DNA of 63,992 nt, the filler included, from a bacterium (lineage in GTDB: Bacteria; JBBIVP01), in NCBI GenBank assembly GCA_037439705.1. It is 8 parts of 8 records of this genome, joined end to end, with 100 filler letters (N's around TTAATTAATTAA, not from the genome) between each part and the next. Parts side by side here need not be neighbours in the genome. Positions count along the whole stretch, not along the records: positions 25,276 to 33,504 come from JBBIVP010000093.1; 7 more parts are not named here. One strand, given 5' to 3'. Under the pieces are notes generated by a model, which was not told the origin of the DNA, searched no databases, and worked only from the letters and a program-made list of their open reading frames with translations. Position 1 is the stretch's first letter. The number at the start of each line of letters is the position of its first letter. A program made the translations under genes and the position numbers. Shown here piece after piece: positions 1 through 63,992 of this stretch.

Positions 1-1088
1 CCCTGAACAACTCCCACCTTTGGTTCATCAAGAAGAGCTTCTGAAAAAGATAAACTTCCGTCTATCACCTTCTTTGAAGTTGTCTTTTTTCCAAATGTGG
101 AGGATATGTTTGGAAATACATAAAATGCTCCCATAGGTTTGAGACATTTAATTCCCTCTATTGCATTCAGCCCCTCCACAATGAGATTTCTCCTTGCCTC
201 AAATTCCTTTCTCATATTTTCAACTGCCTCCTGAGGACCTTTTAATGCTTCTACAGCAGCCTTCATTGATATGGAAGTTGGATTTGAGGTGCTTTGACTC
301 TGGATGTTTATCATAGCATCTATTACTGGTTTTGGACCGAGGGCATATCCTATTCTCCATCCCGTCATTGAATATGTTTTGGAAACACCATTTACTACAA
401 TTGTTCTGTCCTTCAATTCGGGACATGCCTGAACGATATTTGAAAATTTTATTCCATCGTAAACGAGTTTTTCATAAATATCATCAGAAATTATGAATAC
501 CTTTTTGTATTTAAGGAGGACCTTGGCTATATCTTCAAGCTCTTCCCTCGTATAGGTCACGCCCGCAGGATTTGAAGGGCTGTTTAAAATTATTACTTTT
601 GTTTTAGGAGTTATGGCTCTTTTAAGTTTATCCGGGTCAAGTTTGAATCCTTCAACTTCTTTTGTTTTTACAATTTTTGGTTTTCCTCCGCAGAGAAGAA
701 CCATATCGGGATATGAAACCCAGTAGGGAGCAGGGATGAGCACCTCATCTCCTTCATCAACTAAACTCATAAGGGCATTGTATATTGAATGTTTTGCTCC
801 ACACGAAACAATCACCTCTGATGTTTTATATTCAAGTTCAAGGTCTTTTTTCATTTTTTCAACAATCGCCTCTTTCAGTTCAGGAATTCCTTCCACCGGA
901 CAGTACTTTGTAAAACCAGCATTTATTGCTTCAATTGCCTTTGCCTTTATGTTATCCGGCGTATCAAAATCGGGTTCTCCCGCTCCAAACCCAACTACAT
1001 CTATTCCCTGTGCCTTCATTGCTTTTATCTTTGCACTTACCGCAAGAGTAGGTGATGGTTTTATCTTCTTTACCCTTTTTGCCAGCAT
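1..1088 (-). CDS. aspC: PLP-dependent class I/II aminotransferase (aspartate aminotransferase-like); 3' end runs off the window
   Basis: Not in the ORF track. Manual translation from ATG 1088 gives MLAKRVKKIKPSPTLAV...GFGAGEPDFDTP...LNSPSNPAG...ISDDIY...VSKTYSMTGWRIGY (PLP lysine motif). GGAGG RBS upstream. Confidence 0.9.
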   Translation of the reverse strand, partial: MLAKRVKKIKPSPTLAVSAKIKAMKAQGIDVVGFGAGEPDFDTPDNIKAKAIEAINAGFTKYCPVEGIPELKEAIVEKMKKDLELEYKTSEVIVSCGAKHSIYNALMSLVDEGDEVLIPAPYWVSYPDMVLLCGGKPKIVKTKEVEGFKLDPDKLKRAITPKTKVIILNSPSNPAGVTYTREELEDIAKVLLKYKKVFIISDDIYEKLVYDGIKFSNIVQACPELKDRTIVVNGVSKTYSMTGWRIGYALGPKPVIDAMINIQSQSTSNPTSISMKAAVEALKGPQEAVENMRKEFEARRNLIVEGLNAIEGIKCLKPMGAFYVFPNISSTFGKKTTSKKVIDGSLSFSEALLDEPKVGVVQ

Positions 1089-1090
1089 AC

Positions 1091-1591
1091 TCACACCTCC
1101 TTCTTATTAAAAAATTTCTTTTTTATCATCTTTTCTACCGAAGAGGGAACCATACTTTTTACATTTCCTTTAAGAGACGCTATTTCTTTTATAAGGGAAG
1201 AACTGAAATATGAATAAGCTCCTTCTGTCATCATAAAAATTGTTTCACATTGAGGATTTAGTTTTTTGTTAGCAAGTGCCATCTGGAGTTCGTATTCAAA
1301 ATCCTGAACAGTCCTCAATCCCCTCAAAATGGTATTTATACCTTTCTTTTTTGCGTAGTCCATCAAAAGTCCCTTAAAGGTCTCAATTTCCACATTTTTA
1401 TACCCCTTTAAGGCTTCCTTTATCATCTTCACCCTCTCTTCAACTGTGAAAAGGGTCTTCTTGACAGTATCCTCTGATACTGCAATGATCACTTTATCAA
1501 ATATTCTAAGAGCCCTTTTTATTATGTTTATGTGTCCTATTGTTATAGGGTCAAAGGTTCCAGGATAAATAACTGCTGAGACCCTTTTCAT
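1091..1591 (-). CDS. coaD: Phosphopantetheine adenylyltransferase
   Basis: YPGTFDPITIGH, RGLR..DFEYE and SSS motifs; downstream of rsmD. Confidence 0.97.
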   Translation of the reverse strand: MKRVSAVIYPGTFDPITIGHINIIKRALRIFDKVIIAVSEDTVKKTLFTVEERVKMIKEALKGYKNVEIETFKGLLMDYAKKKGINTILRGLRTVQDFEYELQMALANKKLNPQCETIFMMTEGAYSYFSSSLIKEIASLKGNVKSMVPSSVEKMIKKKFFNKKEV

Positions 1592-2133
1592 TTTTTCCTC
1601 AAAAAATATATTTCAGAGTCTCCATAAGTTTTTCTTGAATAAACATCAAAATCAGAAAAATTTCCACATCTGGTTCCTTTTTTCAACCTCAACACAACCA
1701 CGCCATCTTCTTTTACAATTGATGAGAAAGGTTCAAAACATCCCGTAAGTCTTTTTAATGGAAATTCAAAAGGAGGGTCAATGAATACTATATCATAATT
1801 CTCATTCCTTTTTTTCAGAACCTTTATAGCCTTAAAAAAATCCATCATCAAAACCTCTGTCTTATCAACGAAACCAGTTTTTTTCAGATTTTCCTTTATG
1901 CATTCAATTGCTTCTTTAGAATTGTCAACCATTACTGCACCTTTTGCACCTCTGCTCAATGCTTCAATTGAGAAACTACCACTTCCAGCAAATAAATCAA
2001 GGATATTTGAATTTAAACTCCTCTCTCCCAATATGTTAAATACCGCACTCCTTATCATTCCTGTAGGGGGTCTGGCAGCTTTTTTAGGAACCTTAATAGG
2101 TATACCTTTTTTATCCCCTCCGGTAATTTTCAC
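1588..2133 (-). CDS. rsmD: 16S rRNA m2G966 methyltransferase
   Basis: MKITGG N-terminus, LDLFAGSG SAM motif, FIDPPF; conserved rsmD-coaD synteny. Confidence 0.92.
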   Translation of the reverse strand: MKITGGDKKGIPIKVPKKAARPPTGMIRSAVFNILGERSLNSNILDLFAGSGSFSIEALSRGAKGAVMVDNSKEAIECIKENLKKTGFVDKTEVLMMDFFKAIKVLKKRNENYDIVFIDPPFEFPLKRLTGCFEPFSSIVKEDGVVVLRLKKGTRCGNFSDFDVYSRKTYGDSEIYFLRKK

Positions 2134-3396
2134 CTAAGTCCCGAATTCCCATGAAGTCAGATATCTTTTTTGTTCCGGGGTCAACTCGTCAATTGATACC
2201 CCGAGGCTTTTTAATTTGAGAAGTGCAATTTTGCTGTCTATTTCCTGAGGAACAGGATAAACCTTTTTCTCAAGTTTGTTAGAATTTTGCACGAGAAATT
2301 CAACAGAAAGGGCTTGATTTGAAAAGCTCATGTCCATCACCGCAGAAGGATGTCCCTCTGCTGATGAAAGGTTTACAAGCCTTCCATCTGCAAGGAGGTA
2401 TATCTTTTTTCCATTTTTCAAACTGAATTCCTCAACGAAGTCCTTTATTTTTCTGATTCTTTTTGAAAGATTTTTGAGGTCAGGAATGTTTATCTCCACA
2501 TTAAAATGTCCCGAGTTGGCAACAATTGCTCCATCTTTCATCAGTTTAAAATGTTCTTCTCTTATCACATTTAAATTTCCTGTAGAAGTACAGAATATAT
2601 CCCCCTCTTTCGCTGCCTCTTTTAATGGTTTTACAGTAAATCCATCCATAATTGCTTCAAGAGCCCTGATAGCATCAACCTCACAAACAATTACATTCGC
2701 GCCCATTCCTTTTGCCCTTGTTGCAATCCCTCTTCCACACCACCCATATCCGCATACGACGAATTTCTTTCCTGCAAGAAGAATATTTGTTGCCCTCATA
2801 ATTCCATCTATTGTGCTCTGCCCTGTTCCATATCTGTTATCAAAAAGATATTTCGTATATGCATCGTTTACAGCAATTATAGGATACTCCAAAACCCCTT
2901 TTTCACACATTGCTCTTAGCATTATAACTCCGGTTGTGGTTTCTTCAGTTCCACCTATAACATTTTTTATCAGGTCTCTTCTTTTTTTATGAAGAGTTGA
3001 AACAAGATCAGCACCATCGTCCATTGTAATGTGAGGTCTGTTTTCAAGGCAGTAAATTATGTGATTGTAATAAGTTTTTCGGTCCTCTCCCTTTATAGCA
3101 TAGACCTTTATCCCTTCTTTCGCAAGCGCTGATGCTACATCGTCCTGTGTACTTAAAGGATTTGAGGCACAGAGTGCTACTTCTGCTCCTCCGTCCCTCA
3201 AAGCGAGAACAAGGTTGGCAGTTTCTGTGGTAACATGAAGACAGGCTGAGATGTGAATTCCTTTTAATGGCTTTCTTTTTAGAAAATTATTGTGAATGGA
3301 AGCAAGAACTGGCATTTCCCTTCTTGCCCATTCTATTCTCATCTTCCCTTTTTTGAAAAGATTTATGTCCTTTACTTCGTATGCAGGTACCTTCAA
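2134..3396 (-). CDS. ahcY: Adenosylhomocysteinase
   Basis: [52 protein letters not shown]. Confidence 0.98.
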
Positions 3397-4550
3397 CTTA
3401 ACATCTCCTTTATTTTTTCTGCTTTATCTGTCCTTTCCCATGTGAATTCTTTTTCATTTCTTCCGAAGTGCCCATAAACTGCGGTTTTTCTGTAGAGTGG
3501 TCTTAAAAGGTCAAGTTCTTCAATTATTTCTCTCGGTCTCAGTGGAAAAAGTTTTCTCACTACCTTTTCTATCTTCTCCTCAGGAACTTTAGAGGTACCA
3601 AATGTCTCTATATAAAGAGAAACGGGCTCAGCAACCCCTATAACATAGGCTATCTGAACCTCACATCTTTCAGCAATTCCGCTTGCAACAATATTTTTCG
3701 CTATATATCTCGCCATATATGCTCCAGATCTGTCCACTTTTGACGGGTCTTTTCCTGAAAAAGCCCCTCCTCCGTGTCTGCTGAATCCTCCGTATGTATC
3801 AACCATTATTTTTCTACCGGTAAGTCCGCAATCTCCCTGAGGACCACCTATAATGAACCTTCCAGTTGGATTTATGAAAAACTTAACATTAGATGAAAGA
3901 AGGTCTTTACTTATAACCTTTTTTATAACCTCTTCAATGACAAATTCCTTAAGTTCCTTATCTCCTACATCTGGAGAATGCTGACAGGATACGACAACTG
4001 CTTCCACACTTTTCGGTCTCCAGTTTTCATATCTCATAGTAACCTGACTTTTTCCATCGGGTCTTATAAAATTCACAATTCTTTTCTTACGAATCTCTGC
4101 CAGTCGCTTTACTATACCGTGAGCAAAAACTATTGGCATAGGCATAAGTTCTTCTGTATCCCTGCATGCATATCCAAACATCAAACCCTGGTCACCGGCT
4201 CCCTGTTCCTTTTTGTTTTTTTTGTCAACCCCTATTTTTATATCCTCTGACTGTTTTCCAACCATAACAATGACCCCGCAGGTGTTTGCGTCAAAACCCA
4301 TTTCAGAGGATGTATATCCTATATCCCTTATAACTCCCCTTACTATCTCTTCATAATTGAGTTCAGCAGTTGTTGTTATTTCTCCTGCCACAACTACTAC
4401 CCCGGTCTTCGTGAGCGCTTCACATGCAACCCTGCAGTTTTTATCTTTTTCAAGTGCTTTATCAAGAACAGCATCTGAGATTTGGTCACACATTTTATCT
4501 GGGTGTCCCTCTGTTACCGATTCAGATGTAAAAAGAAAATCTACTTTCAT
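3393..4550 (-). CDS. metK: S-adenosylmethionine synthetase
   Basis: [35 protein letters not shown]. Confidence 0.99.
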
Positions 4551-4576
4551 TTTGCCTCCTTTTCCAATTTTTGGAA

Positions 4577-4605
4577 ATAATAAACAGAACTTTTTCTCTT
4601 TTCAA
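4577..4605 (-). promoter_or_regulatory. Sigma70-type promoter of the metK operon
   Basis: TTGAAA-17 nt-TATTAT on the minus strand, followed by GGAGG RBS and the metK ATG. Confidence 0.6.
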
Positions 4606-4688
4606 CAATAATTTGTAGAAGAACACGACATTGCGAGCATGGGGGAAGGGAATGAAGATTTGATTTAAAAAAATAAAAGATAAATCGC

Positions 4689-4717
4689 TTGCTTAAAATG
4701 TTTTAAAATTGTATAAT
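4689..4717 (+). promoter_or_regulatory. Sigma70-type promoter of tRNA-Met
   Basis: TTGCTT-17 nt-TATAAT, 10 nt upstream of the tRNA. Confidence 0.65.
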
Positions 4718-4727
4718 CTCAAAAAAT

Positions 4728-4799
4728 GGCGACGTAGCTCAGAGGTAGAGCAGGGGTCTCATAAGCCCTGTGTCGTAGGTTCGAGTCCTACCGTCGCCA
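4728..4799 (+). tRNA. tRNA with CAT anticodon, probably elongator Met; CCA not encoded
   Basis: Acceptor stem GGCGACG/CGTCGCC, D arm GCTC/GAGC, anticodon loop CTCATAA, T arm GTAGG-TTCGAGT-CCTAC. Confidence 0.93.
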
Positions 4800-4815
4800 G
4801 ATTTCAGGGGGAAAT

Positions 4816-5256
4816 ATGAAAATAGAACTCACAAAAGAACAATTTAAAGCCCTGCTAAAGCTTGGCTACATAGCAAGATGGATAGCCACATACAGAAACG
4901 CAGAAGATGTGGAAGAATACGTGTCTCTTGAAGAATATCTTTTCTCGCTGGCTGATGGATACGGATTGGGAGAGTTCACTGAATACAATGAAGAAATAGA
5001 TGGTTATATGCCATCTAGCGAGTTTGAAGAAGAAACAAATATAAGGGAATTTATAAATGAATATGAAGATTCTATATTCTGGGATCAGTTGATAAGCAGA
5101 TTGGTTTACAGAGACCTCATCAGGTCCTTCGGTGAAGAAAATCTCAAAAACGCAAGCAAAGAAGAAATAATGGAAAGACAGGAAAGACTTGTAAAAGGTT
5201 ACCTTCAAGAATTTTCAAGGAATGGAATTGAAAATTTAGAGATTGTGAAAAGGTAA
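4816..5256 (+). CDS. Hypothetical acidic protein (146 aa)
   Basis: Clean ORF with GGGGG RBS directly after tRNA-Met; no recognisable motif. Confidence 0.75.
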   Translation: MKIELTKEQFKALLKLGYIARWIATYRNAEDVEEYVSLEEYLFSLADGYGLGEFTEYNEEIDGYMPSSEFEEETNIREFINEYEDSIFWDQLISRLVYRDLIRSFGEENLKNASKEEIMERQERLVKGYLQEFSRNGIENLEIVKR

Positions 5257-5412
5257 TTTTTTTTGCCTCTCCTTTCGCTACCACAAAATTTATATCCTCC
5301 TACTCCCTGTTGGAACAAATCAACAGTGTTATCGCACAAATGCAAAATTTTTTCTAATTCCTAACTTTTGGATAATTATCATTTCGCAATTTGACTTTTG
5401 CAATTTTCATTT

Positions 5413-6789
5413 TTAATAGGCTCCCTTTCTTTTTAAAACTGCTGGAACCGTTTTGAAAATTATGAAAAGGTCAAGAACTATTGACCTGTTTTTTATGTAA
5501 TAAAAATCGTAATGTATGTTCTCCTGAAGTGGCAAGTCCTTTCTCCCAAGAATCTGCCATAATCCTGTAATGCCAGGCTTTACATCAAGCCTTTTTCTTT
5601 CCCACTTTGAATATCTTTCAACTATAAATGGCATCTCCGGCCTTGGTCCTACAAGACTCATCTCTCCCTTTAGAACATTTATAAGCTGTGGAAGTTCGTC
5701 AAGACTTGTTCTCCTTAAAAACCTTCCAAACCTTGTAATCCTCGGGTCATCCTCATTTTTCGGGGACTCTGAAAAAAGAGGGGTATGGACGAACATAGTT
5801 CTGAATTTATAAAGGATAAATTTTTTGCCTTTATACCCTACCCTTTCCTGTTTAAAAAATACTGGACCCTTTGAATCAAGTTTTATACCAACTGCTATAA
5901 AAATCCAGAGTGGAAAGGTTAGAATTATTAGAAATCCTGCTATCACCAGATCCATAACCCTTTTCAAAAAAAGATAAACTGGTGAAACCTCACCGCTTCC
6001 AAGTTCAAGAATGGGAAAGTCTCCCACAAGGTCAACCCTGCTTTCTTTTGATAAAACGTTGAAAGCCTCTGAAACAAGCCTGAACCTAACCCCTGTATTT
6101 TCCATCTCAGATATCCATTCCATTACCTTATCTTTCTGCATGGATGGAAGAGCAATAACTACCTCCTCTACCCTGTATTTCTTTATGAAATCCTCTATTT
6201 TATCGGGCGTTCCAAGAACCTCAATGCCTCCTATTTTTTTCCCGACTTTCTCAGGGTCAGCATCAACGAATCCAATAACATTAAATCCAATTTCAGGATA
6301 ATCCTGAATCTTCTGAAGAACCCTTGCCCCTGTAACCCCAGCACCCACAATTATAACATTCCTTCTACCATAACCCTTTTTCCTCAATTCTCTCTCAATT
6401 CTGTGATAAACAAGCCTAAAGACACCAAGAAAAATGAAATTATAAATATTAAAAAGCAAAACCACAGACCTTCCGAGATAAAACTCTCTAAAAAGAAAGG
6501 CGATCGACATAACAATTCCTGCTCCGAGAAGCGCGCTCCTTATAAATATCTGAATTTCTTCCACCAATGTTATATCTTTCCTCCTTCTGTAAAGACCATA
6601 TAGATAACTCCCGACCAGCCATGAAATTATTACCAGTGGTAATGCTTTAAGGTATGGGGTTAACGGGTTAATCTGATAACCAAAAATTGAAACCAATCTT
6701 GTCCTCGTCCAGTATGCAAACAACCAGGATAAGGATAGAATTATGGCATCACCAACTATGAGGATTATTTTTGGAAATTTTTCCTTCAT
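5413..6789 (-). CDS. Polyprenyl-phosphate hexose-1-phosphate transferase (WcaJ/WbaP family)
   Basis: Four N-terminal TMs, IVGAG Rossmann-like domain, [37 protein letters not shown]. Confidence 0.93.
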
Positions 6790-8429
6790 CTTTTTTCCCT
6801 CAATTTTTTTATCCTTTCATCGTATATCACAGCCTCTTTCATTTTTCCCTCATATCTCAAAATCATACTCATTGCTCCGTTTGCTGCTAAATGATAAGGA
6901 GAAAGCCTCAAAACTTCAAGAAGAATTTTCTTAGCAGAATCTATTTCCCCCATTTTCATCTTTGTCTCTGCCAGATTATAAAGCGCCACAAAATTGCCAT
7001 TAAAGAGTTTTAAACATTTTCTGTAATACTTCTCTGCAAGTTTTGTTTCACCCTTTACTCCATAAAAGTTTCCCAAGTAGTAATAGTCTTTATAAAAAAT
7101 CAGGTCAAAAAGAAATTTTCTGGAAATTTGAATTGATGCCTCAGCGGAATATGGATTTGGATTTTTCAAAAATTTCATATAAACGGATGTGAGCTTTATT
7201 CTCACAAAAAGAGAAATAACACAAAGAACCGCAAATACAAGTCCTGAAAAAAGAAATACCCAGGGATTCAGTTTTATTTTGTAAATAATCCGGGAATCCG
7301 AAAAGGTAATGATTGAAAGAGCAAAACAAAGCGTGGCGGGATTCCTTAACGGGTAATCAATGAGGGAAATGAGGAAAATTGTAATATAAGAGAGAAGAAG
7401 AAACCTTGAGCTTTCATCCTTTTTTCTGAAAAGCAAAAAAGCTCCGTATCCAATCATCACAAGAAATATGACTCCGCCAAAAATCCCTGTTTCTACGAAA
7501 TTTGAAATTATATCGTTGTGAGCATTTTCCACAAATTGAACCTGATATTTTGAGGTAATCAGAAATGCAGTTTCATCGGACCAGAAAAATGGAAAAGCTG
7601 AAGGAAAGGCCGAAAGCCCGCATCCCGAAAGCGGATGAGTTTTTAAAATGCTTAGAGAATCCAGCCAGAGAAGAAGTCTGATTCTGTTAGGTTCGTAGGA
7701 TGGATCAAGTGTTTTCTTCAAAGCGGATTTAAAAGAGGGTGTTAAAAGGATAACGAGCAGAAAGGGGATGAAAAAGATAGAATTTTTTAGACTCTTCTGG
7801 AAAAGTATCGATGCAAAAAATGCAAAAATGCTCCCGAACACGCCAGCCCTTGAACCGCTTAAAAAAGAAATTCCTGTAAAAAATAATCCTCCCGGAAGGG
7901 AAAATGAAAAGGGAAAGAATAAAAATATGAGGGGTATAGATGAAGCAACAAGATGGGAAAATGGATTTCTGTGCCCAATAGCAAAGTTTATCATAGAAGT
8001 ACCATACGCATCCTTTGGAAGTTCTTTTATTCCAGTTATGTGAAAAATCCACTGAAGATATCCTCCAACAACTACCACAAAAACGGATAAAAGTATATAT
8101 TTAAAAATAACCTCTTTTTTTCCATCGTTAAAAAGAGCTATTGAAAATGCAAAAAGTCCCAGAAGGGAAATAAGTCCTTCAATCGTTTTTGAAACAGAAT
8201 AAGAATTGAAAATGGAGATAAAGGACAAAAGAATAAAAAGAACAAAAAAAAGATGAAAGAGGCTGAATTTTAATTCTCCATTTTTTTTCAGCACAAAAAA
8301 CAGGTATAAAAATGATATACCAGGCAGAAAATACCATTTAGCCCTGTATGTGAATTCAAAGGCACCCGGGATAAAAAGCAAAACAGCGGAAAAAGCGAAA
8401 AGGAAAAGAAAAATTCTATCCCCTCTCAC
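6786..8429 (-). CDS. O-antigen ligase (Wzy_C) family membrane protein with C-terminal TPR repeats
   Basis: Multi-pass; SGSRAG, RIRLLLW, HPLSGCG and NAHND motifs; C-terminal TPR-like YYYLG...ALYNLA. Confidence 0.82.
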   Translation of the reverse strand: MRGDRIFLFLFAFSAVLLFIPGAFEFTYRAKWYFLPGISFLYLFFVLKKNGELKFSLFHLFFVLFILLSFISIFNSYSVSKTIEGLISLLGLFAFSIALFNDGKKEVIFKYILLSVFVVVVGGYLQWIFHITGIKELPKDAYGTSMINFAIGHRNPFSHLVASSIPLIFLFFPFSFSLPGGLFFTGISFLSGSRAGVFGSIFAFFASILFQKSLKNSIFFIPFLLVILLTPSFKSALKKTLDPSYEPNRIRLLLWLDSLSILKTHPLSGCGLSAFPSAFPFFWSDETAFLITSKYQVQFVENAHNDIISNFVETGIFGGVIFLVMIGYGAFLLFRKKDESSRFLLLSYITIFLISLIDYPLRNPATLCFALSIITFSDSRIIYKIKLNPWVFLFSGLVFAVLCVISLFVRIKLTSVYMKFLKNPNPYSAEASIQISRKFLFDLIFYKDYYYLGNFYGVKGETKLAEKYYRKCLKLFNGNFVALYNLAETKMKMGEIDSAKKILLEVLRLSPYHLAANGAMSMILRYEGKMKEAVIYDERIKKLREKR

Positions 8430-8449
8430 CCTGATACCTGTAAACCTGC

Positions 8450-8549
8450 NNNNNNNNNNNNNNNNNNNNNNNNNNNNNNNNNNNNNNNNNNNNTTAATTA
8501 ATTAANNNNNNNNNNNNNNNNNNNNNNNNNNNNNNNNNNNNNNNNNNNN
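8450..8549. other. Artificial contig linker (N-TTAATTAATTAA-N)
   Basis: 100-nt spacer carrying a six-frame stop motif; occurs seven times in the window. Confidence 0.97.
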
Positions 8550-8618
8550 ATGCTTCAAAGGGCATCACTTCTTTTGAAGAAAAAAGTTGAACCAGTTGTG
8601 GAAAGGGGAAACCTGTGA
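8550..8618 (+). CDS. C-terminal fragment of a probable ECF sigma factor
   Basis: LQRASLLLKKK resembles the end of sigma region 4; stop overlaps the start of a zf-HC2 anti-sigma gene. Confidence 0.45.
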   Translation: MLQRASLLLKKKVEPVVERGNL

Positions 8619-8854
8619 GAAGAAAGAAGGAATGTAAAAAAATATACACATTTCTCGTTGATTATTTAGAAGGAACGCTTGATGAAGAGATTTCAAGGAG
8701 GTTTGAGGTTCACATAATAGATTGTGAGGAATGTCATAGATTTATTGAAACCTATAGAAAATGCGTGGAAGTGGTTAAAAATTTTGAGGTTGAGATACCT
8801 GATGACCTTGAGGAAAGGCTCTATTATTTTATCAAAAATGTGCTGAATAAATAA
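8615..8854 (+). CDS. zf-HC2 zinc-binding anti-sigma factor domain protein
   Basis: C...LVDYLEGTL...HIIDCEEC (HxxxCxxC). Confidence 0.85.
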   Translation: MRRKKECKKIYTFLVDYLEGTLDEEISRRFEVHIIDCEECHRFIETYRKCVEVVKNFEVEIPDDLEERLYYFIKNVLNK

Positions 8855-8858
8855 GCTT

Positions 8859-10088
8859 ATGGAATGGGATATATCAAAATGCTGGATTCATGGCTTCAGA
8901 ATAGAAATGGACAGGTTCTTTTTGAATTCTACAAATTTTGAAGAAATCTGGACAACAGGAAGAGGGTACTGGAGAAAAAAATTTGCCTTTACCTTCCTTC
9001 CTCATTTCATAGATGAAGATTCTTTTTTAGGAATTTTAAAAGGGAATTTGAATTCTGAATTTCCGGAGGACCCTGTGCCAGAAGGATATGAAAAGAAATT
9101 TTTTCAACAGCCTCTAAATATATCTCAAAAGAATGGTAAGGAAATCCTTATGGAACTGAGGAACGAGATTGAAAAAGAGAAGGGAGTAAGAATTGAAAAA
9201 ATTTTTATAACCTTTGAGAAAAGGAACCTATCCATCAAAAATTCAAAAGGAATGAATGTGGAAGGAAGCACAGAGGGAATAATCATAGGAGGAGAAATAA
9301 TAGTGGAAATGGAAAACGATCAACAAATAAATTATGATTTCTTTTATTTTAATGAATTGGATTTTGATTTAAAAAAACTGTCCGGTTTTCTCGTGGAACC
9401 TGCAAAAGCCCTTTTGAAAAGTGAAAAACCACCTACAGGAATTTTCAGAGGCATACTTATAAACAGAGTGATGTGCGAGTTTTTTGACGCTTTTATACAG
9501 TCCTTCACAGCGGAGGCGCTTTTCAAAAACAGGACCCTTTTGAAGGGAAAAGAAGGGGAAAAAATTTTTTCTGATATCCTCACGGTAGAAGAAAATAATC
9601 CCTCGTTCAGAGAACCTTTCTACATGCCCTTTGATGGCGAAGGAGTAAAAAAGGAAAGGAGTTTTATCATAAAAAATGGGGTTTTTGAGGATTTTCTCTA
9701 TAATACTGCCTTAGGAAGGCTTTACGGAAAAAAACCGCAAGGAAGTTCAAAATCCAGTCCTCCATCACCTCCAGCACTCACAGGCTCATCTATTCTCATA
9801 AGGGGAGATACTTCCCTCCAGAATCTTTCAGAAAGACTTGAAGAGGGATGCATAATCACAACAATTATAGGAGGGCATACGGTAAATCCAGTCACCGGAG
9901 AAATTTCAGTGGGAGCGAGCGGAATTTTTATAAAAAATGGGGAAAGAAAACCTTTCACTGGAGGCATCATCTCCGGGAACTTTTTTGATATGCTTAATAA
10001 AATAGAGGCCATAGGTAACGATTTCAGGACCATAAAGGAGATAACCTCTCCTTCCATATTAATTTCAGAAATAAATCTCGGAGGCTAA
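8859..10088 (+). CDS. TldD/PmbA family protein (PmbA-like)
   Basis: PFDGEG, IIKNG, HTVNPVTGEISVG, ISGN and SPSILISEINLGG C-terminal motifs. Confidence 0.85.
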   Translation: MEWDISKCWIHGFRIEMDRFFLNSTNFEEIWTTGRGYWRKKFAFTFLPHFIDEDSFLGILKGNLNSEFPEDPVPEGYEKKFFQQPLNISQKNGKEILMELRNEIEKEKGVRIEKIFITFEKRNLSIKNSKGMNVEGSTEGIIIGGEIIVEMENDQQINYDFFYFNELDFDLKKLSGFLVEPAKALLKSEKPPTGIFRGILINRVMCEFFDAFIQSFTAEALFKNRTLLKGKEGEKIFSDILTVEENNPSFREPFYMPFDGEGVKKERSFIIKNGVFEDFLYNTALGRLYGKKPQGSSKSSPPSPPALTGSSILIRGDTSLQNLSERLEEGCIITTIIGGHTVNPVTGEISVGASGIFIKNGERKPFTGGIISGNFFDMLNKIEAIGNDFRTIKEITSPSILISEINLGG

Positions 10089-10090
10089 AA

Positions 10091-10456
10091 ATGGGGAAAA
10101 ATGAAAAGCCCACTGTTTACAAACCGGCGCCCGATTCATTTTTATACGATTTCAAGGCAACGGGATTGACCATCGTTTTGACCGTAACCAAAGGAGTTGA
10201 TAAAGGAAAGAGTGTAAAGGTTTCTGATACCCCATTCATCATAGGAAGGGAGGAAGATGTTGATTTTCAACTTTCCGATGAAGCTGTATCACGGATGCAT
10301 TCAATTATAATATATGAAAACGGAAAGATATACATAAGAGATATGGATAGCAAAAATGGAACATACCTGAACGGGAAAAGAATTGTAAAAGAAGAACTTA
10401 AAAACGAAGACATACTGAGAATAGGAGATACAACAATAAAAGTTGAAATCTCGTAA
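10091..10456 (+). CDS. FHA domain protein
   Basis: IGR...VSRMH...DMDSKNGTYLNG. Confidence 0.92.
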   Translation: MGKNEKPTVYKPAPDSFLYDFKATGLTIVLTVTKGVDKGKSVKVSDTPFIIGREEDVDFQLSDEAVSRMHSIIIYENGKIYIRDMDSKNGTYLNGKRIVKEELKNEDILRIGDTTIKVEIS

Positions 10457-10504
10457 AGGACAGAATAGAATGAGTAAAGGGATGTTCAGGAATGAGGATA
10501 AAAT

Positions 10505-11128
10505 ATGAGATGTCCAAAATGCGGATATGTATTTTTTGAGGAAACCTATGAGTGCCCAAAATGTGGGGCAGAGCTGGAAGAAGATACTATTCTTTTTGAA
10601 GATGAAGGGGTTGAAAAATCGGAACCAGTCTTTGTAGAAGAAAAAACAAAGGATGAAAGGAAAAAGACAAAACCATCAACCCTTGAGCTTCCTTTCAAAG
10701 AAGAAAAACCTGAGAAAAAGGTTCTCATCCCCGCCCCCATAGGATTGAGGGCAGGTGCAGCTTTGATTGATCTTATTATAATTCTTTCAATCGGCGTTTT
10801 AACTACACTTTTACCCTATCATTTAGGGGATGGGGCATTTTCTGTTTCGCAATTTTTTGTGTGGGGAATTATAATTTTCCTTGAGACAATCCTTTATTTC
10901 TCGCTCTCCCATTATCTTATGGCTTCAACCATCGGAAAAGCTTTTTTTGAAATAGAAATTTCAGCATATAAGAGGGAGCTGAGTTTTCCGCTTCTCCTCT
11001 TAAAATCAATTCTCGGTTTCATCCTCACACTTCCACTTTTTCTTACATGGATATACACCCTTGTGAACGAAGACGAAATACCTCTTCACGATGTTATCCT
11101 GGGGGTCTTAAGCGTTGAAAAGGAGTGA
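10505..11128 (+). CDS. RDD family membrane protein with N-terminal zinc ribbon
   Basis: CPKC...CPKC; R.GAALID...T.GK...LHD. Confidence 0.85.
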   Translation: MRCPKCGYVFFEETYECPKCGAELEEDTILFEDEGVEKSEPVFVEEKTKDERKKTKPSTLELPFKEEKPEKKVLIPAPIGLRAGAALIDLIIILSIGVLTTLLPYHLGDGAFSVSQFFVWGIIIFLETILYFSLSHYLMASTIGKAFFEIEISAYKRELSFPLLLLKSILGFILTLPLFLTWIYTLVNEDEIPLHDVILGVLSVEKE

Positions 11129-12059
11129 GGAGCATCTGAGAAAAATAATTTGTGAGTTAAAAAAGGGAGAGCGGGTGAGTGGTGAATTTCTGGCAAGACA
11201 GCTTTCCATTTCAAGGACACAGGTATGGAAGTATATAAACAAACTGAAAGAACTCGGCTATTCCATACAGGGCGTGAATAAAGGAGGGTATCTTTTAATT
11301 TCTTTTCCGGATATTCCCTATCCCTGGGAGATGAAACCCTGCGGAAGGTTCAAAAATTTTATCTATTTTAAAACCATTGATTCTACAAACAATTATCTGT
11401 TTTCGCTTGCAAAAGATGGTGCTGAAGAAGGGACAGTGGTGATTGCCAATACTCAAACTGCAGGAAGGGGAAGATATGGAAGGAAGTGGTTTTCATATAA
11501 AGGAAACATATTCATTTCCCTTCTTTTAAGACCTTTGTGTCCTACTGAAAATGGTGGACTTATCACCATTTTGAGTGGAGTTGCATGCGCCATGGCTATT
11601 GAAAAATCTGGAGTGAATGTAAGCCTCAAGTGGCCGAATGACTTACTGATATCCTCAAAAAAGGTTGGAGGAATACTCTGTGAATCCTCAATTGAAAACG
11701 GAATTATTTCGTTCATAGTTGTAGGAATTGGAATAAATTTTTATCTTCCTAAAAAGAAAAACGAACTCATTAAAAATGCTACTTCCCTATCCGAGCACGG
11801 ATTCAAGGAGAGAAAGGTTCATCTCCTTCAAAAAATAATAGAAGAATTTGAAATCCTTTATGAAAAGTTTTTGGTGGGGGAAAATGATTTCATAATTCAG
11901 GAATATAGAAAGAGAACCATCCCCTATGGAGAAGTAATATCTGTCAAATCAGGTGAAAGGATAATCAGCGGAAGGTTTGCGGGCATAGACAATGACGGGT
12001 CTTTATTGATTATGAACGGAGAAAGGGTTAATAGAATATATACAGGAGAGGTGCTTTAA
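11115..12059 (+). CDS. birA: Bifunctional biotin repressor / biotin-protein ligase
   Basis: N-terminal HTH (SGEFLARQLSISRTQVWKYI), DSTN, QTAGRGR, KWPND, KKVGGIL. Confidence 0.95.
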   Translation: MKRSEEHLRKIICELKKGERVSGEFLARQLSISRTQVWKYINKLKELGYSIQGVNKGGYLLISFPDIPYPWEMKPCGRFKNFIYFKTIDSTNNYLFSLAKDGAEEGTVVIANTQTAGRGRYGRKWFSYKGNIFISLLLRPLCPTENGGLITILSGVACAMAIEKSGVNVSLKWPNDLLISSKKVGGILCESSIENGIISFIVVGIGINFYLPKKKNELIKNATSLSEHGFKERKVHLLQKIIEEFEILYEKFLVGENDFIIQEYRKRTIPYGEVISVKSGERIISGRFAGIDNDGSLLIMNGERVNRIYTGEVL

Positions 12060-12826
12060 TGAACCTCCTTGCCATTGACATAGGTAATACAAATATCACC
12101 CTCGGACTTTTTGAAGGGGAAGAACTGAAAAGGACGTGGAGGCTTGCTACAGAAAGTCACAGGACATCTGATGAGTACGGACTTCTCATTCTGAACCTCT
12201 TAAATCAGTTTGGTGAAAAGAAAATTGATGGAGCATGTATGAGCTGTGTCGTTCCACCTCTTCAGCCCCTTTTTGAAGAAACACTGAAGAATTTCTTCGG
12301 TTTAAATCCGGTAATTCTCGGTCCCGGGATAAAAACAGGTATAGCAGTAATGTATGAAAACCCAAAAGAAGTGGGAGCTGATAGAATAGCCAATGCCGTA
12401 GGGGGGTTTTACAGGTATAAGAGGTCCCTAATAATAGTTGATTTTGGAACAGCCACAACCTTTGATTACATAACCGCAAAAGGCGAATACATAGGCGGAG
12501 CAATAGCACCTGGCATAGGTATTTCTTCTGAGGCACTTTTTCTTAGAACCGCAAAACTTCCAAAGGTTGAATTCCAGGCTCCTTCAAGAGTAATAGGAAG
12601 GAACACCGTTGAAAGCATTCAATCTGGCCTTTTTTATGGATATGTTTCGCTTGTGGATGGAATGATAAAGCTAATAAAAAGTGAGGCAAAAGATAATCCC
12701 CTTGTCATTGCAACAGGCGGATATGCTCCTCTAATAGCTCCAAAAAGCAAGACTATAAAAATTGTTGACCTTCATATAACCCTTTATGGACTAAAATATA
12801 TTTATGAAAAAAATAAAAGTTATTAA
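12059..12826 (+). CDS. coaX: Type III pantothenate kinase
   Basis: DIGNTN, GADR, VDFGTATT, ATGG; birA-coaX synteny. Confidence 0.96.
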   Translation: MNLLAIDIGNTNITLGLFEGEELKRTWRLATESHRTSDEYGLLILNLLNQFGEKKIDGACMSCVVPPLQPLFEETLKNFFGLNPVILGPGIKTGIAVMYENPKEVGADRIANAVGGFYRYKRSLIIVDFGTATTFDYITAKGEYIGGAIAPGIGISSEALFLRTAKLPKVEFQAPSRVIGRNTVESIQSGLFYGYVSLVDGMIKLIKSEAKDNPLVIATGGYAPLIAPKSKTIKIVDLHITLYGLKYIYEKNKSY

Positions 12827-13890
12827 TTTCCCTTTTTTATTTCAGATTTTGCCCATTTAATGATGGCGGATGGAATCTGGTATAAAGGAAGAACTATCTG
12901 AGCAACATTTTTTTCAAGGGCTTCTTTTGGCATGCCGTAAAGGATGGATGTTTCTTCAGACTCTGCAATTGTAATTCCTCCTATATCCTTTATGGCTTTC
13001 ATACCCTCAATTCCATCGTTTCCCATACCTGTAAGGAGTATTCCCATCGCTCTCTCTCCAAAAACTTTTGCTCCGCTTTTGAAAAGAACATCAATAGAAG
13101 GGGCATATTTATCCTCATCGCTTTTTCTTAAAAGCCTCAATCTGAACCTGTTTTCAACTGTGAAAATTTCCATGTGGTACCCACCCGGACATATATAGAC
13201 ATTCCCCTTTTTTATAAGCTCCCTTGACTCTCCTTCTTTGACATTGAAACTTGTATATTTATTGAGCCTTTCAGCAAAGGGTTTCGTAAATCCGTAAGGC
13301 ATGTGTTGTGCAACGAAAATTGCAATATCCAGTTCACTCGGAAGCTGTGAAAAAAGGCGTGTTATCTCTGTAGGACCTCCTGTTGAAGCACCAATCATAA
13401 CTATGCGTGACGGAGGTTTATATTCCTCGGATGGAATTATAAAGGGCTCTTTCGCCTTTGTTTCCAGAGGAATATGATCCCTGAACTTCTTCCTTATATC
13501 TGTGAGGAGTGCCCAGTGGATTTTTTTTATGATATCTTCTTCAACTTCATATATTTTATAAGAAGCCTTCGCTGATGGTTTGGGAATGAAATCAATCGCT
13601 CCCAGTTCCATTGCCTTAAATATATTTTCTGTACCTGTTTTTGAACTGAAAACGAGGATGGGGAGAGGATAAATTTTCATGAGAATCCTTATCACTCCAA
13701 ATCCATCAAGATTCGGCATTTCCAGATCAAGAAGGAGGAGATCCGGATTCAACTGAAGAACCTTTGATACTGCCTCTTCTCCGTTGCTTGCTGTTCCAAC
13801 AATTTCTATTCCATGCTTTGAAAGCATCTTTTTCAGAGCCTGCCTTATAAAGGCAGAATCGTCTGCTATTAATACCCTTTTTTTAATCAT
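12823..13890 (-). CDS. cheB: Chemotaxis response regulator methylesterase
   Basis: Receiver domain (ADDS, LDLEMP) plus GASTGG, QHM and LTGMGNDG triad motifs. Confidence 0.95.
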   Translation of the reverse strand: MIKKRVLIADDSAFIRQALKKMLSKHGIEIVGTASNGEEAVSKVLQLNPDLLLLDLEMPNLDGFGVIRILMKIYPLPILVFSSKTGTENIFKAMELGAIDFIPKPSAKASYKIYEVEEDIIKKIHWALLTDIRKKFRDHIPLETKAKEPFIIPSEEYKPPSRIVMIGASTGGPTEITRLFSQLPSELDIAIFVAQHMPYGFTKPFAERLNKYTSFNVKEGESRELIKKGNVYICPGGYHMEIFTVENRFRLRLLRKSDEDKYAPSIDVLFKSGAKVFGERAMGILLTGMGNDGIEGMKAIKDIGGITIAESEETSILYGMPKEALEKNVAQIVLPLYQIPSAIIKWAKSEIKKGN

Positions 13891-14725
13891 TTTTTAAAGC
13901 CGGCTTCTGATATACGAGGTCATTTTTAAAATGCCTGATCTGGAAAAGTGGAAAGATGTTGATAAGGGATTCAGCATGTCCTAAAAAAAGAAATCCTTCT
14001 TCCCTCAACGCCTTATAAAAGTTTTCAGCTGCCCTTCTTTTTGCTTCCTTATCAAAATATATTAGAACATTTCTGCAAAAAATTATATCAAATTTTTCTG
14101 AAGAAAAATCAGCATCAAGTATATTTTTCTTTGCGAATGTAACCATCTTTTTAATCTCATCTTTTACACAATAAACTCCGTTCCCAGTTCTTTCAAAATA
14201 AAGCATTTTGTATATACTTTTTGTGTTTCTGAAAGAACTCTCACCATATATTCCTTCTCTTGCCCTTTTTATTGCCTCGGGATTAATATCAGTGGCGATT
14301 ATTTTCACATCCCATTTTTCAAGCTCTCCATACTCATTTAAAAGGATGGCGAGAGTATAAGCTTCTTCACCCGTTGAACACCCTGCAGACCATATCTTTA
14401 TCTCCTTTCTTTTCATTTTCTGATTATAAGCCATCACCTCAGGAAGAATTTCAAAAACAAAAGCAGAAAGTTGTTTCTCCTCCCTGAAAAAATAGGTTTC
14501 CTTTGTGAGAACCATGTCAATCAGTTTTTCAAACTCCTCCTCTCCCCTTTTGTCATATTTGAGATACAGATAATAATCCTTTAAACTTTTCAACTTCAAA
14601 TCCTTTGCCCTCGTCAAAATCTTTTTTCCATAAACCTCTCTCATCTCTGAAGGTAGTTCTACTCCCGTTTTTATTCTTATATACTCTATCACTTCTTCGT
14701 ATCCTTCTTTCTCTCTCTCTGCCAT
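13883..14725 (-). CDS. cheR: Chemotaxis methyltransferase
   Basis: ETYFFRE, WSAGCSTGEE.Y, FCRNVLIYF, LGHAESL. Confidence 0.96.
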   Translation of the reverse strand: MAEREKEGYEEVIEYIRIKTGVELPSEMREVYGKKILTRAKDLKLKSLKDYYLYLKYDKRGEEEFEKLIDMVLTKETYFFREEKQLSAFVFEILPEVMAYNQKMKRKEIKIWSAGCSTGEEAYTLAILLNEYGELEKWDVKIIATDINPEAIKRAREGIYGESSFRNTKSIYKMLYFERTGNGVYCVKDEIKKMVTFAKKNILDADFSSEKFDIIFCRNVLIYFDKEAKRRAAENFYKALREEGFLFLGHAESLINIFPLFQIRHFKNDLVYQKPALKND

Positions 14726-14728
14726 ACT

Positions 14729-16621
14729 CTACCCTGTCCCTCCAAAGAGTTTCAAAGCTGCTTCAGAAACCCTTCCGTTTTTAAGTGCTGTATGAAATTT
14801 TTTTTCCAGCCACCTCCTTCCTTTCTTTTGTATTAAAAAAGAAAAAAGTCTTTCAAGAAATTCGCCCGATGGATTTTCAAATCCTGCAAGGAAAACAGAA
14901 GTAGGAAGGTTCATTTCCTTCAACTTTTCAAATGCCTTTTCAGAAACTATGGGGCTTTTATCCTTCAACATGAGGGAAAGATAGTAAAGGCATTCTTTTC
15001 TGGGAAGTAGATGAGAATTCTCAATGGCAAGTACCTTTATCCAGTCATCAGGGTCATTGAATGCAGATTGAAAATAGGAAAGATTATCCTTCACATTCTT
15101 TAAAAGCCCATTATATGCCTCTTTACGAACATAAGGGGCTTCGTCAAATCTCAAAACTTCAAGAAACTTTAAAAATTCTTTTTTCCTCGTTTTTGATAGG
15201 GAAGCTGCAATTTTTTCTCTTATATCCCTGTCAGGGTGGTTTATGAAAAACGAAATTCTATTGATGAGCCAGTTTGGAAATTTTTTTGAATGTGTGGCAA
15301 GCTCTATTGCGATAGAAAAAAAATCCTTCTCAAGTTTTCCACCAAGAGAAGAGAGTTTTTTCAGAGCAATCCCAGGAAATTTCTTGCCTATTTCAATTAG
15401 TGCTTCCCTCAAAAGGGCTCTCGGAAGTTTTTTTGAGAGTTCCTCATATTTTTCTATTATAAAATCAAAGGCGGCCTCTCCCCCGACCTTTTTTATAACC
15501 ATAAGTGAAGCTATGCTTAATTCCGTGTCACTGGCTAAAAGATTTTCAAGACACTCTTCATGACATGAATCAACTTCCAGAACTTCTATAATTCTCATCA
15601 CGAGGATTTTAAGGTCTACTTTTTTTGAGGAATTAAGGAGCAGGGGGAAGGAATCCGATGAGAGAAAGGAAAAGGGAACCGCTTTTTTTTCAACTTCCAT
15701 CTGAATTTCTTCTGTTATTTCAAGCATCTTCTCAAAAAATTCTTTCCTTTCAATGAAACAGAGGAAGTAAAGGAGGAAAAGCCTCTCTTCATCGTTTGAC
15801 CCCTCAAAGGCAACAATTATCTCTTTTATATCAAGACTTTTAGAAGCATTTTTCACATAATTTATTCTTGACCTCTCTTTTGTAGAAAGAATGATTTTAA
15901 CAATAGATTTTATTCCTTCTTTTATGGAAATGGGTTTCTTTGTTTTTTTCAAAACATCAAAAATGTATCTAATAGCAGACCCTTTTTTTGTGGTACCAAG
16001 GTATTTTAGACACACTGGCTCCAGCGATGGTTCTTTTATAAACTCCAAAACAAGTTTTGGATTTAAAGAAATTCCTCTATTTCCTAAGGATGTGAGTGCA
16101 TCTATTACTGCATAAATTTCGCCTGTATTTCCTTTCAGATTTTTTAAAAGGCTTTTTTTTGCAGAAAGCGTTCCTATGTTTCCAAGACCTTCTATCGCTG
16201 CAAACCGGATGTTTGGATTATGATGCTTAAGTAGTTTTTCTAAATATGGGGTCGCTGATTCAATTTTTTTTATATTCACAGCCTCTATGAGAAATTTCAA
16301 AATCTCTTCATTCTTTTCTTCCTTCAATTTTTTCAAAACAAATGGAGAAAGGAATTCCATCAATTCAATAAGGATTTCAAAGGATGCATTCCTTCTGTTT
16401 GCATCTTCCTCATCCATCAACCCTTTATATATCTCAGCGAAAGCCTCCTCTTTCTTGATTTTGCCATTTTTTACAGATTCTATTAATTTCTCTTCCGCGA
16501 CCTTTCTCAATCTCCAGCTGTCGCTTTTAAGAAGGTTCCAGAGTTCATCTTTCCTTTCAACAATTAAATCATCTCTAAGGGATGATATTTCAATTATCTT
16601 TTTTTCCTTTGAATCCTCCAC
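14729..16621 (-). CDS. HEAT-repeat protein in a che cluster
   Basis: Repeated LL.D.....VR..A...L patterns (HHNPNIRFAAIEGLG, DPDDWIKVLAI). Confidence 0.8.
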   Translation of the reverse strand: MEDSKEKKIIEISSLRDDLIVERKDELWNLLKSDSWRLRKVAEEKLIESVKNGKIKKEEAFAEIYKGLMDEEDANRRNASFEILIELMEFLSPFVLKKLKEEKNEEILKFLIEAVNIKKIESATPYLEKLLKHHNPNIRFAAIEGLGNIGTLSAKKSLLKNLKGNTGEIYAVIDALTSLGNRGISLNPKLVLEFIKEPSLEPVCLKYLGTTKKGSAIRYIFDVLKKTKKPISIKEGIKSIVKIILSTKERSRINYVKNASKSLDIKEIIVAFEGSNDEERLFLLYFLCFIERKEFFEKMLEITEEIQMEVEKKAVPFSFLSSDSFPLLLNSSKKVDLKILVMRIIEVLEVDSCHEECLENLLASDTELSIASLMVIKKVGGEAAFDFIIEKYEELSKKLPRALLREALIEIGKKFPGIALKKLSSLGGKLEKDFFSIAIELATHSKKFPNWLINRISFFINHPDRDIREKIAASLSKTRKKEFLKFLEVLRFDEAPYVRKEAYNGLLKNVKDNLSYFQSAFNDPDDWIKVLAIENSHLLPRKECLYYLSLMLKDKSPIVSEKAFEKLKEMNLPTSVFLAGFENPSGEFLERLFSFLIQKKGRRWLEKKFHTALKNGRVSEAALKLFGGTG

Positions 16622-16624
16622 TTT

Positions 16625-16835
16625 TTACATCAATCCCATTTCTTTTTTCTTCTTTTCTATGAATTGTTTTATGGTTTCCTCAAGGAAGTTATATTTATTC
16701 CTTATGTGTTCTGGCACCCTTTCCTCATAGAGTTTTCTACCCTCCTGGAGTTCCTTTTCAAGGAGTTTATAAAAATTGCCTTCTCTTATTCCTTTTTCTA
16801 CAAATTGCTTGTTATATAGTTCATTTTCTGAAATT
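16625..16835 (-). CDS. C-terminal fragment of a che-cluster-associated protein
   Basis: Manual translation gives ISENELYNKQFVEKGIREGNFYKLLEKELQEGRKLYEERV...EMGLM*; 5' part lost at the contig end. Confidence 0.65.
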
Positions 16836-16935
16836 NNNNNNNNNNNNNNNNNNNNNNNNNNNNNNNNNNNNNNNNNNNNTTAATTAATTAANNNNNNNNN
16901 NNNNNNNNNNNNNNNNNNNNNNNNNNNNNNNNNNN
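16836..16935. other. Artificial contig linker
   Basis: N-TTAATTAATTAA-N. Confidence 0.97.
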
Positions 16936-17301
16936 GAATGGGTTGAACTGGGGAATTCAGCATCAGGCTGTGGATTGGGTTTTTTAACTCCTTTCTCCAT
17001 ACCTACCATAGTTTTAGACAAAGACGACCTTCCTGCTGTGGCTTTTACGACGCTAAATCTCTCTGTTCTTCCTGAGATTCGTCTTGCTTTATATCTCAAG
17101 AAATGGAATGGAAGCGAATGGGTTGGCGTCGCTGGTTCCTCATCAGGATATGGAATATCAGGTGAAATAGGTGGTGAATATGTGATGCAGGTACCTTCTT
17201 TAACTATTGACCCATTTGGAATATACTGGGTTGAATATACGGTTACATTCAATCCCACACAAAACTGGTCATACGCAATCTATGTAAAGATGGACCCATA
17301 A
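16936..17301 (+). CDS. C-terminal fragment of a probable exported beta-rich protein
   Basis: Open from the contig start; EWVELGNSASG and KWNGSEWVGVAGSSSG repeat-like units. Confidence 0.6.
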   Translation, partial: EWVELGNSASGCGLGFLTPFSIPTIVLDKDDLPAVAFTTLNLSVLPEIRLALYLKKWNGSEWVGVAGSSSGYGISGEIGGEYVMQVPSLTIDPFGIYWVEYTVTFNPTQNWSYAIYVKMDP

Positions 17302-17312
17302 GAGAAAGTTAT

Positions 17313-17341
17313 TTGCCTTTTAGAGAACTCTAATTTAAAAT
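17313..17341 (+). promoter_or_regulatory. Sigma70-type promoter, probably giving a leaderless transcript
   Basis: TTGCCT-17-TAAAAT, 6 nt before GTG 17348, no SD. Confidence 0.5.
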
Positions 17342-17347
17342 TTTTAT

Positions 17348-19006
17348 GTGAATTGGGGAAGGAAAAATATAATTTTTGTAATAGCAATTTTTGTTATAAC
17401 AATTGTTTACTTATGGAGGTATCTTTTTATTTATTGTGTAATAGATGAGGAAAGGGCAGTAGGAGGTTTTTATGAGCCTATAAATGTTTTGAGCATAAAA
17501 ATGGTTAATGGAAATGTAGAGGCATACATTGCCCCAAAAGAGGAGGATTTCTCGTTTAAAAAAATTGGTCCAATTACCCTCATATTCCAGCCCAATTATT
17601 CTTATCACAATTATTTTATTTCAAGAATAAAAATAGGAGATAATGCATATCCAATCCTCTTTTACAATTATACAGGACCCCTTTACATATACATTCCAAG
17701 GATTTTTCTAACTCTTTTTGGAAAAAGCATATATACTGTCCGAAGCCTTTGTTTAATCACTTTTGTTTTATGTATTGTTTTATACCTGAGGTTTTTGAGA
17801 ATCCTTGGCAAAGAAGAAAAGGAGGCATTTCTTCTACTTCTCTTTTTACTCACCCATCCCTTCTTTTCATCAAGGTTCATCTCTTTAACAATGTGGGCAA
17901 ATACAGCTGTATTTATATTTTCTATCTTATTTCTTATAAAGATAAAGAAAATTGAGAATTTCATTCTTCCGAAAGACCTAATTCTTTTTTCCCTCCTTGG
18001 TGGTCTCATCCTTCATTTTCATCTCCTTGCAGGTGGTGCCCTTCTTGCATCAATGGTCATTGCCTTTCTACTCACAAAAAGGGAAACAATTTCTTTCAAA
18101 AGACTGGGATTCTTTTCCATCTTATTTTCCACGCTGATTTTTCTTCTTCTAATTCTCCCCTTTCTAACGGGCATATCCTTTAATGATATAATTTTATTCC
18201 TTTCAAAGGGAAGAAAAATTGGCATTAAAAAAATAATTCTTGCTCCACTTTTGCCATTTGTATTATTTATTGCTTTTACCTTTTTCCCATCCTTTTTCAT
18301 TGATATGCAAGCGAGGGGAAGATTTGATTACATTTATATCCCTTTTTCAAGTTTATCAGGACTTCTTATCTTCCTTTCCATTGTTGAGATTATAAGGAAT
18401 AGAAGGGAAAATAGTTTTCAGAGGTTTGTTTTCATAACAATTCCTCTTTATTTTATTTTTACAATGGCTTCACCCTATCTTCGGCCCCTTCACTTTGATT
18501 GCATATTTATTCTCATTGCTCCTTATATTTTTTCATATTTTATTCGTATTGGTGCTTCAAAGAAATTTATTCATGGGATAGTGATATTGAGCATATTTCT
18601 GAATTTCGTTCAGATAGAGATGTTGAGAAAATCTATATTGAATTCATACTTTTCTTTGAAGCTTCAGAAGGATGTTTTAGAATTTCTTGAAAGAAATGGA
18701 ATAAATGAGGTCTATAACTTTTTTAGCAAGACAGGGTTTGAACTCCTTTCAGGTGGAAGGATAAAAACCATTCATTTTTATCCCTATCTCCTTTCTCCTT
18801 CAGAGGAAAGACTGCTTTTATCACTTCTTTATGCAAGGGGGAAGGTTGTTATGGTAGAGAAGTTTAAAAGAAGGGAATTTAGCACTGGAATAAGCAAGGA
18901 AAAGGTAATGGATTTAGCAGGAAGGTATGGATTGAAGGTGAAGATTATAAAAAATTTTCCATCGGATAATAATCCCATAATCTCACTCATAAAGGTGGAA
19001 TTCTAA
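17348..19006 (+). CDS. Multi-pass membrane protein, GT-C (PMT/ArnT-like) glycosyltransferase candidate, paralog 1
   Basis: TM1 followed by DEER acidic motif; Y.GPL.IY.P...LFGKSIY..R loop; many TMs; shares LHFHLLAGGA and QIEMLR with paralogs 2 and 3. Confidence 0.6.
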   Translation: MNWGRKNIIFVIAIFVITIVYLWRYLFIYCVIDEERAVGGFYEPINVLSIKMVNGNVEAYIAPKEEDFSFKKIGPITLIFQPNYSYHNYFISRIKIGDNAYPILFYNYTGPLYIYIPRIFLTLFGKSIYTVRSLCLITFVLCIVLYLRFLRILGKEEKEAFLLLLFLLTHPFFSSRFISLTMWANTAVFIFSILFLIKIKKIENFILPKDLILFSLLGGLILHFHLLAGGALLASMVIAFLLTKRETISFKRLGFFSILFSTLIFLLLILPFLTGISFNDIILFLSKGRKIGIKKIILAPLLPFVLFIAFTFFPSFFIDMQARGRFDYIYIPFSSLSGLLIFLSIVEIIRNRRENSFQRFVFITIPLYFIFTMASPYLRPLHFDCIFILIAPYIFSYFIRIGASKKFIHGIVILSIFLNFVQIEMLRKSILNSYFSLKLQKDVLEFLERNGINEVYNFFSKTGFELLSGGRIKTIHFYPYLLSPSEERLLLSLLYARGKVVMVEKFKRREFSTGISKEKVMDLAGRYGLKVKIIKNFPSDNNPIISLIKVEF

Positions 19007-19806
19007 TTAAAAGGTTTCTCAAGAATTTTCTCCTTTTTTGAAAGGAATCTGTAGTATGAAATTATGAGAGCAGAAAGGGAAATCAAGAGGGAAGGAATGG
19101 ATATTATCCATACCCTAAAGAGGGCATCCGTATCACCCCTGAAATAGGGAAATTCAAAAGTCTTCATAACCCCAAGGTATAAAAACATCCACATAATCAC
19201 CTCTCCATCAAAGTGCTTTCTTTTGAGAAGGTATAGTGCAGGTGGAATTATTGCCCAAGAGGCAATTGCATGGTATAATTGAACCGGATGGAGCGGAACC
19301 CCAGGATACTTTAATCCAGCAGGGCTTTGAGGATGAAATATAACCCCAAATGGAAGTTCAGTTGGCTTTCCGAAACAGCATCCGAAGACAAAGCAGTGAA
19401 AAAGTTTTACCCATCCAAGGAGAAATGCAAGTAATGGAAGTATGTGGTCATAAAAATCCAGCAATTTTTTTCTGTGATAAATAAGAAGATAAAGGAATGA
19501 ACTGAAAAGAGAGAAGGTCCACATTATCAACATCGTGCCACCCGTGCGTTTTTTAATAATAGAAATGATGAGAAGATATAAGGGGAATGAGATAGAGAAT
19601 CCAATGAGAAAAGAGGCATAAAAGGTTGTTAATGTCCGAATGTCCTTTTTCCACCTATTCCACATAATATAAGTCATCAGAATTGTAATTGGAACCCCTA
19701 TCATATATCCGAAGAATGTATGGCTTTTTATCTCAACGCCGAGGATTCTGAAATGAATGAGTTCCCTCATTACCAAATGAAACCTTGAAAGAACCTCACC
19801 AATCAT
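19003..19806 (-). CDS. Divergent prolipoprotein diacylglyceryl transferase (Lgt)-like protein B
   Basis: GCCFGKPTELPFGVIF...PLHPVQLY and F.GEV...EF..FRGD Lgt-family motifs; canonical HGG and GR motifs not conserved. Confidence 0.72.
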   Translation of the reverse strand: MIGEVLSRFHLVMRELIHFRILGVEIKSHTFFGYMIGVPITILMTYIMWNRWKKDIRTLTTFYASFLIGFSISFPLYLLIISIIKKRTGGTMLIMWTFSLFSSFLYLLIYHRKKLLDFYDHILPLLAFLLGWVKLFHCFVFGCCFGKPTELPFGVIFHPQSPAGLKYPGVPLHPVQLYHAIASWAIIPPALYLLKRKHFDGEVIMWMFLYLGVMKTFEFPYFRGDTDALFRVWIISIPSLLISLSALIISYYRFLSKKEKILEKPFN

Positions 19807-21404
19807 TCTACCCCCACAAGAACAAGTTCATAATTCTGTCTATCAGGAAATTTTTTAAAAACCCTTATCCTCAAACCGCTCTTCATTGCCACATCAATTA
19901 CAGTTTCAAGACTTATTCCTGTAGTAAATCCTGAGATTCTGAATTTTTCAACAAGAATTACCTCACCTTTTGAGACCTGAAGAGCATCAGAAATGGTTTT
20001 GTATGATATTCCCTTTCCGAAGAAAAATGGAGCGAGGTCTATAACCTCAATTTTTTCATCTTCAATGAATATGTAATCATACCTTCCGGCGAAATTATAG
20101 ATTTTTTTTATTCTGTTTTCCGCAAGATACCGGGCAACCTCTTTGTGTAATGATAAAGAAAGGGATGAGTTTTTAATGCTATCCCTCAACATCTCTATCT
20201 GAATTATGTTGAGGAAAATGCCAATTATAAGAACAAATTTTATGGTTTTTTCTGATAAAAATTTTTTTAATCCCTGAGGGATGAATAAAGCGATGAAAGG
20301 AAGTATGTAGTTTATGTGATAGGAGCGGACATCCGCAAAGATGGTGAGGATGAGATAAAAAATGGATGTCAAAAATACAAATTTTTTGAATTTCTCATCT
20401 CTTTCTGGAATCATTCCAACAAAACCGATGGATAGAATCAAACCTGAAACGATGGAGAGCGGAAGATATTTTGTTCCAAATTCCTTTCCCAGAAAAACCT
20501 CAACGAATGAAGGAAAAGCAAAGACTCCAACAATATAATGGATGAGCGCACTAAAAAGAAAAATTTTTGATGGACCTTGACCCCGAATGATGTCTTTGAA
20601 AATTTGAGAAGGAGAGATGAGGAAAAATGGGGATATAAGGATTAGAAAAAGAATAATTCCTCCTGTTATTGAAGGCAATTTAACCCTCAATGATATATTT
20701 CCTTTTGTTATCAAAAATGAAAAAATAATTGATATAAGAACTGCACCGCCTGCGAGAAGATGGAGGTGTAATATAAGACCTGCGATGAGTAATATAATAA
20801 ATGCATCTGAAGAGGAGATAAAAGAATTCTCAATGTTTTTTTTAATTCTCATCACAAGCAGAATCTCCAGGGAAAATATAACTGGATGGCTTATAAATGA
20901 GGTTAAGAGGAATTCAAAGGAGAAAATGGGGAATGTGATTAAAAACATGGCTAAGTAAAGCGTTTTATCTTTCTGAAACTCCTCAACGAATTTTATGTAA
21001 AAAAACAAAAAGAAGAAAAAGATGATTAAGAGGATGGACCTTATAGGATATATGTTTTTTCCGAAAATTTTCATATAAATTCCCGGGATATAAACCTGAA
21101 GAATTGGACCGACATAATTAGCAAATAAAACTACATATTGCTTATTTCCAACCTCTATCTTCATTTTTGGATAAGAATCCTTCTCCGATGAATTTACCAC
21201 TAATTCAAACGGACCAATTCTTTTTGTTTTAAATTCTTCATAAAGGGGAATTAATTTTCCAGAAGGGTCTTTCTTTATATCAACTATCTTTAATGGTTCA
21301 TAGAAATCTCCTGTAGTCCTCTCCTCAGCCATAACTGTTATTAAAAATAGGTATCTCGTAAAAAAAATGACCCCTGCTATAAGAAGAAATAAAATCCTCT
21401 TCAT
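19803..21404 (-). CDS. GT-C-like membrane protein, paralog 2
   Basis: AEERT.G.FYEP, NYVGP, FGKNIY..R, HLHLLAGGA, QIEMLR. Confidence 0.6.
   Translation of the reverse strand: MKRILFLLIAGVIFFTRYLFLITVMAEERTTGDFYEPLKIVDIKKDPSGKLIPLYEEFKTKRIGPFELVVNSSEKDSYPKMKIEVGNKQYVVLFANYVGPILQVYIPGIYMKIFGKNIYPIRSILLIIFFFFLFFYIKFVEEFQKDKTLYLAMFLITFPIFSFEFLLTSFISHPVIFSLEILLVMRIKKNIENSFISSSDAFIILLIAGLILHLHLLAGGAVLISIIFSFLITKGNISLRVKLPSITGGIILFLILISPFFLISPSQIFKDIIRGQGPSKIFLFSALIHYIVGVFAFPSFVEVFLGKEFGTKYLPLSIVSGLILSIGFVGMIPERDEKFKKFVFLTSIFYLILTIFADVRSYHINYILPFIALFIPQGLKKFLSEKTIKFVLIIGIFLNIIQIEMLRDSIKNSSLSLSLHKEVARYLAENRIKKIYNFAGRYDYIFIEDEKIEVIDLAPFFFGKGISYKTISDALQVSKGEVILVEKFRISGFTTGISLETVIDVAMKSGLRIRVFKKFPDRQNYELVLVGVE
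20158..20253. repeat. 96-bp near-identical tract, copy 1 (copy 2 at 21753-21848)
   Basis: Direct comparison shows 2 mismatches in 96 bp between otherwise diverged paralogs. Confidence 0.9.
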
Positions 21405-23029
21405 TCAACCCTTATAAGGACAAGTTCATATCTTCCTTCATCAGGAAATTTTTTCAAAACCTTGAGTTTCAATCCCGTTTTTTCTGCAATATCCATAACC
21501 TCCTCAAGGCTTACTCCAGTTGTAATTCCAGCCCTCTTATAGCTTTCAAGAAGAACCACCTCTCCTTTTGAAAGAAGAAGGGAAAGGTATATTCTCTCCT
21601 GGGGATGGTTATACCCGATGAATGGAATAAAGTCTATAACCTCAATTTTTTCTTCTGATATAAACACATAATCGTACATTCCTGCAATGTTGTGTATTTT
21701 TCTTATCCCGTTTTTTATCAAATAATTTTTAACCTCTTTGTGCAAAGAAAGGGAAAGGGATGAGTTTTTTATGCTATCCCTCAACATCTCTATCTGAATT
21801 ATGTTAAGGAAAATGCCAATTATAAGAACAAATTTTATGGTTTTTTCTTTTAGACCCGAACTCTTCAATCCATCAACTATGAATAGGGAAAGAAATGGAA
21901 GGATGTAGGATATGTGGTATGGGCGGATGTCTGCAAAAATTGTAATGATGATATAAAAAAGGCAAAGGAGAAGAAGAAATTTTTCAGATTTTTCTTTCTT
22001 TTTAGAGAACAGCCCTAAGAAACCGAAACCCATTATAATTCCTGATGGGATGGAAAATGGTATGTATTTAATGTCAATTTTGTCGTGTAGAAAAACCTCA
22101 GCGAATGATGGACCAAAAAATAAACCAGTTAAGTAATAAAAAATGGAATAGAATGGAAGGAGTAAAAAATCCTGAAAAGAACCCTTTCCACGAAATAATA
22201 TGGATTTTAGATCAATAATTGAGGTAAATGCGTATGGAAAAACGAGGAGGAGAAAGATAAATATCCCAAAAATTAAAAGTAGGGTTTTTATCCTGAATGA
22301 GATATTTTTTTCTGTTAAAAGTAATGAAAGAATGATGGAAAAGAGGATTGCTCCACCTGCAAGGAGGTGAAAGTTGAGGATGCATCCGAAGAGGAAAAAA
22401 AATAATACCAGTTCCTTTGAGGTTATGGATGAATTATTCAGGACATTCTTTATCATCATTGAAATTCCAATAAGGGTTATAAATATCATTGGAGCATTTC
22501 CAAGGAAAGGAGCAGCAAACATAAGACCGAAGATGGGAAATGTAATGAGGTATATGGAAATCAATAGGTGGTTTTCTTTTTTATATCTCTTAACAAAACC
22601 ATTGTAAATTGTGAGAAAGATAAGAAGGATGAAAAGAAAAAAGGAGCGAACCGAATAAATTGATTTTCCGAAAATTTCTATATATATTTTTGGAATGTAT
22701 GTGAATGGTAATACGCCCACATAAGAAAGGTGAAGTAACTGGAATTCCCTTTCAAAAATTTTGAGTTTTACAACTGGATGGGGGTCCTTTATGGATGTGC
22801 GAATGTGAAATAAAATGGGTCCAATTTTTTTCTCTTTTGAGAACTCCTCATTCTCCGAAGGAATAATTATGGGACGAGGGTTTCCCGTTTCATCCATTTT
22901 GACACCCACTACCCTTACAGGTTCATAAAAACCACCGAGGGTTCTCTCCTCAGCCATAACTGTTATTAAAAATGCGAACCTCAAATAGAAGATAAGCCCG
23001 ATAAAAAGAATTACAGCCCACTTCTTCAT
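21401..23029 (-). CDS. GT-C-like membrane protein, paralog 3
   Basis: AEERTLGGFYEP, SYVG, FGKSIYSVR, NFHLLAGGA, QIEMLR. Confidence 0.6.
   Translation of the reverse strand: MKKWAVILFIGLIFYLRFAFLITVMAEERTLGGFYEPVRVVGVKMDETGNPRPIIIPSENEEFSKEKKIGPILFHIRTSIKDPHPVVKLKIFEREFQLLHLSYVGVLPFTYIPKIYIEIFGKSIYSVRSFFLFILLIFLTIYNGFVKRYKKENHLLISIYLITFPIFGLMFAAPFLGNAPMIFITLIGISMMIKNVLNNSSITSKELVLFFFLFGCILNFHLLAGGAILFSIILSLLLTEKNISFRIKTLLLIFGIFIFLLLVFPYAFTSIIDLKSILFRGKGSFQDFLLLPFYSIFYYLTGLFFGPSFAEVFLHDKIDIKYIPFSIPSGIIMGFGFLGLFSKKKEKSEKFLLLLCLFYIIITIFADIRPYHISYILPFLSLFIVDGLKSSGLKEKTIKFVLIIGIFLNIIQIEMLRDSIKNSSLSLSLHKEVKNYLIKNGIRKIHNIAGMYDYVFISEEKIEVIDFIPFIGYNHPQERIYLSLLLSKGEVVLLESYKRAGITTGVSLEEVMDIAEKTGLKLKVLKKFPDEGRYELVLIRVE
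21753..21848. repeat. 96-bp near-identical tract, copy 2
   Basis: Matches 20158-20253 at offset 1595. Confidence 0.9.
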
Positions 23030-23832
23030 TTGAAAGAAGAAAGCCTTTTATTTTTTATATAAGAAGAGACGAGAAGAATGACGGATAAACCCGAAACGAA
23101 AATTGATAGAACAAATGTATACTTCCCCACCCATTTGAGAATTGAAAGTTTCTCAATCACTAACTTCTCATATACCTTCATCCCCCCTCCAAAAAAGGCA
23201 ATCCATAATGAAACCTCCCCTTCAAACTTTCTTCTCTTTAAAAGCCACAGAAGAAACAAAAAAACGACAAGACCAAAAACTGAGTGATAGAGTGTAATTG
23301 GATGAATTGGATATGGGAAGAGTTTTCCCGCCTCTGATTTTGGGTGAAAAATAACCCCGAATGTAGAGGATGTTGGCTTTCCGGAGCTCCATCCGAGACC
23401 GAAGGCAAAAAAGTGAAAGAGGAAGTGAAACAGGAAAAGAAATGGAAGGATTGTATCGTATGTATCAAATATATTTTTTTTACGAAGAATGAAGTAAAAG
23501 AATGTGAAAAGGATTCCAATTTTCATATCAAAAATTCCCTCAAGGCTCAAAAATTCTATCAAAGTTTCTCTATATCCAATAAACAATAATGTGAAGAGAA
23601 GGTGAATTGGCTGGGAAAGTAAAAGCCCGATTACCAAAACCGCATAGAATTCAAAAAGGGTTCCTATATCTTTTTTCTTTTTTTTCCATAACAGGTAGTT
23701 GAGAAGGAAGGTAGGAAGTCCAGCAAAAAGAATAAAGATAAAAATGGGATCAAAGAAAGGAGGGAGGTTTTTGAGGAGATATGTGAGAAAATTATAAAAT
23801 CCCCACTGAAATTTTGTAAGAAAATAGGTCAT
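23026..23832 (-). CDS. Highly divergent Lgt-like protein A
   Basis: GKPTSSTFGVIFHP...PIHPITLYH...FEGEV; clear paralog of 19003-19806. Confidence 0.62.
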   Translation of the reverse strand: MTYFLTKFQWGFYNFLTYLLKNLPPFFDPIFIFILFAGLPTFLLNYLLWKKKKKDIGTLFEFYAVLVIGLLLSQPIHLLFTLLFIGYRETLIEFLSLEGIFDMKIGILFTFFYFILRKKNIFDTYDTILPFLFLFHFLFHFFAFGLGWSSGKPTSSTFGVIFHPKSEAGKLFPYPIHPITLYHSVFGLVVFLFLLWLLKRRKFEGEVSLWIAFFGGGMKVYEKLVIEKLSILKWVGKYTFVLSIFVSGLSVILLVSSYIKNKRLSSFK

Positions 23833-23855
23833 TTTTTACAATATTAAAAGACCAC

Positions 23856-23884
23856 TTGACTTTTTTCAAATTTTATTTTATAAT
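23856..23884 (+). promoter_or_regulatory. Near-consensus sigma70 promoter, overlapping a divergent promoter
   Basis: TTGACT-17-TATAAT; the opposite strand has TTGAAA-17-TAATAT (23841-23869) upstream of Lgt-like A. Confidence 0.7.
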
Positions 23885-23910
23885 TATAATAATGAAAGAA
23901 GGGGGATGAA

Positions 23911-25175
23911 ATGAAGAGAATTTTTTTGCCAATAGGTTTTTTATGCGTTGTCATTTCCTTTGTTTTTTTCCTGGTTAAGACATCAAGGGGTAAAGCACCA
24001 TCTCTTGCAGTTCCATCAACATCTCCAATAACTGTGGATAAGGGAATGAGTTTTGGATGCACAGGCGGCGATTTTCCGAGCATAGATTACAGGAATTATT
24101 ATGTTAATACTTCAACTTCCTGTCCAACAGGAGGAACTGATGCACCATATTGGGGTTTCTGCCAGGACGATGCGTATCGTGGAGAGGTTTTTGATGATGG
24201 AATGTATAGCTGGACAATACCTAATAATACATACAGCACATCACCTGAATTTAATGGATTGATTCAATACTTGGAGGGGCAGATAAGAGAGATGCTTGCT
24301 GGACCGGATGTTATAACAATGCTCAACGGTATGCTTTGCGGTCAGGGTACTCATGCTGCTTCATCATCATCTGTATCAGGTGTAGATGCCTGTGCATCAG
24401 CAGACCTCTGCGTATTTGATGCTGGCAAGGGAGGTTTCAAGAATGCTGGAAATTGCTCATTGGAGGGCTACACAGCAACAAGCTGCTACGGCCCAAACTC
24501 CGGTTCAGGAAATGCAACAGTTACTTATGATTCAAATGGAGATGGAACAAAGGATACAAATTGGACCACAATGAATGATGGATGGCTTGTTTATGCAAAC
24601 AGGGGTGAGGCAAAGATATGGTTCAATCAAGGAGAGGGGAAGATAGAGGCACTCATTGCCCTTTGGGGCGATTCTGAGGCTAAGAGAATCCCTCCACTCC
24701 CACCTGTTGGATATGGCTGGGACCAGAACGACCCAGCAGGAACATCAGAAAATAATAACAGAAACTGGGACAGGACCTGCGTAGAGGCATCGGTGAAATT
24801 GTGTGAAAATAACGGCACCAGATGCCCTGGTGCAGAAGGAGAGTGTGGTGCTGTATATGTTGCTGCAAACCTTGACCTATATGCTGATGCCATTGTTATA
24901 AAGACGAAGATGAGCATAAAGCAGGATACAAATAACAAGAACATAATTGATATATGCCCTGATTTTGACCCATCTACTGGAAAACCAAGCATAAATACAA
25001 CATGGATTGAATTGGTTGACCAAGATATAGAGCCAAATTTAACAGTTGACCTCGGTGTTCTGGGTTGCACCTGCGAGATTGACCCCGATGCATCATTTCC
25101 ACCCGATCCCCTTAATTACCAACTTGCAGGACTGGTTTTTGACTTTCTTTCAAAATTCCTCCATGGAGATTGCAA
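23911..25175 (+). CDS. Secreted Cys-rich hypothetical protein, truncated by the contig end
   Basis: Signal-peptide-like N-terminus, many Cys, DSNGDG Ca-loop-like motif, GGGGGA RBS. Confidence 0.8.
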
Positions 25176-25275
25176 NNNNNNNNNNNNNNNNNNNNNNNNN
25201 NNNNNNNNNNNNNNNNNNNTTAATTAATTAANNNNNNNNNNNNNNNNNNNNNNNNNNNNNNNNNNNNNNNNNNNN
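25176..25275. other. Artificial contig linker
   Basis: N-TTAATTAATTAA-N. Confidence 0.97.
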
Positions 25276-25480
25276 TCGGTCCATACTCCACTAATTTCAG
25301 AAATAGTTTTATAGCCCTTCTTATGTCCCTATGAGCGTGGATCAAAAATCTGTCAACCTCAAGGTCAAGGACGAGGTCCTAAAATTTGTAATGGGGATTA
25401 CCACCTTCTGGAATCATAGCATTTCCTATTGCATTTATGAGCTCTGCCTCTTTAATGCTGAATGCCCTCAAACTGCTCAT
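25276..25480 (-). pseudogene. 5' part of a small gene with an in-frame TAG; resembles gluconate-2-dehydrogenase subunit 3-like proteins
   Basis: MSSLRAFSIKEAELINAIGNAMIPEGGNPHYKF*DLVLDLEVDRFL...LVEYGP; TAG at 25379-25381. Confidence 0.5.
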
Positions 25481-25544
25481 ACTTTAAAATTTCAATAGAA
25501 TTTTTTATTTTTCAATGATTTTCAAAAATTTAAGTGTCATACTT

Positions 25545-25940
25545 TTATTTAATTTTTACATTCTCGCTTATGAACCTTATTATTTCTTCTATGAGGCTAC
25601 CTGCAGGAAATACCTCATCTACTCCCATCCTTTTCAACTTCTTTATGTCCTGGGGCGGAATAACTCCACCGACGAGAAAAAGAACATCTTTCTGAACCTC
25701 TTTTTTTATGAGCCTTAAAACCTTTCTTGTATGCTCTATATGCTCGCCTGATAAAAAAGAGAGTCCTATCACATCTACATCTTCATCAATAGCGGTTTTC
25801 ACAACCTCTTCTGGCTTTAACATCTTTCCGAGATAAATCACCTCAAATCCTGCGTCTCTCAATGCTAAACTCAAAACCTTTATTCCCCTGTCATGCCCAT
25901 CAAGTGAGGTTTTGGCAAGCAGAATCTTTATTCTTTTCAT
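25545..25940 (-). CDS. Cobalamin-binding small subunit of an acyl-CoA mutase
   Basis: LDGHDRG (DxHxxG), SFLSGEH, GGVIP. Confidence 0.94.
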   Translation of the reverse strand: MKRIKILLAKTSLDGHDRGIKVLSLALRDAGFEVIYLGKMLKPEEVVKTAIDEDVDVIGLSFLSGEHIEHTRKVLRLIKKEVQKDVLFLVGGVIPPQDIKKLKRMGVDEVFPAGSLIEEIIRFISENVKIK

Positions 25941-27568
25941 TTTAGTGGGGATTTCAATTTTCCAAGCGGGTCATACCTCATGCGGTAAGCTTCCCTTATT
26001 ATACCCATTATTTCGCCCATAGTGCAATATGCCTTCGCACAATCCACTATGTAGGGAATTAGATTTTTGTCATTCTTCGCAGCTTCTTTAAGAGCGCTGA
26101 GAGTATCAAGAACCTCTTTCCTTAACCTTTTTTTTCTCAAATCCTTTATCTTCCTTATCTGCTCCATCTTCTTTCTCTTTGAAATCCTGTGAACTGGCAA
26201 TGGTTTTGTCTCTTCCTGTGAACGAAAAATGTTGACCCCAACTATGAGTTTTTTTCTCTCCATTACCTCCTTCTGATACTGATAGGCAGACCTGTCAATC
26301 TCTCCCTGAACCCATCCAGATTTTATTGTATTCACCATTCCACCTCTTTTCATTATCTCATCAAGGATTTTGTTCGCCTCCTCTTCAAGTTTGTCTGTAA
26401 GGTATTCAACATAATAAGAACCGCCAAGTGGGTCAGCACATCTTCCAACACCAGTTTCGTATGCGAGAATCTGCTGTGTTCTCAATGAAATTCTTGCGCT
26501 TTCTTTCGTGGGAAGGGCTAAGGGCTCATCATAAGCACAGCAATGAAGGGATTGAACCCCTCCGAGGACCGCTGCTAATGCTTCATAAGCAACCCTTATT
26601 ATGTTGTTCAAAGGTTCCTGAGGAACGAGAGAACATCCAGCAGTGTGAACTCCAAATTTGAACCTCATCGTCCTCTCATCCCTTGCTCCATATTTTTCCT
26701 TCATCAACTTAGCCCACATCCTCCTCATTGCCCGCAGTTTTGCCACTTCTTCAAATATGTCAATATGGGCTGAACAATAAAAAGCAATTCTGGGTCCAAA
26801 CTCGTCAATTGACAATCCCCTTTTTAAACAGGCATCAATGTATGCCATTGCCATGGCGAAGGAAAAGGCAATCTCCTGAGCAGCATTCAATCCATTTTCT
26901 CTCAGATCATAGGCATTGATGTTCTGGGGATAAAAAAGTGGCATATTTTTTGTGCAGAAATCAATGATATCTGTAGCAGTTTTCAGGCAGAGTTCTGTAG
27001 GAGTGAACTCTTCAGGATATCCGCAAAAACGATGGTGAAGTGGGTCGTTCTGTATTGTCCCCCTTAGATTTCTTATATCAATTCCCCTCTTCTGAGCAGT
27101 AGCAATGTAAAAGGCAAGGATAACAGGAGAAGCATAGGATGTGATGACGAGTGACGAACTAACCTTATCAAGAGGAATTCCATCCATCATTTCCTCCATA
27201 TCTGGAAGCGAACAAAGGGAAGTTCCCTGAACCCCAACCTCATCCCTTACATCGGGATGGTCTGCATCAATCCCTGTCATTGTGGGTATATCAAAAATCA
27301 CATCAAGTCCGGTTTCTCCTTCTTTAAAAAGGAACTTAAATCTTTCGTTCGTCTCTTTCGGTGTGCCGAACCCGCAGACCGCTCTCATTGTCCACAATCT
27401 TCCCCTGTACATATTCGGATATATTCCTCTCGTATAAGGAAATTCTCCTGGAAGGGATTTATCCTTTTTCCTTATGTCATCATTCGTATAGAAAACCTTC
27501 ACAGGATAACCTGACCAGGTTCTATCTTCCTCAATTTTTGAAAAATAGCCATATCTTCTTTCTTTCAT
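25937..27568 (-). CDS. Acyl-CoA mutase large subunit (methylmalonyl-CoA mutase family), non-canonical specificity residues
   Basis: PGEFPYTRG, GTIQND, FEEVAKLRA, LGGVQSLH..AYDE, DPLGGSYYVE, IVGVN. Confidence 0.93.
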   Translation of the reverse strand: MKERRYGYFSKIEEDRTWSGYPVKVFYTNDDIRKKDKSLPGEFPYTRGIYPNMYRGRLWTMRAVCGFGTPKETNERFKFLFKEGETGLDVIFDIPTMTGIDADHPDVRDEVGVQGTSLCSLPDMEEMMDGIPLDKVSSSLVITSYASPVILAFYIATAQKRGIDIRNLRGTIQNDPLHHRFCGYPEEFTPTELCLKTATDIIDFCTKNMPLFYPQNINAYDLRENGLNAAQEIAFSFAMAMAYIDACLKRGLSIDEFGPRIAFYCSAHIDIFEEVAKLRAMRRMWAKLMKEKYGARDERTMRFKFGVHTAGCSLVPQEPLNNIIRVAYEALAAVLGGVQSLHCCAYDEPLALPTKESARISLRTQQILAYETGVGRCADPLGGSYYVEYLTDKLEEEANKILDEIMKRGGMVNTIKSGWVQGEIDRSAYQYQKEVMERKKLIVGVNIFRSQEETKPLPVHRISKRKKMEQIRKIKDLRKKRLRKEVLDTLSALKEAAKNDKNLIPYIVDCAKAYCTMGEIMGIIREAYRMRYDPLGKLKSPLK

Positions 27569-29025
27569 TTCTCATCTCCTTTAATTCCTGCTATCTCCTT
27601 AGCAAGTCTCTTTTTTTCTTCCCAGTTCACAAGCCTGTTAATCATACTTTTCTGCGCCTCCGGAGGTCCTGCCCCCTGCATTGATTCTACCATATATCCA
27701 ACTGCCCCAAGACCAAACAGGAGGTTCTCTATGAGCCTTATTATCCTTATTTTATCCTCTGTTTTTACACCTTCTTTTCCCTGAAGGTATTTTTCTAAAA
27801 ATTTTCCTGCTTCGGGATGGAAGAAATCCTTTTCGGATGGCAATGTGCCGATTATTCCGCCTGCAATATCCACTGCAAGCTCAGCCATTCTATACGGGAG
27901 TTTCGCCACATTGAGCTTGCACACATTTCCAAGGAGTAAATTTGTGAAATATGTGCCTTGAGAGGTCATTTCTCCTTCCGCTCCCGCTGCAATTCCGCAG
28001 GAATAAATGGTTTCGGTGAGGTAAACCATTTCAATAAGTTTTTCCTTTATGTGGGGAAATTTCATCAGTCCGTTGTATTCAGCGAGAAGGGCAACTGCTC
28101 CTATCAAAACATCAGAAACCCCTGCTTTGCATCCTCCGTAGGTCTGTCTGTGATTTGAGCCAAATAAATAAGGTATTCTTCCAGCCCATTCATACTCTCC
28201 GCAGAGGAAAACTCTTTCCCACGGAACGAACAGGTCATCAAAAATCATTATCGTTTCCTGTGCCCCAAATCTGTAATTTCCTACATCTATTTTGCATCCC
28301 TCAAGTTTTCTTGAATCGGAAAACTGCCTTCCATATATGTGTATTATCCCTTTCTCATCAGAAGGAACCACAAAGGCTACCGCATACTCCTTATCCTCCT
28401 CCCTCATAGCACAGGTGGGAGCAACAAATGTCCAGTGAACATTTATTGAACCGCTCTGATTTGCTTTCGCTCCCCTAACAATTATTCCTTCTGAATTCTT
28501 CTTTATCACTCTTAGATAGAGGTCTTTGTCCTTTTGTTCATGGGGTCTCAAGCCCCTGTTTCCCTTTACATCCGTCATAGCAACCCCCACATTCAAATCC
28601 TTCGTCTGCACCTCCTTCATAAATTCAATGAACCTTCTATGGTATTCCGTTCCCAGTTTCTGATCCATTTCCTTTGTTACAATGTAAAGGGCGTTGGCTG
28701 TATCCATGGTCGTGCACCTCTGAAAACAGGTTGCAGTTTTCTGACCGAGTAGCCTGGCCATCTTCACCTTTTTTATAAGGTCCTCTTTTGTTTGATAAAT
28801 GTGGGTAAACCTGTTCACCCTCTCTCCTGTTATTCCTGAAATAGCGGTCATAATATCCTCATACTCAGGACAATGGGCAAGTTCGTATGTCATAGCCACT
28901 GCATTTCTTGAGGGAATGATTATTGGATGCTCTGATGGATTTTCAACCCTTTCGCCAAAAAGGTAAACGATGGGCTTCATCTTTTTAAGACTTTCAATGT
29001 ATTCCTTACCGTTCATTAAAGCCAT
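27565..29025 (-). CDS. abfD: 4-hydroxybutyryl-CoA dehydratase / vinylacetyl-CoA isomerase homolog (FAD, [4Fe-4S])
   Basis: CFQRC, AMTDVKG.R, HRQTYGGCK and VES..GAG motifs. Confidence 0.85.
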   Translation of the reverse strand: MALMNGKEYIESLKKMKPIVYLFGERVENPSEHPIIIPSRNAVAMTYELAHCPEYEDIMTAISGITGERVNRFTHIYQTKEDLIKKVKMARLLGQKTATCFQRCTTMDTANALYIVTKEMDQKLGTEYHRRFIEFMKEVQTKDLNVGVAMTDVKGNRGLRPHEQKDKDLYLRVIKKNSEGIIVRGAKANQSGSINVHWTFVAPTCAMREEDKEYAVAFVVPSDEKGIIHIYGRQFSDSRKLEGCKIDVGNYRFGAQETIMIFDDLFVPWERVFLCGEYEWAGRIPYLFGSNHRQTYGGCKAGVSDVLIGAVALLAEYNGLMKFPHIKEKLIEMVYLTETIYSCGIAAGAEGEMTSQGTYFTNLLLGNVCKLNVAKLPYRMAELAVDIAGGIIGTLPSEKDFFHPEAGKFLEKYLQGKEGVKTEDKIRIIRLIENLLFGLGAVGYMVESMQGAGPPEAQKSMINRLVNWEEKKRLAKEIAGIKGDEK

Positions 29026-29059
29026 CTCTTCACCTCCTATATTTTACTAAAATAACATC

Positions 29060-29464
29060 TCAAAACTCCGTTTCTATAGATGATACGATATTTGCAAAAA
29101 TGTTTGTGGCTTTTAATAACTTCATAGCTCTCACAGTATCCCCTTCAAACTCTATATTTCCTGATGTAAATGCTTCAAGTGGAGAGACCTCCCCCATCAC
29201 AATTTTTGAGAGATAATCGTAGGTGGTGGTTGTCTTGAAGTCAGCATCCTTTACATCTTCAAATATAACATCAACCAGTTTCCCTTCTTTGAACACATAA
29301 CAGAAATATATCTCAGGACCCCCTCCATGAACACTTTCTGGACAGTCGGTTATGTGGTATAAAATTTTGGCAGTCAACTCCTTCCCTTCCCTTTCCATAT
29401 CTGAACAGAGATTTGTCCTCCTTTTTACCTCCTCAAACCATTCCTTTGTAAGAAATTTTATCAT
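29060..29464 (-). CDS. SCP2 sterol/lipid-binding domain protein
   Basis: KFLTKEWFE...ADF.....Y....KIV.GE.SP..AF.SG.IEFEGD; start re-called to ATG 29464 (GGAGG RBS). Confidence 0.8.
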   Translation of the reverse strand: MIKFLTKEWFEEVKRRTNLCSDMEREGKELTAKILYHITDCPESVHGGGPEIYFCYVFKEGKLVDVIFEDVKDADFKTTTTYDYLSKIVMGEVSPLEAFTSGNIEFEGDTVRAMKLLKATNIFANIVSSIETEF

Positions 29465-29474
29465 GTCAACCTCC

Positions 29475-30593
29475 TTATAAAAATTCTGCAATGAATTCAG
29501 TAAGGTCTCCAATGTAATAATTCACCCTTTTTCCAGCCTTTCTGAGGTTCATTATACAAAATGGGCAAGATGTTAGAAGGTAATCAACTCCTTCAGGAAC
29601 ATCGTTAAGTCTCTCCTCCGCTATCTCCCTGGCAAGGAGTGGAAAACCCTCCATTACCCCTCCACCTGCACCACAGCACCAGGCATTTTCCTTACTCCTT
29701 TTCATCTCAAGAAAGGTTATCCCTTCAATTGATTTTATTATATCCCTCTGAGCGTCAAAGACCTTTGCATGCCTTCCGAGATAACATGGGTCGTGATATG
29801 TTACTACCGCTCTCCATCCCTTTTTTGGTTTGATTGCTTTTTCCCTTATTTTCCTTTTCAGAACCTCAACTATATGGCTCACCTTCACTCCATTCAATTT
29901 ATAGTCGATTTTTAGAGTTCTGTAGCAATGACTGCATATAGCTACTACCTCTTTTATTCCCCTTTCTTTTATCTTTGACAGATTTTCATCCCTTAATGAA
30001 TTAAATGTGAAAAGGTCTCCTACCCTTTTCGCAAAATCCCCACAGCATATTTCATCTTTGAATACAAGAGGGTCAATTCCGCATCTCAAAAGGAGCTCAA
30101 TGGATTTTTCAAGAATGTTCTTTAGCCCCCTGTCATAATAGAAACTGCATCCTATGAAAAGGAGGATTTTGCTGTTCTCATTTTCATATTCATAAGAAAA
30201 TTCTTTCCCGCCGTAAAGGTTTTTGAAATTTTTGAGGTTTTCCAAAAATTTTTTGTGTACTTCAAGTGGAGCTATTCCGCTATTAAATGCTTCCTCCCTC
30301 AATGCAAAAAAAATGGAAAGCGTATCAACTGATGATGGGCAATGTGCCATACAATTTCCACAGGTCAGGCAGTGATATATTCTTTCAAAGAGTGGCCCAT
30401 CAAAATTTTTTATCCTCCCCTCATAAATCAATCTTGAAATTCCAACCTTTCCTCTCGCAAAGAATGTATCAATTCCGTATCTTTCTCCCATAGGGCAGAG
30501 CAGATTTACCCCACTTTTATAATCAACTGCCCTCCTGCAGAAACCACACCTTGTGCAGGTATATATTTCTTCTCTTACCCTTTCAATTGCCAT
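29475..30593 (-). CDS. Fe-S oxidoreductase with two [4Fe-4S] motifs and CCG domains (GlcF/HdrD-like)
   Basis: CTRCGFC, CLTCGNC...CP, CCG, YHDPCYLGR, CCGAGGG, CPFC. Confidence 0.9.
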   Translation of the reverse strand: MAIERVREEIYTCTRCGFCRRAVDYKSGVNLLCPMGERYGIDTFFARGKVGISRLIYEGRIKNFDGPLFERIYHCLTCGNCMAHCPSSVDTLSIFFALREEAFNSGIAPLEVHKKFLENLKNFKNLYGGKEFSYEYENENSKILLFIGCSFYYDRGLKNILEKSIELLLRCGIDPLVFKDEICCGDFAKRVGDLFTFNSLRDENLSKIKERGIKEVVAICSHCYRTLKIDYKLNGVKVSHIVEVLKRKIREKAIKPKKGWRAVVTYHDPCYLGRHAKVFDAQRDIIKSIEGITFLEMKRSKENAWCCGAGGGVMEGFPLLAREIAEERLNDVPEGVDYLLTSCPFCIMNLRKAGKRVNYYIGDLTEFIAEFL

Positions 30594-32001
30594 AAAAATC
30601 AATGCCCATCATTCCTGGATGTAAAATTCCATTCGGATCAAGAACTTTTTTGATTTTTTTTAGTATTTCATGAAGTGGTTTTATCTGCGGAACTATCCAC
30701 GGATGAGCAAGAATTCCCATCTGATGGTATGCGCCGCCTGCAAGGGCATTCCTTCTGTAAAACTCAGAAGCCATCTTCTTTGCAATTTCTAATACCTCCT
30801 CGTTATCTTCTCTGTAATGAAATACAGATGAAAAGAGGAAAGAATTGGAGACTGCAAATGCCACTATTTCATATCTCATCCCATATTTCTGAATCTCAAA
30901 TTCTTCAAAAATCTCAAGGGCTATTTTTCTAAATTTCATAAAATCAAGAACTGGAATTCTCACGCACGGAAAGATGATCGGGTAATAAAGCTCTTTCGGA
31001 GGCTTCAAACCTTTCGCAAGGGCAATTGCGGATTGAGGCATTATTTCGTAATACATCCTTGAATAATCCTCACCAACATCTTCCCCTCCTTCCTCCTTGC
31101 ATATCTTTTTGACTATTTCTATTTTCCCTTTCACTTCCTCCTTTGTGAATCCATCCACAACAATAAAAAGGATGCCTGCATTTTTCACATTCATTGTGAG
31201 AAATCCGTCAGCATATATAAGGCTTAATGGGATTCTCTTCCACATAATTTTGTGGGAAGCAATTATCCCTCTTTCTATCTCATCGAAAACAAATGTTGAA
31301 AAACCAAGTTCATCGGGTTCAGGAAATAGGTTCAGGGTTATCTCGGTAATAATTCCAAATATGCCATGAGAATTTATAAAAAGTCCGGTGAGGTCTCCAC
31401 CGTGAACATATCTTGAAAGCCCTTTCGGAGAGGAAGGGTTGGCATTGGAACCCGTTCTTATTATCTCTCCGTTCGGAAGAACTACCTCAAGACCGAGAAG
31501 GTTTTCCCCAGTGCTTCCATATTTCGCAGAGCAATATCCCATTGAGCCTATCGCACAAGCGCCACCAACAGTTGCTGAATAGGAAGATACCGGACCAAGA
31601 AAGCCCGTTGTCATTTTATATTGGTGAAGAAGGGAATTAAGTCTTGACCATGTAATTCCGGGCTGGACGCTCACGCTGAAGTTTTTTTCGTCTATCTCAA
31701 GAATCCGATCCATTCCTGTAAGGTCAAGGACTATTGAATTTTCCTTTAAAGGAATTGTGCATCCAGCAGGATGAGTTCCAGAACCGCGCGGAACAAGGGG
31801 AAGAAGGTGCTCATTGGCAAGTTTCACAATTTTTGAAACCTCACCTGCACTCCTCGGTCTCACAACCGCCATCGGCGGAACTCCCTTGAGGGGAGATGTA
31901 TCCCTTGAATAAACGAGAAGGTCAGCGGGATGGGAACTGACATTTTCGGGTGAGCATATATCCTTCAAAGCATCTATTATTTCTTCTTTTTTAAACCTCA
32001 T
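30583..32001 (-). CDS. FAD-binding oxidoreductase (VAO/GlcD/alkyl-DHAP synthase family)
   Basis: PRGSGT, VQPGI, ATVGG, GLEVVLPNG, GIFGIITE, DPNGILHPG. Confidence 0.9.
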   Translation of the reverse strand: MRFKKEEIIDALKDICSPENVSSHPADLLVYSRDTSPLKGVPPMAVVRPRSAGEVSKIVKLANEHLLPLVPRGSGTHPAGCTIPLKENSIVLDLTGMDRILEIDEKNFSVSVQPGITWSRLNSLLHQYKMTTGFLGPVSSYSATVGGACAIGSMGYCSAKYGSTGENLLGLEVVLPNGEIIRTGSNANPSSPKGLSRYVHGGDLTGLFINSHGIFGIITEITLNLFPEPDELGFSTFVFDEIERGIIASHKIMWKRIPLSLIYADGFLTMNVKNAGILFIVVDGFTKEEVKGKIEIVKKICKEEGGEDVGEDYSRMYYEIMPQSAIALAKGLKPPKELYYPIIFPCVRIPVLDFMKFRKIALEIFEEFEIQKYGMRYEIVAFAVSNSFLFSSVFHYREDNEEVLEIAKKMASEFYRRNALAGGAYHQMGILAHPWIVPQIKPLHEILKKIKKVLDPNGILHPGMMGIDFYGN

Positions 32002-32002
32002 C

Positions 32003-33504
32003 TCAATCGAAAGAATTGGCTATCTCAAAGGCGGAAATAATGGCGTGGTCTATCTGCCTCGGCACTATAGCGTCTCCACATCTTTCAACATTCATCCCAA
32101 TCTTTTTTAGTTCAAAATATAAATCCGCATTGGGCATGTCGGGGCATATAAGGACTACTTTATCACAGGGTATCTCCCTTGTTGAAAAGGTCATCGTGTT
32201 CATCACAATGCATCCATTATCGGTAATTTCCTCAACTGCTGAGAAGGTTTGAATTTCTCCTCCGAGCATGAGGATTTCCTGAAGAAGAAAAAAGGAAGAG
32301 ATGCTTTCCCCTTTTCCATATTCAAGGATATTTTCATAGGGGTCAAGGAGGATAACTTTTTTTCCCTTTTCAACGAGAAACCTTGCGCAATATATCCCTT
32401 TATGGTATGGAGCGGTGGAATACACCACAATTCTTTCTCCATCTACATTTCCATCTCTTTTATAAACATCTTCCCATGTTAGCAGGTTTTGATGATGGGG
32501 ATTTTTTATCTCTGGAAATGGCGGGGGAACACCCCTTGATATCTTTGAGCCTGTTGCAATAACCACAAAATCAGGATTAAGAGAAAGGACAAACTCTGAA
32601 TCAGCAAAAGTTTTTAATTTTACCTCTACATCAATTTCCTCAAGACGAATTTTAAGATGCTCAACAGGTTCAAGAAGGGAATCCCTTTTTGGGGTTTTAC
32701 TTATAAGATTTATCTTTCCGCCAAGTTCCTTCTCCTTCTCAATCAATATAACCTCATGCCCTTTTTCTCTTAGAACCTCCGCTGCCTTCATACCTGCTAT
32801 TCCTCCTCCCACGACAACTGCTTTTTTCTTTGACCTTGCTGGCTTGATTTTCATATACCTCTCTCTCCCTGCGGACGGATTCTGAGAGCAGGAAAGGTGA
32901 AGTCCTGCCCTTATCCTCCCTATGCATCCCTGATTGCATCCCATACATCTTCTAATGAGATGCCCTTTTCCTTCCATCGCCTTTTTTGGAAAATCTGGAT
33001 CGCATATCAGCCCCCTTGTTACAGCCACCATGTCCGCCTTCTTATCCCTTATTATTTCTTCCGCTATCGCTGGAGAATTTATTCTTCCTGCAATTATAAT
33101 TGGGAGATGAACAACAGATTTCATCATTTCTCCGTATCCAGCAAAGCAGGCAACAGGAAAATTCATTGGAGGAGAGATTGTAAAGAATGTGGTATAATTT
33201 CCACATGTTAGCGAGAGGTAGTCCACTTTTCCCAGAGTTTCTATAATTTGTGCCACCTTTTTTGAATATTCTGGCGTTATTCCGTATCCAAGTAGCTCGT
33301 CAACGCACAATCTTACCCCTATCACCATCCCTTTTCCCACTGCTTCATAAACCACTTCTATTACTTCGCACAGAAGTCTTGTCCTTCCCTCGAAATCCAT
33401 TCCGTATTCGTCAGTCCTTCTGTTTGAGTATGGTGAGAGAAATTGCTGAAGGAGATATCCGTGTGCACAATGAATTTCTATCCCATCTGCTCCTGAATCC
33501 ATTT
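32003..33504 (-). CDS. NADH:flavin oxidoreductase (OYE barrel + Fe-S + FAD/NAD domain), N-terminus truncated
   Basis: EIHCAHGYLLQQFLSP..NRRTDEYG, CMGCNQGC, VVGGGIAG. Confidence 0.92.
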
Positions 33505-33604
33505 NNNNNNNNNNNNNNNNNNNNNNNNNNNNNNNNNNNNNNNNNNNNTTAATTAATTAANNNNNNNNNNNNNNNNNNNNNNNNNNNNNNNNNNNNNNNN
33601 NNNN
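33505..33604. other. Artificial contig linker
   Basis: N-TTAATTAATTAA-N. Confidence 0.97.
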
Positions 33605-34242
33605 AGGTATGTAATTGCCTTCCCCTCACTGTTTGTTGATGAGGTAATCGTGTCAAGGTATTCTCCTCCTTCAGGTCCATAGAGTTCAAAAGTTACCTGA
33701 ATTCCTTCAACAGGCTGTCCCGCTGTATCCATCACCTCAAAGGTTACCTCTGAAGATGTTGTTCCACCGCTTCCCTGAATCTGGATAACAGTTGGTTCTG
33801 CGGAAATAAAAACTATGCTTGAAAGTTGCGGAGGAAGAACTGTAATTGTTGCAGTTTGCGTCACATCTCCAGCCTTTGCAGTTATTGTAACATCCCCAGG
33901 GACATCTCCTGATGTATATGTAGCAGTTGCTACGCCGTTTTGATTTGTTGTTGCCTGAGATGGAGACACTGTTCCCTGAGAAGCAGTAAATTCAACAACA
34001 GTTCCCACAGATACAGGACCTCCGTTAACTCCAACAACTGTCGCTGAGATGTTCGCAGTTCCTCCGTGAAGGGATACCTCTGTTGGTGAGACCTCAAGGG
34101 TTATGCTTTGAGGATAATTTTCTGTTCCACCACCTCCACCACCTCCTCCACCGCCACCTCCACCTCCTCCTGATGGTTTGCATCCATACATTAAAACACC
34201 TATCACTGCTCCTATTCCTACCCATTTTTTCACCTTCTTCAT
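33605..34242 (-). CDS. Lipoprotein with Gly15 linker and tandem invasin-type Ig-like (Big-1) domains, truncated
   Basis: Lipobox MYGC; ATTNQNGVATATYTSG..G.VTITA and TNSEGKA Big-1 patterns; AGGAGG RBS. Confidence 0.82.
34126..34170. repeat. (GGN)15 poly-glycine coding repeat
   Basis: 15 consecutive Gly codons (mixed GGA/GGT/GGC). Confidence 0.9.
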
Positions 34243-34374
34243 GTTTCACCTCCTTAAAAAGTTGTTTTATTATTTCACATTTTCTAAAAAATTTCAAGTA
34301 TTTTCTTCTTTTCTCTTCCTATCATTTTACAGAATTCTTTATTTTTTGATTTTTTTTGATATTATTTATTTCCA

Positions 34375-36633
34375 ATGGAAAAAGAGAAAATAAAAAAACT
34401 CTTTGACCCAGAATCAGTCGCTATAATCGGAGCATCAAACATACCAGGAAAATGGGGATTTGGTATAACCTTCAACATAGTAACTGGAGGATACAAGGGA
34501 AGGATATATCCTGTGAATCCATCTGAAAAAAATGTGCTCGGTTTCAGGACATTTTCTTCAATAGAAGAACTGCCTTATGGAATTGACCTCGCTATCATAA
34601 CAATACCGTCTGAAAGGGCAATAAATGCGGTCAGGGATTGTGGTAAAAAGGGAATAAAATGGGTTGTTGTTGTATCTTCTGATTTTGCTGAATCAGGAGA
34701 AGAAGGAAGAAAGAGGCAGGAAAAACTTGTAGAGGTTGCAGGGGAGTATGATGTAAAGCTCATAGGTCCAAATACCATGGGAATATACTCAGCCACATCT
34801 TCACTTCATGCTCTTGGTTCTCCGTTTCAGACAAAAAAGGGGAAAATAGCCCTGGTTTCACAGAGCGGAAATATAGGGGTTCAGATAATGGGGCTCGGAG
34901 AAAGGATTGGACTGGGTTTTTCAAGGTTTTTTGGAAGCGGAAACGAAGCGGTTCTTTATATTCATCATTATGTTGATATGCTTGTTGAGGATGACGAAAC
35001 AGAGATAATTTCCCTTTATGTGGAGGGAATAAGGGAAGGAAGAAAGTTCTATGAAGCGATTAGAAGAGCAATAAAGAAAAAACCTGTGATTATTCTCAAA
35101 TCTGCAACCACTTCTCATGGGGCAAGGGCAGCCCTGTCGCATACAGGAGCGATGGCTACGGACGTCCTTGTTACAAAGGAGATTATAAAAGAAAGCGGAG
35201 CAATTGAGGTTCAAACAACAGAGGAGATGATTGAGATTCTTTCTGGATTTTCTCTACTTCCTGTTCCAAGGAGTAAGAATGTATGCATAATATCCATGGG
35301 AGGAGGATGGGCAGTAGTAGCAGCTGAAGCCTGCGATAGGGAAGGGTTGAATCTTCCACCCCTTCCGGAGAAAGCAAAAACTGAATTGGATGAGATGCTT
35401 CCTCCTTTCTGGAGCAAAGGGAATCCGGTAGACCTTGTAGGAACATTGAGAAGGGAAGTGCAATTCGGTGTCCTTTCTTACCTTTCAGAATTTGATGAGT
35501 TTGATGCATTCATAATCATGGGTTATCTCACAGAAAGGTTCTTTTCTGGTTTTGAGGTTTATAAGAGGATATTCGGGAGGCTCTATAATTTCTTCAAAAA
35601 CTACACGAAATCAGCGGTAAGGCTTCCACTTCTGTTTGTGAGGGGAGCGAGAAAGGGAAGAAAGGAAATAAAAGAAAGGGGAAAGAAGGTTTCCCTTTTT
35701 GATACCAGGGAAGCAAGGCTATGGAGGGATGAATATGCTATTGATATGATGAAAAAGATAATGAATGAAAAGGGAAAACCAGTGATAGCGGTGAGCGGAA
35801 GTAATGAGGCTTCCCAGGAACTTCAAAGGAAATTCTCTGTACTCGTTGCTTCCTCTCCTGAAAAGGCAGCCTTTATTCTATCAAAATTAGCAAAATACGG
35901 AGAGAGGGCGAAAATTTTGAAGAACCTTACATATCCAGAGATTGAACTCAATGAAAAGAAGTTGAGAGGATTTCTTGAGGGAAAGAAAACCCTTGATGAG
36001 TATGAAACCAGGGAGTTCTTGAGACAGGCAGGGCTTTCAGTGGTTGAAGAAAGGATTGTTCAGACGGAAGAAGAAGCTTTAAGGGTGGTAAAGGAAATTG
36101 GTTATCCAGTTGTTATGAAGGTCATTTCTCCTGATATTCTTCATAAAACAGAACTTGGCGCTGTAAAAACAGGGATAGAAAATGGGGATGGGGTTATAAG
36201 GGCTTTTAGAGAGATTGTGGATGCTGTAAAGAAGAAAGCACCTGAAGCCTTTATAAAAGGGATAACCGTTCAAAAGATGGTAAGGGATGGTATTGAACTT
36301 ATTGCAGGTTTTACCGAAGATAGAGTATTCGGAAAAATTCTACTTTTTGGAAGCGGTGGTATAGCCACAGAACTTTTTAAAGATGTTGCTATAAGGGTTC
36401 CACCTTTGAGTGTAGAGGAAATAGGAGATATGAGCAACCAACCCAAAATTTCAAGGTTCTGGAAGGATGGATTCAGGGGAAAGAGGTTTAATTCCGGAGA
36501 GGTGGAAAGGGTTATAACTGTGCTTTCTCAAATAGCGATGAAATTTCCCGAGATAAAAGAGATGGAGATAAATCCATTAATCCTCAATTCTGATGGAGCA
36601 TTCGTTGTGGATGCCCTCTGCATCCTAAGGTAA
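34375..36633 (+). CDS. ADP-forming acyl-CoA synthetase (fused alpha-beta)
   Basis: VAIIGAS, IGPNTMG, SQSG, ALSHTGA (phospho-His), NPVDL, ATP-grasp HKTE.G.V, EINPL. Confidence 0.92.
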   Translation: MEKEKIKKLFDPESVAIIGASNIPGKWGFGITFNIVTGGYKGRIYPVNPSEKNVLGFRTFSSIEELPYGIDLAIITIPSERAINAVRDCGKKGIKWVVVVSSDFAESGEEGRKRQEKLVEVAGEYDVKLIGPNTMGIYSATSSLHALGSPFQTKKGKIALVSQSGNIGVQIMGLGERIGLGFSRFFGSGNEAVLYIHHYVDMLVEDDETEIISLYVEGIREGRKFYEAIRRAIKKKPVIILKSATTSHGARAALSHTGAMATDVLVTKEIIKESGAIEVQTTEEMIEILSGFSLLPVPRSKNVCIISMGGGWAVVAAEACDREGLNLPPLPEKAKTELDEMLPPFWSKGNPVDLVGTLRREVQFGVLSYLSEFDEFDAFIIMGYLTERFFSGFEVYKRIFGRLYNFFKNYTKSAVRLPLLFVRGARKGRKEIKERGKKVSLFDTREARLWRDEYAIDMMKKIMNEKGKPVIAVSGSNEASQELQRKFSVLVASSPEKAAFILSKLAKYGERAKILKNLTYPEIELNEKKLRGFLEGKKTLDEYETREFLRQAGLSVVEERIVQTEEEALRVVKEIGYPVVMKVISPDILHKTELGAVKTGIENGDGVIRAFREIVDAVKKKAPEAFIKGITVQKMVRDGIELIAGFTEDRVFGKILLFGSGGIATELFKDVAIRVPPLSVEEIGDMSNQPKISRFWKDGFRGKRFNSGEVERVITVLSQIAMKFPEIKEMEINPLILNSDGAFVVDALCILR

Positions 36634-36713
36634 AAATTTAACCTCAGTTAGTTTTCGTTTTTTATTGAATTAAAAATTCAGTGTAATTAAATAGGTTTTC
36701 AAGAGGTGGAGAT

Positions 36714-37097
36714 TTGGAAAAGGGATTTGCAATTGGTGGTATTTTTCTCATAATTGCAGTTGGATTTGTATTCATATCTCTCATTCTTTCAAGGCTTCTT
36801 CAACGGAGAAGGTATACGCCTGAAAAATTCATTCCATACGAATGCGGAGAGAATCCAATAGGAAGTGCATGGATTCAGTATAACTTCCGTTATTACATTT
36901 ATGCCTTATTATTCCTAATTTTTGATGTTGAGGTGATTCTTCTTTATCCTGTTTCCATTGTTTTTAAAAAATTGAAATGGCTCGCCTTCTTTGAGATATG
37001 GTTATTCATCCTTATTCTGTTCCTTCCATACATTTATATGTGGCGCAAGGGAGACCTTGAGTGGTTTATAAAGAGGGTGAGAAATGGGAATAATTGA
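36714..37097 (+). CDS. nuoA: Complex I subunit A
   Basis: [25 protein letters not shown]. Confidence 0.95.
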
Positions 37098-37566
37098 TAG
37101 AAAACTTCCTGATAACAAACTCTTTGAGGGTCTTGACCTTGTAGTTAACTGGTCAAGGAAATCTTCCCTCTGGTGGCTCACATTTGCAACCGCTTGCTGT
37201 GGAATAGAACTCATGCAGACAGGAGCCTCAAGGTTTGACCTTGACAGATTTGGTTCTGTTTTCAGAGCCTCTCCCAGGCAGGCAGACCTGATAATAGTTG
37301 CAGGAACAATAACCCTAAAGATGGCGGAAAGATTGAAAAGATTGTACGAACAGATTCCTGAACCAAAATATGTGATTGCTATGGGAAGTTGTGCCAATAC
37401 TGGTGGGCCCTTCATCAAGGACAGTTATTCGGTTTTAAGAGGTGTTGATAGAATTATTCCTGTTGATGTTTATGTCCCAGGATGTCCTCCAAGACCTGAA
37501 GCCCTTATTGAGGGAATAATGAAACTTCAGGAAAAGATAATGAAGGAAAAGGTTTTCAGGAAATGA
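37084..37566 (+). CDS. nuoB: Complex I subunit B
   Basis: [27 protein letters not shown]. Confidence 0.97.
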
Positions 37567-38039
37567 CGGGTGAGGAGATATACAGAATTCTCAAAGAGAA
37601 ATTCGGGGAAAAAATTGGTGAATTGAAGGATGGACCACAGCCATCCATAGAAATAAAACCCGAAATTGTTAAAGAGGTGGCAAAATTTTTAAAGGAAGAC
37701 GAAAAACTTCTTTTTGACCACCTTGTGTTTGTAACTGCAACTGATGAAAAAACAGCAATGAAGGTTCTGTGGTGTCTTTTTTCATATACCTATAAACATT
37801 ATTTAATTATTAAAACCGAGGTTTCAAGGGAGGCTCCTGAGGTTGATAGCGTATGTGATATATGGGCAACTGCTGAATGGCATGAAAGGGAGACATACGA
37901 CTTTTTTGGGATAATTTTCAGGGGTCATCCGGATTTGAGGAGAATTCTTCTTCCGGACGACTGGGAGGGATATCCATTGAGAAAGGATTACATTCCTCCT
38001 GACTTCTATCACGGGATAGATAACAGGTATAAGAGATGA
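37563..38039 (+). CDS. nuoC: Complex I subunit C
   Basis: [29 protein letters not shown]. Confidence 0.96.
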
Positions 38040-39148
38040 TAAGGTCTCAGGAAATGTTAATAAATATGGGTCCTCAGCATCCTTCAACCCATGGTGTGTT
38101 GAGGCTTATTCTCAAGACTGATGGAGAATTTGTTTATGATGTTGAGCCATGTATTGGATACCTTCACAGGAGCCTGGAAAAAATAGCAGAAAATTTTAAC
38201 TATCCACAATTTATTCCAATAACTGACAGGCTTGATTATCTTGCTTCCATAAATTGCAATTTTGCATACTGTCATACTGTTGAAAGGCTTATGGGGATTG
38301 AGGTTCCATTGAGGGCTCAATACATAAGGGTTATTGCTTGCGAACTGAACAGGATTGCTTCCCATCTCATAATGTTTGGGACAATGGGAATGGATACAGG
38401 CGCTTTCACTCCATTTCTTTATGCCATAAGGGAAAGAGAAAGAACAAATGACCTTCTTGAAGAACTGACGGGTGCAAGGCTTACATACAATTACATAAGA
38501 ATAGGCGGTGTCGCCCATGACCTTCCCGATGGATGGAAAGAGAAGTGCATTGAATTCATAAATTATTTCAGACCGAAGATAAAGGAATACAACGATTTGC
38601 TCACTTACAATGCTATATTCATGAAGAGGCTCGGCGGAGTTGGTGTTCTTACTAAAGAAGACGCAATAAATTATGGAATAACGGGGCCGAATCTCAGGGC
38701 AACGGGTTTTAAATGGGATTTAAGAAAAGATATGCCTTACTCTTCTTATGATAAGTTTGAGTTTGAGGTCCCGGTGGGAACAGGCGAGGGCGGAAAGCTG
38801 GGAGATGCCTTTGACAGGTATATGTTGAGGATTAAAGAGATGATGGAAAGTTCAAAGCTCATTGAACAGGCTTTACTTTCACTTCCTGACGGAGAGATTA
38901 TGGCGAAACTATCGCGGGTTCTGAAGGTTAAAGAAGGAGAGGTTTATTTTGGTGCAGAAAATCCGAGGGGAGAGCTCGGATTTTACATAAAGAGTAATGG
39001 TGGAACAAAGCCTGAAAGGGTAAAGATAAGGGGTGCTTCTTTCTCACACATTCATGCTTTCAAAAAGGTCCTTCAGGGAGTTCTTATTCAGGACCTTGTA
39101 GCAATCGTTGGAAGTTTTGATATCATATTGCCGGAGTCAGACAGGTAA
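38036..39148 (+). CDS. nuoD: Complex I subunit D
   Basis: [32 protein letters not shown]; no NiFe CxxC motifs. Confidence 0.97.
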
Positions 39149-40257
39149 TGGAAAGACTTATTGTAAAACTTTCTGTCAAGCTTGGTTTCGGTTCTCCTCC
39201 TGATTGGGCTATTCTTCTTATCATAGGACTGATTGCAGGGATTATTCTTCTCGTTTTTATCCTGCTTTATGAGGGACTCGCAACATATATAGAAAGAAAG
39301 GTTGCTGGAGATATTCAAGTTAGATACGGACCGAACAGGGTGGGACCATACGGAATCCTTCAATTTGTAGCAGATGGGTTAAAACTCTTTTTTAAAGAAG
39401 ATATAATCCACTCTCAGGCAGACAGGCTTCTTTTCAGACTTGCTCCCTACATAGTCTTTACAGGTTCTTTTGTCGGTCTTGCTGCAATTCCATTTTCTGT
39501 TGAATGGTATGCAGCAAAATTGAATGTAGGCGTTTTGTTCATAGTTGCAACTACTTCCCTTGTTGTTGCAGGGCTTGCGATGGCGGGGTGGGCACAGGCT
39601 AATAAGTGGGGACTTCTCGGGGGGATGAGGTCTGTTGCTCAGATTGTAAGCTATGAAGTTACAGTGGGAATTGCTTTACTTGTTCCAATTATTCACATAG
39701 GTAGCCTTGACCTCCAGCAGGCAGTCCTTTATCAGAAAAAAGGGTGGGGAATACTCGGCTGGAATATCTTTCATGACCCGTTCACATTCATTGCTTTTTT
39801 CATATATTTTATCGCAGCACTTGCAGAATGTAATAGGACGCCTTTTGACCTTCCTGAGGGTGAATCCGAGCTTGTTGCTGGATACTTTACAGAATATACC
39901 GGGTTCAGGTTCGCTTTCTTCTTTATGGCAGAATACGGAGATATGTTTGTGGTGAGTGCACTTGCCAGCTGTCTGTTTCTCGGAGGATGGCACATTCCTT
40001 TCATAGAAGAGTTGATAAAAATTCCTGTTTTAAAGAACATTCTTGGCTCTATTGTGTTAATTGCAAAAGTTGTGGTTCTAATTCTGATAATGATGTGGTT
40101 TAGGTGGACATATCCAAGGTTGAGGATTGACCAGCTTATGGCGCTTAACTGGAAGAGGCTCATCCCGATAGGGCTTCTCATGCTTCTTTGTGCTTCTTTG
40201 TGGGATCTCGTTTTTAATGGAAAGCGAATTTTTGAACTCCTGGGAATTATAAAATGA
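39148..40257 (+). CDS. nuoH: Complex I subunit H
   Basis: ERK...Q.RYGPNR, ADGLKL, PFDLPEGESELVAG, PRLRIDQ. Confidence 0.97.
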   Translation: MERLIVKLSVKLGFGSPPDWAILLIIGLIAGIILLVFILLYEGLATYIERKVAGDIQVRYGPNRVGPYGILQFVADGLKLFFKEDIIHSQADRLLFRLAPYIVFTGSFVGLAAIPFSVEWYAAKLNVGVLFIVATTSLVVAGLAMAGWAQANKWGLLGGMRSVAQIVSYEVTVGIALLVPIIHIGSLDLQQAVLYQKKGWGILGWNIFHDPFTFIAFFIYFIAALAECNRTPFDLPEGESELVAGYFTEYTGFRFAFFFMAEYGDMFVVSALASCLFLGGWHIPFIEELIKIPVLKNILGSIVLIAKVVVLILIMMWFRWTYPRLRIDQLMALNWKRLIPIGLLMLLCASLWDLVFNGKRIFELLGIIK

Positions 40258-40721
40258 AGGCAATAAAAGAGATTGGCTGGGCTATAAAAACATTAATTGT
40301 TGGGCTTTTGATAACCGCCAAATACTGGTTCAAACCAGGCTCCGAGATCACCGTGCAGTATCCTGATGAGAGACTCATGTCTTTTCCGAGGTTCAGAGGA
40401 ATTTTATTCAACGATGTTGAAAGATGCACAGGATGTGGAATATGCAAGATGACATGTCCAATAGATTGCATAGAGATAGAGAGCTATGGAAAGGGAAAGG
40501 CAAGAAGACCAATCCATTATGCAATAAGGATAAGCGAATGTATGTTCTGTGGTTTGTGTGTTGAAGCCTGCCCTGAGGAATGTCTCATTCATACAGATAG
40601 ATATGAAGGAAGTGTTTACGAATTAAAGGACCTTTACTACCAGTTTGTATCTGAGGAACAGAAAAAGAGGTTTATGGAACTTGCGGAAAAGGGCATTCCG
40701 GTTAAGGAGGAGAAAAAATGA
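40254..40721 (+). CDS. nuoI: Complex I subunit I
   Basis: TVQYP, RFRG, two CxxCxxCxxxCP motifs. Confidence 0.95.
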   Translation: MKAIKEIGWAIKTLIVGLLITAKYWFKPGSEITVQYPDERLMSFPRFRGILFNDVERCTGCGICKMTCPIDCIEIESYGKGKARRPIHYAIRISECMFCGLCVEACPEECLIHTDRYEGSVYELKDLYYQFVSEEQKKRFMELAEKGIPVKEEKK

Positions 40722-41212
40722 AGTTCCTTATTCTGGGAATTATCTTTGCTTTTACAGCTATCTCTGGTTTTTACACGGTTATTACGCCGAACCTTGTTCG
40801 TTCTGTATTCGGACTTTTTTTCACCCTCTTCGGTGTTGGAGCCTGCTATGCGTTTCTTGGAGCGGATTTCCTTGCGGTTGTTCAGGTTATCCTTTATGTT
40901 GGAGGAATAGCGGTTCTTATACTTTTTGCAGTTATGCTTTCAAAAAATCCCTATCGTCCCGGTATATTTGGAAGTAAAAAAAGAAGCATTTTTTCAGGAC
41001 TGATTTCCCTTTTTATATTTCTAATTCTACTCTTTGCCATCTCCCAAATTCCTTCGCCTCCAGTAGCCTCAAGGTCAATACCTTTAACCGGTGAAATAGG
41101 TGGAAATTTTCTCACCAATTATATTCTTCAGTTTGAGATTGTATCGGTTCTCCTCCTCTGCGTTCTTATCGGAGGAGCATATATTATAAGGAAGGAGATA
41201 AAAGGTGATTGA
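40718..41212 (+). CDS. nuoJ: Complex I subunit J
   Basis: ADFLAVVQVILYVGGIAVL.LFAVML, FEIVS. Confidence 0.94.
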   Translation: MKFLILGIIFAFTAISGFYTVITPNLVRSVFGLFFTLFGVGACYAFLGADFLAVVQVILYVGGIAVLILFAVMLSKNPYRPGIFGSKKRSIFSGLISLFIFLILLFAISQIPSPPVASRSIPLTGEIGGNFLTNYILQFEIVSVLLLCVLIGGAYIIRKEIKGD

Positions 41213-41525
41213 GTTCAAAGTAATGCTTTCCCTTTCTGCCCTCCTTTTTTCTCTCGGAATTTTTTCCTTGCTTTCAAAGAAAAATGCGGTGTCCATCCTT
41301 ATAGGAGTTGAACTTATTCTCAATGCCTGCGCTCTGAATTTTGCTGTTTTTTCTAAGTTCAATTTAATGAAAGCTGGAATTCTTGACATCACAGGATACA
41401 TATTCTCAATTTTCATAATAGTCCTCGCAGCAGCAGAGGCTGTTGTTGCTCTTGGAATATTTATTGCAATCTATAAATTTTTGAAAAACATAGATGTGGA
41501 AAAGGCTGACCTGATGAGGTGGTAG
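41205..41525 (+). CDS. nuoK: Complex I subunit K
   Basis: ELILNA..LN, AAAEAVVAL. Confidence 0.94.
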   Translation: MIEFKVMLSLSALLFSLGIFSLLSKKNAVSILIGVELILNACALNFAVFSKFNLMKAGILDITGYIFSIFIIVLAAAEAVVALGIFIAIYKFLKNIDVEKADLMRW

Positions 41526-41526
41526 G

Positions 41527-41821
41527 ATGGAAATTGAGAGATTGATATGGCTTATACCAGTTTTTCCTCTCTTAGGGTTTGTGATTAACAGATTTCTGGG
41601 TGGAAAAATTAAAGATAAAGGAGTTAGCATCGTTGGCGTTAGTGTCATTGGAATTTCCTTCCTACTTTCAGTTATTACAGCCATTGATTTTATTTCTAAA
41701 GGAAGGGAAAGCATAGGTGTTAAACTCTTCGGATGGATTGTTTTAAATGAATTTTCTGTAGATATGGGTTTTCTCATAGACCCTCTTTCCCTTGTTATGA
41801 TACTTATTGTTACCTTTGATG
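41527..41821 (+). CDS. nuoL: Complex I subunit L, N-terminal fragment
   Basis: LIPVFPLLG...DPLSLVM; follows nuoK; cut by the contig end. Confidence 0.88.
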
Positions 41822-41921
41822 NNNNNNNNNNNNNNNNNNNNNNNNNNNNNNNNNNNNNNNNNNNNTTAATTAATTAANNNNNNNNNNNNNNNNNNNNNNN
41901 NNNNNNNNNNNNNNNNNNNNN
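41822..41921. other. Artificial contig linker
   Basis: N-TTAATTAATTAA-N. Confidence 0.97.
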
Positions 41922-41923
41922 GA

Positions 41924-43109
41924 ATGAGGAGGACTGTTTTATTTTTATTACTTCTCCCATTCTTTTCTTATGCCTTTGAAGTTGGAGATTGCTCATACGG
42001 AGGATTTGTTTATGGATTCACAGCAAGGAATTATGTTATAACAGGAGATGCATTGCCTCCTCAAATTGACCCAACTGTTTCTAATGAAAAGTCTCCATAC
42101 ACAGGGGTTCTTCCTGACCTTTATCTACCCAATCCTAAAAAATACGACCCTGTGGATGCTGATAACAAATTTGCCATAAAATACCTTGGAGTTTTTTATG
42201 GAAAGGGAGCAATAAGGTTATATTCCTATGTTGACGATGGGATAACCGCTCAGGTTGATGAAATTCCTGTTCTACTTACAGATAATAATGGTTCTTGCTG
42301 GAATCCAAACCCTTCTTCAAGATATTGTTCTGGTTCATTTGAGGTAAATGAGGGGCTTCACCTTCTAACCATAAAATACTTTGAAAATTTAGATGACGCT
42401 GTCATTAAGGCTGGTTGGGATTACCCTGATCCACAAGCAATAATCATTCCATTTCCAAAAGAAAGATTTCTTTCTCAGGGATTAATGGTTGAGTATTACT
42501 CAGGAGAATTCGCTTCAAAGAAGTTTATAAAGGACGGAGAGGAATACGAATGTGCTGATGAAGTGGTGGAAGTTCCCTCAAAAGGCTGGGGACCAAAACC
42601 TCCATGCTCGGGAGTGCGATTTAAATATGATGACTGGAGTTCGCGTTGGACAGGTTATCTTCTCGTAGAAAAGGACGGAAATTACAAGATATGTTCAAAG
42701 AGCGATGAAAAGGCAAGGGTTTATGTTGATGATATACTCATATGATATACTCATAATAGATGCATGGGATGCCCATTCCTTGAGAGAGGATTGTAATTAT
42801 AAAGACTGCTCAAAGAGCGTTTATCTCAAGGCTGGAGGACATTCTCTTCACCTACAGCATTACGATGCAACTGGAGACGCCTTTTTCTTAGTCGGGTGGG
42901 GAAATTCCTGCGATGGAAATGTTAATACATTTGAGTTAATTCCATCAAAGTTTCTTGTCCTTATGGGTAAAAAATGTAAGGAACCTCCTAAGCCGTTTTC
43001 AAAAAGGATTATAGAAAGTATAGGGTGTAATATTACAAAGAACGGTTTTTATGGTGCAATTTTTCTTTTACCTATGTTTTATTTGATTTTAAGGAGGAGG
43101 TGGACTTGA
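41924..43109 (+). pseudogene. Exported tandem-PA14 protein with MYXO-CTERM-like tail, frameshifted by a 13-bp duplication
   Basis: Signal peptide; VDDG and SDE..RVYVD PA14 motifs; GC-hydrophobic-RRR tail; removing one ATGATATACTCAT copy fuses the 273-aa and 134-aa ORFs. Confidence 0.78.
42729..42754 (+). repeat. Perfect 13-bp tandem duplication (ATGATATACTCAT)x2
   Basis: Read directly from the sequence. Confidence 0.95.
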
Positions 43110-44274
43110 GAAGGATTTTATTTATCATTTTAACCTTTTTTATAACTTCTTACGCTTATTCATATCCATACATTTATGGAAGGTGCACTTATTCAGGAAC
43201 CATGCGGGACTGGCAGATGGAATACTACACAATTGAGGTTCCAGGAAAAACCTGTGAAATGGCATCGGAGTCAGAGGTGGAAAATTTTTCAAACTGGAAG
43301 TACAGAAATAAATGACAAGCTCTTCAAATATCTCTTTTAATTGGGGGGATTCCTCTCCAGATGAACTTGGAATCATTCAGAGGGACTGCTTCGGAATAAT
43401 TGCAAGCACCTTCCTTTACCTTGAGAACCCTTCCACATATACCTTCTGTTCAGATTCGGATGATGGAACCATCCTTTACATAGATGGAAGCGCATATAAC
43501 TTTAAAGATTTGTCCGGGGATAGCTGGAGGATAAAGGGGAGCGGAGGATGCAGGACAGACCCTATCTCTCTATCAGCAGGTTATCACTACATTGAGGTAA
43601 AATATTACGAATACACATTGGATGCGAGGTTTATGCTCGGAGCAAAGGAGGGGAGCGCCCCAGATTGCAGAGGTGCATATCCATTGAGTTTTACAAATAT
43701 AGTGCTTCCTGGAGTAAGAGCGGAATACTACTCGGATGCTCTGCCAGGTGGTTATAACATATTTGTAGGAGAAAGATGGGAGGATAACATTGACCATCAA
43801 TGGGGTGAAAATGCACCCGATGTAGATGGACTATCTCCAAACTACTTCTCAACAAGGTTTGCTACATACCTTCTTATAAGGAATCCTGGAACATACAAAT
43901 TGTGCTTTCAATATGATGATGCTATAAGAATATGGTTCAATGGAAGCATGATTTATGAAGACTGGAATACCGGCCAGTTGAAGGAGTATTCCTTTCCTCC
44001 TCTTGTCTTGATTTCGGGACTACATGAACTTGTAGTTGAACACTTTGAAGCGGATGGAAATGCCACATTGAGGGTGGGCTTCGGAAATAATTGCGATGGA
44101 AATGTAAATACCTTTACTCCGGTCCCTGAAGATATGTTTGCTTACATAAAACTTTTCTGCCTTAAAACCCCTGAAGAGGGATGTTCCACAACCGGTGGAT
44201 GGGCTGGAATTCCCGCTCTTCTTTTAGGAATTTTTCTTTTCCTTTTGAGAAGGAAATATATAATTTTTAAATAA
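43100..44274 (+). pseudogene. Second exported tandem-PA14 protein with MYXO-CTERM-like tail, split by a 1-nt frameshift near 43310
   Basis: The 71-aa ORF carries the signal peptide. The 320-aa ORF carries SDDG/YDDA PA14 motifs and EEGCSTTGG-hydrophobic-RRK. Adding one A at AAATAAATG fuses them. Confidence 0.72.
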
Positions 44275-45298
44275 GGGATTTATAGACCTCTATATAACTC
44301 TTTACCATTTTATCCACATTATGATGCTCAAGGACATATCTATAAGCCTTTTCTTTAAGTTCATTTCTTAAATGCTCATCTTCCAGGAGTTTCAAGATTC
44401 CTTTTGCAATAGAAATATAATCCTTAACAGGGCACAGAATTCCCCTTCCCTGAACTATTTCCTTTAGACCACCAGCATCAGTGCTGACAACAGGAATTTT
44501 TCTTAAAAAGGCATCAAGAATGCTGTTGCACAACCCTTCTCTCAAAGATGTGATAACAAACAGGTCAAATTTTTTAAAGAATGAAAACAGGTCTTCACGA
44601 AATCCCATCATCTTATACATTTCAGAAATTCCGAGTTTCTTGAGTTCCTNNNNNNNNNNCACAAACTCAATCCGTTGCAGTGATTTCATTTAATGTAAAA
44701 AATGAACATCCTTTCTTTTTTCAAGGACAATTTTTGCAGCCTTTATGATGGTCCATGGGTCTTTTGATGGAACGAGGGAGGCCACTGTTCCAACTATTTT
44801 CCCCTCTGGAAGTTGAACGGGTTTTTCATCACCTTCTTCCATTTCAACTGAGGAGTATATGACAGAAGCAGGACATCCTGTTTTGATTTCTATTTCCTCT
44901 TTTATTGAAGAACAAACCGCTATTATTCTTTCTGTTTTTTTGTATTTCCATAATGTGAAAAAATTTTCCTTTAAAGGGGTATCCGTTCTCCTCGTATGAA
45001 CAAGGGGAATCTTCGTCCAGAGCTTTGCAAAGACTGCTGTATCCTGATCCATCCCCGTGTTTGTATGAACGACATCATATTTTCCTTTTGCCCTCATGAG
45101 ATAAGAAAATGCTTCCAATCTATTATTAACCCCGAACACGCTTAATCCATGAGCAGATGCCTTTTTGTAAAGGGGTGAATCCTTTCTGCACAAAAGAAAA
45201 GCAGAAACTCCCATTTTGTTCAACCCTTTTAAAATCAAGAAGGTTTGCCTTTCCCCTCCACCCCATCCCTTCATGGTATTTACAAGAAGTATTCTCAT
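44267..45298 (-). CDS. Glycosyltransferase family 4, interrupted by an assembly gap
   Basis: N-part has WGGGERQ and VHTRR; C-part has EGLCNSILDA and DAGGLKE; 10 N at 44650-44659. Confidence 0.8.
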
Positions 45299-45310
45299 TA
45301 AAAATTTTTT

Positions 45311-45928
45311 TTAGTGATGATGTCCTGTAAACAGAAGAAATAACCCGAGAAAAACAATTATTATTCCTGAAATCAATTTTCCGTATCTGTCAAGAAATCC
45401 CCATTTGAGACCAATGAGTCCTTTGAGAACAAACCCGACAACCAATGGAGGAACAAACAGGGTTGGAATGGAGAGTGAAACCGCTGCGAGATAGAATTCC
45501 TTAATGGATGAAGCAATGGCAAGAAAAGTGGGGGCTATGAAAAGGCAGGGATGCATTCCAATTGCTATAGTCAGATAAACACCTTCAGCGGTACCATTAT
45601 GCTTATGAGAGTGGATTTTTTCTGCCCATTTTTCAGGAAGGAGATAGTATATGCCGAAAAGAATCAACAGAAATATGGCGAGCCCTTCAACAATTTCTCC
45701 AACTTTTAGAGCGGGTTTTACTCCAAAGAAAACAAGAAAACCTATGAGGAGAGAACTTCCAACATGTATGGTCATTGAAAGAAAGGTAAAAAGAGAAGTT
45801 TTGAAGGGATGCCAGTTTCTCACCCTTCCCGTTAATACAAATGGAAGCCAGTGTTCGGGCATAAGAGAGTGGATTATTGATACTGTAATGGCTGAAAGAA
45901 CAAAAATCGTTTCTTTCACTCCTTCCAA
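45311..45928 (-). CDS. Membrane protein, NicO/UreH/RcnA-like metal transporter family
   Basis: HSLMPEHWLP, HSHKH loop, HPC motif, His-rich tail. Confidence 0.6.
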   Translation of the reverse strand: MEGVKETIFVLSAITVSIIHSLMPEHWLPFVLTGRVRNWHPFKTSLFTFLSMTIHVGSSLLIGFLVFFGVKPALKVGEIVEGLAIFLLILFGIYYLLPEKWAEKIHSHKHNGTAEGVYLTIAIGMHPCLFIAPTFLAIASSIKEFYLAAVSLSIPTLFVPPLVVGFVLKGLIGLKWGFLDRYGKLISGIIIVFLGLFLLFTGHHH

Positions 45929-46458
45929 TTGTAAACCACCTCAAGAAAGTTTTTGATAATTTTTGCAGTTGCACCCCATATATTTATATCCTTTATGGTG
46001 AAAAAATAAACAGGGTATGGCTCTCCGAGAAAATTCCCTCTTATCTCTTTCCGGAAGTTTTCCTTTCTCAATAAATCTTCAATTCTTACAAAAAGAATTT
46101 CTTCTATCTCATCCCTGCTCAGGACAAATTTCCTCGGATAATCAATAAATCCGACAAATGGTTTTATCCTGTAATAGGTAAGGGTAAAGATCTCATCAAG
46201 TTCACCAAGAATTTCTATATCGTTCTTATTCACGCCGATCTCTTCGTAAATCTCCCTTAAAGCAGTTTCAATCAAGGATTCATCATCCTTAACTGTGCCA
46301 CCGGGAAAACTTATCTGCTTCTGATGGTCTTTTACCCTGTCTGTCCTCAATGTCAAAAGTATATGTGGAATTCCATTATCAAGAAAAAGTGGCATGATTA
46401 CAGCAGACCTTTTAAATTCTTCCTTTCCTGAAAGGTTTTTACATCTTTGAGCTCTCAA
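45916..46458 (-). CDS. CoA pyrophosphatase (Nudix)
   Basis: LLTLR...H..QISFPGG, ALRE..EEIG Nudix box, IWGATA. Confidence 0.92.
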   Translation of the reverse strand: MRAQRCKNLSGKEEFKRSAVIMPLFLDNGIPHILLTLRTDRVKDHQKQISFPGGTVKDDESLIETALREIYEEIGVNKNDIEILGELDEIFTLTYYRIKPFVGFIDYPRKFVLSRDEIEEILFVRIEDLLRKENFRKEIRGNFLGEPYPVYFFTIKDINIWGATAKIIKNFLEVVYNWKE

Positions 46459-46496
46459 TTTTTCTGAAACGAACTTTACAAACTAATCCTAGAGCA

Positions 46497-46946
46497 TTAT
46501 ATTTTTAATAACTTTTTGGGAATTCTTATCCCAAGCGCAGCAATGGTTTTTAATGCCTTTTTTCCACCCAGTAAAACCATCTTTACATATCCCTTCCTCG
46601 CTGCATCAAGCATTGTGGTTAAAAGGTTAAACTTTATCCATCTTGTAGGAGTTGGATTGAGCATACATTCTGAAAGTCTCTCCACATAGTCTTCTATCTT
46701 CTCTGATTTCAAAGAAAGAAGGTAATCAATAGCATCTTTGCTGAACTTGAAATAAACCTCCGGTTTTTCGGGTTTTCCTTCAATTATCTGACTCCTTCCA
46801 CCCTTTTTTATGAGTGTGTAGGGCTGGGGGTCTCCCTCAATCTCAACCCAGGCAACCGCTCCCTCTTTAAGAGGTTCCACCACCTTTCTCGTTATTTCAT
46901 TTACCTCAAAAAATTCCTGAATTTTCTTTGCATATTCTCCGAGCAT
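46497..46946 (-). CDS. Hypothetical protein, probable SCP2-like fold
   Basis: WVEIEG...YTL....GRSQIIEG.PEKPEVYFKF..DA...LL pattern; same position as the SCP2 gene in contig 4. Confidence 0.55.
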   Translation of the reverse strand: MLGEYAKKIQEFFEVNEITRKVVEPLKEGAVAWVEIEGDPQPYTLIKKGGRSQIIEGKPEKPEVYFKFSKDAIDYLLSLKSEKIEDYVERLSECMLNPTPTRWIKFNLLTTMLDAARKGYVKMVLLGGKKALKTIAALGIRIPKKLLKI

Positions 46947-46958
46947 TTTCCTTCTCCT

Positions 46959-47993
46959 TTATATTTCATATATATCAAACACCCTTATTTTTTCTTTTTC
47001 AAGATTAAACCTGCAAAGGGGGCAGGCTACAACTATATCCTTATTTATTTTTCTTATTTCATCTCTCATCCTTTTTCTCAAAAATTTTTTAAGTTCCTCA
47101 TTGCTTCCCCAGTTTCCTCCGCAACAGACTGCATTCTTTCTGTTAAGTTCCATCTCATAAACCTTTAGTCCCCTCTCTTTTAAAACCTCCCTTGGAAGTT
47201 CATACTGTCCGAGAAATCTTCCGAGCTTGCAGGAATCGTGATATACAAACTCTCCTTCTTTAGGTGAAAAATCCTTCAGAAGCTCAATTGCAGATTTGAG
47301 TTCTAAATCAATTCCATTTTCATCACAATAGGTTTTCACAGCCCAGAAGCAGTGTGGATCCATAAAATAAACACTCTTATTTTTGAACCTTTCAATGAGT
47401 TTGGAAACCCTTTCCTCAAACTCTTTTTTTGCTCCTATCTCAAGAAAGGGTGCTCCACAGCATCCATCCATTATGATTCCAGGAGATAATCCCTTTCTTT
47501 TCAATTCATCAATGAACTTTTCAAGCGTTGATGGATAGAGATATAGATAGGAACATCCTGGAAATATATGAGCATCTCCATCTTCTTTAAATTTTGATTT
47601 AATCTTCTTTCCCCATGGATTTCCACTCTTCTCAAAATTTTTTAGAATCTTTTTCATCTCTTCTGTTCTTCTTCCAGATTCATAAAAGGTTTCCTTCAGA
47701 TCCCTTATAGCTTCTTTTATGGGCAAAGATGAAGGACAGCTCAAAACGCAGGCATGACAGTTCATACAGGTGTATATCACATCGCCCATTTCTTCTCCAT
47801 TTACCGAAATCTTTCCTTCTATCAAACCTTGAGCTGTGTATAGCTTTCCACATCCTGAAAATGTGATAAATCCCCTGTAAAGGAAGGCTGGACATATTGT
47901 CTCTGAAGGCTGGCTTTCAGGATGGATACAACTTCTGCATTTGTTGCAGGTATAAAGGTATGGCAAATAATCAATATCTCTTGAAAGTGCCAT
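46959..47993 (-). CDS. Fe-S oxidoreductase with CCG domains (GlcF/HdrD-like)
   Basis: CNKCRSC, CMNCHAC...CP, CCG, YHDSCKLGR, CCGG, CPLC. Confidence 0.88.
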   Translation of the reverse strand: MALSRDIDYLPYLYTCNKCRSCIHPESQPSETICPAFLYRGFITFSGCGKLYTAQGLIEGKISVNGEEMGDVIYTCMNCHACVLSCPSSLPIKEAIRDLKETFYESGRRTEEMKKILKNFEKSGNPWGKKIKSKFKEDGDAHIFPGCSYLYLYPSTLEKFIDELKRKGLSPGIIMDGCCGAPFLEIGAKKEFEERVSKLIERFKNKSVYFMDPHCFWAVKTYCDENGIDLELKSAIELLKDFSPKEGEFVYHDSCKLGRFLGQYELPREVLKERGLKVYEMELNRKNAVCCGGNWGSNEELKKFLRKRMRDEIRKINKDIVVACPLCRFNLEKEKIRVFDIYEI

Positions 47994-49526
47994 TTATTTC
48001 ATCAAAAGCTTTTTTCCAAAAATCATAAGAGAATATCCTGGATTCATTATGTTCAAAGGGTCTATTGCTTTTTTTATCTTCAAAAGAACCTCTCCATACT
48101 TTCCTGTCATCTCAAGGGTCTCACCAAAGTTTGTTTCAAAAGGAGGTCTTATTGGCACTCCTCCGTATTTCTTCATAGCTATCTCCATATACCTCTTTCT
48201 TACCCTCATTGCCCTTTCCCTCTCCTTCTTTGAAGATTCAGCCACAATAAAAGGTGTCATCCTCAAGAATACACATCTCGTCTGGTCAACGGAATGGCTG
48301 TAGTATGCAAGTCCTACCTTAAGAGGACTTTTTCTCAAAAACCTCAATCCCCATTCCTCAAGGTCAGAAACCCTTACGGGGTCTGTAAAGGTTATTCCCA
48401 TCATAGGAAATCCCTCACCGTAGGCTCCCATGAAGGTATTTGTTGGGATGTGAAGGGCGTAGTGGTCATAGAAAAATTTGTATGCTCCAGGAAATTTTTC
48501 TTTTATGTAATCAGTACACACAAATCCACCGCATTCTTTGGCAATCCTTTCAAATGCTCTTTCGTGGGCGGCTATGTCTTCCCTTTCTCCGCTCATTGAT
48601 GGAACAACCACATTATAAGGTCTATCGTCAGGAGGAGACCATGGGTCATAAACAAGAACCTCTGATGGTGCTCCGTGCCCATATCTTTCAAGATGGTCTA
48701 TTATTGTGTAAAGGCACCAGTGCCATACACATACATGCTGACAGAGATTTGCCCTTGTCAATCTCTTCATAAATTCCACTGACTTTCTGTATGAATCAAA
48801 ACCTGCAAGAGGCATTATCGGATAATTCAGGTTGTAAATCCTGACTGCTCCCTTTGTTACTATCCCGAGGGTTCCGTGGGAATTTATAAAAAGGGAAGTT
48901 ATGTCAGGAAAAGAATTGGTATAAGAGTGCCATGTCATATTCTTTATTGAATGAGAAAATGCCATTGACCCTGTTCTCATAATCTCCCCATCAGGAAGAA
49001 CCACCTCAATTCCAAGAATGTCATGAAGTATACCGCTTGAACGATGAGAATTTACCGCAACCTGTAAATAATTTCCAATAACCGAAATTGATGGTGGGAA
49101 TGAACCAACAGTACACCTCGTCCCCTTTTCCCTCAATCTCATTGCAAAATCGCCTATGCGGACACCGGGCTCAAGAACTGCATATCCCCTTTCTACATCT
49201 ATCTCCATGATTCTATCCATCTTCATAAGGTCAAGAACAATTCCCCCAAAAAACGGGTATATTCCAGCTTCCTGTGTAGCAGATGCTGACGGAGTAATTG
49301 GAAGTTTGTATTGAACTGCCAGTTTCACAATTTTTTGAATTTCTTCTACCGAGGGCGGAAGAACTACAAAATCAGGCATATATTTTGGATAAACCATCCC
49401 TGTTCCAGAATAGGAATACACGCTTTCAGGAGTTGAAAGGACATTTTTCTCACCCACTATATTTTGAAGTGCCCTTTTTATCCTCTCCTTTTTTTCTTTC
49501 GTAAGTTTTATCCTTTTGCTAATCAT
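47994..49526 (-). CDS. FAD-binding oxidoreductase (VAO/PCMH family)
   Basis: LEPGV, GIEVVLPDG, GTLGIVTKG, DPLNIMNPG. Confidence 0.88.
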   Translation of the reverse strand: MISKRIKLTKEKKERIKRALQNIVGEKNVLSTPESVYSYSGTGMVYPKYMPDFVVLPPSVEEIQKIVKLAVQYKLPITPSASATQEAGIYPFFGGIVLDLMKMDRIMEIDVERGYAVLEPGVRIGDFAMRLREKGTRCTVGSFPPSISVIGNYLQVAVNSHRSSGILHDILGIEVVLPDGEIMRTGSMAFSHSIKNMTWHSYTNSFPDITSLFINSHGTLGIVTKGAVRIYNLNYPIMPLAGFDSYRKSVEFMKRLTRANLCQHVCVWHWCLYTIIDHLERYGHGAPSEVLVYDPWSPPDDRPYNVVVPSMSGEREDIAAHERAFERIAKECGGFVCTDYIKEKFPGAYKFFYDHYALHIPTNTFMGAYGEGFPMMGITFTDPVRVSDLEEWGLRFLRKSPLKVGLAYYSHSVDQTRCVFLRMTPFIVAESSKKERERAMRVRKRYMEIAMKKYGGVPIRPPFETNFGETLEMTGKYGEVLLKIKKAIDPLNIMNPGYSLMIFGKKLLMK

Positions 49527-49972
49527 TTAATCTCCGGTCCCGTTATAATGAGTGATATTTTGAGGTCTATTTCTTCTCTGTCTTCTGGTCCATCAAGAGA
49601 AAGTGAAAATGTTAAATATCTTCCCTCTTCAAGATAGGGAAACAGGTCTGTCTGGGAAAATAAAAAAACGCCTTTTTGGTAAGAAGCAATTTTTAAGTAG
49701 CTATCACTTCTGACCACGCTTAAATCAGCGGACTCCCAAGAAATCTCATCCTCAAAAGCAATGCTTTCCACTTCAATTCTTTTTATCTCTTCTATCTTTT
49801 TTATCTCATCATTTGAAAAAAGGTCAATTTGGGAATAAAAATTTTTTCCCTCTTCACTTTTTACGAACCTCGAAATGAATTCCTCCCTTATATGTTTAAC
49901 ATCGTTATTTACCATACCGCATCCAAATAATGGAAAGATAAAAATAAAGATTTTAAATAACCCTTTCATCAT
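49523..49972 (-). CDS. Hypothetical lipoprotein
   Basis: Lipobox LFGC after a hydrophobic stretch; stop overlaps the next gene's start. Confidence 0.6.
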   Translation of the reverse strand: MMKGLFKIFIFIFPLFGCGMVNNDVKHIREEFISRFVKSEEGKNFYSQIDLFSNDEIKKIEEIKRIEVESIAFEDEISWESADLSVVRSDSYLKIASYQKGVFLFSQTDLFPYLEEGRYLTFSLSLDGPEDREEIDLKISLIITGPEIK

Positions 49973-49977
49973 TCTAA

Positions 49978-50048
49978 CGTCCCCGACGGGATTTGAACCC
50001 GTGTTCTCGGCTCGAAAGGCCCGTGTCCTTGACCGAACTAGACGACGG
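49978..50048 (-). tRNA. tRNA-Glu(TTC), about 4 nt missing at the 5' end (contig edge)
   Basis: GTCTAG...GGAC D arm, loop CTTTCGA, T arm ACGGG-TTCAAAT-CCCGT, 3' acceptor strand CGGGGAC. Confidence 0.85.
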
Positions 50049-50148
50049 NNNNNNNNNNNNNNNNNNNNNNNNNNNNNNNNNNNNNNNNNNNNTTAATTAA
50101 TTAANNNNNNNNNNNNNNNNNNNNNNNNNNNNNNNNNNNNNNNNNNNN
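50049..50148. other. Artificial contig linker
   Basis: N-TTAATTAATTAA-N. Confidence 0.97.
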
Positions 50149-50778
50149 ACCATCACCACGAACCGCATCGTTATATCCAAAAGGATATGGAATGAGGGCG
50201 AGTAAACTCAAAATTAACTCGCGAGGAACTCCAAAAGATTCTGCAAAAGATTCTATCAGCTCTTCAGGCATATCCCTTAAATTCTGGAAATACACAATAA
50301 AATGCCTGCTGAACAAATCCTGATGCATATCAAGAAGAACATATATGTTATACTCATTTGCCTTTTCAACGATTTTAGCAATGTAATCAAGATATTCTTC
50401 ATCAAATCTATCAGGACTCTCCGGCTGAATTCCCTCCCACATCAGAACAAGTCTTATGAGATTAAAACCCAACTCCTTCAATTGTCTCATATGTTTATCA
50501 ATCTCATCCGGTGGAAAAAGTTTACCAACATAATCAGGAATCTCTTTCAGATTGAATAAACATTTTTCCCCATATAAAAAGCAAGGGTCTTCATTTCTTG
50601 GAAATTTGCCACAGTTTCCAACATTTATTCCATTTAAAAAAACATACCTTCCATATTCGTCCTTTAAATAATTCAGATAAGTATGAACCCTCGGAAGTCC
50701 TCTTTTTTCAAAATTCATTTTCTTTGAACAAGAAAAGGTTAGAAGGAAAACCATTAAAATGCCAGGAAAAAATCTCAT
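50149..50778 (-). CDS. GH5 endoglycoceramidase-like lipoprotein, truncated
   Basis: Lipobox TFSC; DEYGRYVFLNGINV, GFNLIRL...WEGI.P, LLDMHQD.FSR, GDG. Confidence 0.82.
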
Positions 50779-50784
50779 ATTTTT

Positions 50785-50812
50785 ATGATAAAATCCCTTT
50801 TTTAATTGTCAA
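50785..50812 (-). promoter_or_regulatory. Sigma70-type promoter, probably leaderless
   Basis: TTGACA-16-TATCAT, 6 nt before ATG 50778. Confidence 0.55.
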
Positions 50813-50859
50813 ACAAAATTGGAATTTGTTTTTTCTTTTAATTCTGGTAAAATTTCATT

Positions 50860-52023
50860 GTGAAAGGAATAGGTTCTGAAAAGTCAAGAAGGCTGTTGTT
50901 TATCAAAACGGGATTATGCCTGTTAATTTTCTTTTTCAACTGTCCAATCAAAAAAGAGGGGGCAAAAATGGAAATAAAAAAAGAATTGTTCGGGAATTTG
51001 CCCGATGGAACCAGAATAGATGTATTCACTTTAACCAACTCCCAAGGATTGTCAGCAAAGGTCATAACCTATGGAGCCACCCTCATCTCTCTGAAAACTC
51101 CTGACCGAAACGGAAAATTCGCAGATATAGTTCTTGGACATAAAAACCTTGAAAATTATATAAAAAGGGAAACAAATCCATATTTCGGCTCCACCATTGG
51201 AAGATATGCAAATCGGATTGCAAGGGGCAGGTTTGTCCTTGACGGGAAGGAATTCAAACTTTCCATAAATGACGGAGAGAATCACCTTCACGGAGGCACA
51301 AATGGATTTGACAGAAAAGTCTGGAAGTCTGAACCCTTTCGGGAAGAAAAGGCGGTGGGCGTAAAGTTTACCTACTTTAGCAGGGATGGAGAAGAAGGAT
51401 ATCCGGGAAATCTCACCTGTTCTGTCACATATCGTCTTACTGAAGAAAATGAATTAATCCTGAATTATTTTGCTATTACGGATAAGCCCACTCATGTGAA
51501 CTTGACCAATCACAGCTACTTCAACCTCAAAGGAGAAGGAAACGGAACAATCCTTGACCACGAATTGCTCATAAATGCTGAGCATTTTACACCTGTTGAT
51601 AAAGAACTCATCCCCACAGGCGAAATCAAACCGGTAAAAGGAACTCCTTGGGATTTTACAGAACCTAAAATTATAGGAAAATATATAGACAAAGTGGAAG
51701 GAGGTTACGACCACAATTTCGTTTTGAAAGGAGGAGAAAAGGAATTAAAACTTGCTACCCGTCTTTATGAACCGGAAAGTGGAAGAATGCTGGAAATTTT
51801 CACAACAGAGCCGGGAATTCAATTTTATTCAGGAAATTTTCTTGACGGAAGCATAACAGGAAAAAGCGGAAAACCCTATCCAAAATATGGAGGACTCTGC
51901 CTTGAAACCCAGCATTTTCCTGATTCACCAAATAAACCGCACTTTCCATCAACAGTTTTAAGACCCGGAGAGAAATACGAAAGTTTGACGGTTTATAAAT
52001 TCTCTATAAAGATAAAAAATTAG
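50860..52023 (+). CDS. galM: Aldose 1-epimerase; start is either 50860 (possible lipoprotein signal) or 50968
   Basis: GRYANRI, NHLHGG, TNHSYFNL, YDHNF, CLETQHFPD. Confidence 0.95.
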   Translation: MKGIGSEKSRRLLFIKTGLCLLIFFFNCPIKKEGAKMEIKKELFGNLPDGTRIDVFTLTNSQGLSAKVITYGATLISLKTPDRNGKFADIVLGHKNLENYIKRETNPYFGSTIGRYANRIARGRFVLDGKEFKLSINDGENHLHGGTNGFDRKVWKSEPFREEKAVGVKFTYFSRDGEEGYPGNLTCSVTYRLTEENELILNYFAITDKPTHVNLTNHSYFNLKGEGNGTILDHELLINAEHFTPVDKELIPTGEIKPVKGTPWDFTEPKIIGKYIDKVEGGYDHNFVLKGGEKELKLATRLYEPESGRMLEIFTTEPGIQFYSGNFLDGSITGKSGKPYPKYGGLCLETQHFPDSPNKPHFPSTVLRPGEKYESLTVYKFSIKIKN

Positions 52024-52167
52024 CTTCCTTTATATTATATGAAAATTTTTCTATTTCCTGGGGCCAAATTTACTCTGATGGTAAAAAAGAACATAGCATC
52101 TTTTTAAAAACTGGTCCCTTACTCTATCTTGAACTCCAAATAGAATTAAATAAAATTAAAAAATAAA

Positions 52168-52530
52168 ATGGAACAAAAAATAAAACAACTGGTAGAACGA
52201 ATAAAGAAACACCTGATAAAAGAATATGGGGAGAAAATAAAACAAATTATTATTTACGGCTCTTATGCCAGAGGTGAAGCCACAAAAGATTCTGATATTG
52301 ATGTTTTGGTTGTAATTGATGATTCCCTCAATCCTTTTGAAGTAAGAAAAAACTTGAGCGATATAATTTTTGACATCCTTCTTGAAGAGAAAGAGTTAAT
52401 TTCAATTATAGCTATACCCGAAACCATTTTTAAAAATTACAAATCCCCATTTATATTAAATGTGAAAGAGGAGGTGGGTAATAATATGAATGAAATTAAC
52501 AACCTCATTAAAAAAGCAGAAAAATTTTAA
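52168..52530 (+). CDS. Minimal nucleotidyltransferase (MNT) antitoxin, C-terminus reading into the HEPN N-terminus
   Basis: YGSYARG...DSDIDVLVV. Confidence 0.88.
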   Translation: MEQKIKQLVERIKKHLIKEYGEKIKQIIIYGSYARGEATKDSDIDVLVVIDDSLNPFEVRKNLSDIIFDILLEEKELISIIAIPETIFKNYKSPFILNVKEEVGNNMNEINNLIKKAEKF

Positions 52531-52878
52531 AAAACTGCAAAACTTGCTTTTGATTCGGGAGATTATGATTCCTGTGCTTCAAGGTGTTATTATGCAATGT
52601 TCTTTATGGCTGAAGCGGTACTACTTACCAAAGGCATGAAAGCATCTTCACATAAAGGTGTAATAAGTCTGTTTGGAGAGCATTTTGTAAAAACCGGAAT
52701 TTTTGATAAAGAATTAGGAAAGGCTTTTCACGATGCTTATGGTATGAGGTTAAATGGTGATTACGGTATAGGCTTTGCCATAACTCAAAAAGAAGCAGAA
52801 GATATGCTTAACACATCTCAAAATTTCATCAAGAAGTTAAAAGATTACCTTCATGAAGAATTAAGAGAAACTGATTGA
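52486..52878 (+). pseudogene. HEPN domain toxin with in-frame TAA at 52528-52530
   Basis: MNEINNLIKKAEKF*KTAKLAFDSGDYDSCASRCYYAMF...SHKGVISLFG..FVK...RLNGDY, all in one frame. Confidence 0.8.
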
Positions 52879-52885
52879 GCATTTT

Positions 52886-53950
52886 TTATTCCATCCTGAA
52901 GTAAAGAAGCGGAAATTCTTTTGGATTTCCTCCACTTCTAATAACAACAGCCCTTATGGTGGATGTAACTTCTCCAACAATCCCCCGGGAAAGAATGGAA
53001 AAACAATTAGTTGATGTTCTCAATTGCCCCTGAACGAAGCTCTCCTGCGGATTTGTGCTTTCAAAAACGATATTGAACTCATCTTTGAGAAAGGTTATGA
53101 ATTCGGTGGAAATCCTGAAAGGCTCCTCCTCTCTCTTCTTGATTATTTCATCTGCCACCTCTTCATCTATGTTAAGATGCAGGGACATAAGAACTTCCTT
53201 TGGAGCGGTATTAACATTTATCAAAAAAGCATTTGTTCCAGTAGATAGAGGAAAAACAGTGAGATAAGGAGAAGAAATGGGGTCATCGTTTACGGGAGGG
53301 AATAATGCTTTTTTGAGGTCATCGTTTATAACTTTTATAATTCTTAATTCCGATGGGCTCATAAAAAGGAAATTTCTCGGAGAATATGGACGCTCAAGAG
53401 AGGAATAGAACGAGGACTCATATAACCCTTCATCATCCGGGTCAATCCAGTCTATGAGTGCATTTACAACCTCCTCTGGAGATTCTGCACCCATTATATC
53501 AAAGAACCTTATAAAAATATTCTTTATTACCCTGCTCTCCTTTCCGACATTATCAACAAGGGAATTCACATTAAGTTTCCCCATCTCATCCACTATGTTT
53601 CCAACTATTAAACCCTTCTCACCACCGACTTCTACCTCAAAGGGAATTTTTTTTACCTGCGACCATATCTCCTGCTGAAGGTCAATTTCGTCTCCAGAAA
53701 CATAAAAATCTACATTTGGATAGTTTTTTTCTGCGCGGTCTTCATCAAGGTCTTCCTTTAAAAGTGCCTTAGCACCCTCAAATCCCGAAATGGCTATATT
53801 TTTTGCCTTTATCCATTTCTTATAACCATTTATCTCTTTGAAATAAATCCTTGTTTCATATCCGTAGTCGGTAATGAGTGCTGTAAGAAGTGCTACAAAG
53901 CTGACTGCTATGAGAAGTGCAACCGCTCTTTCTTTTTTAATAAATCTCAT
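52886..53950 (-). CDS. gspK: Type II secretion minor pseudopilin K
   Basis: VALL N-terminal TM, DEMGKLNVN, DWIDPD, INVNTA..EVL; last gene of the G-H-I-J-K array. Confidence 0.9.
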   Translation of the reverse strand: MRFIKKERAVALLIAVSFVALLTALITDYGYETRIYFKEINGYKKWIKAKNIAISGFEGAKALLKEDLDEDRAEKNYPNVDFYVSGDEIDLQQEIWSQVKKIPFEVEVGGEKGLIVGNIVDEMGKLNVNSLVDNVGKESRVIKNIFIRFFDIMGAESPEEVVNALIDWIDPDDEGLYESSFYSSLERPYSPRNFLFMSPSELRIIKVINDDLKKALFPPVNDDPISSPYLTVFPLSTGTNAFLINVNTAPKEVLMSLHLNIDEEVADEIIKKREEEPFRISTEFITFLKDEFNIVFESTNPQESFVQGQLRTSTNCFSILSRGIVGEVTSTIRAVVIRSGGNPKEFPLLYFRME

Positions 53951-54603
53951 TGTTGAACACCGGGAGGAAGGGTTCTGGCTCTGAAAACGGGAAGGGTAAT
54001 CTCAAAAGGAACTTCACCTCCTCCTTTATCTTTTAAAACTAAATAAAGATGAACCGCATTTGGAAGGGTTCCATTGTCCTGCCAATCCTCCACCCAGTCA
54101 GTTCCGTTAAAAAATGTCAGTCTGAATTCAACAACATTTTCAAGGGCTGGAAACACTATTCCTCCTTTTTCAGGGTCATTATCCATTGTTGAATCAACCC
54201 TTTTCATCAAATTGATAGTATCTGTCACAGGGTCTCTCTGCCAGAAATATGTAACCTCCTCATGGTCTGATTGATTAATTGTTTCATTTTCAACATACTG
54301 ATGGCATAAATGTGTAAAGGTAAGTATATCCATATCCCTTCCATTTACGCTGTCCTTTTCAGCTTTAAAAATTGTTGTCCTTGGACCTCCCGCCCATACA
54401 GGAGCAACATAGGCACATTCTATTTCCCTGCTGAAATTACGGATAAAGTTTATCCCTCTTGAATATATTTCCGCAACTTCCTCGCTCGTCTGTCTTGCTC
54501 TCACTGTAGTATAAAATACCGAATAAATTATCGTAAGGATTGTTGCAAAAACAGTAATCGCAACAATTATCTCAATGAGCGTAAATCCGTTTTTCCTTAC
54601 CAT
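53947..54603 (-). CDS. gspJ: Type II secretion minor pseudopilin J
   Basis: GFTLIE prepilin motif; W...W....LP.AV C-terminus; start re-called to ATG 54603. Confidence 0.85.
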   Translation of the reverse strand: MVRKNGFTLIEIIVAITVFATILTIIYSVFYTTVRARQTSEEVAEIYSRGINFIRNFSREIECAYVAPVWAGGPRTTIFKAEKDSVNGRDMDILTFTHLCHQYVENETINQSDHEEVTYFWQRDPVTDTINLMKRVDSTMDNDPEKGGIVFPALENVVEFRLTFFNGTDWVEDWQDNGTLPNAVHLYLVLKDKGGGEVPFEITLPVFRARTLPPGVQQ

Positions 54604-54995
54604 CCCTCTATCTCCCCTGTAAGACATATAACATAGTAATCTCTCGGTCTGGAATCTTTCTTTCCGATACCAATGGAATACTTCAGATAATTCACCTCCG
54701 TTTCTATTGGAATGCAGAGGTCTGTTTCACCCTTTGTTATTTCATAGTTGTCCTGAAAAATCTCCGCAAAATTTGGAGGACGGTAATTTTCAAAAATAGA
54801 ACTCAGATAAAGGTCAGAAATAGCCATTTCACCGAGAAACCCTGATATCGCATCTTCCTTTATTTCCTGTGTTGCCTTCAGGTTCTGATTAACAAGAGAG
54901 AGCAACATAGTAAGAGAAATAACAAGAATTACAAGGGATGCAATTACCTCTATAAGGGTGAAACCCCTATTCTGACTGAATCTCAAAGGTTTCAT
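54597..54995 (-). CDS. gspI: Type II secretion minor pseudopilin I
   Basis: RGFTLIEV prepilin motif; position between H and J. Confidence 0.75.
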   Translation of the reverse strand: MKPLRFSQNRGFTLIEVIASLVILVISLTMLLSLVNQNLKATQEIKEDAISGFLGEMAISDLYLSSIFENYRPPNFAEIFQDNYEITKGETDLCIPIETEVNYLKYSIGIGKKDSRPRDYYVICLTGEIEGW

Positions 54996-55503
54996 TATAA
55001 CCCTCACTAATTTTCACTTCCCCGGTTGCAGGGTTCAAAGAGACTGTTACTTTTTTATCACCCATTCCAAGATGGATATCAACAGGGGGAGTTGCTCCTG
55101 TATGGCTGAACGGTATGTATAATTCTCCAGTTACAACTTTGTCGCCGAACACGCTTATATCTTCTATTGAAATACTTTTTGGTATCTCAAAAACAATTTT
55201 TCCAAGTGGTCCCCACTCACAGAAACCTTCGGATACAGGCTTACAGACCTCAGCCTTTATTTTTCTTTCAGAGAAATTAAAAACAGCCCTTACCGGATAA
55301 TCTGAAAACATGGCTTCTGCCCTTATACCTCTAAGAAAACCAGCAAGCTCCCTTGCAAATCCGTTTAACCTTTCTCTTTTAAAAAAAGAAAAATTCGGAA
55401 TGACAATTCCTGTTATGAGAACGATTATGAAAAGAACGATTGATAACTCAATGAGGGTGAAGCCTTTACTTCTTTTCTTCTTCTCCGTGGACAATATCGT
55501 CAC
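54967..55503 (-). CDS. gspH: Type II secretion minor pseudopilin H
   Basis: KGFTLIEL prepilin motif; follows gspG. Confidence 0.8.
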   Translation of the reverse strand: MTILSTEKKKRSKGFTLIELSIVLFIIVLITGIVIPNFSFFKRERLNGFARELAGFLRGIRAEAMFSDYPVRAVFNFSERKIKAEVCKPVSEGFCEWGPLGKIVFEIPKSISIEDISVFGDKVVTGELYIPFSHTGATPPVDIHLGMGDKKVTVSLNPATGEVKISEGYNETFEIQSE

Positions 55504-55885
55504 CTGAACCCTGTTCGTCTATTCTGTTTGGACCTTTTGAATAAATTATAAAGTTCTCACCATCAAATTTATAAACATATTCCTCTCCCCACGGGTCTTT
55601 TGGTATGCTCCTTTTTGAAAGATAACCACCTTCCCGCCAGTTTACCCCACTTGATGTTTTTTCAATCAGTGCCTTTAATCCCTCCTCAGTAGGCGGATAA
55701 ACTCCGTTGTCAAGTCGGAAAAGTTCAAGGGCATTTGCTATAGCGCTCAGGTCCGTTTTTGCCTTGTTTATTTTTGCCTCGTTCAGATAAGAGAAAACCC
55801 GAACGCTAACAATTCCTGCAAGGAGCCCAATTATAATCACAACCACCATTATTTCTACCAGCGTAAATCCTCTTTCTCTTCTCAT
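55466..55885 (-). CDS. gspG: Type II secretion major pseudopilin G
   Basis: RGFTLVEIMVV, LDNG.YP.TEEGL.AL, DPWG..Y.Y, DDI. Confidence 0.96.
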   Translation of the reverse strand: MRRERGFTLVEIMVVVIIIGLLAGIVSVRVFSYLNEAKINKAKTDLSAIANALELFRLDNGVYPPTEEGLKALIEKTSSGVNWREGGYLSKRSIPKDPWGEEYVYKFDGENFIIYSKGPNRIDEQGSGDDIVHGEEEKK

Positions 55886-55991
55886 CTTTTCCTCCTTTAA
55901 ACCAATTCTATCAAAAAAATATCTAAAATCAATCCCCGGCGTTCCCGAAAATAACTAAATGGATATATTAGAGGAAAAAAATTTTTAAAAT

Positions 55992-56019
55992 TTGATTTTT
56001 AAAATACTCAAAATATAAT
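55992..56019 (+). promoter_or_regulatory. Sigma70-type promoter of tRNA-Lys
   Basis: TTGATT-16-TATAAT, 10 nt upstream of the tRNA. Confidence 0.55.
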
Positions 56020-56029
56020 AAAAACAAAT

Positions 56030-56102
56030 GGGGCATTAGCTCAACTGGTAGAGCAGCGGACTCTTAATCCGTTGGCTGGGGGTTCAAGTCCTCCATGCCC
56101 CA
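56030..56102 (+). tRNA. tRNA-Lys(CTT); CCA not encoded
   Basis: Acceptor stem GGGGCAT/ATGCCCC, anticodon arm GCGGA-CTCTTAA-TCCGT, T loop TTCAAGT. Confidence 0.95.
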
Positions 56103-56118
56103 TATTTGTGTCCACAAT

Positions 56119-57192
56119 TTGAATAAAAAGAAAAAGTACAAACTCATTCTTGGAGACCTGCATATGGGAACAGGAAGAAGCGGACGAGATGGTTTCAATC
56201 CCTTTGAATCATTCTATCAGGACGAAAGATTTATTGAATTTCTTGAATACCATACAAGGGATAAATATGAGAATGCTTACATAGAACTCATATTAAACGG
56301 AGACACCTTCTCCATGCTTGGTGGTGATGAACTCCTTCCCCCAACCCTTGAAGAAAACACCTCCGCAATGGTGCTCACAAAGATAATGCACGGGCACAGG
56401 GAAGTAATTGAGGCGTTGAGAAAATTTGCTGAAAGGGAAAATACCGCTATCACTTTTCTTGTGGGAGAATATGATATAGGGCTCCTCTGGCCTTTATGTC
56501 AATCCCTTCTCAGGGATTCAATTTCAAATAAAGTCAAGGTTATGTTCGGTCCCTATGAGACTTCAGGATTCCGAATAGAACACGGAAATCAGTTTGAGGT
56601 TATTCACAGGTTTGATAAAAAAGAAATTGAAACATCTATAAAAGAAAAAAATATCCTCAAACTTCCTTACGGTCCCCTTTTCATCCACGGCTTCATTAAC
56701 CAATTAAAAAAGGAAAGACCCTATATAGACAGGCTTCCATCTCTCTCAATGTATATCAAATGGGCTTTTTACTTTGACACATCCTTTGCCATAAAAACCA
56801 TAATCAAGGGAATGGGCTTCCTCTTCAAGATATGGTCAAGACACCCTCATTTCCTTTATATGAGGCTTCCGAGCACATTTAGCCTTATAAAAGAACTCCT
56901 GAGAAAATCACCCCTTGAAAAATTTGCCTTTGATTTTCTTAAAAAATTTCCTTATAAAGGTCTGATTCTTAGCCACTCTCACATTCCTTCAAGAAGAATT
57001 ACCTCTGATGGAAAAATCTATCTCAACACGGGAACATGGACGGATATAATAAGTCTTGAGGTTGGGAGTTTAGGAAGGAGGACACTTTTTACCTATGTTG
57101 AACTGGAAGAAGAGGAAGAAAAGGTCATACCACACCTTATGGTGTGGAGAGGAAGAGAGGAATTTGTGGAGGACTTCCATGGAGAGTATTGA
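56119..57192 (+). CDS. Calcineurin-like metallophosphoesterase (LpxH-like) with altered motifs
   Basis: GDLHMG, LNGD, GEYD (in place of GNHD), EHGNQ, SHSH, YLNTGTW. The track ATG at 56095 lies inside the tRNA, so TTG 56119 is preferred. Confidence 0.75.
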   Translation: MNKKKKYKLILGDLHMGTGRSGRDGFNPFESFYQDERFIEFLEYHTRDKYENAYIELILNGDTFSMLGGDELLPPTLEENTSAMVLTKIMHGHREVIEALRKFAERENTAITFLVGEYDIGLLWPLCQSLLRDSISNKVKVMFGPYETSGFRIEHGNQFEVIHRFDKKEIETSIKEKNILKLPYGPLFIHGFINQLKKERPYIDRLPSLSMYIKWAFYFDTSFAIKTIIKGMGFLFKIWSRHPHFLYMRLPSTFSLIKELLRKSPLEKFAFDFLKKFPYKGLILSHSHIPSRRITSDGKIYLNTGTWTDIISLEVGSLGRRTLFTYVELEEEEEKVIPHLMVWRGREEFVEDFHGEY

Positions 57193-58066
57193 AAAAATTA
57201 TAGATTTTCACACTCATCTTGGAGATGTTATAAACGGACTTGAAATTTTCTCATACAAAGAAGAAAAACCGAGGAGAAGAATAATTTTTCTATTTGAAAT
57301 TTTGAGATATAATAATTTTCTCGGCGGAATACCCAAATTCCTTGAGATACCAATTTCTGTTGAAATTCAAAACAGACATGCCTGGTCAACAAAGGAGAAA
57401 CTTTTAAAAAGCATGGAGAAAAACGGAATAACCTGTTCTGTAGTTCACCCTATAGAACCGATTAAAAAAACAGAGGACATATTGAACCTCGCTGACGGAA
57501 AAAAGCTTATTTCATTTGCTTCTGTTTCACCTGATGACCCTGGTAAAGGAACAAAACTAAAAAATTATATTAAGATGGGTTGTAAAGGAGTGAAACTTCA
57601 TCCCATTCTTCAAAAGAGACCCCCTGATTACAAAGGATACTTTGAAATCGTTGAGGAAATAAAGGGAACGAACCTGCCAGTGCTTTTTCATTCAGGAATT
57701 ATAAATTACTATCCAACAAAAAACCTTTATCCTCAATACGGAAAAATTGAGGGATTTGAAAAAATAATAAAGGAATTCCCCCGGACGAGATTTATACTTG
57801 CCCACATGGGATTACATGAACCCGATAAAGCAATTGATTTTGCGGAAAAATTTAGAAATGTCTATCTTGACACAAGTTTTCAGCCCTTAAAAAAAATAAT
57901 AAAGGCTATTGAAAAAGTTGGGGAAAGAAGGCTACTCTTCGCATCCGACTGGCCATCTTCTTTTCAAGAAACCCCTCTCAAAATTTTAAAAAAACTTATT
58001 AAATACAAACCAAACTCCGTTCCTTTCATTGCTTTCAAAAACGCAGAGGAATTGTTAAAAATTTGA
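57179..58066 (+). CDS. Amidohydrolase_2 family metal-dependent hydrolase
   Basis: IDFHTH, GVKLHP, LFHSG, LAHMG, YLDTS, FASDWP; start re-called to ATG 57179. Confidence 0.88.
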   Translation: MESIEKIIDFHTHLGDVINGLEIFSYKEEKPRRRIIFLFEILRYNNFLGGIPKFLEIPISVEIQNRHAWSTKEKLLKSMEKNGITCSVVHPIEPIKKTEDILNLADGKKLISFASVSPDDPGKGTKLKNYIKMGCKGVKLHPILQKRPPDYKGYFEIVEEIKGTNLPVLFHSGIINYYPTKNLYPQYGKIEGFEKIIKEFPRTRFILAHMGLHEPDKAIDFAEKFRNVYLDTSFQPLKKIIKAIEKVGERRLLFASDWPSSFQETPLKILKKLIKYKPNSVPFIAFKNAEELLKI

Positions 58067-58090
58067 AATATATTTTAATTTTACTATAAT
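58063..58090 (+). promoter_or_regulatory. Sigma70-type promoter, probably leaderless
   Basis: TTGAAA-16-TATAAT, 6 nt before ATG 58097. Confidence 0.55.
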
Positions 58091-58096
58091 TTCACT

Positions 58097-58236
58097 ATGT
58101 CAAGAAGGAAGGTTATAACCACAATTTATCTCACATCCGAACAAAAGGAAAAGCTGAAACAGTTAAGCCTGAAGACAAAGATTCCTGTATCAGAGTATAT
58201 TAGGGAAGGAATTGAAATGGTTCTTGAAAAGAACAA
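58097..58236 (+). CDS. Ribbon-helix-helix DNA-binding protein, truncated
   Basis: RKVITTIYLT.EQ...LK.LS.KTKIPVSEYIREGI. Confidence 0.85.
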
Positions 58237-58336
58237 NNNNNNNNNNNNNNNNNNNNNNNNNNNNNNNNNNNNNNNNNNNNTTAATTAATTAANNNNNNNN
58301 NNNNNNNNNNNNNNNNNNNNNNNNNNNNNNNNNNNN
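58237..58336. other. Artificial contig linker
   Basis: N-TTAATTAATTAA-N. Confidence 0.97.
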
Positions 58337-59194
58337 CATTCCCCCTTCAATGAGCACCCTTCCTAACTGTTCCTTCCAGTTTTTCGTGGTTCGTGAAGGA
58401 AGGACGAGAATATCCATTTGTGAGTATACCCTGTGGATTTCTTCATGTGGGATTCCACCAATGTAATTAATAAAATTTCTATCACTTATCAATTCCTTCA
58501 TTTTTCTTTCGTCAGGTCCCCTTCCTGCGATAATCACTTTTATTTCCGGAAAATCGTCTTTCAAACTAACAACCGCATTTATGAAATCAAAAATCCCTTT
58601 ATCTTTCCATATCCTGCCCACATACCCTATTACAACTTCTTTTCCATTTCTTTTTGCGATTTTGAACTCCTCCTCATCAACTCCGTGTGGTATTATAAAA
58701 ATTTTCTTTTCAAATCCCTTTTTTATCAGCACATCTTTTACCTCATCAGTTAAAGCAATTGCTCCTTTTGATTTTCTGAAAACAAATTTTTCAATAAAGG
58801 AGAAGGGAGGAGGATATTTTTTGAAAATGTTTTGTTTGGTATAGAATATAAACGGGATATTGAACCTGTTTGAAAGAAAAGAGAATTGAAATGCAGATAT
58901 GGAATAGGGCTCTTCATCTATAAAAATCAACTGGGGTTTAATCTCATTCACCACCTTTTTTGCTTTTATGTAGAAATGAGTATGAATGTCCTTGAAGGGT
59001 GGAACAATTGCTTTTAATGGATGAGAAGCAAATTTAGCCCCTTCAAGGACATTTTCCTTTTTCTTACCGGTGTGCATTTCTTTCCACGAAGATGGAAAAA
59101 TGAGGTGAACCTCCATTCCTTTCCCACCCAGTTTTGACCATACCTTTTGATTTTCAACCACCACACAGGAATGATCTACTACAAGAACCTTCAC
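58337..59194 (-). CDS. Glycosyltransferase family 4, truncated
   Basis: IGYVGR...KG, LVLPSRT..NWKEQLGRVLIE. Confidence 0.9.
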
Positions 59195-60555
59195 TCTTTT
59201 TCCCCTTTCAGTGGCTCTCTTATCATAATAAAAACAAAATCCATTTTATCTACAATTTTTATTATGTACCCATTTCCCTTTAAAAGATAGGGATTATCTG
59301 TCACAACATAACAGGGGGAATGTTCGCAGAAAGGTGGGAAGTCAAAATAAATCTCCGCATCTACCCAGAAGCTCTGGATGAGTTCACTTATTTTTCCAAG
59401 AATTACCACCCTGCTTTCTTCAGGAACCTTTTCTATTATAAAGTCCCTCATAAGTTTTTGTTTGTGAGTAAAGTGATAATGTTTAAAACTAATAACGGAC
59501 GAACCAATGATAAAAATAACTGGCAGAAAAAGGTTTATAAAAATTTTAGAATAATTCGTTTTATCTTTTACACATTCCAAAAAGGCGGGATAATAAGGGA
59601 TAAGAAGAAGTATTGGAGGTAATATAAATCTTGGACCCATTATGAGTGTCTCAATAAAAGAAGGTCTCTCCTGATAAAAATACCAGAAACTGTAAAAAAG
59701 AATGAATATAGAGGTAGAAATAAAAACCTCTATGCGGAATGGTTTTTTATTAAACAAAGGAATAAGTGGTAAAAGAGGATATATTGTAATGAGTGAAAGA
59801 CTATAAAGGGAAAAATACTTCAGAAAATATTTTGTGGTAAAATACCCAGTGTGGGATAAGTCCCCACTAATCTGCCCGTAGGAGAAGTAGTTGTAGAGAA
59901 TAGTGAGTATTCCAAACGGAAAAAAGCCAGAAATGAATAACAAAAACTCCTTCTTCCTTCTTCTCAAAATCAAGGAAAAAGCAAATATGAGAAAAACAAA
60001 AATGTTGGGATATCTCATAGAAACTGAAATCCCTGAAAATAGCCCAGCAAAAATGTAATTTCCCTTCCTCTCGCTCAGGAGAAAATAAAATGATATGAGA
60101 AGAGCGATTCCTGATGGAAGGTCAGACATAATTGTCCTTGAATAAAGAACAAAGGAAGGATAAAAGAGATAAAGAACGCCATAATAAAGTGGAAAGCCAA
60201 ATTGCTTCAGAATCTTCAAAAAGAAAATGTATCCTGTAAGGAAATAAAAAAGGGTGCCGAGAAATATCCAGTCTCCTTTCCCAAGAGTAAATGGGACAAG
60301 AAAGATGGGCCATCCAAAAGGATGTTTGAAAACAGTGTGCCTTCCATTCCACAATGTCTGAACAAATTTAAGCCCTGCAATATCAGGGTATATTGTTCCA
60401 TTTTTAAGTGTATATGCCATACCCATATACCCCCCTTCGTCAAGGAAAGAATACATCTGTGGATATGTAATAAGATAGATGAGCATAAACAGAAAGAGAA
60501 ATGCGATACTTATTATCAGGTGTTTAGAACTTCCTGAGAACTTCATATTTACCAT
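59191..60555 (-). CDS. GT-C fold (PMT/ArnT-like) membrane glycosyltransferase
   Basis: DEGGY after TM1, HP.GWP, MSDLP, RYPN, PRFILP; multi-pass. Confidence 0.75.
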   Translation of the reverse strand: MVNMKFSGSSKHLIISIAFLFLFMLIYLITYPQMYSFLDEGGYMGMAYTLKNGTIYPDIAGLKFVQTLWNGRHTVFKHPFGWPIFLVPFTLGKGDWIFLGTLFYFLTGYIFFLKILKQFGFPLYYGVLYLFYPSFVLYSRTIMSDLPSGIALLISFYFLLSERKGNYIFAGLFSGISVSMRYPNIFVFLIFAFSLILRRRKKEFLLFISGFFPFGILTILYNYFSYGQISGDLSHTGYFTTKYFLKYFSLYSLSLITIYPLLPLIPLFNKKPFRIEVFISTSIFILFYSFWYFYQERPSFIETLIMGPRFILPPILLLIPYYPAFLECVKDKTNYSKIFINLFLPVIFIIGSSVISFKHYHFTHKQKLMRDFIIEKVPEESRVVILGKISELIQSFWVDAEIYFDFPPFCEHSPCYVVTDNPYLLKGNGYIIKIVDKMDFVFIMIREPLKGEKE

Positions 60556-60681
60556 AATACCCTACAACTTCTAATGCATCAAGGGTTTTACCCCCTTCCA
60601 CTAAATCACTTCCTCATGTCCAATATATATTTTTTTCATACTTCCTTAAACGGGTAAAGCTTAACCTTTTCCATAATTAAA

Positions 60682-60710
60682 TTGAAAAGGTGACAATATG
60701 ATGATATAAA
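60682..60710 (+). promoter_or_regulatory. Extended -10 sigma70-type promoter, probably leaderless
   Basis: TTGAAA-17-TGnTATAAA, 6 nt before ATG 60717. Confidence 0.5.
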
Positions 60711-60716
60711 TCTAAA

Positions 60717-62595
60717 ATGTGTGGAATATGCGGAGTATTTGGTGAAAGGGACAAAAATCTGGTTCTGAAAATGTCCGATATTATTGCTCACAGGGGACCA
60801 GATGAAGATGGATACTATGAAGATGAAGAATGCTCCATAGGCATAAAAAGGTTATCCATAATTGATCTGGAAACAGGAAATCAACCATTTTCCGATGAAA
60901 GGGGGACTTTCTGGGTGGTGATGAACGGCGAAATCTATAACTTCTTAGAAATAAGGAAAAATCTTGGTGAAAAAGGGCATAGATTTCGTTCAAAAAGTGA
61001 TGCGGAGGTAATTCCACATTTATATGAGGAATACGGGATTGATTTTGTGAAACATCTACGGGGAATGTTTGCTATAGCGCTCTGGGACACAGAAAGAAAA
61101 AGAGGTATTCTGATAAGGGATAGATTGGGAAAAACGCCTCTCTATTATATTTATAAAAATGGAAGAACATATTTTTCATCTGAGATGAAAACTTTTCTCA
61201 AAACTCAAATAGTTTCTCCATCTATTAACCCTGATGCTCTTTCCCTTTACTTAACCCTTCAATATATCCCTGGGGAAGAATCACTGATAAATGGGATAAA
61301 GAGATTACTACCAGGGCACATCCTGCTATATGAAAATGGAACCTACAGGATACATAAATACTGGGACATAATTTTTGAGGATGAGATATCTGACCAGAGA
61401 AAAAATATAGAATCGGTAAGAGAATTGATGGAAGAATCGGTAAGGTATCGTTTGTTGAGCGATGTCCATCTTGCCATTACCCTCTCAGGGGGTGTAGATT
61501 CTACAGCTATTGCAGTTCTTGCAAGAAGGGAAATTGCACCTTTAACCACGATTACCATAGGGTATCCAGATTATCCTGATTACGATGAGAGAAAGGAGGG
61601 TTTAAAAACAGCCTTAAAGATAGGGGCGAATCACATAGAACTTACATTGAGGAAGGAAGATATTAATGTTTTTTCCAAAACTTGTCTGGCATATGGATGA
61701 CCCTATTGCAGACGAAGCCTGTCTTCCTGTCTATTTCATTTCAAAATTTGCAAGAGAAAAAGGCATCAAGGTGCTTTTAAGCGGAGAAGGGGGCGATGAA
61801 ATATTTGGCGGATATCCAAGATATATCCTGCACAGAATATTCAATCTCATTGACTTCTTTGGAGGACCTTTAAGGAAAAGCCTTTTAAGGACCTTTTCAA
61901 AAGCGCCATTTCTTCCTGAGCGTCTAACCCGTATTTTGATGAAACTTTCTGTAGATGCTGATGATGACCTATACCTCTGGCTTTCATATTTTGAAGAAAA
62001 GGAAAAAATTAAAATGCTTAAAATAAAATCTGGCAATTCCTGGGAAAAACTTTCTCCCCTCCTATTAAGAAAGACCCCAACACATATCCTTAACAATATC
62101 TTCTATATGGATATAAAAACATGGCTTGTGGAGGATATCCTGATGAAGGCGGATAAGATGTCTATGGCTAACTCTGTTGAAATAAGAACCCCCTTTCTTG
62201 ACCATCATCTTGTTGAATTTTCTCTAAAAATTCCCCCCCACCTTAAGGTGAGATGGAAGACGAAGTTTATCTTTAAAAAAGCATTTGAAGGTTTGTTGCC
62301 CGAGGAGGTATTGAAAAGACCAAAGAAACCATTTTTCATTCCACTTCATGAATGGATGACCTCATCCTGGTTAAAGATAATAGAATTTATGCTGCGTAAA
62401 AAAGGATGCTTGCTACATGAGATATTAGATGTTAACTATATATCTCACCTGCTAAAAGAAGGGGCAGGAAGAGACTACTCAAAAAAACTTTTTATCATTC
62501 TTACACTTGGAATTTGGATGGAGATTTTTTTAAACAAAAAAGAACCAGAAGAAATGACAGAACTACTAAGAAGGGAGTTAACTCCCTCTAAATAA
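60717..62595 (+). pseudogene. asnB: Asparagine synthase (glutamine-hydrolysing) family amidotransferase with a +1 frameshift in a T6 run near 61669-61674
   Basis: MCGI, HRGPD, NGEIYN and LSGGVDS in ORF 1; SGEGGDE and R.PFLD in ORF 2; deleting one T fuses them (INVFPKLVWHMDDP). Confidence 0.85.
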
Positions 62596-62620
62596 TGCAA
62601 CCTCTCCCTATAGCAAAGGT

Positions 62621-62649
62621 TTGTATTTACATTTTAAGAACCATATAAT
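62621..62649 (+). promoter_or_regulatory. Sigma70-type promoter, probably leaderless
   Basis: TTGTAT-17-TATAAT, 7 nt before ATG 62657. Confidence 0.55.
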
Positions 62650-62656
62650 CAATTAC

Positions 62657-63583
62657 ATGGAGGTTTCGGTTATTGTCCCCACATACAGAAGACCTTACTC
62701 ATTAAGAAAAACATTAATGGCACTTGAAAATCAGACGCTCAAACCGAAAGAGATTATCGTTGTGGTAAGGGAAGATGATAAAGAAACGATAGATTTTTTA
62801 AAAAATGAGAGCATAAAAATCTTGAGGGTTGCCTTGATAAAGGAAGGGGGGCAGGTAATTGCGATGAACGAAGGGATAAAAAATGCAACAGGAGATGTTA
62901 TAGCCTTTACCGACGATGACGCAGAACCCGAAGAGAGATGGATTGAAAAGATAATAGAGCACATGGAAAAAGACGAGGTAGGAGCAGTTGGAGGAAGGGA
63001 CTTTATAGCAAAGAGAAAGTTTGAGAAAAAGGCAGGGGTTGTGGGAAAAATCACATGGTTTGGGCGAATAATAGGAAATCATCACTTAGACCCCATCAAT
63101 CCTGCTTCAAGAGAGGTTGAGGTTATTAAAGGTGTCAATATGGCTTATAAGAAAAAATACATTGACCGCTTTTCCTTTGACACCTTTCTTGACAACAGAA
63201 CCAGCCCGATGAATGAAGTTGACATCTGTATGTATGTGAAGAAAAAGGGGAAAAAGATAATCTACGACCCTAATATAAAAGTTTTTCATTATGTTGAAGA
63301 AAGGAAATCCTCCACTCGAGAAGAGGTTCTCTTAAGCACTTACGAATACTCGCGAAATTACACATATGTGATGCTGAAGCATTTACCCTTGCACAAGAAA
63401 CTCTTCTTTTTACTCTACTCCTTCCTGATAGGACAGAGAGCATCGTATGGATTACTCACTTTTATGATTGATGCCCCAATTAAGGGGAAAAAGACATTTG
63501 CTCTATTTACCACATCTCAAAAGGGAAAATGGCATGGATTAAAGGGATATCTCTGGCGTATTTTGCACCTGATTAACCCATAA
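62657..63583 (+). CDS. Glycosyltransferase family 2
   Basis: SVIVPTY.R, AFTDDD (DxD), GVNMAY; start re-called to ATG 62657. Confidence 0.92.
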   Translation: MEVSVIVPTYRRPYSLRKTLMALENQTLKPKEIIVVVREDDKETIDFLKNESIKILRVALIKEGGQVIAMNEGIKNATGDVIAFTDDDAEPEERWIEKIIEHMEKDEVGAVGGRDFIAKRKFEKKAGVVGKITWFGRIIGNHHLDPINPASREVEVIKGVNMAYKKKYIDRFSFDTFLDNRTSPMNEVDICMYVKKKGKKIIYDPNIKVFHYVEERKSSTREEVLLSTYEYSRNYTYVMLKHLPLHKKLFFLLYSFLIGQRASYGLLTFMIDAPIKGKKTFALFTTSQKGKWHGLKGYLWRILHLINP

Positions 63584-63992
63584 CTTTCTCATAAACCTTG
63601 AGCGTCTTTTCAGCGCAATTTTTCCAAGTGAAGTCCTGAAAGAAATCCTTTGCGTTGTGCGAAATGGATTTCAACAATTCTTCATTTTTCAGAAAAATAG
63701 AAAGTTTCTCGTAGAGAGATTGTGGGTTGCGCTTTTCTATCTTCAAACAATGAACTCCATCCTTTAAGTCCTCTGCAATCCCCACATCCGTAGAAATTAA
63801 AGCACATCCGCACAAACCTGCTTCTGCGATGGAGAGACCAAATCCCTCATAAAGGGATGTGTGAAGGTATACTGGATGAGATAAGTAAAGTTCCTTTATA
63901 ACCTCTTTGCTCACCTTCGGTTTTAGAGAAACGAGTTTCAGATACCTTTCATCAATCATCATTGCAACATCTTCCTCTTTTAAACCAACACA
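63573..63992 (-). CDS. Glycosyltransferase family 4, C-terminal part
   Basis: SLYEGFGLSIAEA..CG...ISTDVG; open to the window end. Confidence 0.9.
   Translation of the reverse strand, partial: CVGLKEEDVAMMIDERYLKLVSLKPKVSKEVIKELYLSHPVYLHTSLYEGFGLSIAEAGLCGCALISTDVGIAEDLKDGVHCLKIEKRNPQSLYEKLSIFLKNEELLKSISHNAKDFFQDFTWKNCAEKTLKVYEKVMG

Follow-up and report, generated by a model that had tools for sequence, protein, structure and literature searches.

Seven protein-coding genes lie between positions 25,545 and 33,504 of the window, the stretch of 63,992 nucleotides (filler included) that was analysed. Assigned with Pfam and NCBIfam profile models, these genes encode, in the direction of transcription, an OYE-type Fe-S flavoenzyme, a VAO/GlcD-superfamily FAD flavoprotein, an Fe-S protein with CCG motifs, an SCP2-fold protein, a homologue of AbfD, and the large and B12-binding subunits of an acyl-CoA mutase. 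All are on the minus strand, and the intergenic gaps from the OYE gene to that of the B12-binding subunit are 1, -20, -38 (+10 from the internal SCP2 ATG), 34, -4 and -4 bases. The tightly packed, co-directional run described in the first-pass annotation is therefore present, with each of the seven reading frames where it had been placed.

The segment from 25,276 to 33,504 is exactly one contig of ~8.2 kb, and all seven genes are on it. The window as a whole consists of ~8.2-kb contigs strung together with N44-TTAATTAATTAA-N44 linkers, and two such artificial, unstranded joints (25,176-25,275 and 33,505-33,604) bound this contig. Therefore, the flanking genes of the window are not neighbours of the operon. 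The first-pass annotation had recognized that the 5′ end of the operon is absent. The cause is a contig break within the OYE gene, which lacks ~157 N-terminal codons relative to the 656-amino-acid homologue in L037, one of two close metagenome relatives (L037 and L038). At the opposite end, the B12-binding subunit gene is the last of the operon; in L038 it is followed by ~1 kb without a convincing open reading frame.

The host is an uncultured bacterium of Gram-negative type, as evident by the bacterial-type MetK, type II secretion system (T2SS) protein K, O-antigen ligase and LGT encoded in the window. Relatives of the MetK protein are found at 71-92% identity, and its best named matches (65-69%) are from Deltaproteobacteria, Myxococcales, Dadabacteria and Deferrisoma. 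An ADP-forming acyl-CoA synthetase (34,375-36,633) with sub-threshold likeness to the archaeal 4-hydroxybutyrate-CoA ligase is encoded on another contig. An archaeal host using the 3-hydroxypropionate/4-hydroxybutyrate cycle, as suggested by this ligase, was rejected in view of the linkers and the bacterial marker genes.

The first gene (32,003-33,504, minus strand) encodes Oxidored_FMN and Pyr_redox_2 domains and, due to its truncation at the contig end, covers only positions 153-645 of the FadH/BaiCD-type models. Of the solved structures, the product comes closest to 2,4-dienoyl-CoA reductase (1PS9, 232 bits), followed by 2-naphthoyl-CoA reductase (6QKG, 220 bits). The protein carries an FMN domain, an FAD/NAD(P) domain and a CMGCNQGC...C motif of the CxxCxxxC...C class, and these domains and this motif place it with the FadH-type 2,4-dienoyl-CoA reductases and enoate reductases.

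The next product (30,583-32,001, minus strand) is a divergent flavoprotein that scores 133 bits to FAD_binding_4 and only 30 bits to FAD-oxidase_C. Among solved structures it is nearest to mitochondrial D-lactate dehydrogenase (134 bits), whose His/His/Glu site, which we take to be the metal site of GlcDEF and D-2-hydroxyacid dehydrogenase flavoproteins, aligns at low confidence, in a poorly aligned region, to Phe/Ser/Tyr. The protein reaches 167 bits on the glcD model TIGR00387 (cut-off 568), and no GlcE-like gene was found in the block. Among 1.84 billion representatives, the nearest full-length match outside its own 50% cluster is 39% identical, and two truncated matches reach 45-46%; across 401 Desulfobacterota genomes the gene has a single match at E <= 1e-60. 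Many relatives of the flavoprotein are fused forms of ~900 amino acids. Its likely electron-transfer partner is the adjacent Fe-S protein of the GlcF/HdrD/YdiJ C-terminal type (29,475-30,602, minus strand), which combines a Fer4 (Fer4_8) domain and two CCG stretches (98.7 bits). This protein has a 4Fe-4S dicluster motif, with CxxCxxCxxxC and two CCG motifs, and best matches residues 409-714 of the 1042-amino-acid Fe-S reductase 9OJN. Another FAD_binding_4/CCG pair, a distant one, occurs by itself at 46,959-49,526 of the window.

The SCP2-fold protein is 134 amino acids long if read from an internal ATG (29,060-29,464, minus strand), as is its L037 counterpart; the longest reading frame begins at a TTG at 29,512. 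It scores 26.9 bits against an SCP2 cut-off of 21.3, and 28 of its 30 Atlas feature hits fall in SCP2 clusters (score 0.94). With a dN/dS of 0.02, the gene is strongly conserved.

The fifth gene (27,565-29,025, minus strand; HpaB_N/HpaB) encodes a full-length homologue of AbfD, the 4-hydroxybutyryl-CoA dehydratase/vinylacetyl-CoA isomerase, with E values of 1e-170 to the Clostridium aminobutyricum enzyme (1U8V) and 1e-159 to 6VJR. Residues R90, C99, Q101, C103, E257, H292, Y296, C299, K300, E455 and A460 of 1U8V are all identical, whereas T190 is replaced by Ser. Of these, Cys99, Cys103, His292 and Cys299 are the [4Fe-4S] ligands and Tyr296, Glu257 and Glu455 are catalytic; the homologue retains the fold of the C4 enzyme together with its Fe-S ligand set and its active-site residues. 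Unlike its clostridial counterpart, this gene is translationally coupled to a B12 mutase, and it is not adjoined by the 4-hydroxybutyrate CoA-transferase and dehydrogenase genes that we take to accompany abfD in the clostridial cluster.

The mutase is split into a large subunit (25,937-27,568, minus strand; MM_CoA_mutase, PF01642, 612 bits) and a B12-binding small subunit (25,545-25,940, minus strand; B12-binding, PF02310, 92.8 bits; TIGR00640, 144 bits), in which the DxHxxG motif reads DGHDRG. Both subunits pass the subfamily-domain models TIGR00641 and TIGR00640. However, the large subunit reaches only 467 bits on the methylmalonyl-CoA mutase equivalog NF006944 (cut-off 876), and among solved structures it matches HcmA best (4R3U, 434 bits), ahead of human methylmalonyl-CoA mutase (371 bits). 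Its pocket signature is V64-I91-Y184-D221-H308. In the same MAFFT alignment, control sequences give Y-A-R-H-Q for methylmalonyl-CoA and F-A-Q-H-Q for isobutyryl-CoA mutases. With HMMER against 1REQ, 5REQ and 2XIJ and with MAFFT alike, Val, Tyr, Asp and His take the places of Tyr89, Arg207, His244 and Gln330 (numbered as in the P. shermanii enzyme). Tyr89 and Arg207, which we take to bind the substrate carboxylate in methylmalonyl-CoA mutase (EC 5.4.99.2), are therefore both absent. The Phe and Gln that presumably mark isobutyryl-CoA mutase at two specificity positions are not present either. Relative to the 2-hydroxyisobutyryl-CoA mutases (HcmAB/RcmAB), likeness extends to the split subunits of HcmAB from Aquincola tertiaricarbonis and to loss of the Tyr89 equivalent (Ile in HcmA, Val here). 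However, Ile occupies the place of the hydroxyl-binding Asp of HcmA, Tyr that of its Gln, and Asp and His those of the conserved His and Gln; moreover, no ligase or MeaH-type chaperone gene adjoins the mutase, and neither a ligase nor a MeaB gene occurs on the window contig or in L037.

This comparison covers the methylmalonyl, isobutyryl and two hydroxyisobutyryl types, with the HcmA and RcmA residues taken in part from alignments to solved chains. Within that range, the mutase fits none of the characterised types, although the fold and the B12 motif are retained. By the same kind of evidence it belongs to a large uncharacterised clade: the query and its 120 best homologues (121/121 aligned sequences) are non-canonical at the three scored positions. 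Because the Tyr and Arg of methylmalonyl-CoA mutase are replaced by apolar or aromatic residues, the pocket would suit an acyl-CoA that bears no free carboxylate, for instance one with a branched alkyl or a hydroxyalkyl chain.

Copies of this clade in Desulfobacterota, with the signature V/L-I-aromatic-D-H, share the five-position pattern of the query at 55-58% identity, but they represent another sub-branch (KGRYCG versus HHRFCGYP in the query branch). They lie among beta-oxidation genes, mostly without an adjacent small subunit, whereas the query has both a small subunit and AbfD. Acyl-CoA dehydrogenase genes are present at 12 of 20 such loci, enoyl-CoA hydratase at 11, SDR at 9 and thiolase at 8. 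A FadH-type gene occurs in 3 of 30 Desulfobacterota mutase loci, directly adjoining the mutase in two, and some paralogues adjoin ChsH2-type OB-fold, MaoC hydratase and SCPx-type thiolase genes.

The order of all seven genes is identical in L037 and L038, with protein identities of 78-93%. Every gene has a dS of 1.1-2.6 and a dN/dS of 0.02-0.11, and the operon is under strong purifying selection. Retention of gene order at saturated synonymous divergence is more than chance. A promoter and terminator scan of the block gave no internal signal above chance (counts of 17 and 12 against shuffled expectations of 17.7 and 8.0). The claim that an AbfD-type radical dehydratase and a B12 acyl-CoA mutase share one operon is supported by this conservation, but the synteny extends only within the lineage: no mutase was found near AbfD at 90 other AbfD loci, within up to 10 kb (less where a contig ended), and AbfD was found at none of the 30 Desulfobacterota mutase loci.

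In L037 the operon comprises 11 genes. The seven are preceded by acetone-carboxylase-like beta, alpha and gamma subunits and a TRAP solute-binding protein, with the profiles Hydantoinase_A, Hydantoinase_B, Acetone_carb_G and DctP. The Hydantoinase_B protein aligns with acetone carboxylase alpha (5SVB/5M45) at 641 bits, the stop codon of the DctP gene runs into the start of the OYE gene, and start/stop overlaps recur at several joints. The three-subunit, beta-alpha-gamma likeness to AcxABC of Xanthobacter autotrophicus and Aromatoleum aromaticum is a feature of L037; the window contig ends inside the OYE gene, before the place where such genes would lie. Unlike acx, the L037 operon goes on to the TRAP binding protein and then to seven genes of CoA-ester and redox chemistry, and we know of no characterised acx operon with this arrangement.

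The ketone-degrading sulfate reducers Desulfococcus biacutus and Desulfosarcina cetonica have no acetone carboxylase and carry an RcmAB-like mutase (PMC7888143, PMC7176365). Their route combines a ThDP enzyme, a B12 mutase and an SDR dehydrogenase, whereas the block here is without a ThDP enzyme, MeaB or SDR. The mutases also differ, since the RCM-like type in Bacilli reads I/L-V-S/T-N-Q and the query V-I-Y-D-H. That RCM-like type sits in a GntR-MeaB-mutase-SDR-ligase cluster, which matches the published layout of rcm/hcl clusters (PMC7176365).

Database names would cast the operon as ordinary metabolism, in which a methylmalonyl-CoA mutase and a 4-hydroxybutyryl-CoA dehydratase act on succinyl-CoA and 4-hydroxybutyrate and serve succinate or propionate fermentation or a 4-hydroxybutyrate-type CO2-fixation cycle. 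Homologues do bear these names, the two TIGR models are passed, and the window encodes an ADP-forming synthetase. We nonetheless consider this very improbable, since it is largely refuted by the pocket residues (Val/Tyr/Asp/His in place of the Y, R, H and Q of true MCM-type proteins) and by the equivalog score. Furthermore, the synthetase is on a different contig, the host is bacterial, and the block holds no epimerase, carboxylase, MeaB or succinate-semialdehyde enzymes. Specifically, neither the 3-hydroxypropionate/4-hydroxybutyrate nor the dicarboxylate/4-hydroxybutyrate cycle is represented on the contig, given the bacterial host, the non-canonical mutase and the lack of a carboxylase, epimerase or semialdehyde reductase gene there. 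The initial judgement that the genes do not correspond to the 4-aminobutyrate, propionate or 3HP/4HB sets is supported.

The same annotation favoured a lipophilic branched substrate, such as an isoprenoid, a steroid side chain or an ether-lipid-derived acyl-CoA, with SCP2 as lipid carrier and the VAO-type enzyme acting on a lipid alcohol. Its branched component agrees with a mutase pocket suited to a branched acyl-CoA without a carboxylate. The steroid, isoprenoid or ether-lipid component was based on SCP2 and the VAO fold and has little backing. The acetone-carboxylase-like and TRAP genes of L037 suggest that the substrate is a ketone or acid of small size and polar character. Conservation of SCP2, the apolar or aromatic pocket, and the ChsH2-type, MaoC and SCPx-type neighbours of Desulfobacterota paralogues, a gene set characteristic of beta-oxidation of branched compounds or steroid side chains, would fit a lipophilic compound. 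However, those paralogues belong to the other sub-branch, AbfD retains the residues of the C4 enzyme, and the block has no long-chain acyl-CoA ligase or dehydrogenase, thiolase or hydratase, so that we view a lipophilic substrate as improbable. Somewhat less doubtful, but still unlikely, is that ketone carboxylation, a flavoprotein/CCG dehydrogenase with SCP2, and the AbfD-mutase pair are simply placed back to back and form no single pathway. No pairing recurs outside the lineage in the loci examined, the distant flavoprotein/CCG pair occurs by itself, and the flavoprotein has almost no close relatives. Against such a mosaic stand the overlapping or near-abutting reading frames along the whole block, the order retained despite saturation and, as weak evidence, the lack of internal promoter or terminator signals.

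The reading that we prefer, tentatively and at somewhat less than an even chance, is that the seven genes make up the downstream portion of a single long catabolic operon that converts a small ketone-derived or branched acyl unit to crotonyl-CoA. A small ketone or an oxo- or hydroxy-acid would be taken up and activated, in L037 by ATP-dependent carboxylation. The resulting CoA esters might then undergo redox steps, namely enoyl or dienoyl reduction by the FadH-type enzyme and dehydrogenation by the flavoprotein/CCG pair, with electrons passing to an Fe-S acceptor. The mutase would rearrange a branched acyl-CoA lacking a free carboxylate, and the translationally coupled AbfD could convert the linear 4-hydroxy- or 3-enoyl-CoA to a beta-oxidation intermediate of the crotonyl-CoA type. 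SCP2 may carry an acyl-CoA or apolar intermediate. The 13.7 kb covered contains no CoA ligase or transferase, thiolase or acyl-CoA dehydrogenase, and therefore the pathway cannot be written step by step. The operon probably serves oxygen-independent breakdown of CoA-bound acids, and since the mutase is not an ordinary methylmalonyl-CoA mutase, the compound degraded is probably new. Against the preferred reading, a route of acetone carboxylation and subsequent thiolysis has no need of a mutase or of AbfD, acetone-carboxylase-like genes were observed in just one relative, and AbfD-mutase adjacency is confined to this lineage among the loci examined.

It is a long shot that the mutase catalyses a reaction undescribed in nature, for example conversion of 3-hydroxyisobutyryl-CoA to 4-hydroxybutyryl-CoA, the CH2OH analogue of the methylmalonyl-CoA to succinyl-CoA rearrangement, with the product passed to the coupled AbfD to yield crotonyl-CoA. 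If true, this would constitute an oxygen-independent route by which branched C4 units (of valine, isobutyrate, methacrylate type or ketone-derived) enter central metabolism, and it would for the first time open a very large orphan branch of B12 mutases to functional study. The term "4-hydroxybutyryl-CoA mutase" is absent among the matches listed in our literature search. Among the papers listed separately that mention two of acyl-CoA mutase, 4-hydroxybutyryl-CoA dehydratase and acetone carboxylase, none seems, from the listing, to concern an operon of this kind.

Few kinds of B12 acyl-CoA mutase have been characterised (methylmalonyl, isobutyryl, ethylmalonyl, two hydroxyisobutyryl types and pivalyl), and with every addition to this list a pathway or an engineering route has become accessible. 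Because this orphan-clade mutase lies beside AbfD, whose chemistry is narrow and well understood, and in L037 also beside a ketone carboxylase, candidate substrates are narrowed to a list that can be screened. In this clade the database label "methylmalonyl-CoA mutase" is incorrect, a point that bears on metabolic reconstruction of bacteria from anaerobic sediments and the subsurface, since some of these bacteria have dozens of copies. Nine identical longest-contig sizes between members of the AbfD and mutase 90% clusters suggest that the two genes are co-located in further assemblies, and a 72% identical AbfD and a 63% identical mutase probably both derive from one 14,869-bp contig.

The operon fills exactly one contig of the window (25276-33504), and therefore nothing beyond these limits is usable as genomic context. 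A scripted search for joints located seven linkers of the form N44-TTAATTAATTAA-N44 (8450-8549, 16836-16935, 25176-25275, 33505-33604, 41822-41921, 50049-50148 and 58237-58336), which yield eight contigs: seven of ~8.1-8.4 kb each and a 5.7-kb piece at the end of the window. The 63,992 bases are not a single stretch of chromosome, and any gene neighbourhood read across a linker is meaningless. Open reading frames (ORFs) that touch linkers are cut genes, such as those at 23911-25227 and 33553-34242. An extra run of 10 N at 44650-44659, within a glycosyltransferase-like ORF (44267-44689), is probably a scaffold gap internal to its contig.

The minus strand of the operon contig carries seven ORFs in head-to-tail arrangement. 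In transcription order, they encode a FadH/OYE-type Fe-S flavoenzyme (32003-33502+), a FAD_binding_4 flavoprotein (30583-32001), a protein with one Fer4 and two CCG domains (29475-30602), an SCP2 protein (29060-29464, from an internal ATG), an AbfD homologue (27565-29025), a mutase large subunit (25937-27568) and a B12-binding small subunit (25545-25940), with successive gaps of 1, -20, -38/+10, 34, -4 and -4 bases. The co-directional run proposed in the first-pass annotation is thus borne out, with all seven ORFs recovered, and relatives extend it. The same annotation remarked on a missing 5′ end; the OYE gene is indeed incomplete, covering only positions 153-645 of its family models, because the contig stops inside it. 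The Pfam score for the SCP2 protein is weak (26.9 bits), and this call is backed by a protein-language-model atlas, in which SCP2 clusters make up 28 of the 30 matches.

The AbfD homologue aligns end to end with the 4-hydroxybutyryl-CoA dehydratases of Clostridium aminobutyricum (1U8V, E 1e-170) and Nitrosopumilus (6VJR, E 1e-159). It is identical to 1U8V at R90, C99, Q101, C103, E257, H292, Y296, C299, K300, E455 and A460, which we take to be among the cluster ligands and catalytic groups, and T190, counted in the same set, is replaced by Ser. Judged by these residues, the protein looks orthodox.

The mutase large subunit is a different matter. Its best solved relative is the 2-hydroxyisobutyryl-CoA mutase HcmA (434 bits), followed by human methylmalonyl-CoA mutase (MCM; 371 bits) and the Propionibacterium enzyme (309 bits). 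Residue-by-residue alignment places Val64 at MCM Tyr89 (RQ-Y-AGF), Tyr184 at Arg207 (FMV-R-NTY) after a one-residue insertion, Asp221 at His244 (GY-H-MQE) and His308 at Gln330, and identity as an MCM was rejected on these four positions. The hydroxyl-binding Asp of HcmA (ST-D-FD) is occupied by Ile91. The MCM and HcmA positions are given in literature numbering. A non-canonical pattern (V/L, I, Y/F/W/...) is present at the three positions scored in all 120 best homologues (52-90% identity) taken from a search of 5.8 billion proteins. In a control alignment of the query with mutases from Desulfobacterota, Chloroflexota and Bacilli genomes, the pocket reads Y-A-R-H-Q in ordinary split mutases, F-A-Q-H-Q in isobutyryl-type mutases and V/L-I-(Y/F/W/I)-D-H in the clade of the operon mutase. 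By its predicted pocket, this clade matches none of the types compared, namely the ordinary split mutases, the isobutyryl type, HcmA and the RCM type described below. The joint change of His244 to Asp and Gln330 to His suggests that the catalytic acid may have been relocated in this clade rather than lost.

A fourth pocket type, I/L-V-S/T-N-Q, is found in four Bacilli loci, whose mutases carry Asn where the catalytic His is expected. One of these loci (L141, 5008-11126) holds a GntR-MeaB-mutase-B12-SDR-AMP-ligase cluster, and the other three (L142, L143 and L144) are organized likewise. This layout matches that published for the rcm/hcl cluster (PMC7176365), and the Bacilli type is therefore taken to be the RCM type, probably the (R)-specific 2-hydroxyisobutyryl-CoA mutase.

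The OYE protein carries a CxxCxxxC...C motif, and its nearest relatives, 2,4-dienoyl-CoA reductase and 2-naphthoyl-CoA reductase, make an enoyl or dienoyl CoA ester its likely substrate. The flavoprotein belongs only remotely to the GlcD/LDHD group (134 bits), with a barely matched cap domain (30 bits). It reads Phe/Ser/Tyr, in a poorly aligned region, at the His/His/Glu positions that we assume form the metal site of D-2-hydroxyacid dehydrogenases. Among 1.84 billion representatives, only 551 proteins reach E 1e-30 against it; beyond its own cluster, the nearest neighbour of full length shows 39% identity, and two truncated matches reach 45-46%. A match at 1e-60 occurs in only one of 401 Desulfobacterota genomes. 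The CCG protein finds its best solved match in the Fe-S portion of 9OJN, a 1042-aa reductase, and many flavoprotein relatives are ~900-aa fusions, which together point to the pair as a predicted split flavoprotein/Fe-S dehydrogenase. A second, distant pair lies on the minus strand at 46497-49526 (FAD_binding_4, 510 aa, and CCG, 344 aa; 34% and 30% identity, respectively, to the operon pair), and the 149-aa ORF that follows does not resemble the SCP2 gene by BLAST.

Scanning species-genome and metagenome collections with AbfD yielded 92 loci, only two of which are close relatives (L037 and L038, from metagenomes; AbfD identity 93%). Each holds all seven genes in identical order at 78-93% identity. 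Every gene shows a dS of 1.1-2.6 and a dN/dS of 0.02-0.11 between the window and these loci, and therefore the gene order has persisted beyond the saturation of silent sites, and each of the seven genes is functional. The operon is conserved, under selection and tightly coupled. Among the 92 loci, the synteny that had been proposed as a check is confined to these two relatives: the other 90 AbfD loci (<=70% identity) contain none of the remaining six genes, except for a weak GlcD-like match in L088. The nearest AbfD outside the lineage (L039, 6833-10809; 70% identity) is flanked by two Amidohydro_2 genes and adjoins a 3-hydroxyacyl-CoA dehydrogenase, in a locus without a mutase, flavoprotein or SCP2 gene.

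The L037 locus extends 10 kb further upstream and adds four genes in the same direction, their frames overlapping or abutting. The first, truncated by the edge of the locus, encodes a Hydantoinase_A protein; the next three encode a Hydantoinase_B protein (641 bits, E 2e-191 against the alpha subunit of the solved acetone carboxylase), an Acetone_carb_G protein and a TRAP solute-binding protein of the DctP type. The stop of this last gene overlaps the start of the OYE gene, which is full-length here (656 aa). At the other end, ~1 kb past the B12 subunit gene of L038 lacks a convincing ORF, and so the operon ends after this subunit. Members of the AbfD and mutase 90% clusters share nine identical longest-contig sizes, and an AbfD at 72% identity and a mutase at 63% both come from a contig of one size (14,869 bp); these equal sizes suggest that the two genes are co-located in further assemblies.

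The operon ends with two enzymes, of which AbfD is orthodox and the mutase is not; in the nearest relative it begins with a ketone carboxylase, joined by a carboxylate-binding protein. In our preferred reading, held at slightly less than even confidence, the operon serves to break down a small acyl unit that is branched or derived from a ketone. The mutase would straighten a branched CoA ester without a free carboxylate, and AbfD would turn the product into a crotonyl-CoA-type intermediate. A concrete version, 3-hydroxyisobutyryl-CoA to 4-hydroxybutyryl-CoA to crotonyl-CoA, seems to us improbable as it stands; its first step is the exact chemical analogue of the methylmalonyl/succinyl rearrangement, and the term "4-hydroxybutyryl-CoA mutase" is absent from the 15 papers listed by a literature search. 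Weighing against any single pathway, a CoA-activating enzyme, a thiolase and an acyl-CoA dehydrogenase are all missing from the genes in view, the AbfD-mutase pairing is confined to the operon's lineage in the loci surveyed, and acetone carboxylation alone requires neither enzyme.

The operon also differs from the anaerobic ketone pathways of sulfate reducers, which, in the published accounts, use a ThDP enzyme and an RcmAB-like mutase and are explicitly without acetone carboxylase (PMC7888143, PMC7176365). The original interpretation is partly supported. The evidence favours a novel route that is independent of O2 and uses a non-MCM mutase; it does not support a lipophilic substrate of the steroid or ether-lipid kind. 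The block combines known enzyme families anew around an orphan mutase, with a putative function, and is therefore worth a biochemical screen.

Mutases of this clade were matched at E <= 1e-170 in 20 of 401 sampled Desulfobacterota genomes. Twenty of the best-scoring places, read with their flanks, have an acyl-CoA dehydrogenase (12 loci), enoyl-CoA hydratase (11), SDR (9), thiolase (8), ChsH2-type OB-fold protein (5) or MaoC hydratase pair (5) near the mutase. These neighbour families indicate that the clade works inside beta-oxidation of unusual acyl-CoAs, a role that fits both the apolar pocket and the branched substrate envisaged at first. AbfD is absent from all 30 Desulfobacterota mutase loci; a FadH-type gene is present in three and adjoins the mutase in two. 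The Desulfobacterota copies are 55-58% identical to the operon mutase and form a separate sub-branch (KGRYCG versus HHRFCGYP). First-look mutase candidates number up to 38 per genome, and five genomes of 2.8-5.1 Mb (G275, G217, G376, G123 and G247), with 31-38 such candidates each and three per genome scored, show a strikingly expanded set of B12 acyl-CoA mutase paralogues.

Genes on the other contigs specify a bacterial-type S-adenosylmethionine synthetase (MetK), a sugar transferase, an O-antigen-ligase-like protein, T2SS protein K, CheB and an LGT-like protein, which makes the host a bacterium of Gram-negative type; an archaeal host was rejected on the MetK, O-antigen-ligase-like, T2SS protein K and LGT-like genes. 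MetK relatives show 87-92% identity and then drop to <=73%, with the best named matches (65-69%) in Deltaproteobacteria, Myxococcales, Dadabacteria and Deferrisoma. A 2.42-Mb contig common to relatives of NuoD, NuoH, AbfD and the mutase suggests that the operon contig is part of the same bin as the others.

On another contig, 34375-41525 (plus strand) begins with the gene for a fused acyl-CoA synthetase of the ADP-forming type (752 aa), whose resemblance to archaeal acetate-, 4-hydroxybutyrate- and 3-hydroxypropionate-CoA ligases stays below threshold; it is followed directly by complex-I nuoA, B, C, D, H, I, J and K, with nuoE/F/G absent between D and H. Given its separate contig, this region provides no genomic context for the operon. 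An asparagine synthase gene at 60717-62595 (plus strand) is split into two overlapping ORFs, the first carrying GATase_7 and Asn_synthase positions 2-91 and the second positions 88-354, and this split near 61666-61700 is a frameshift or assembly error.
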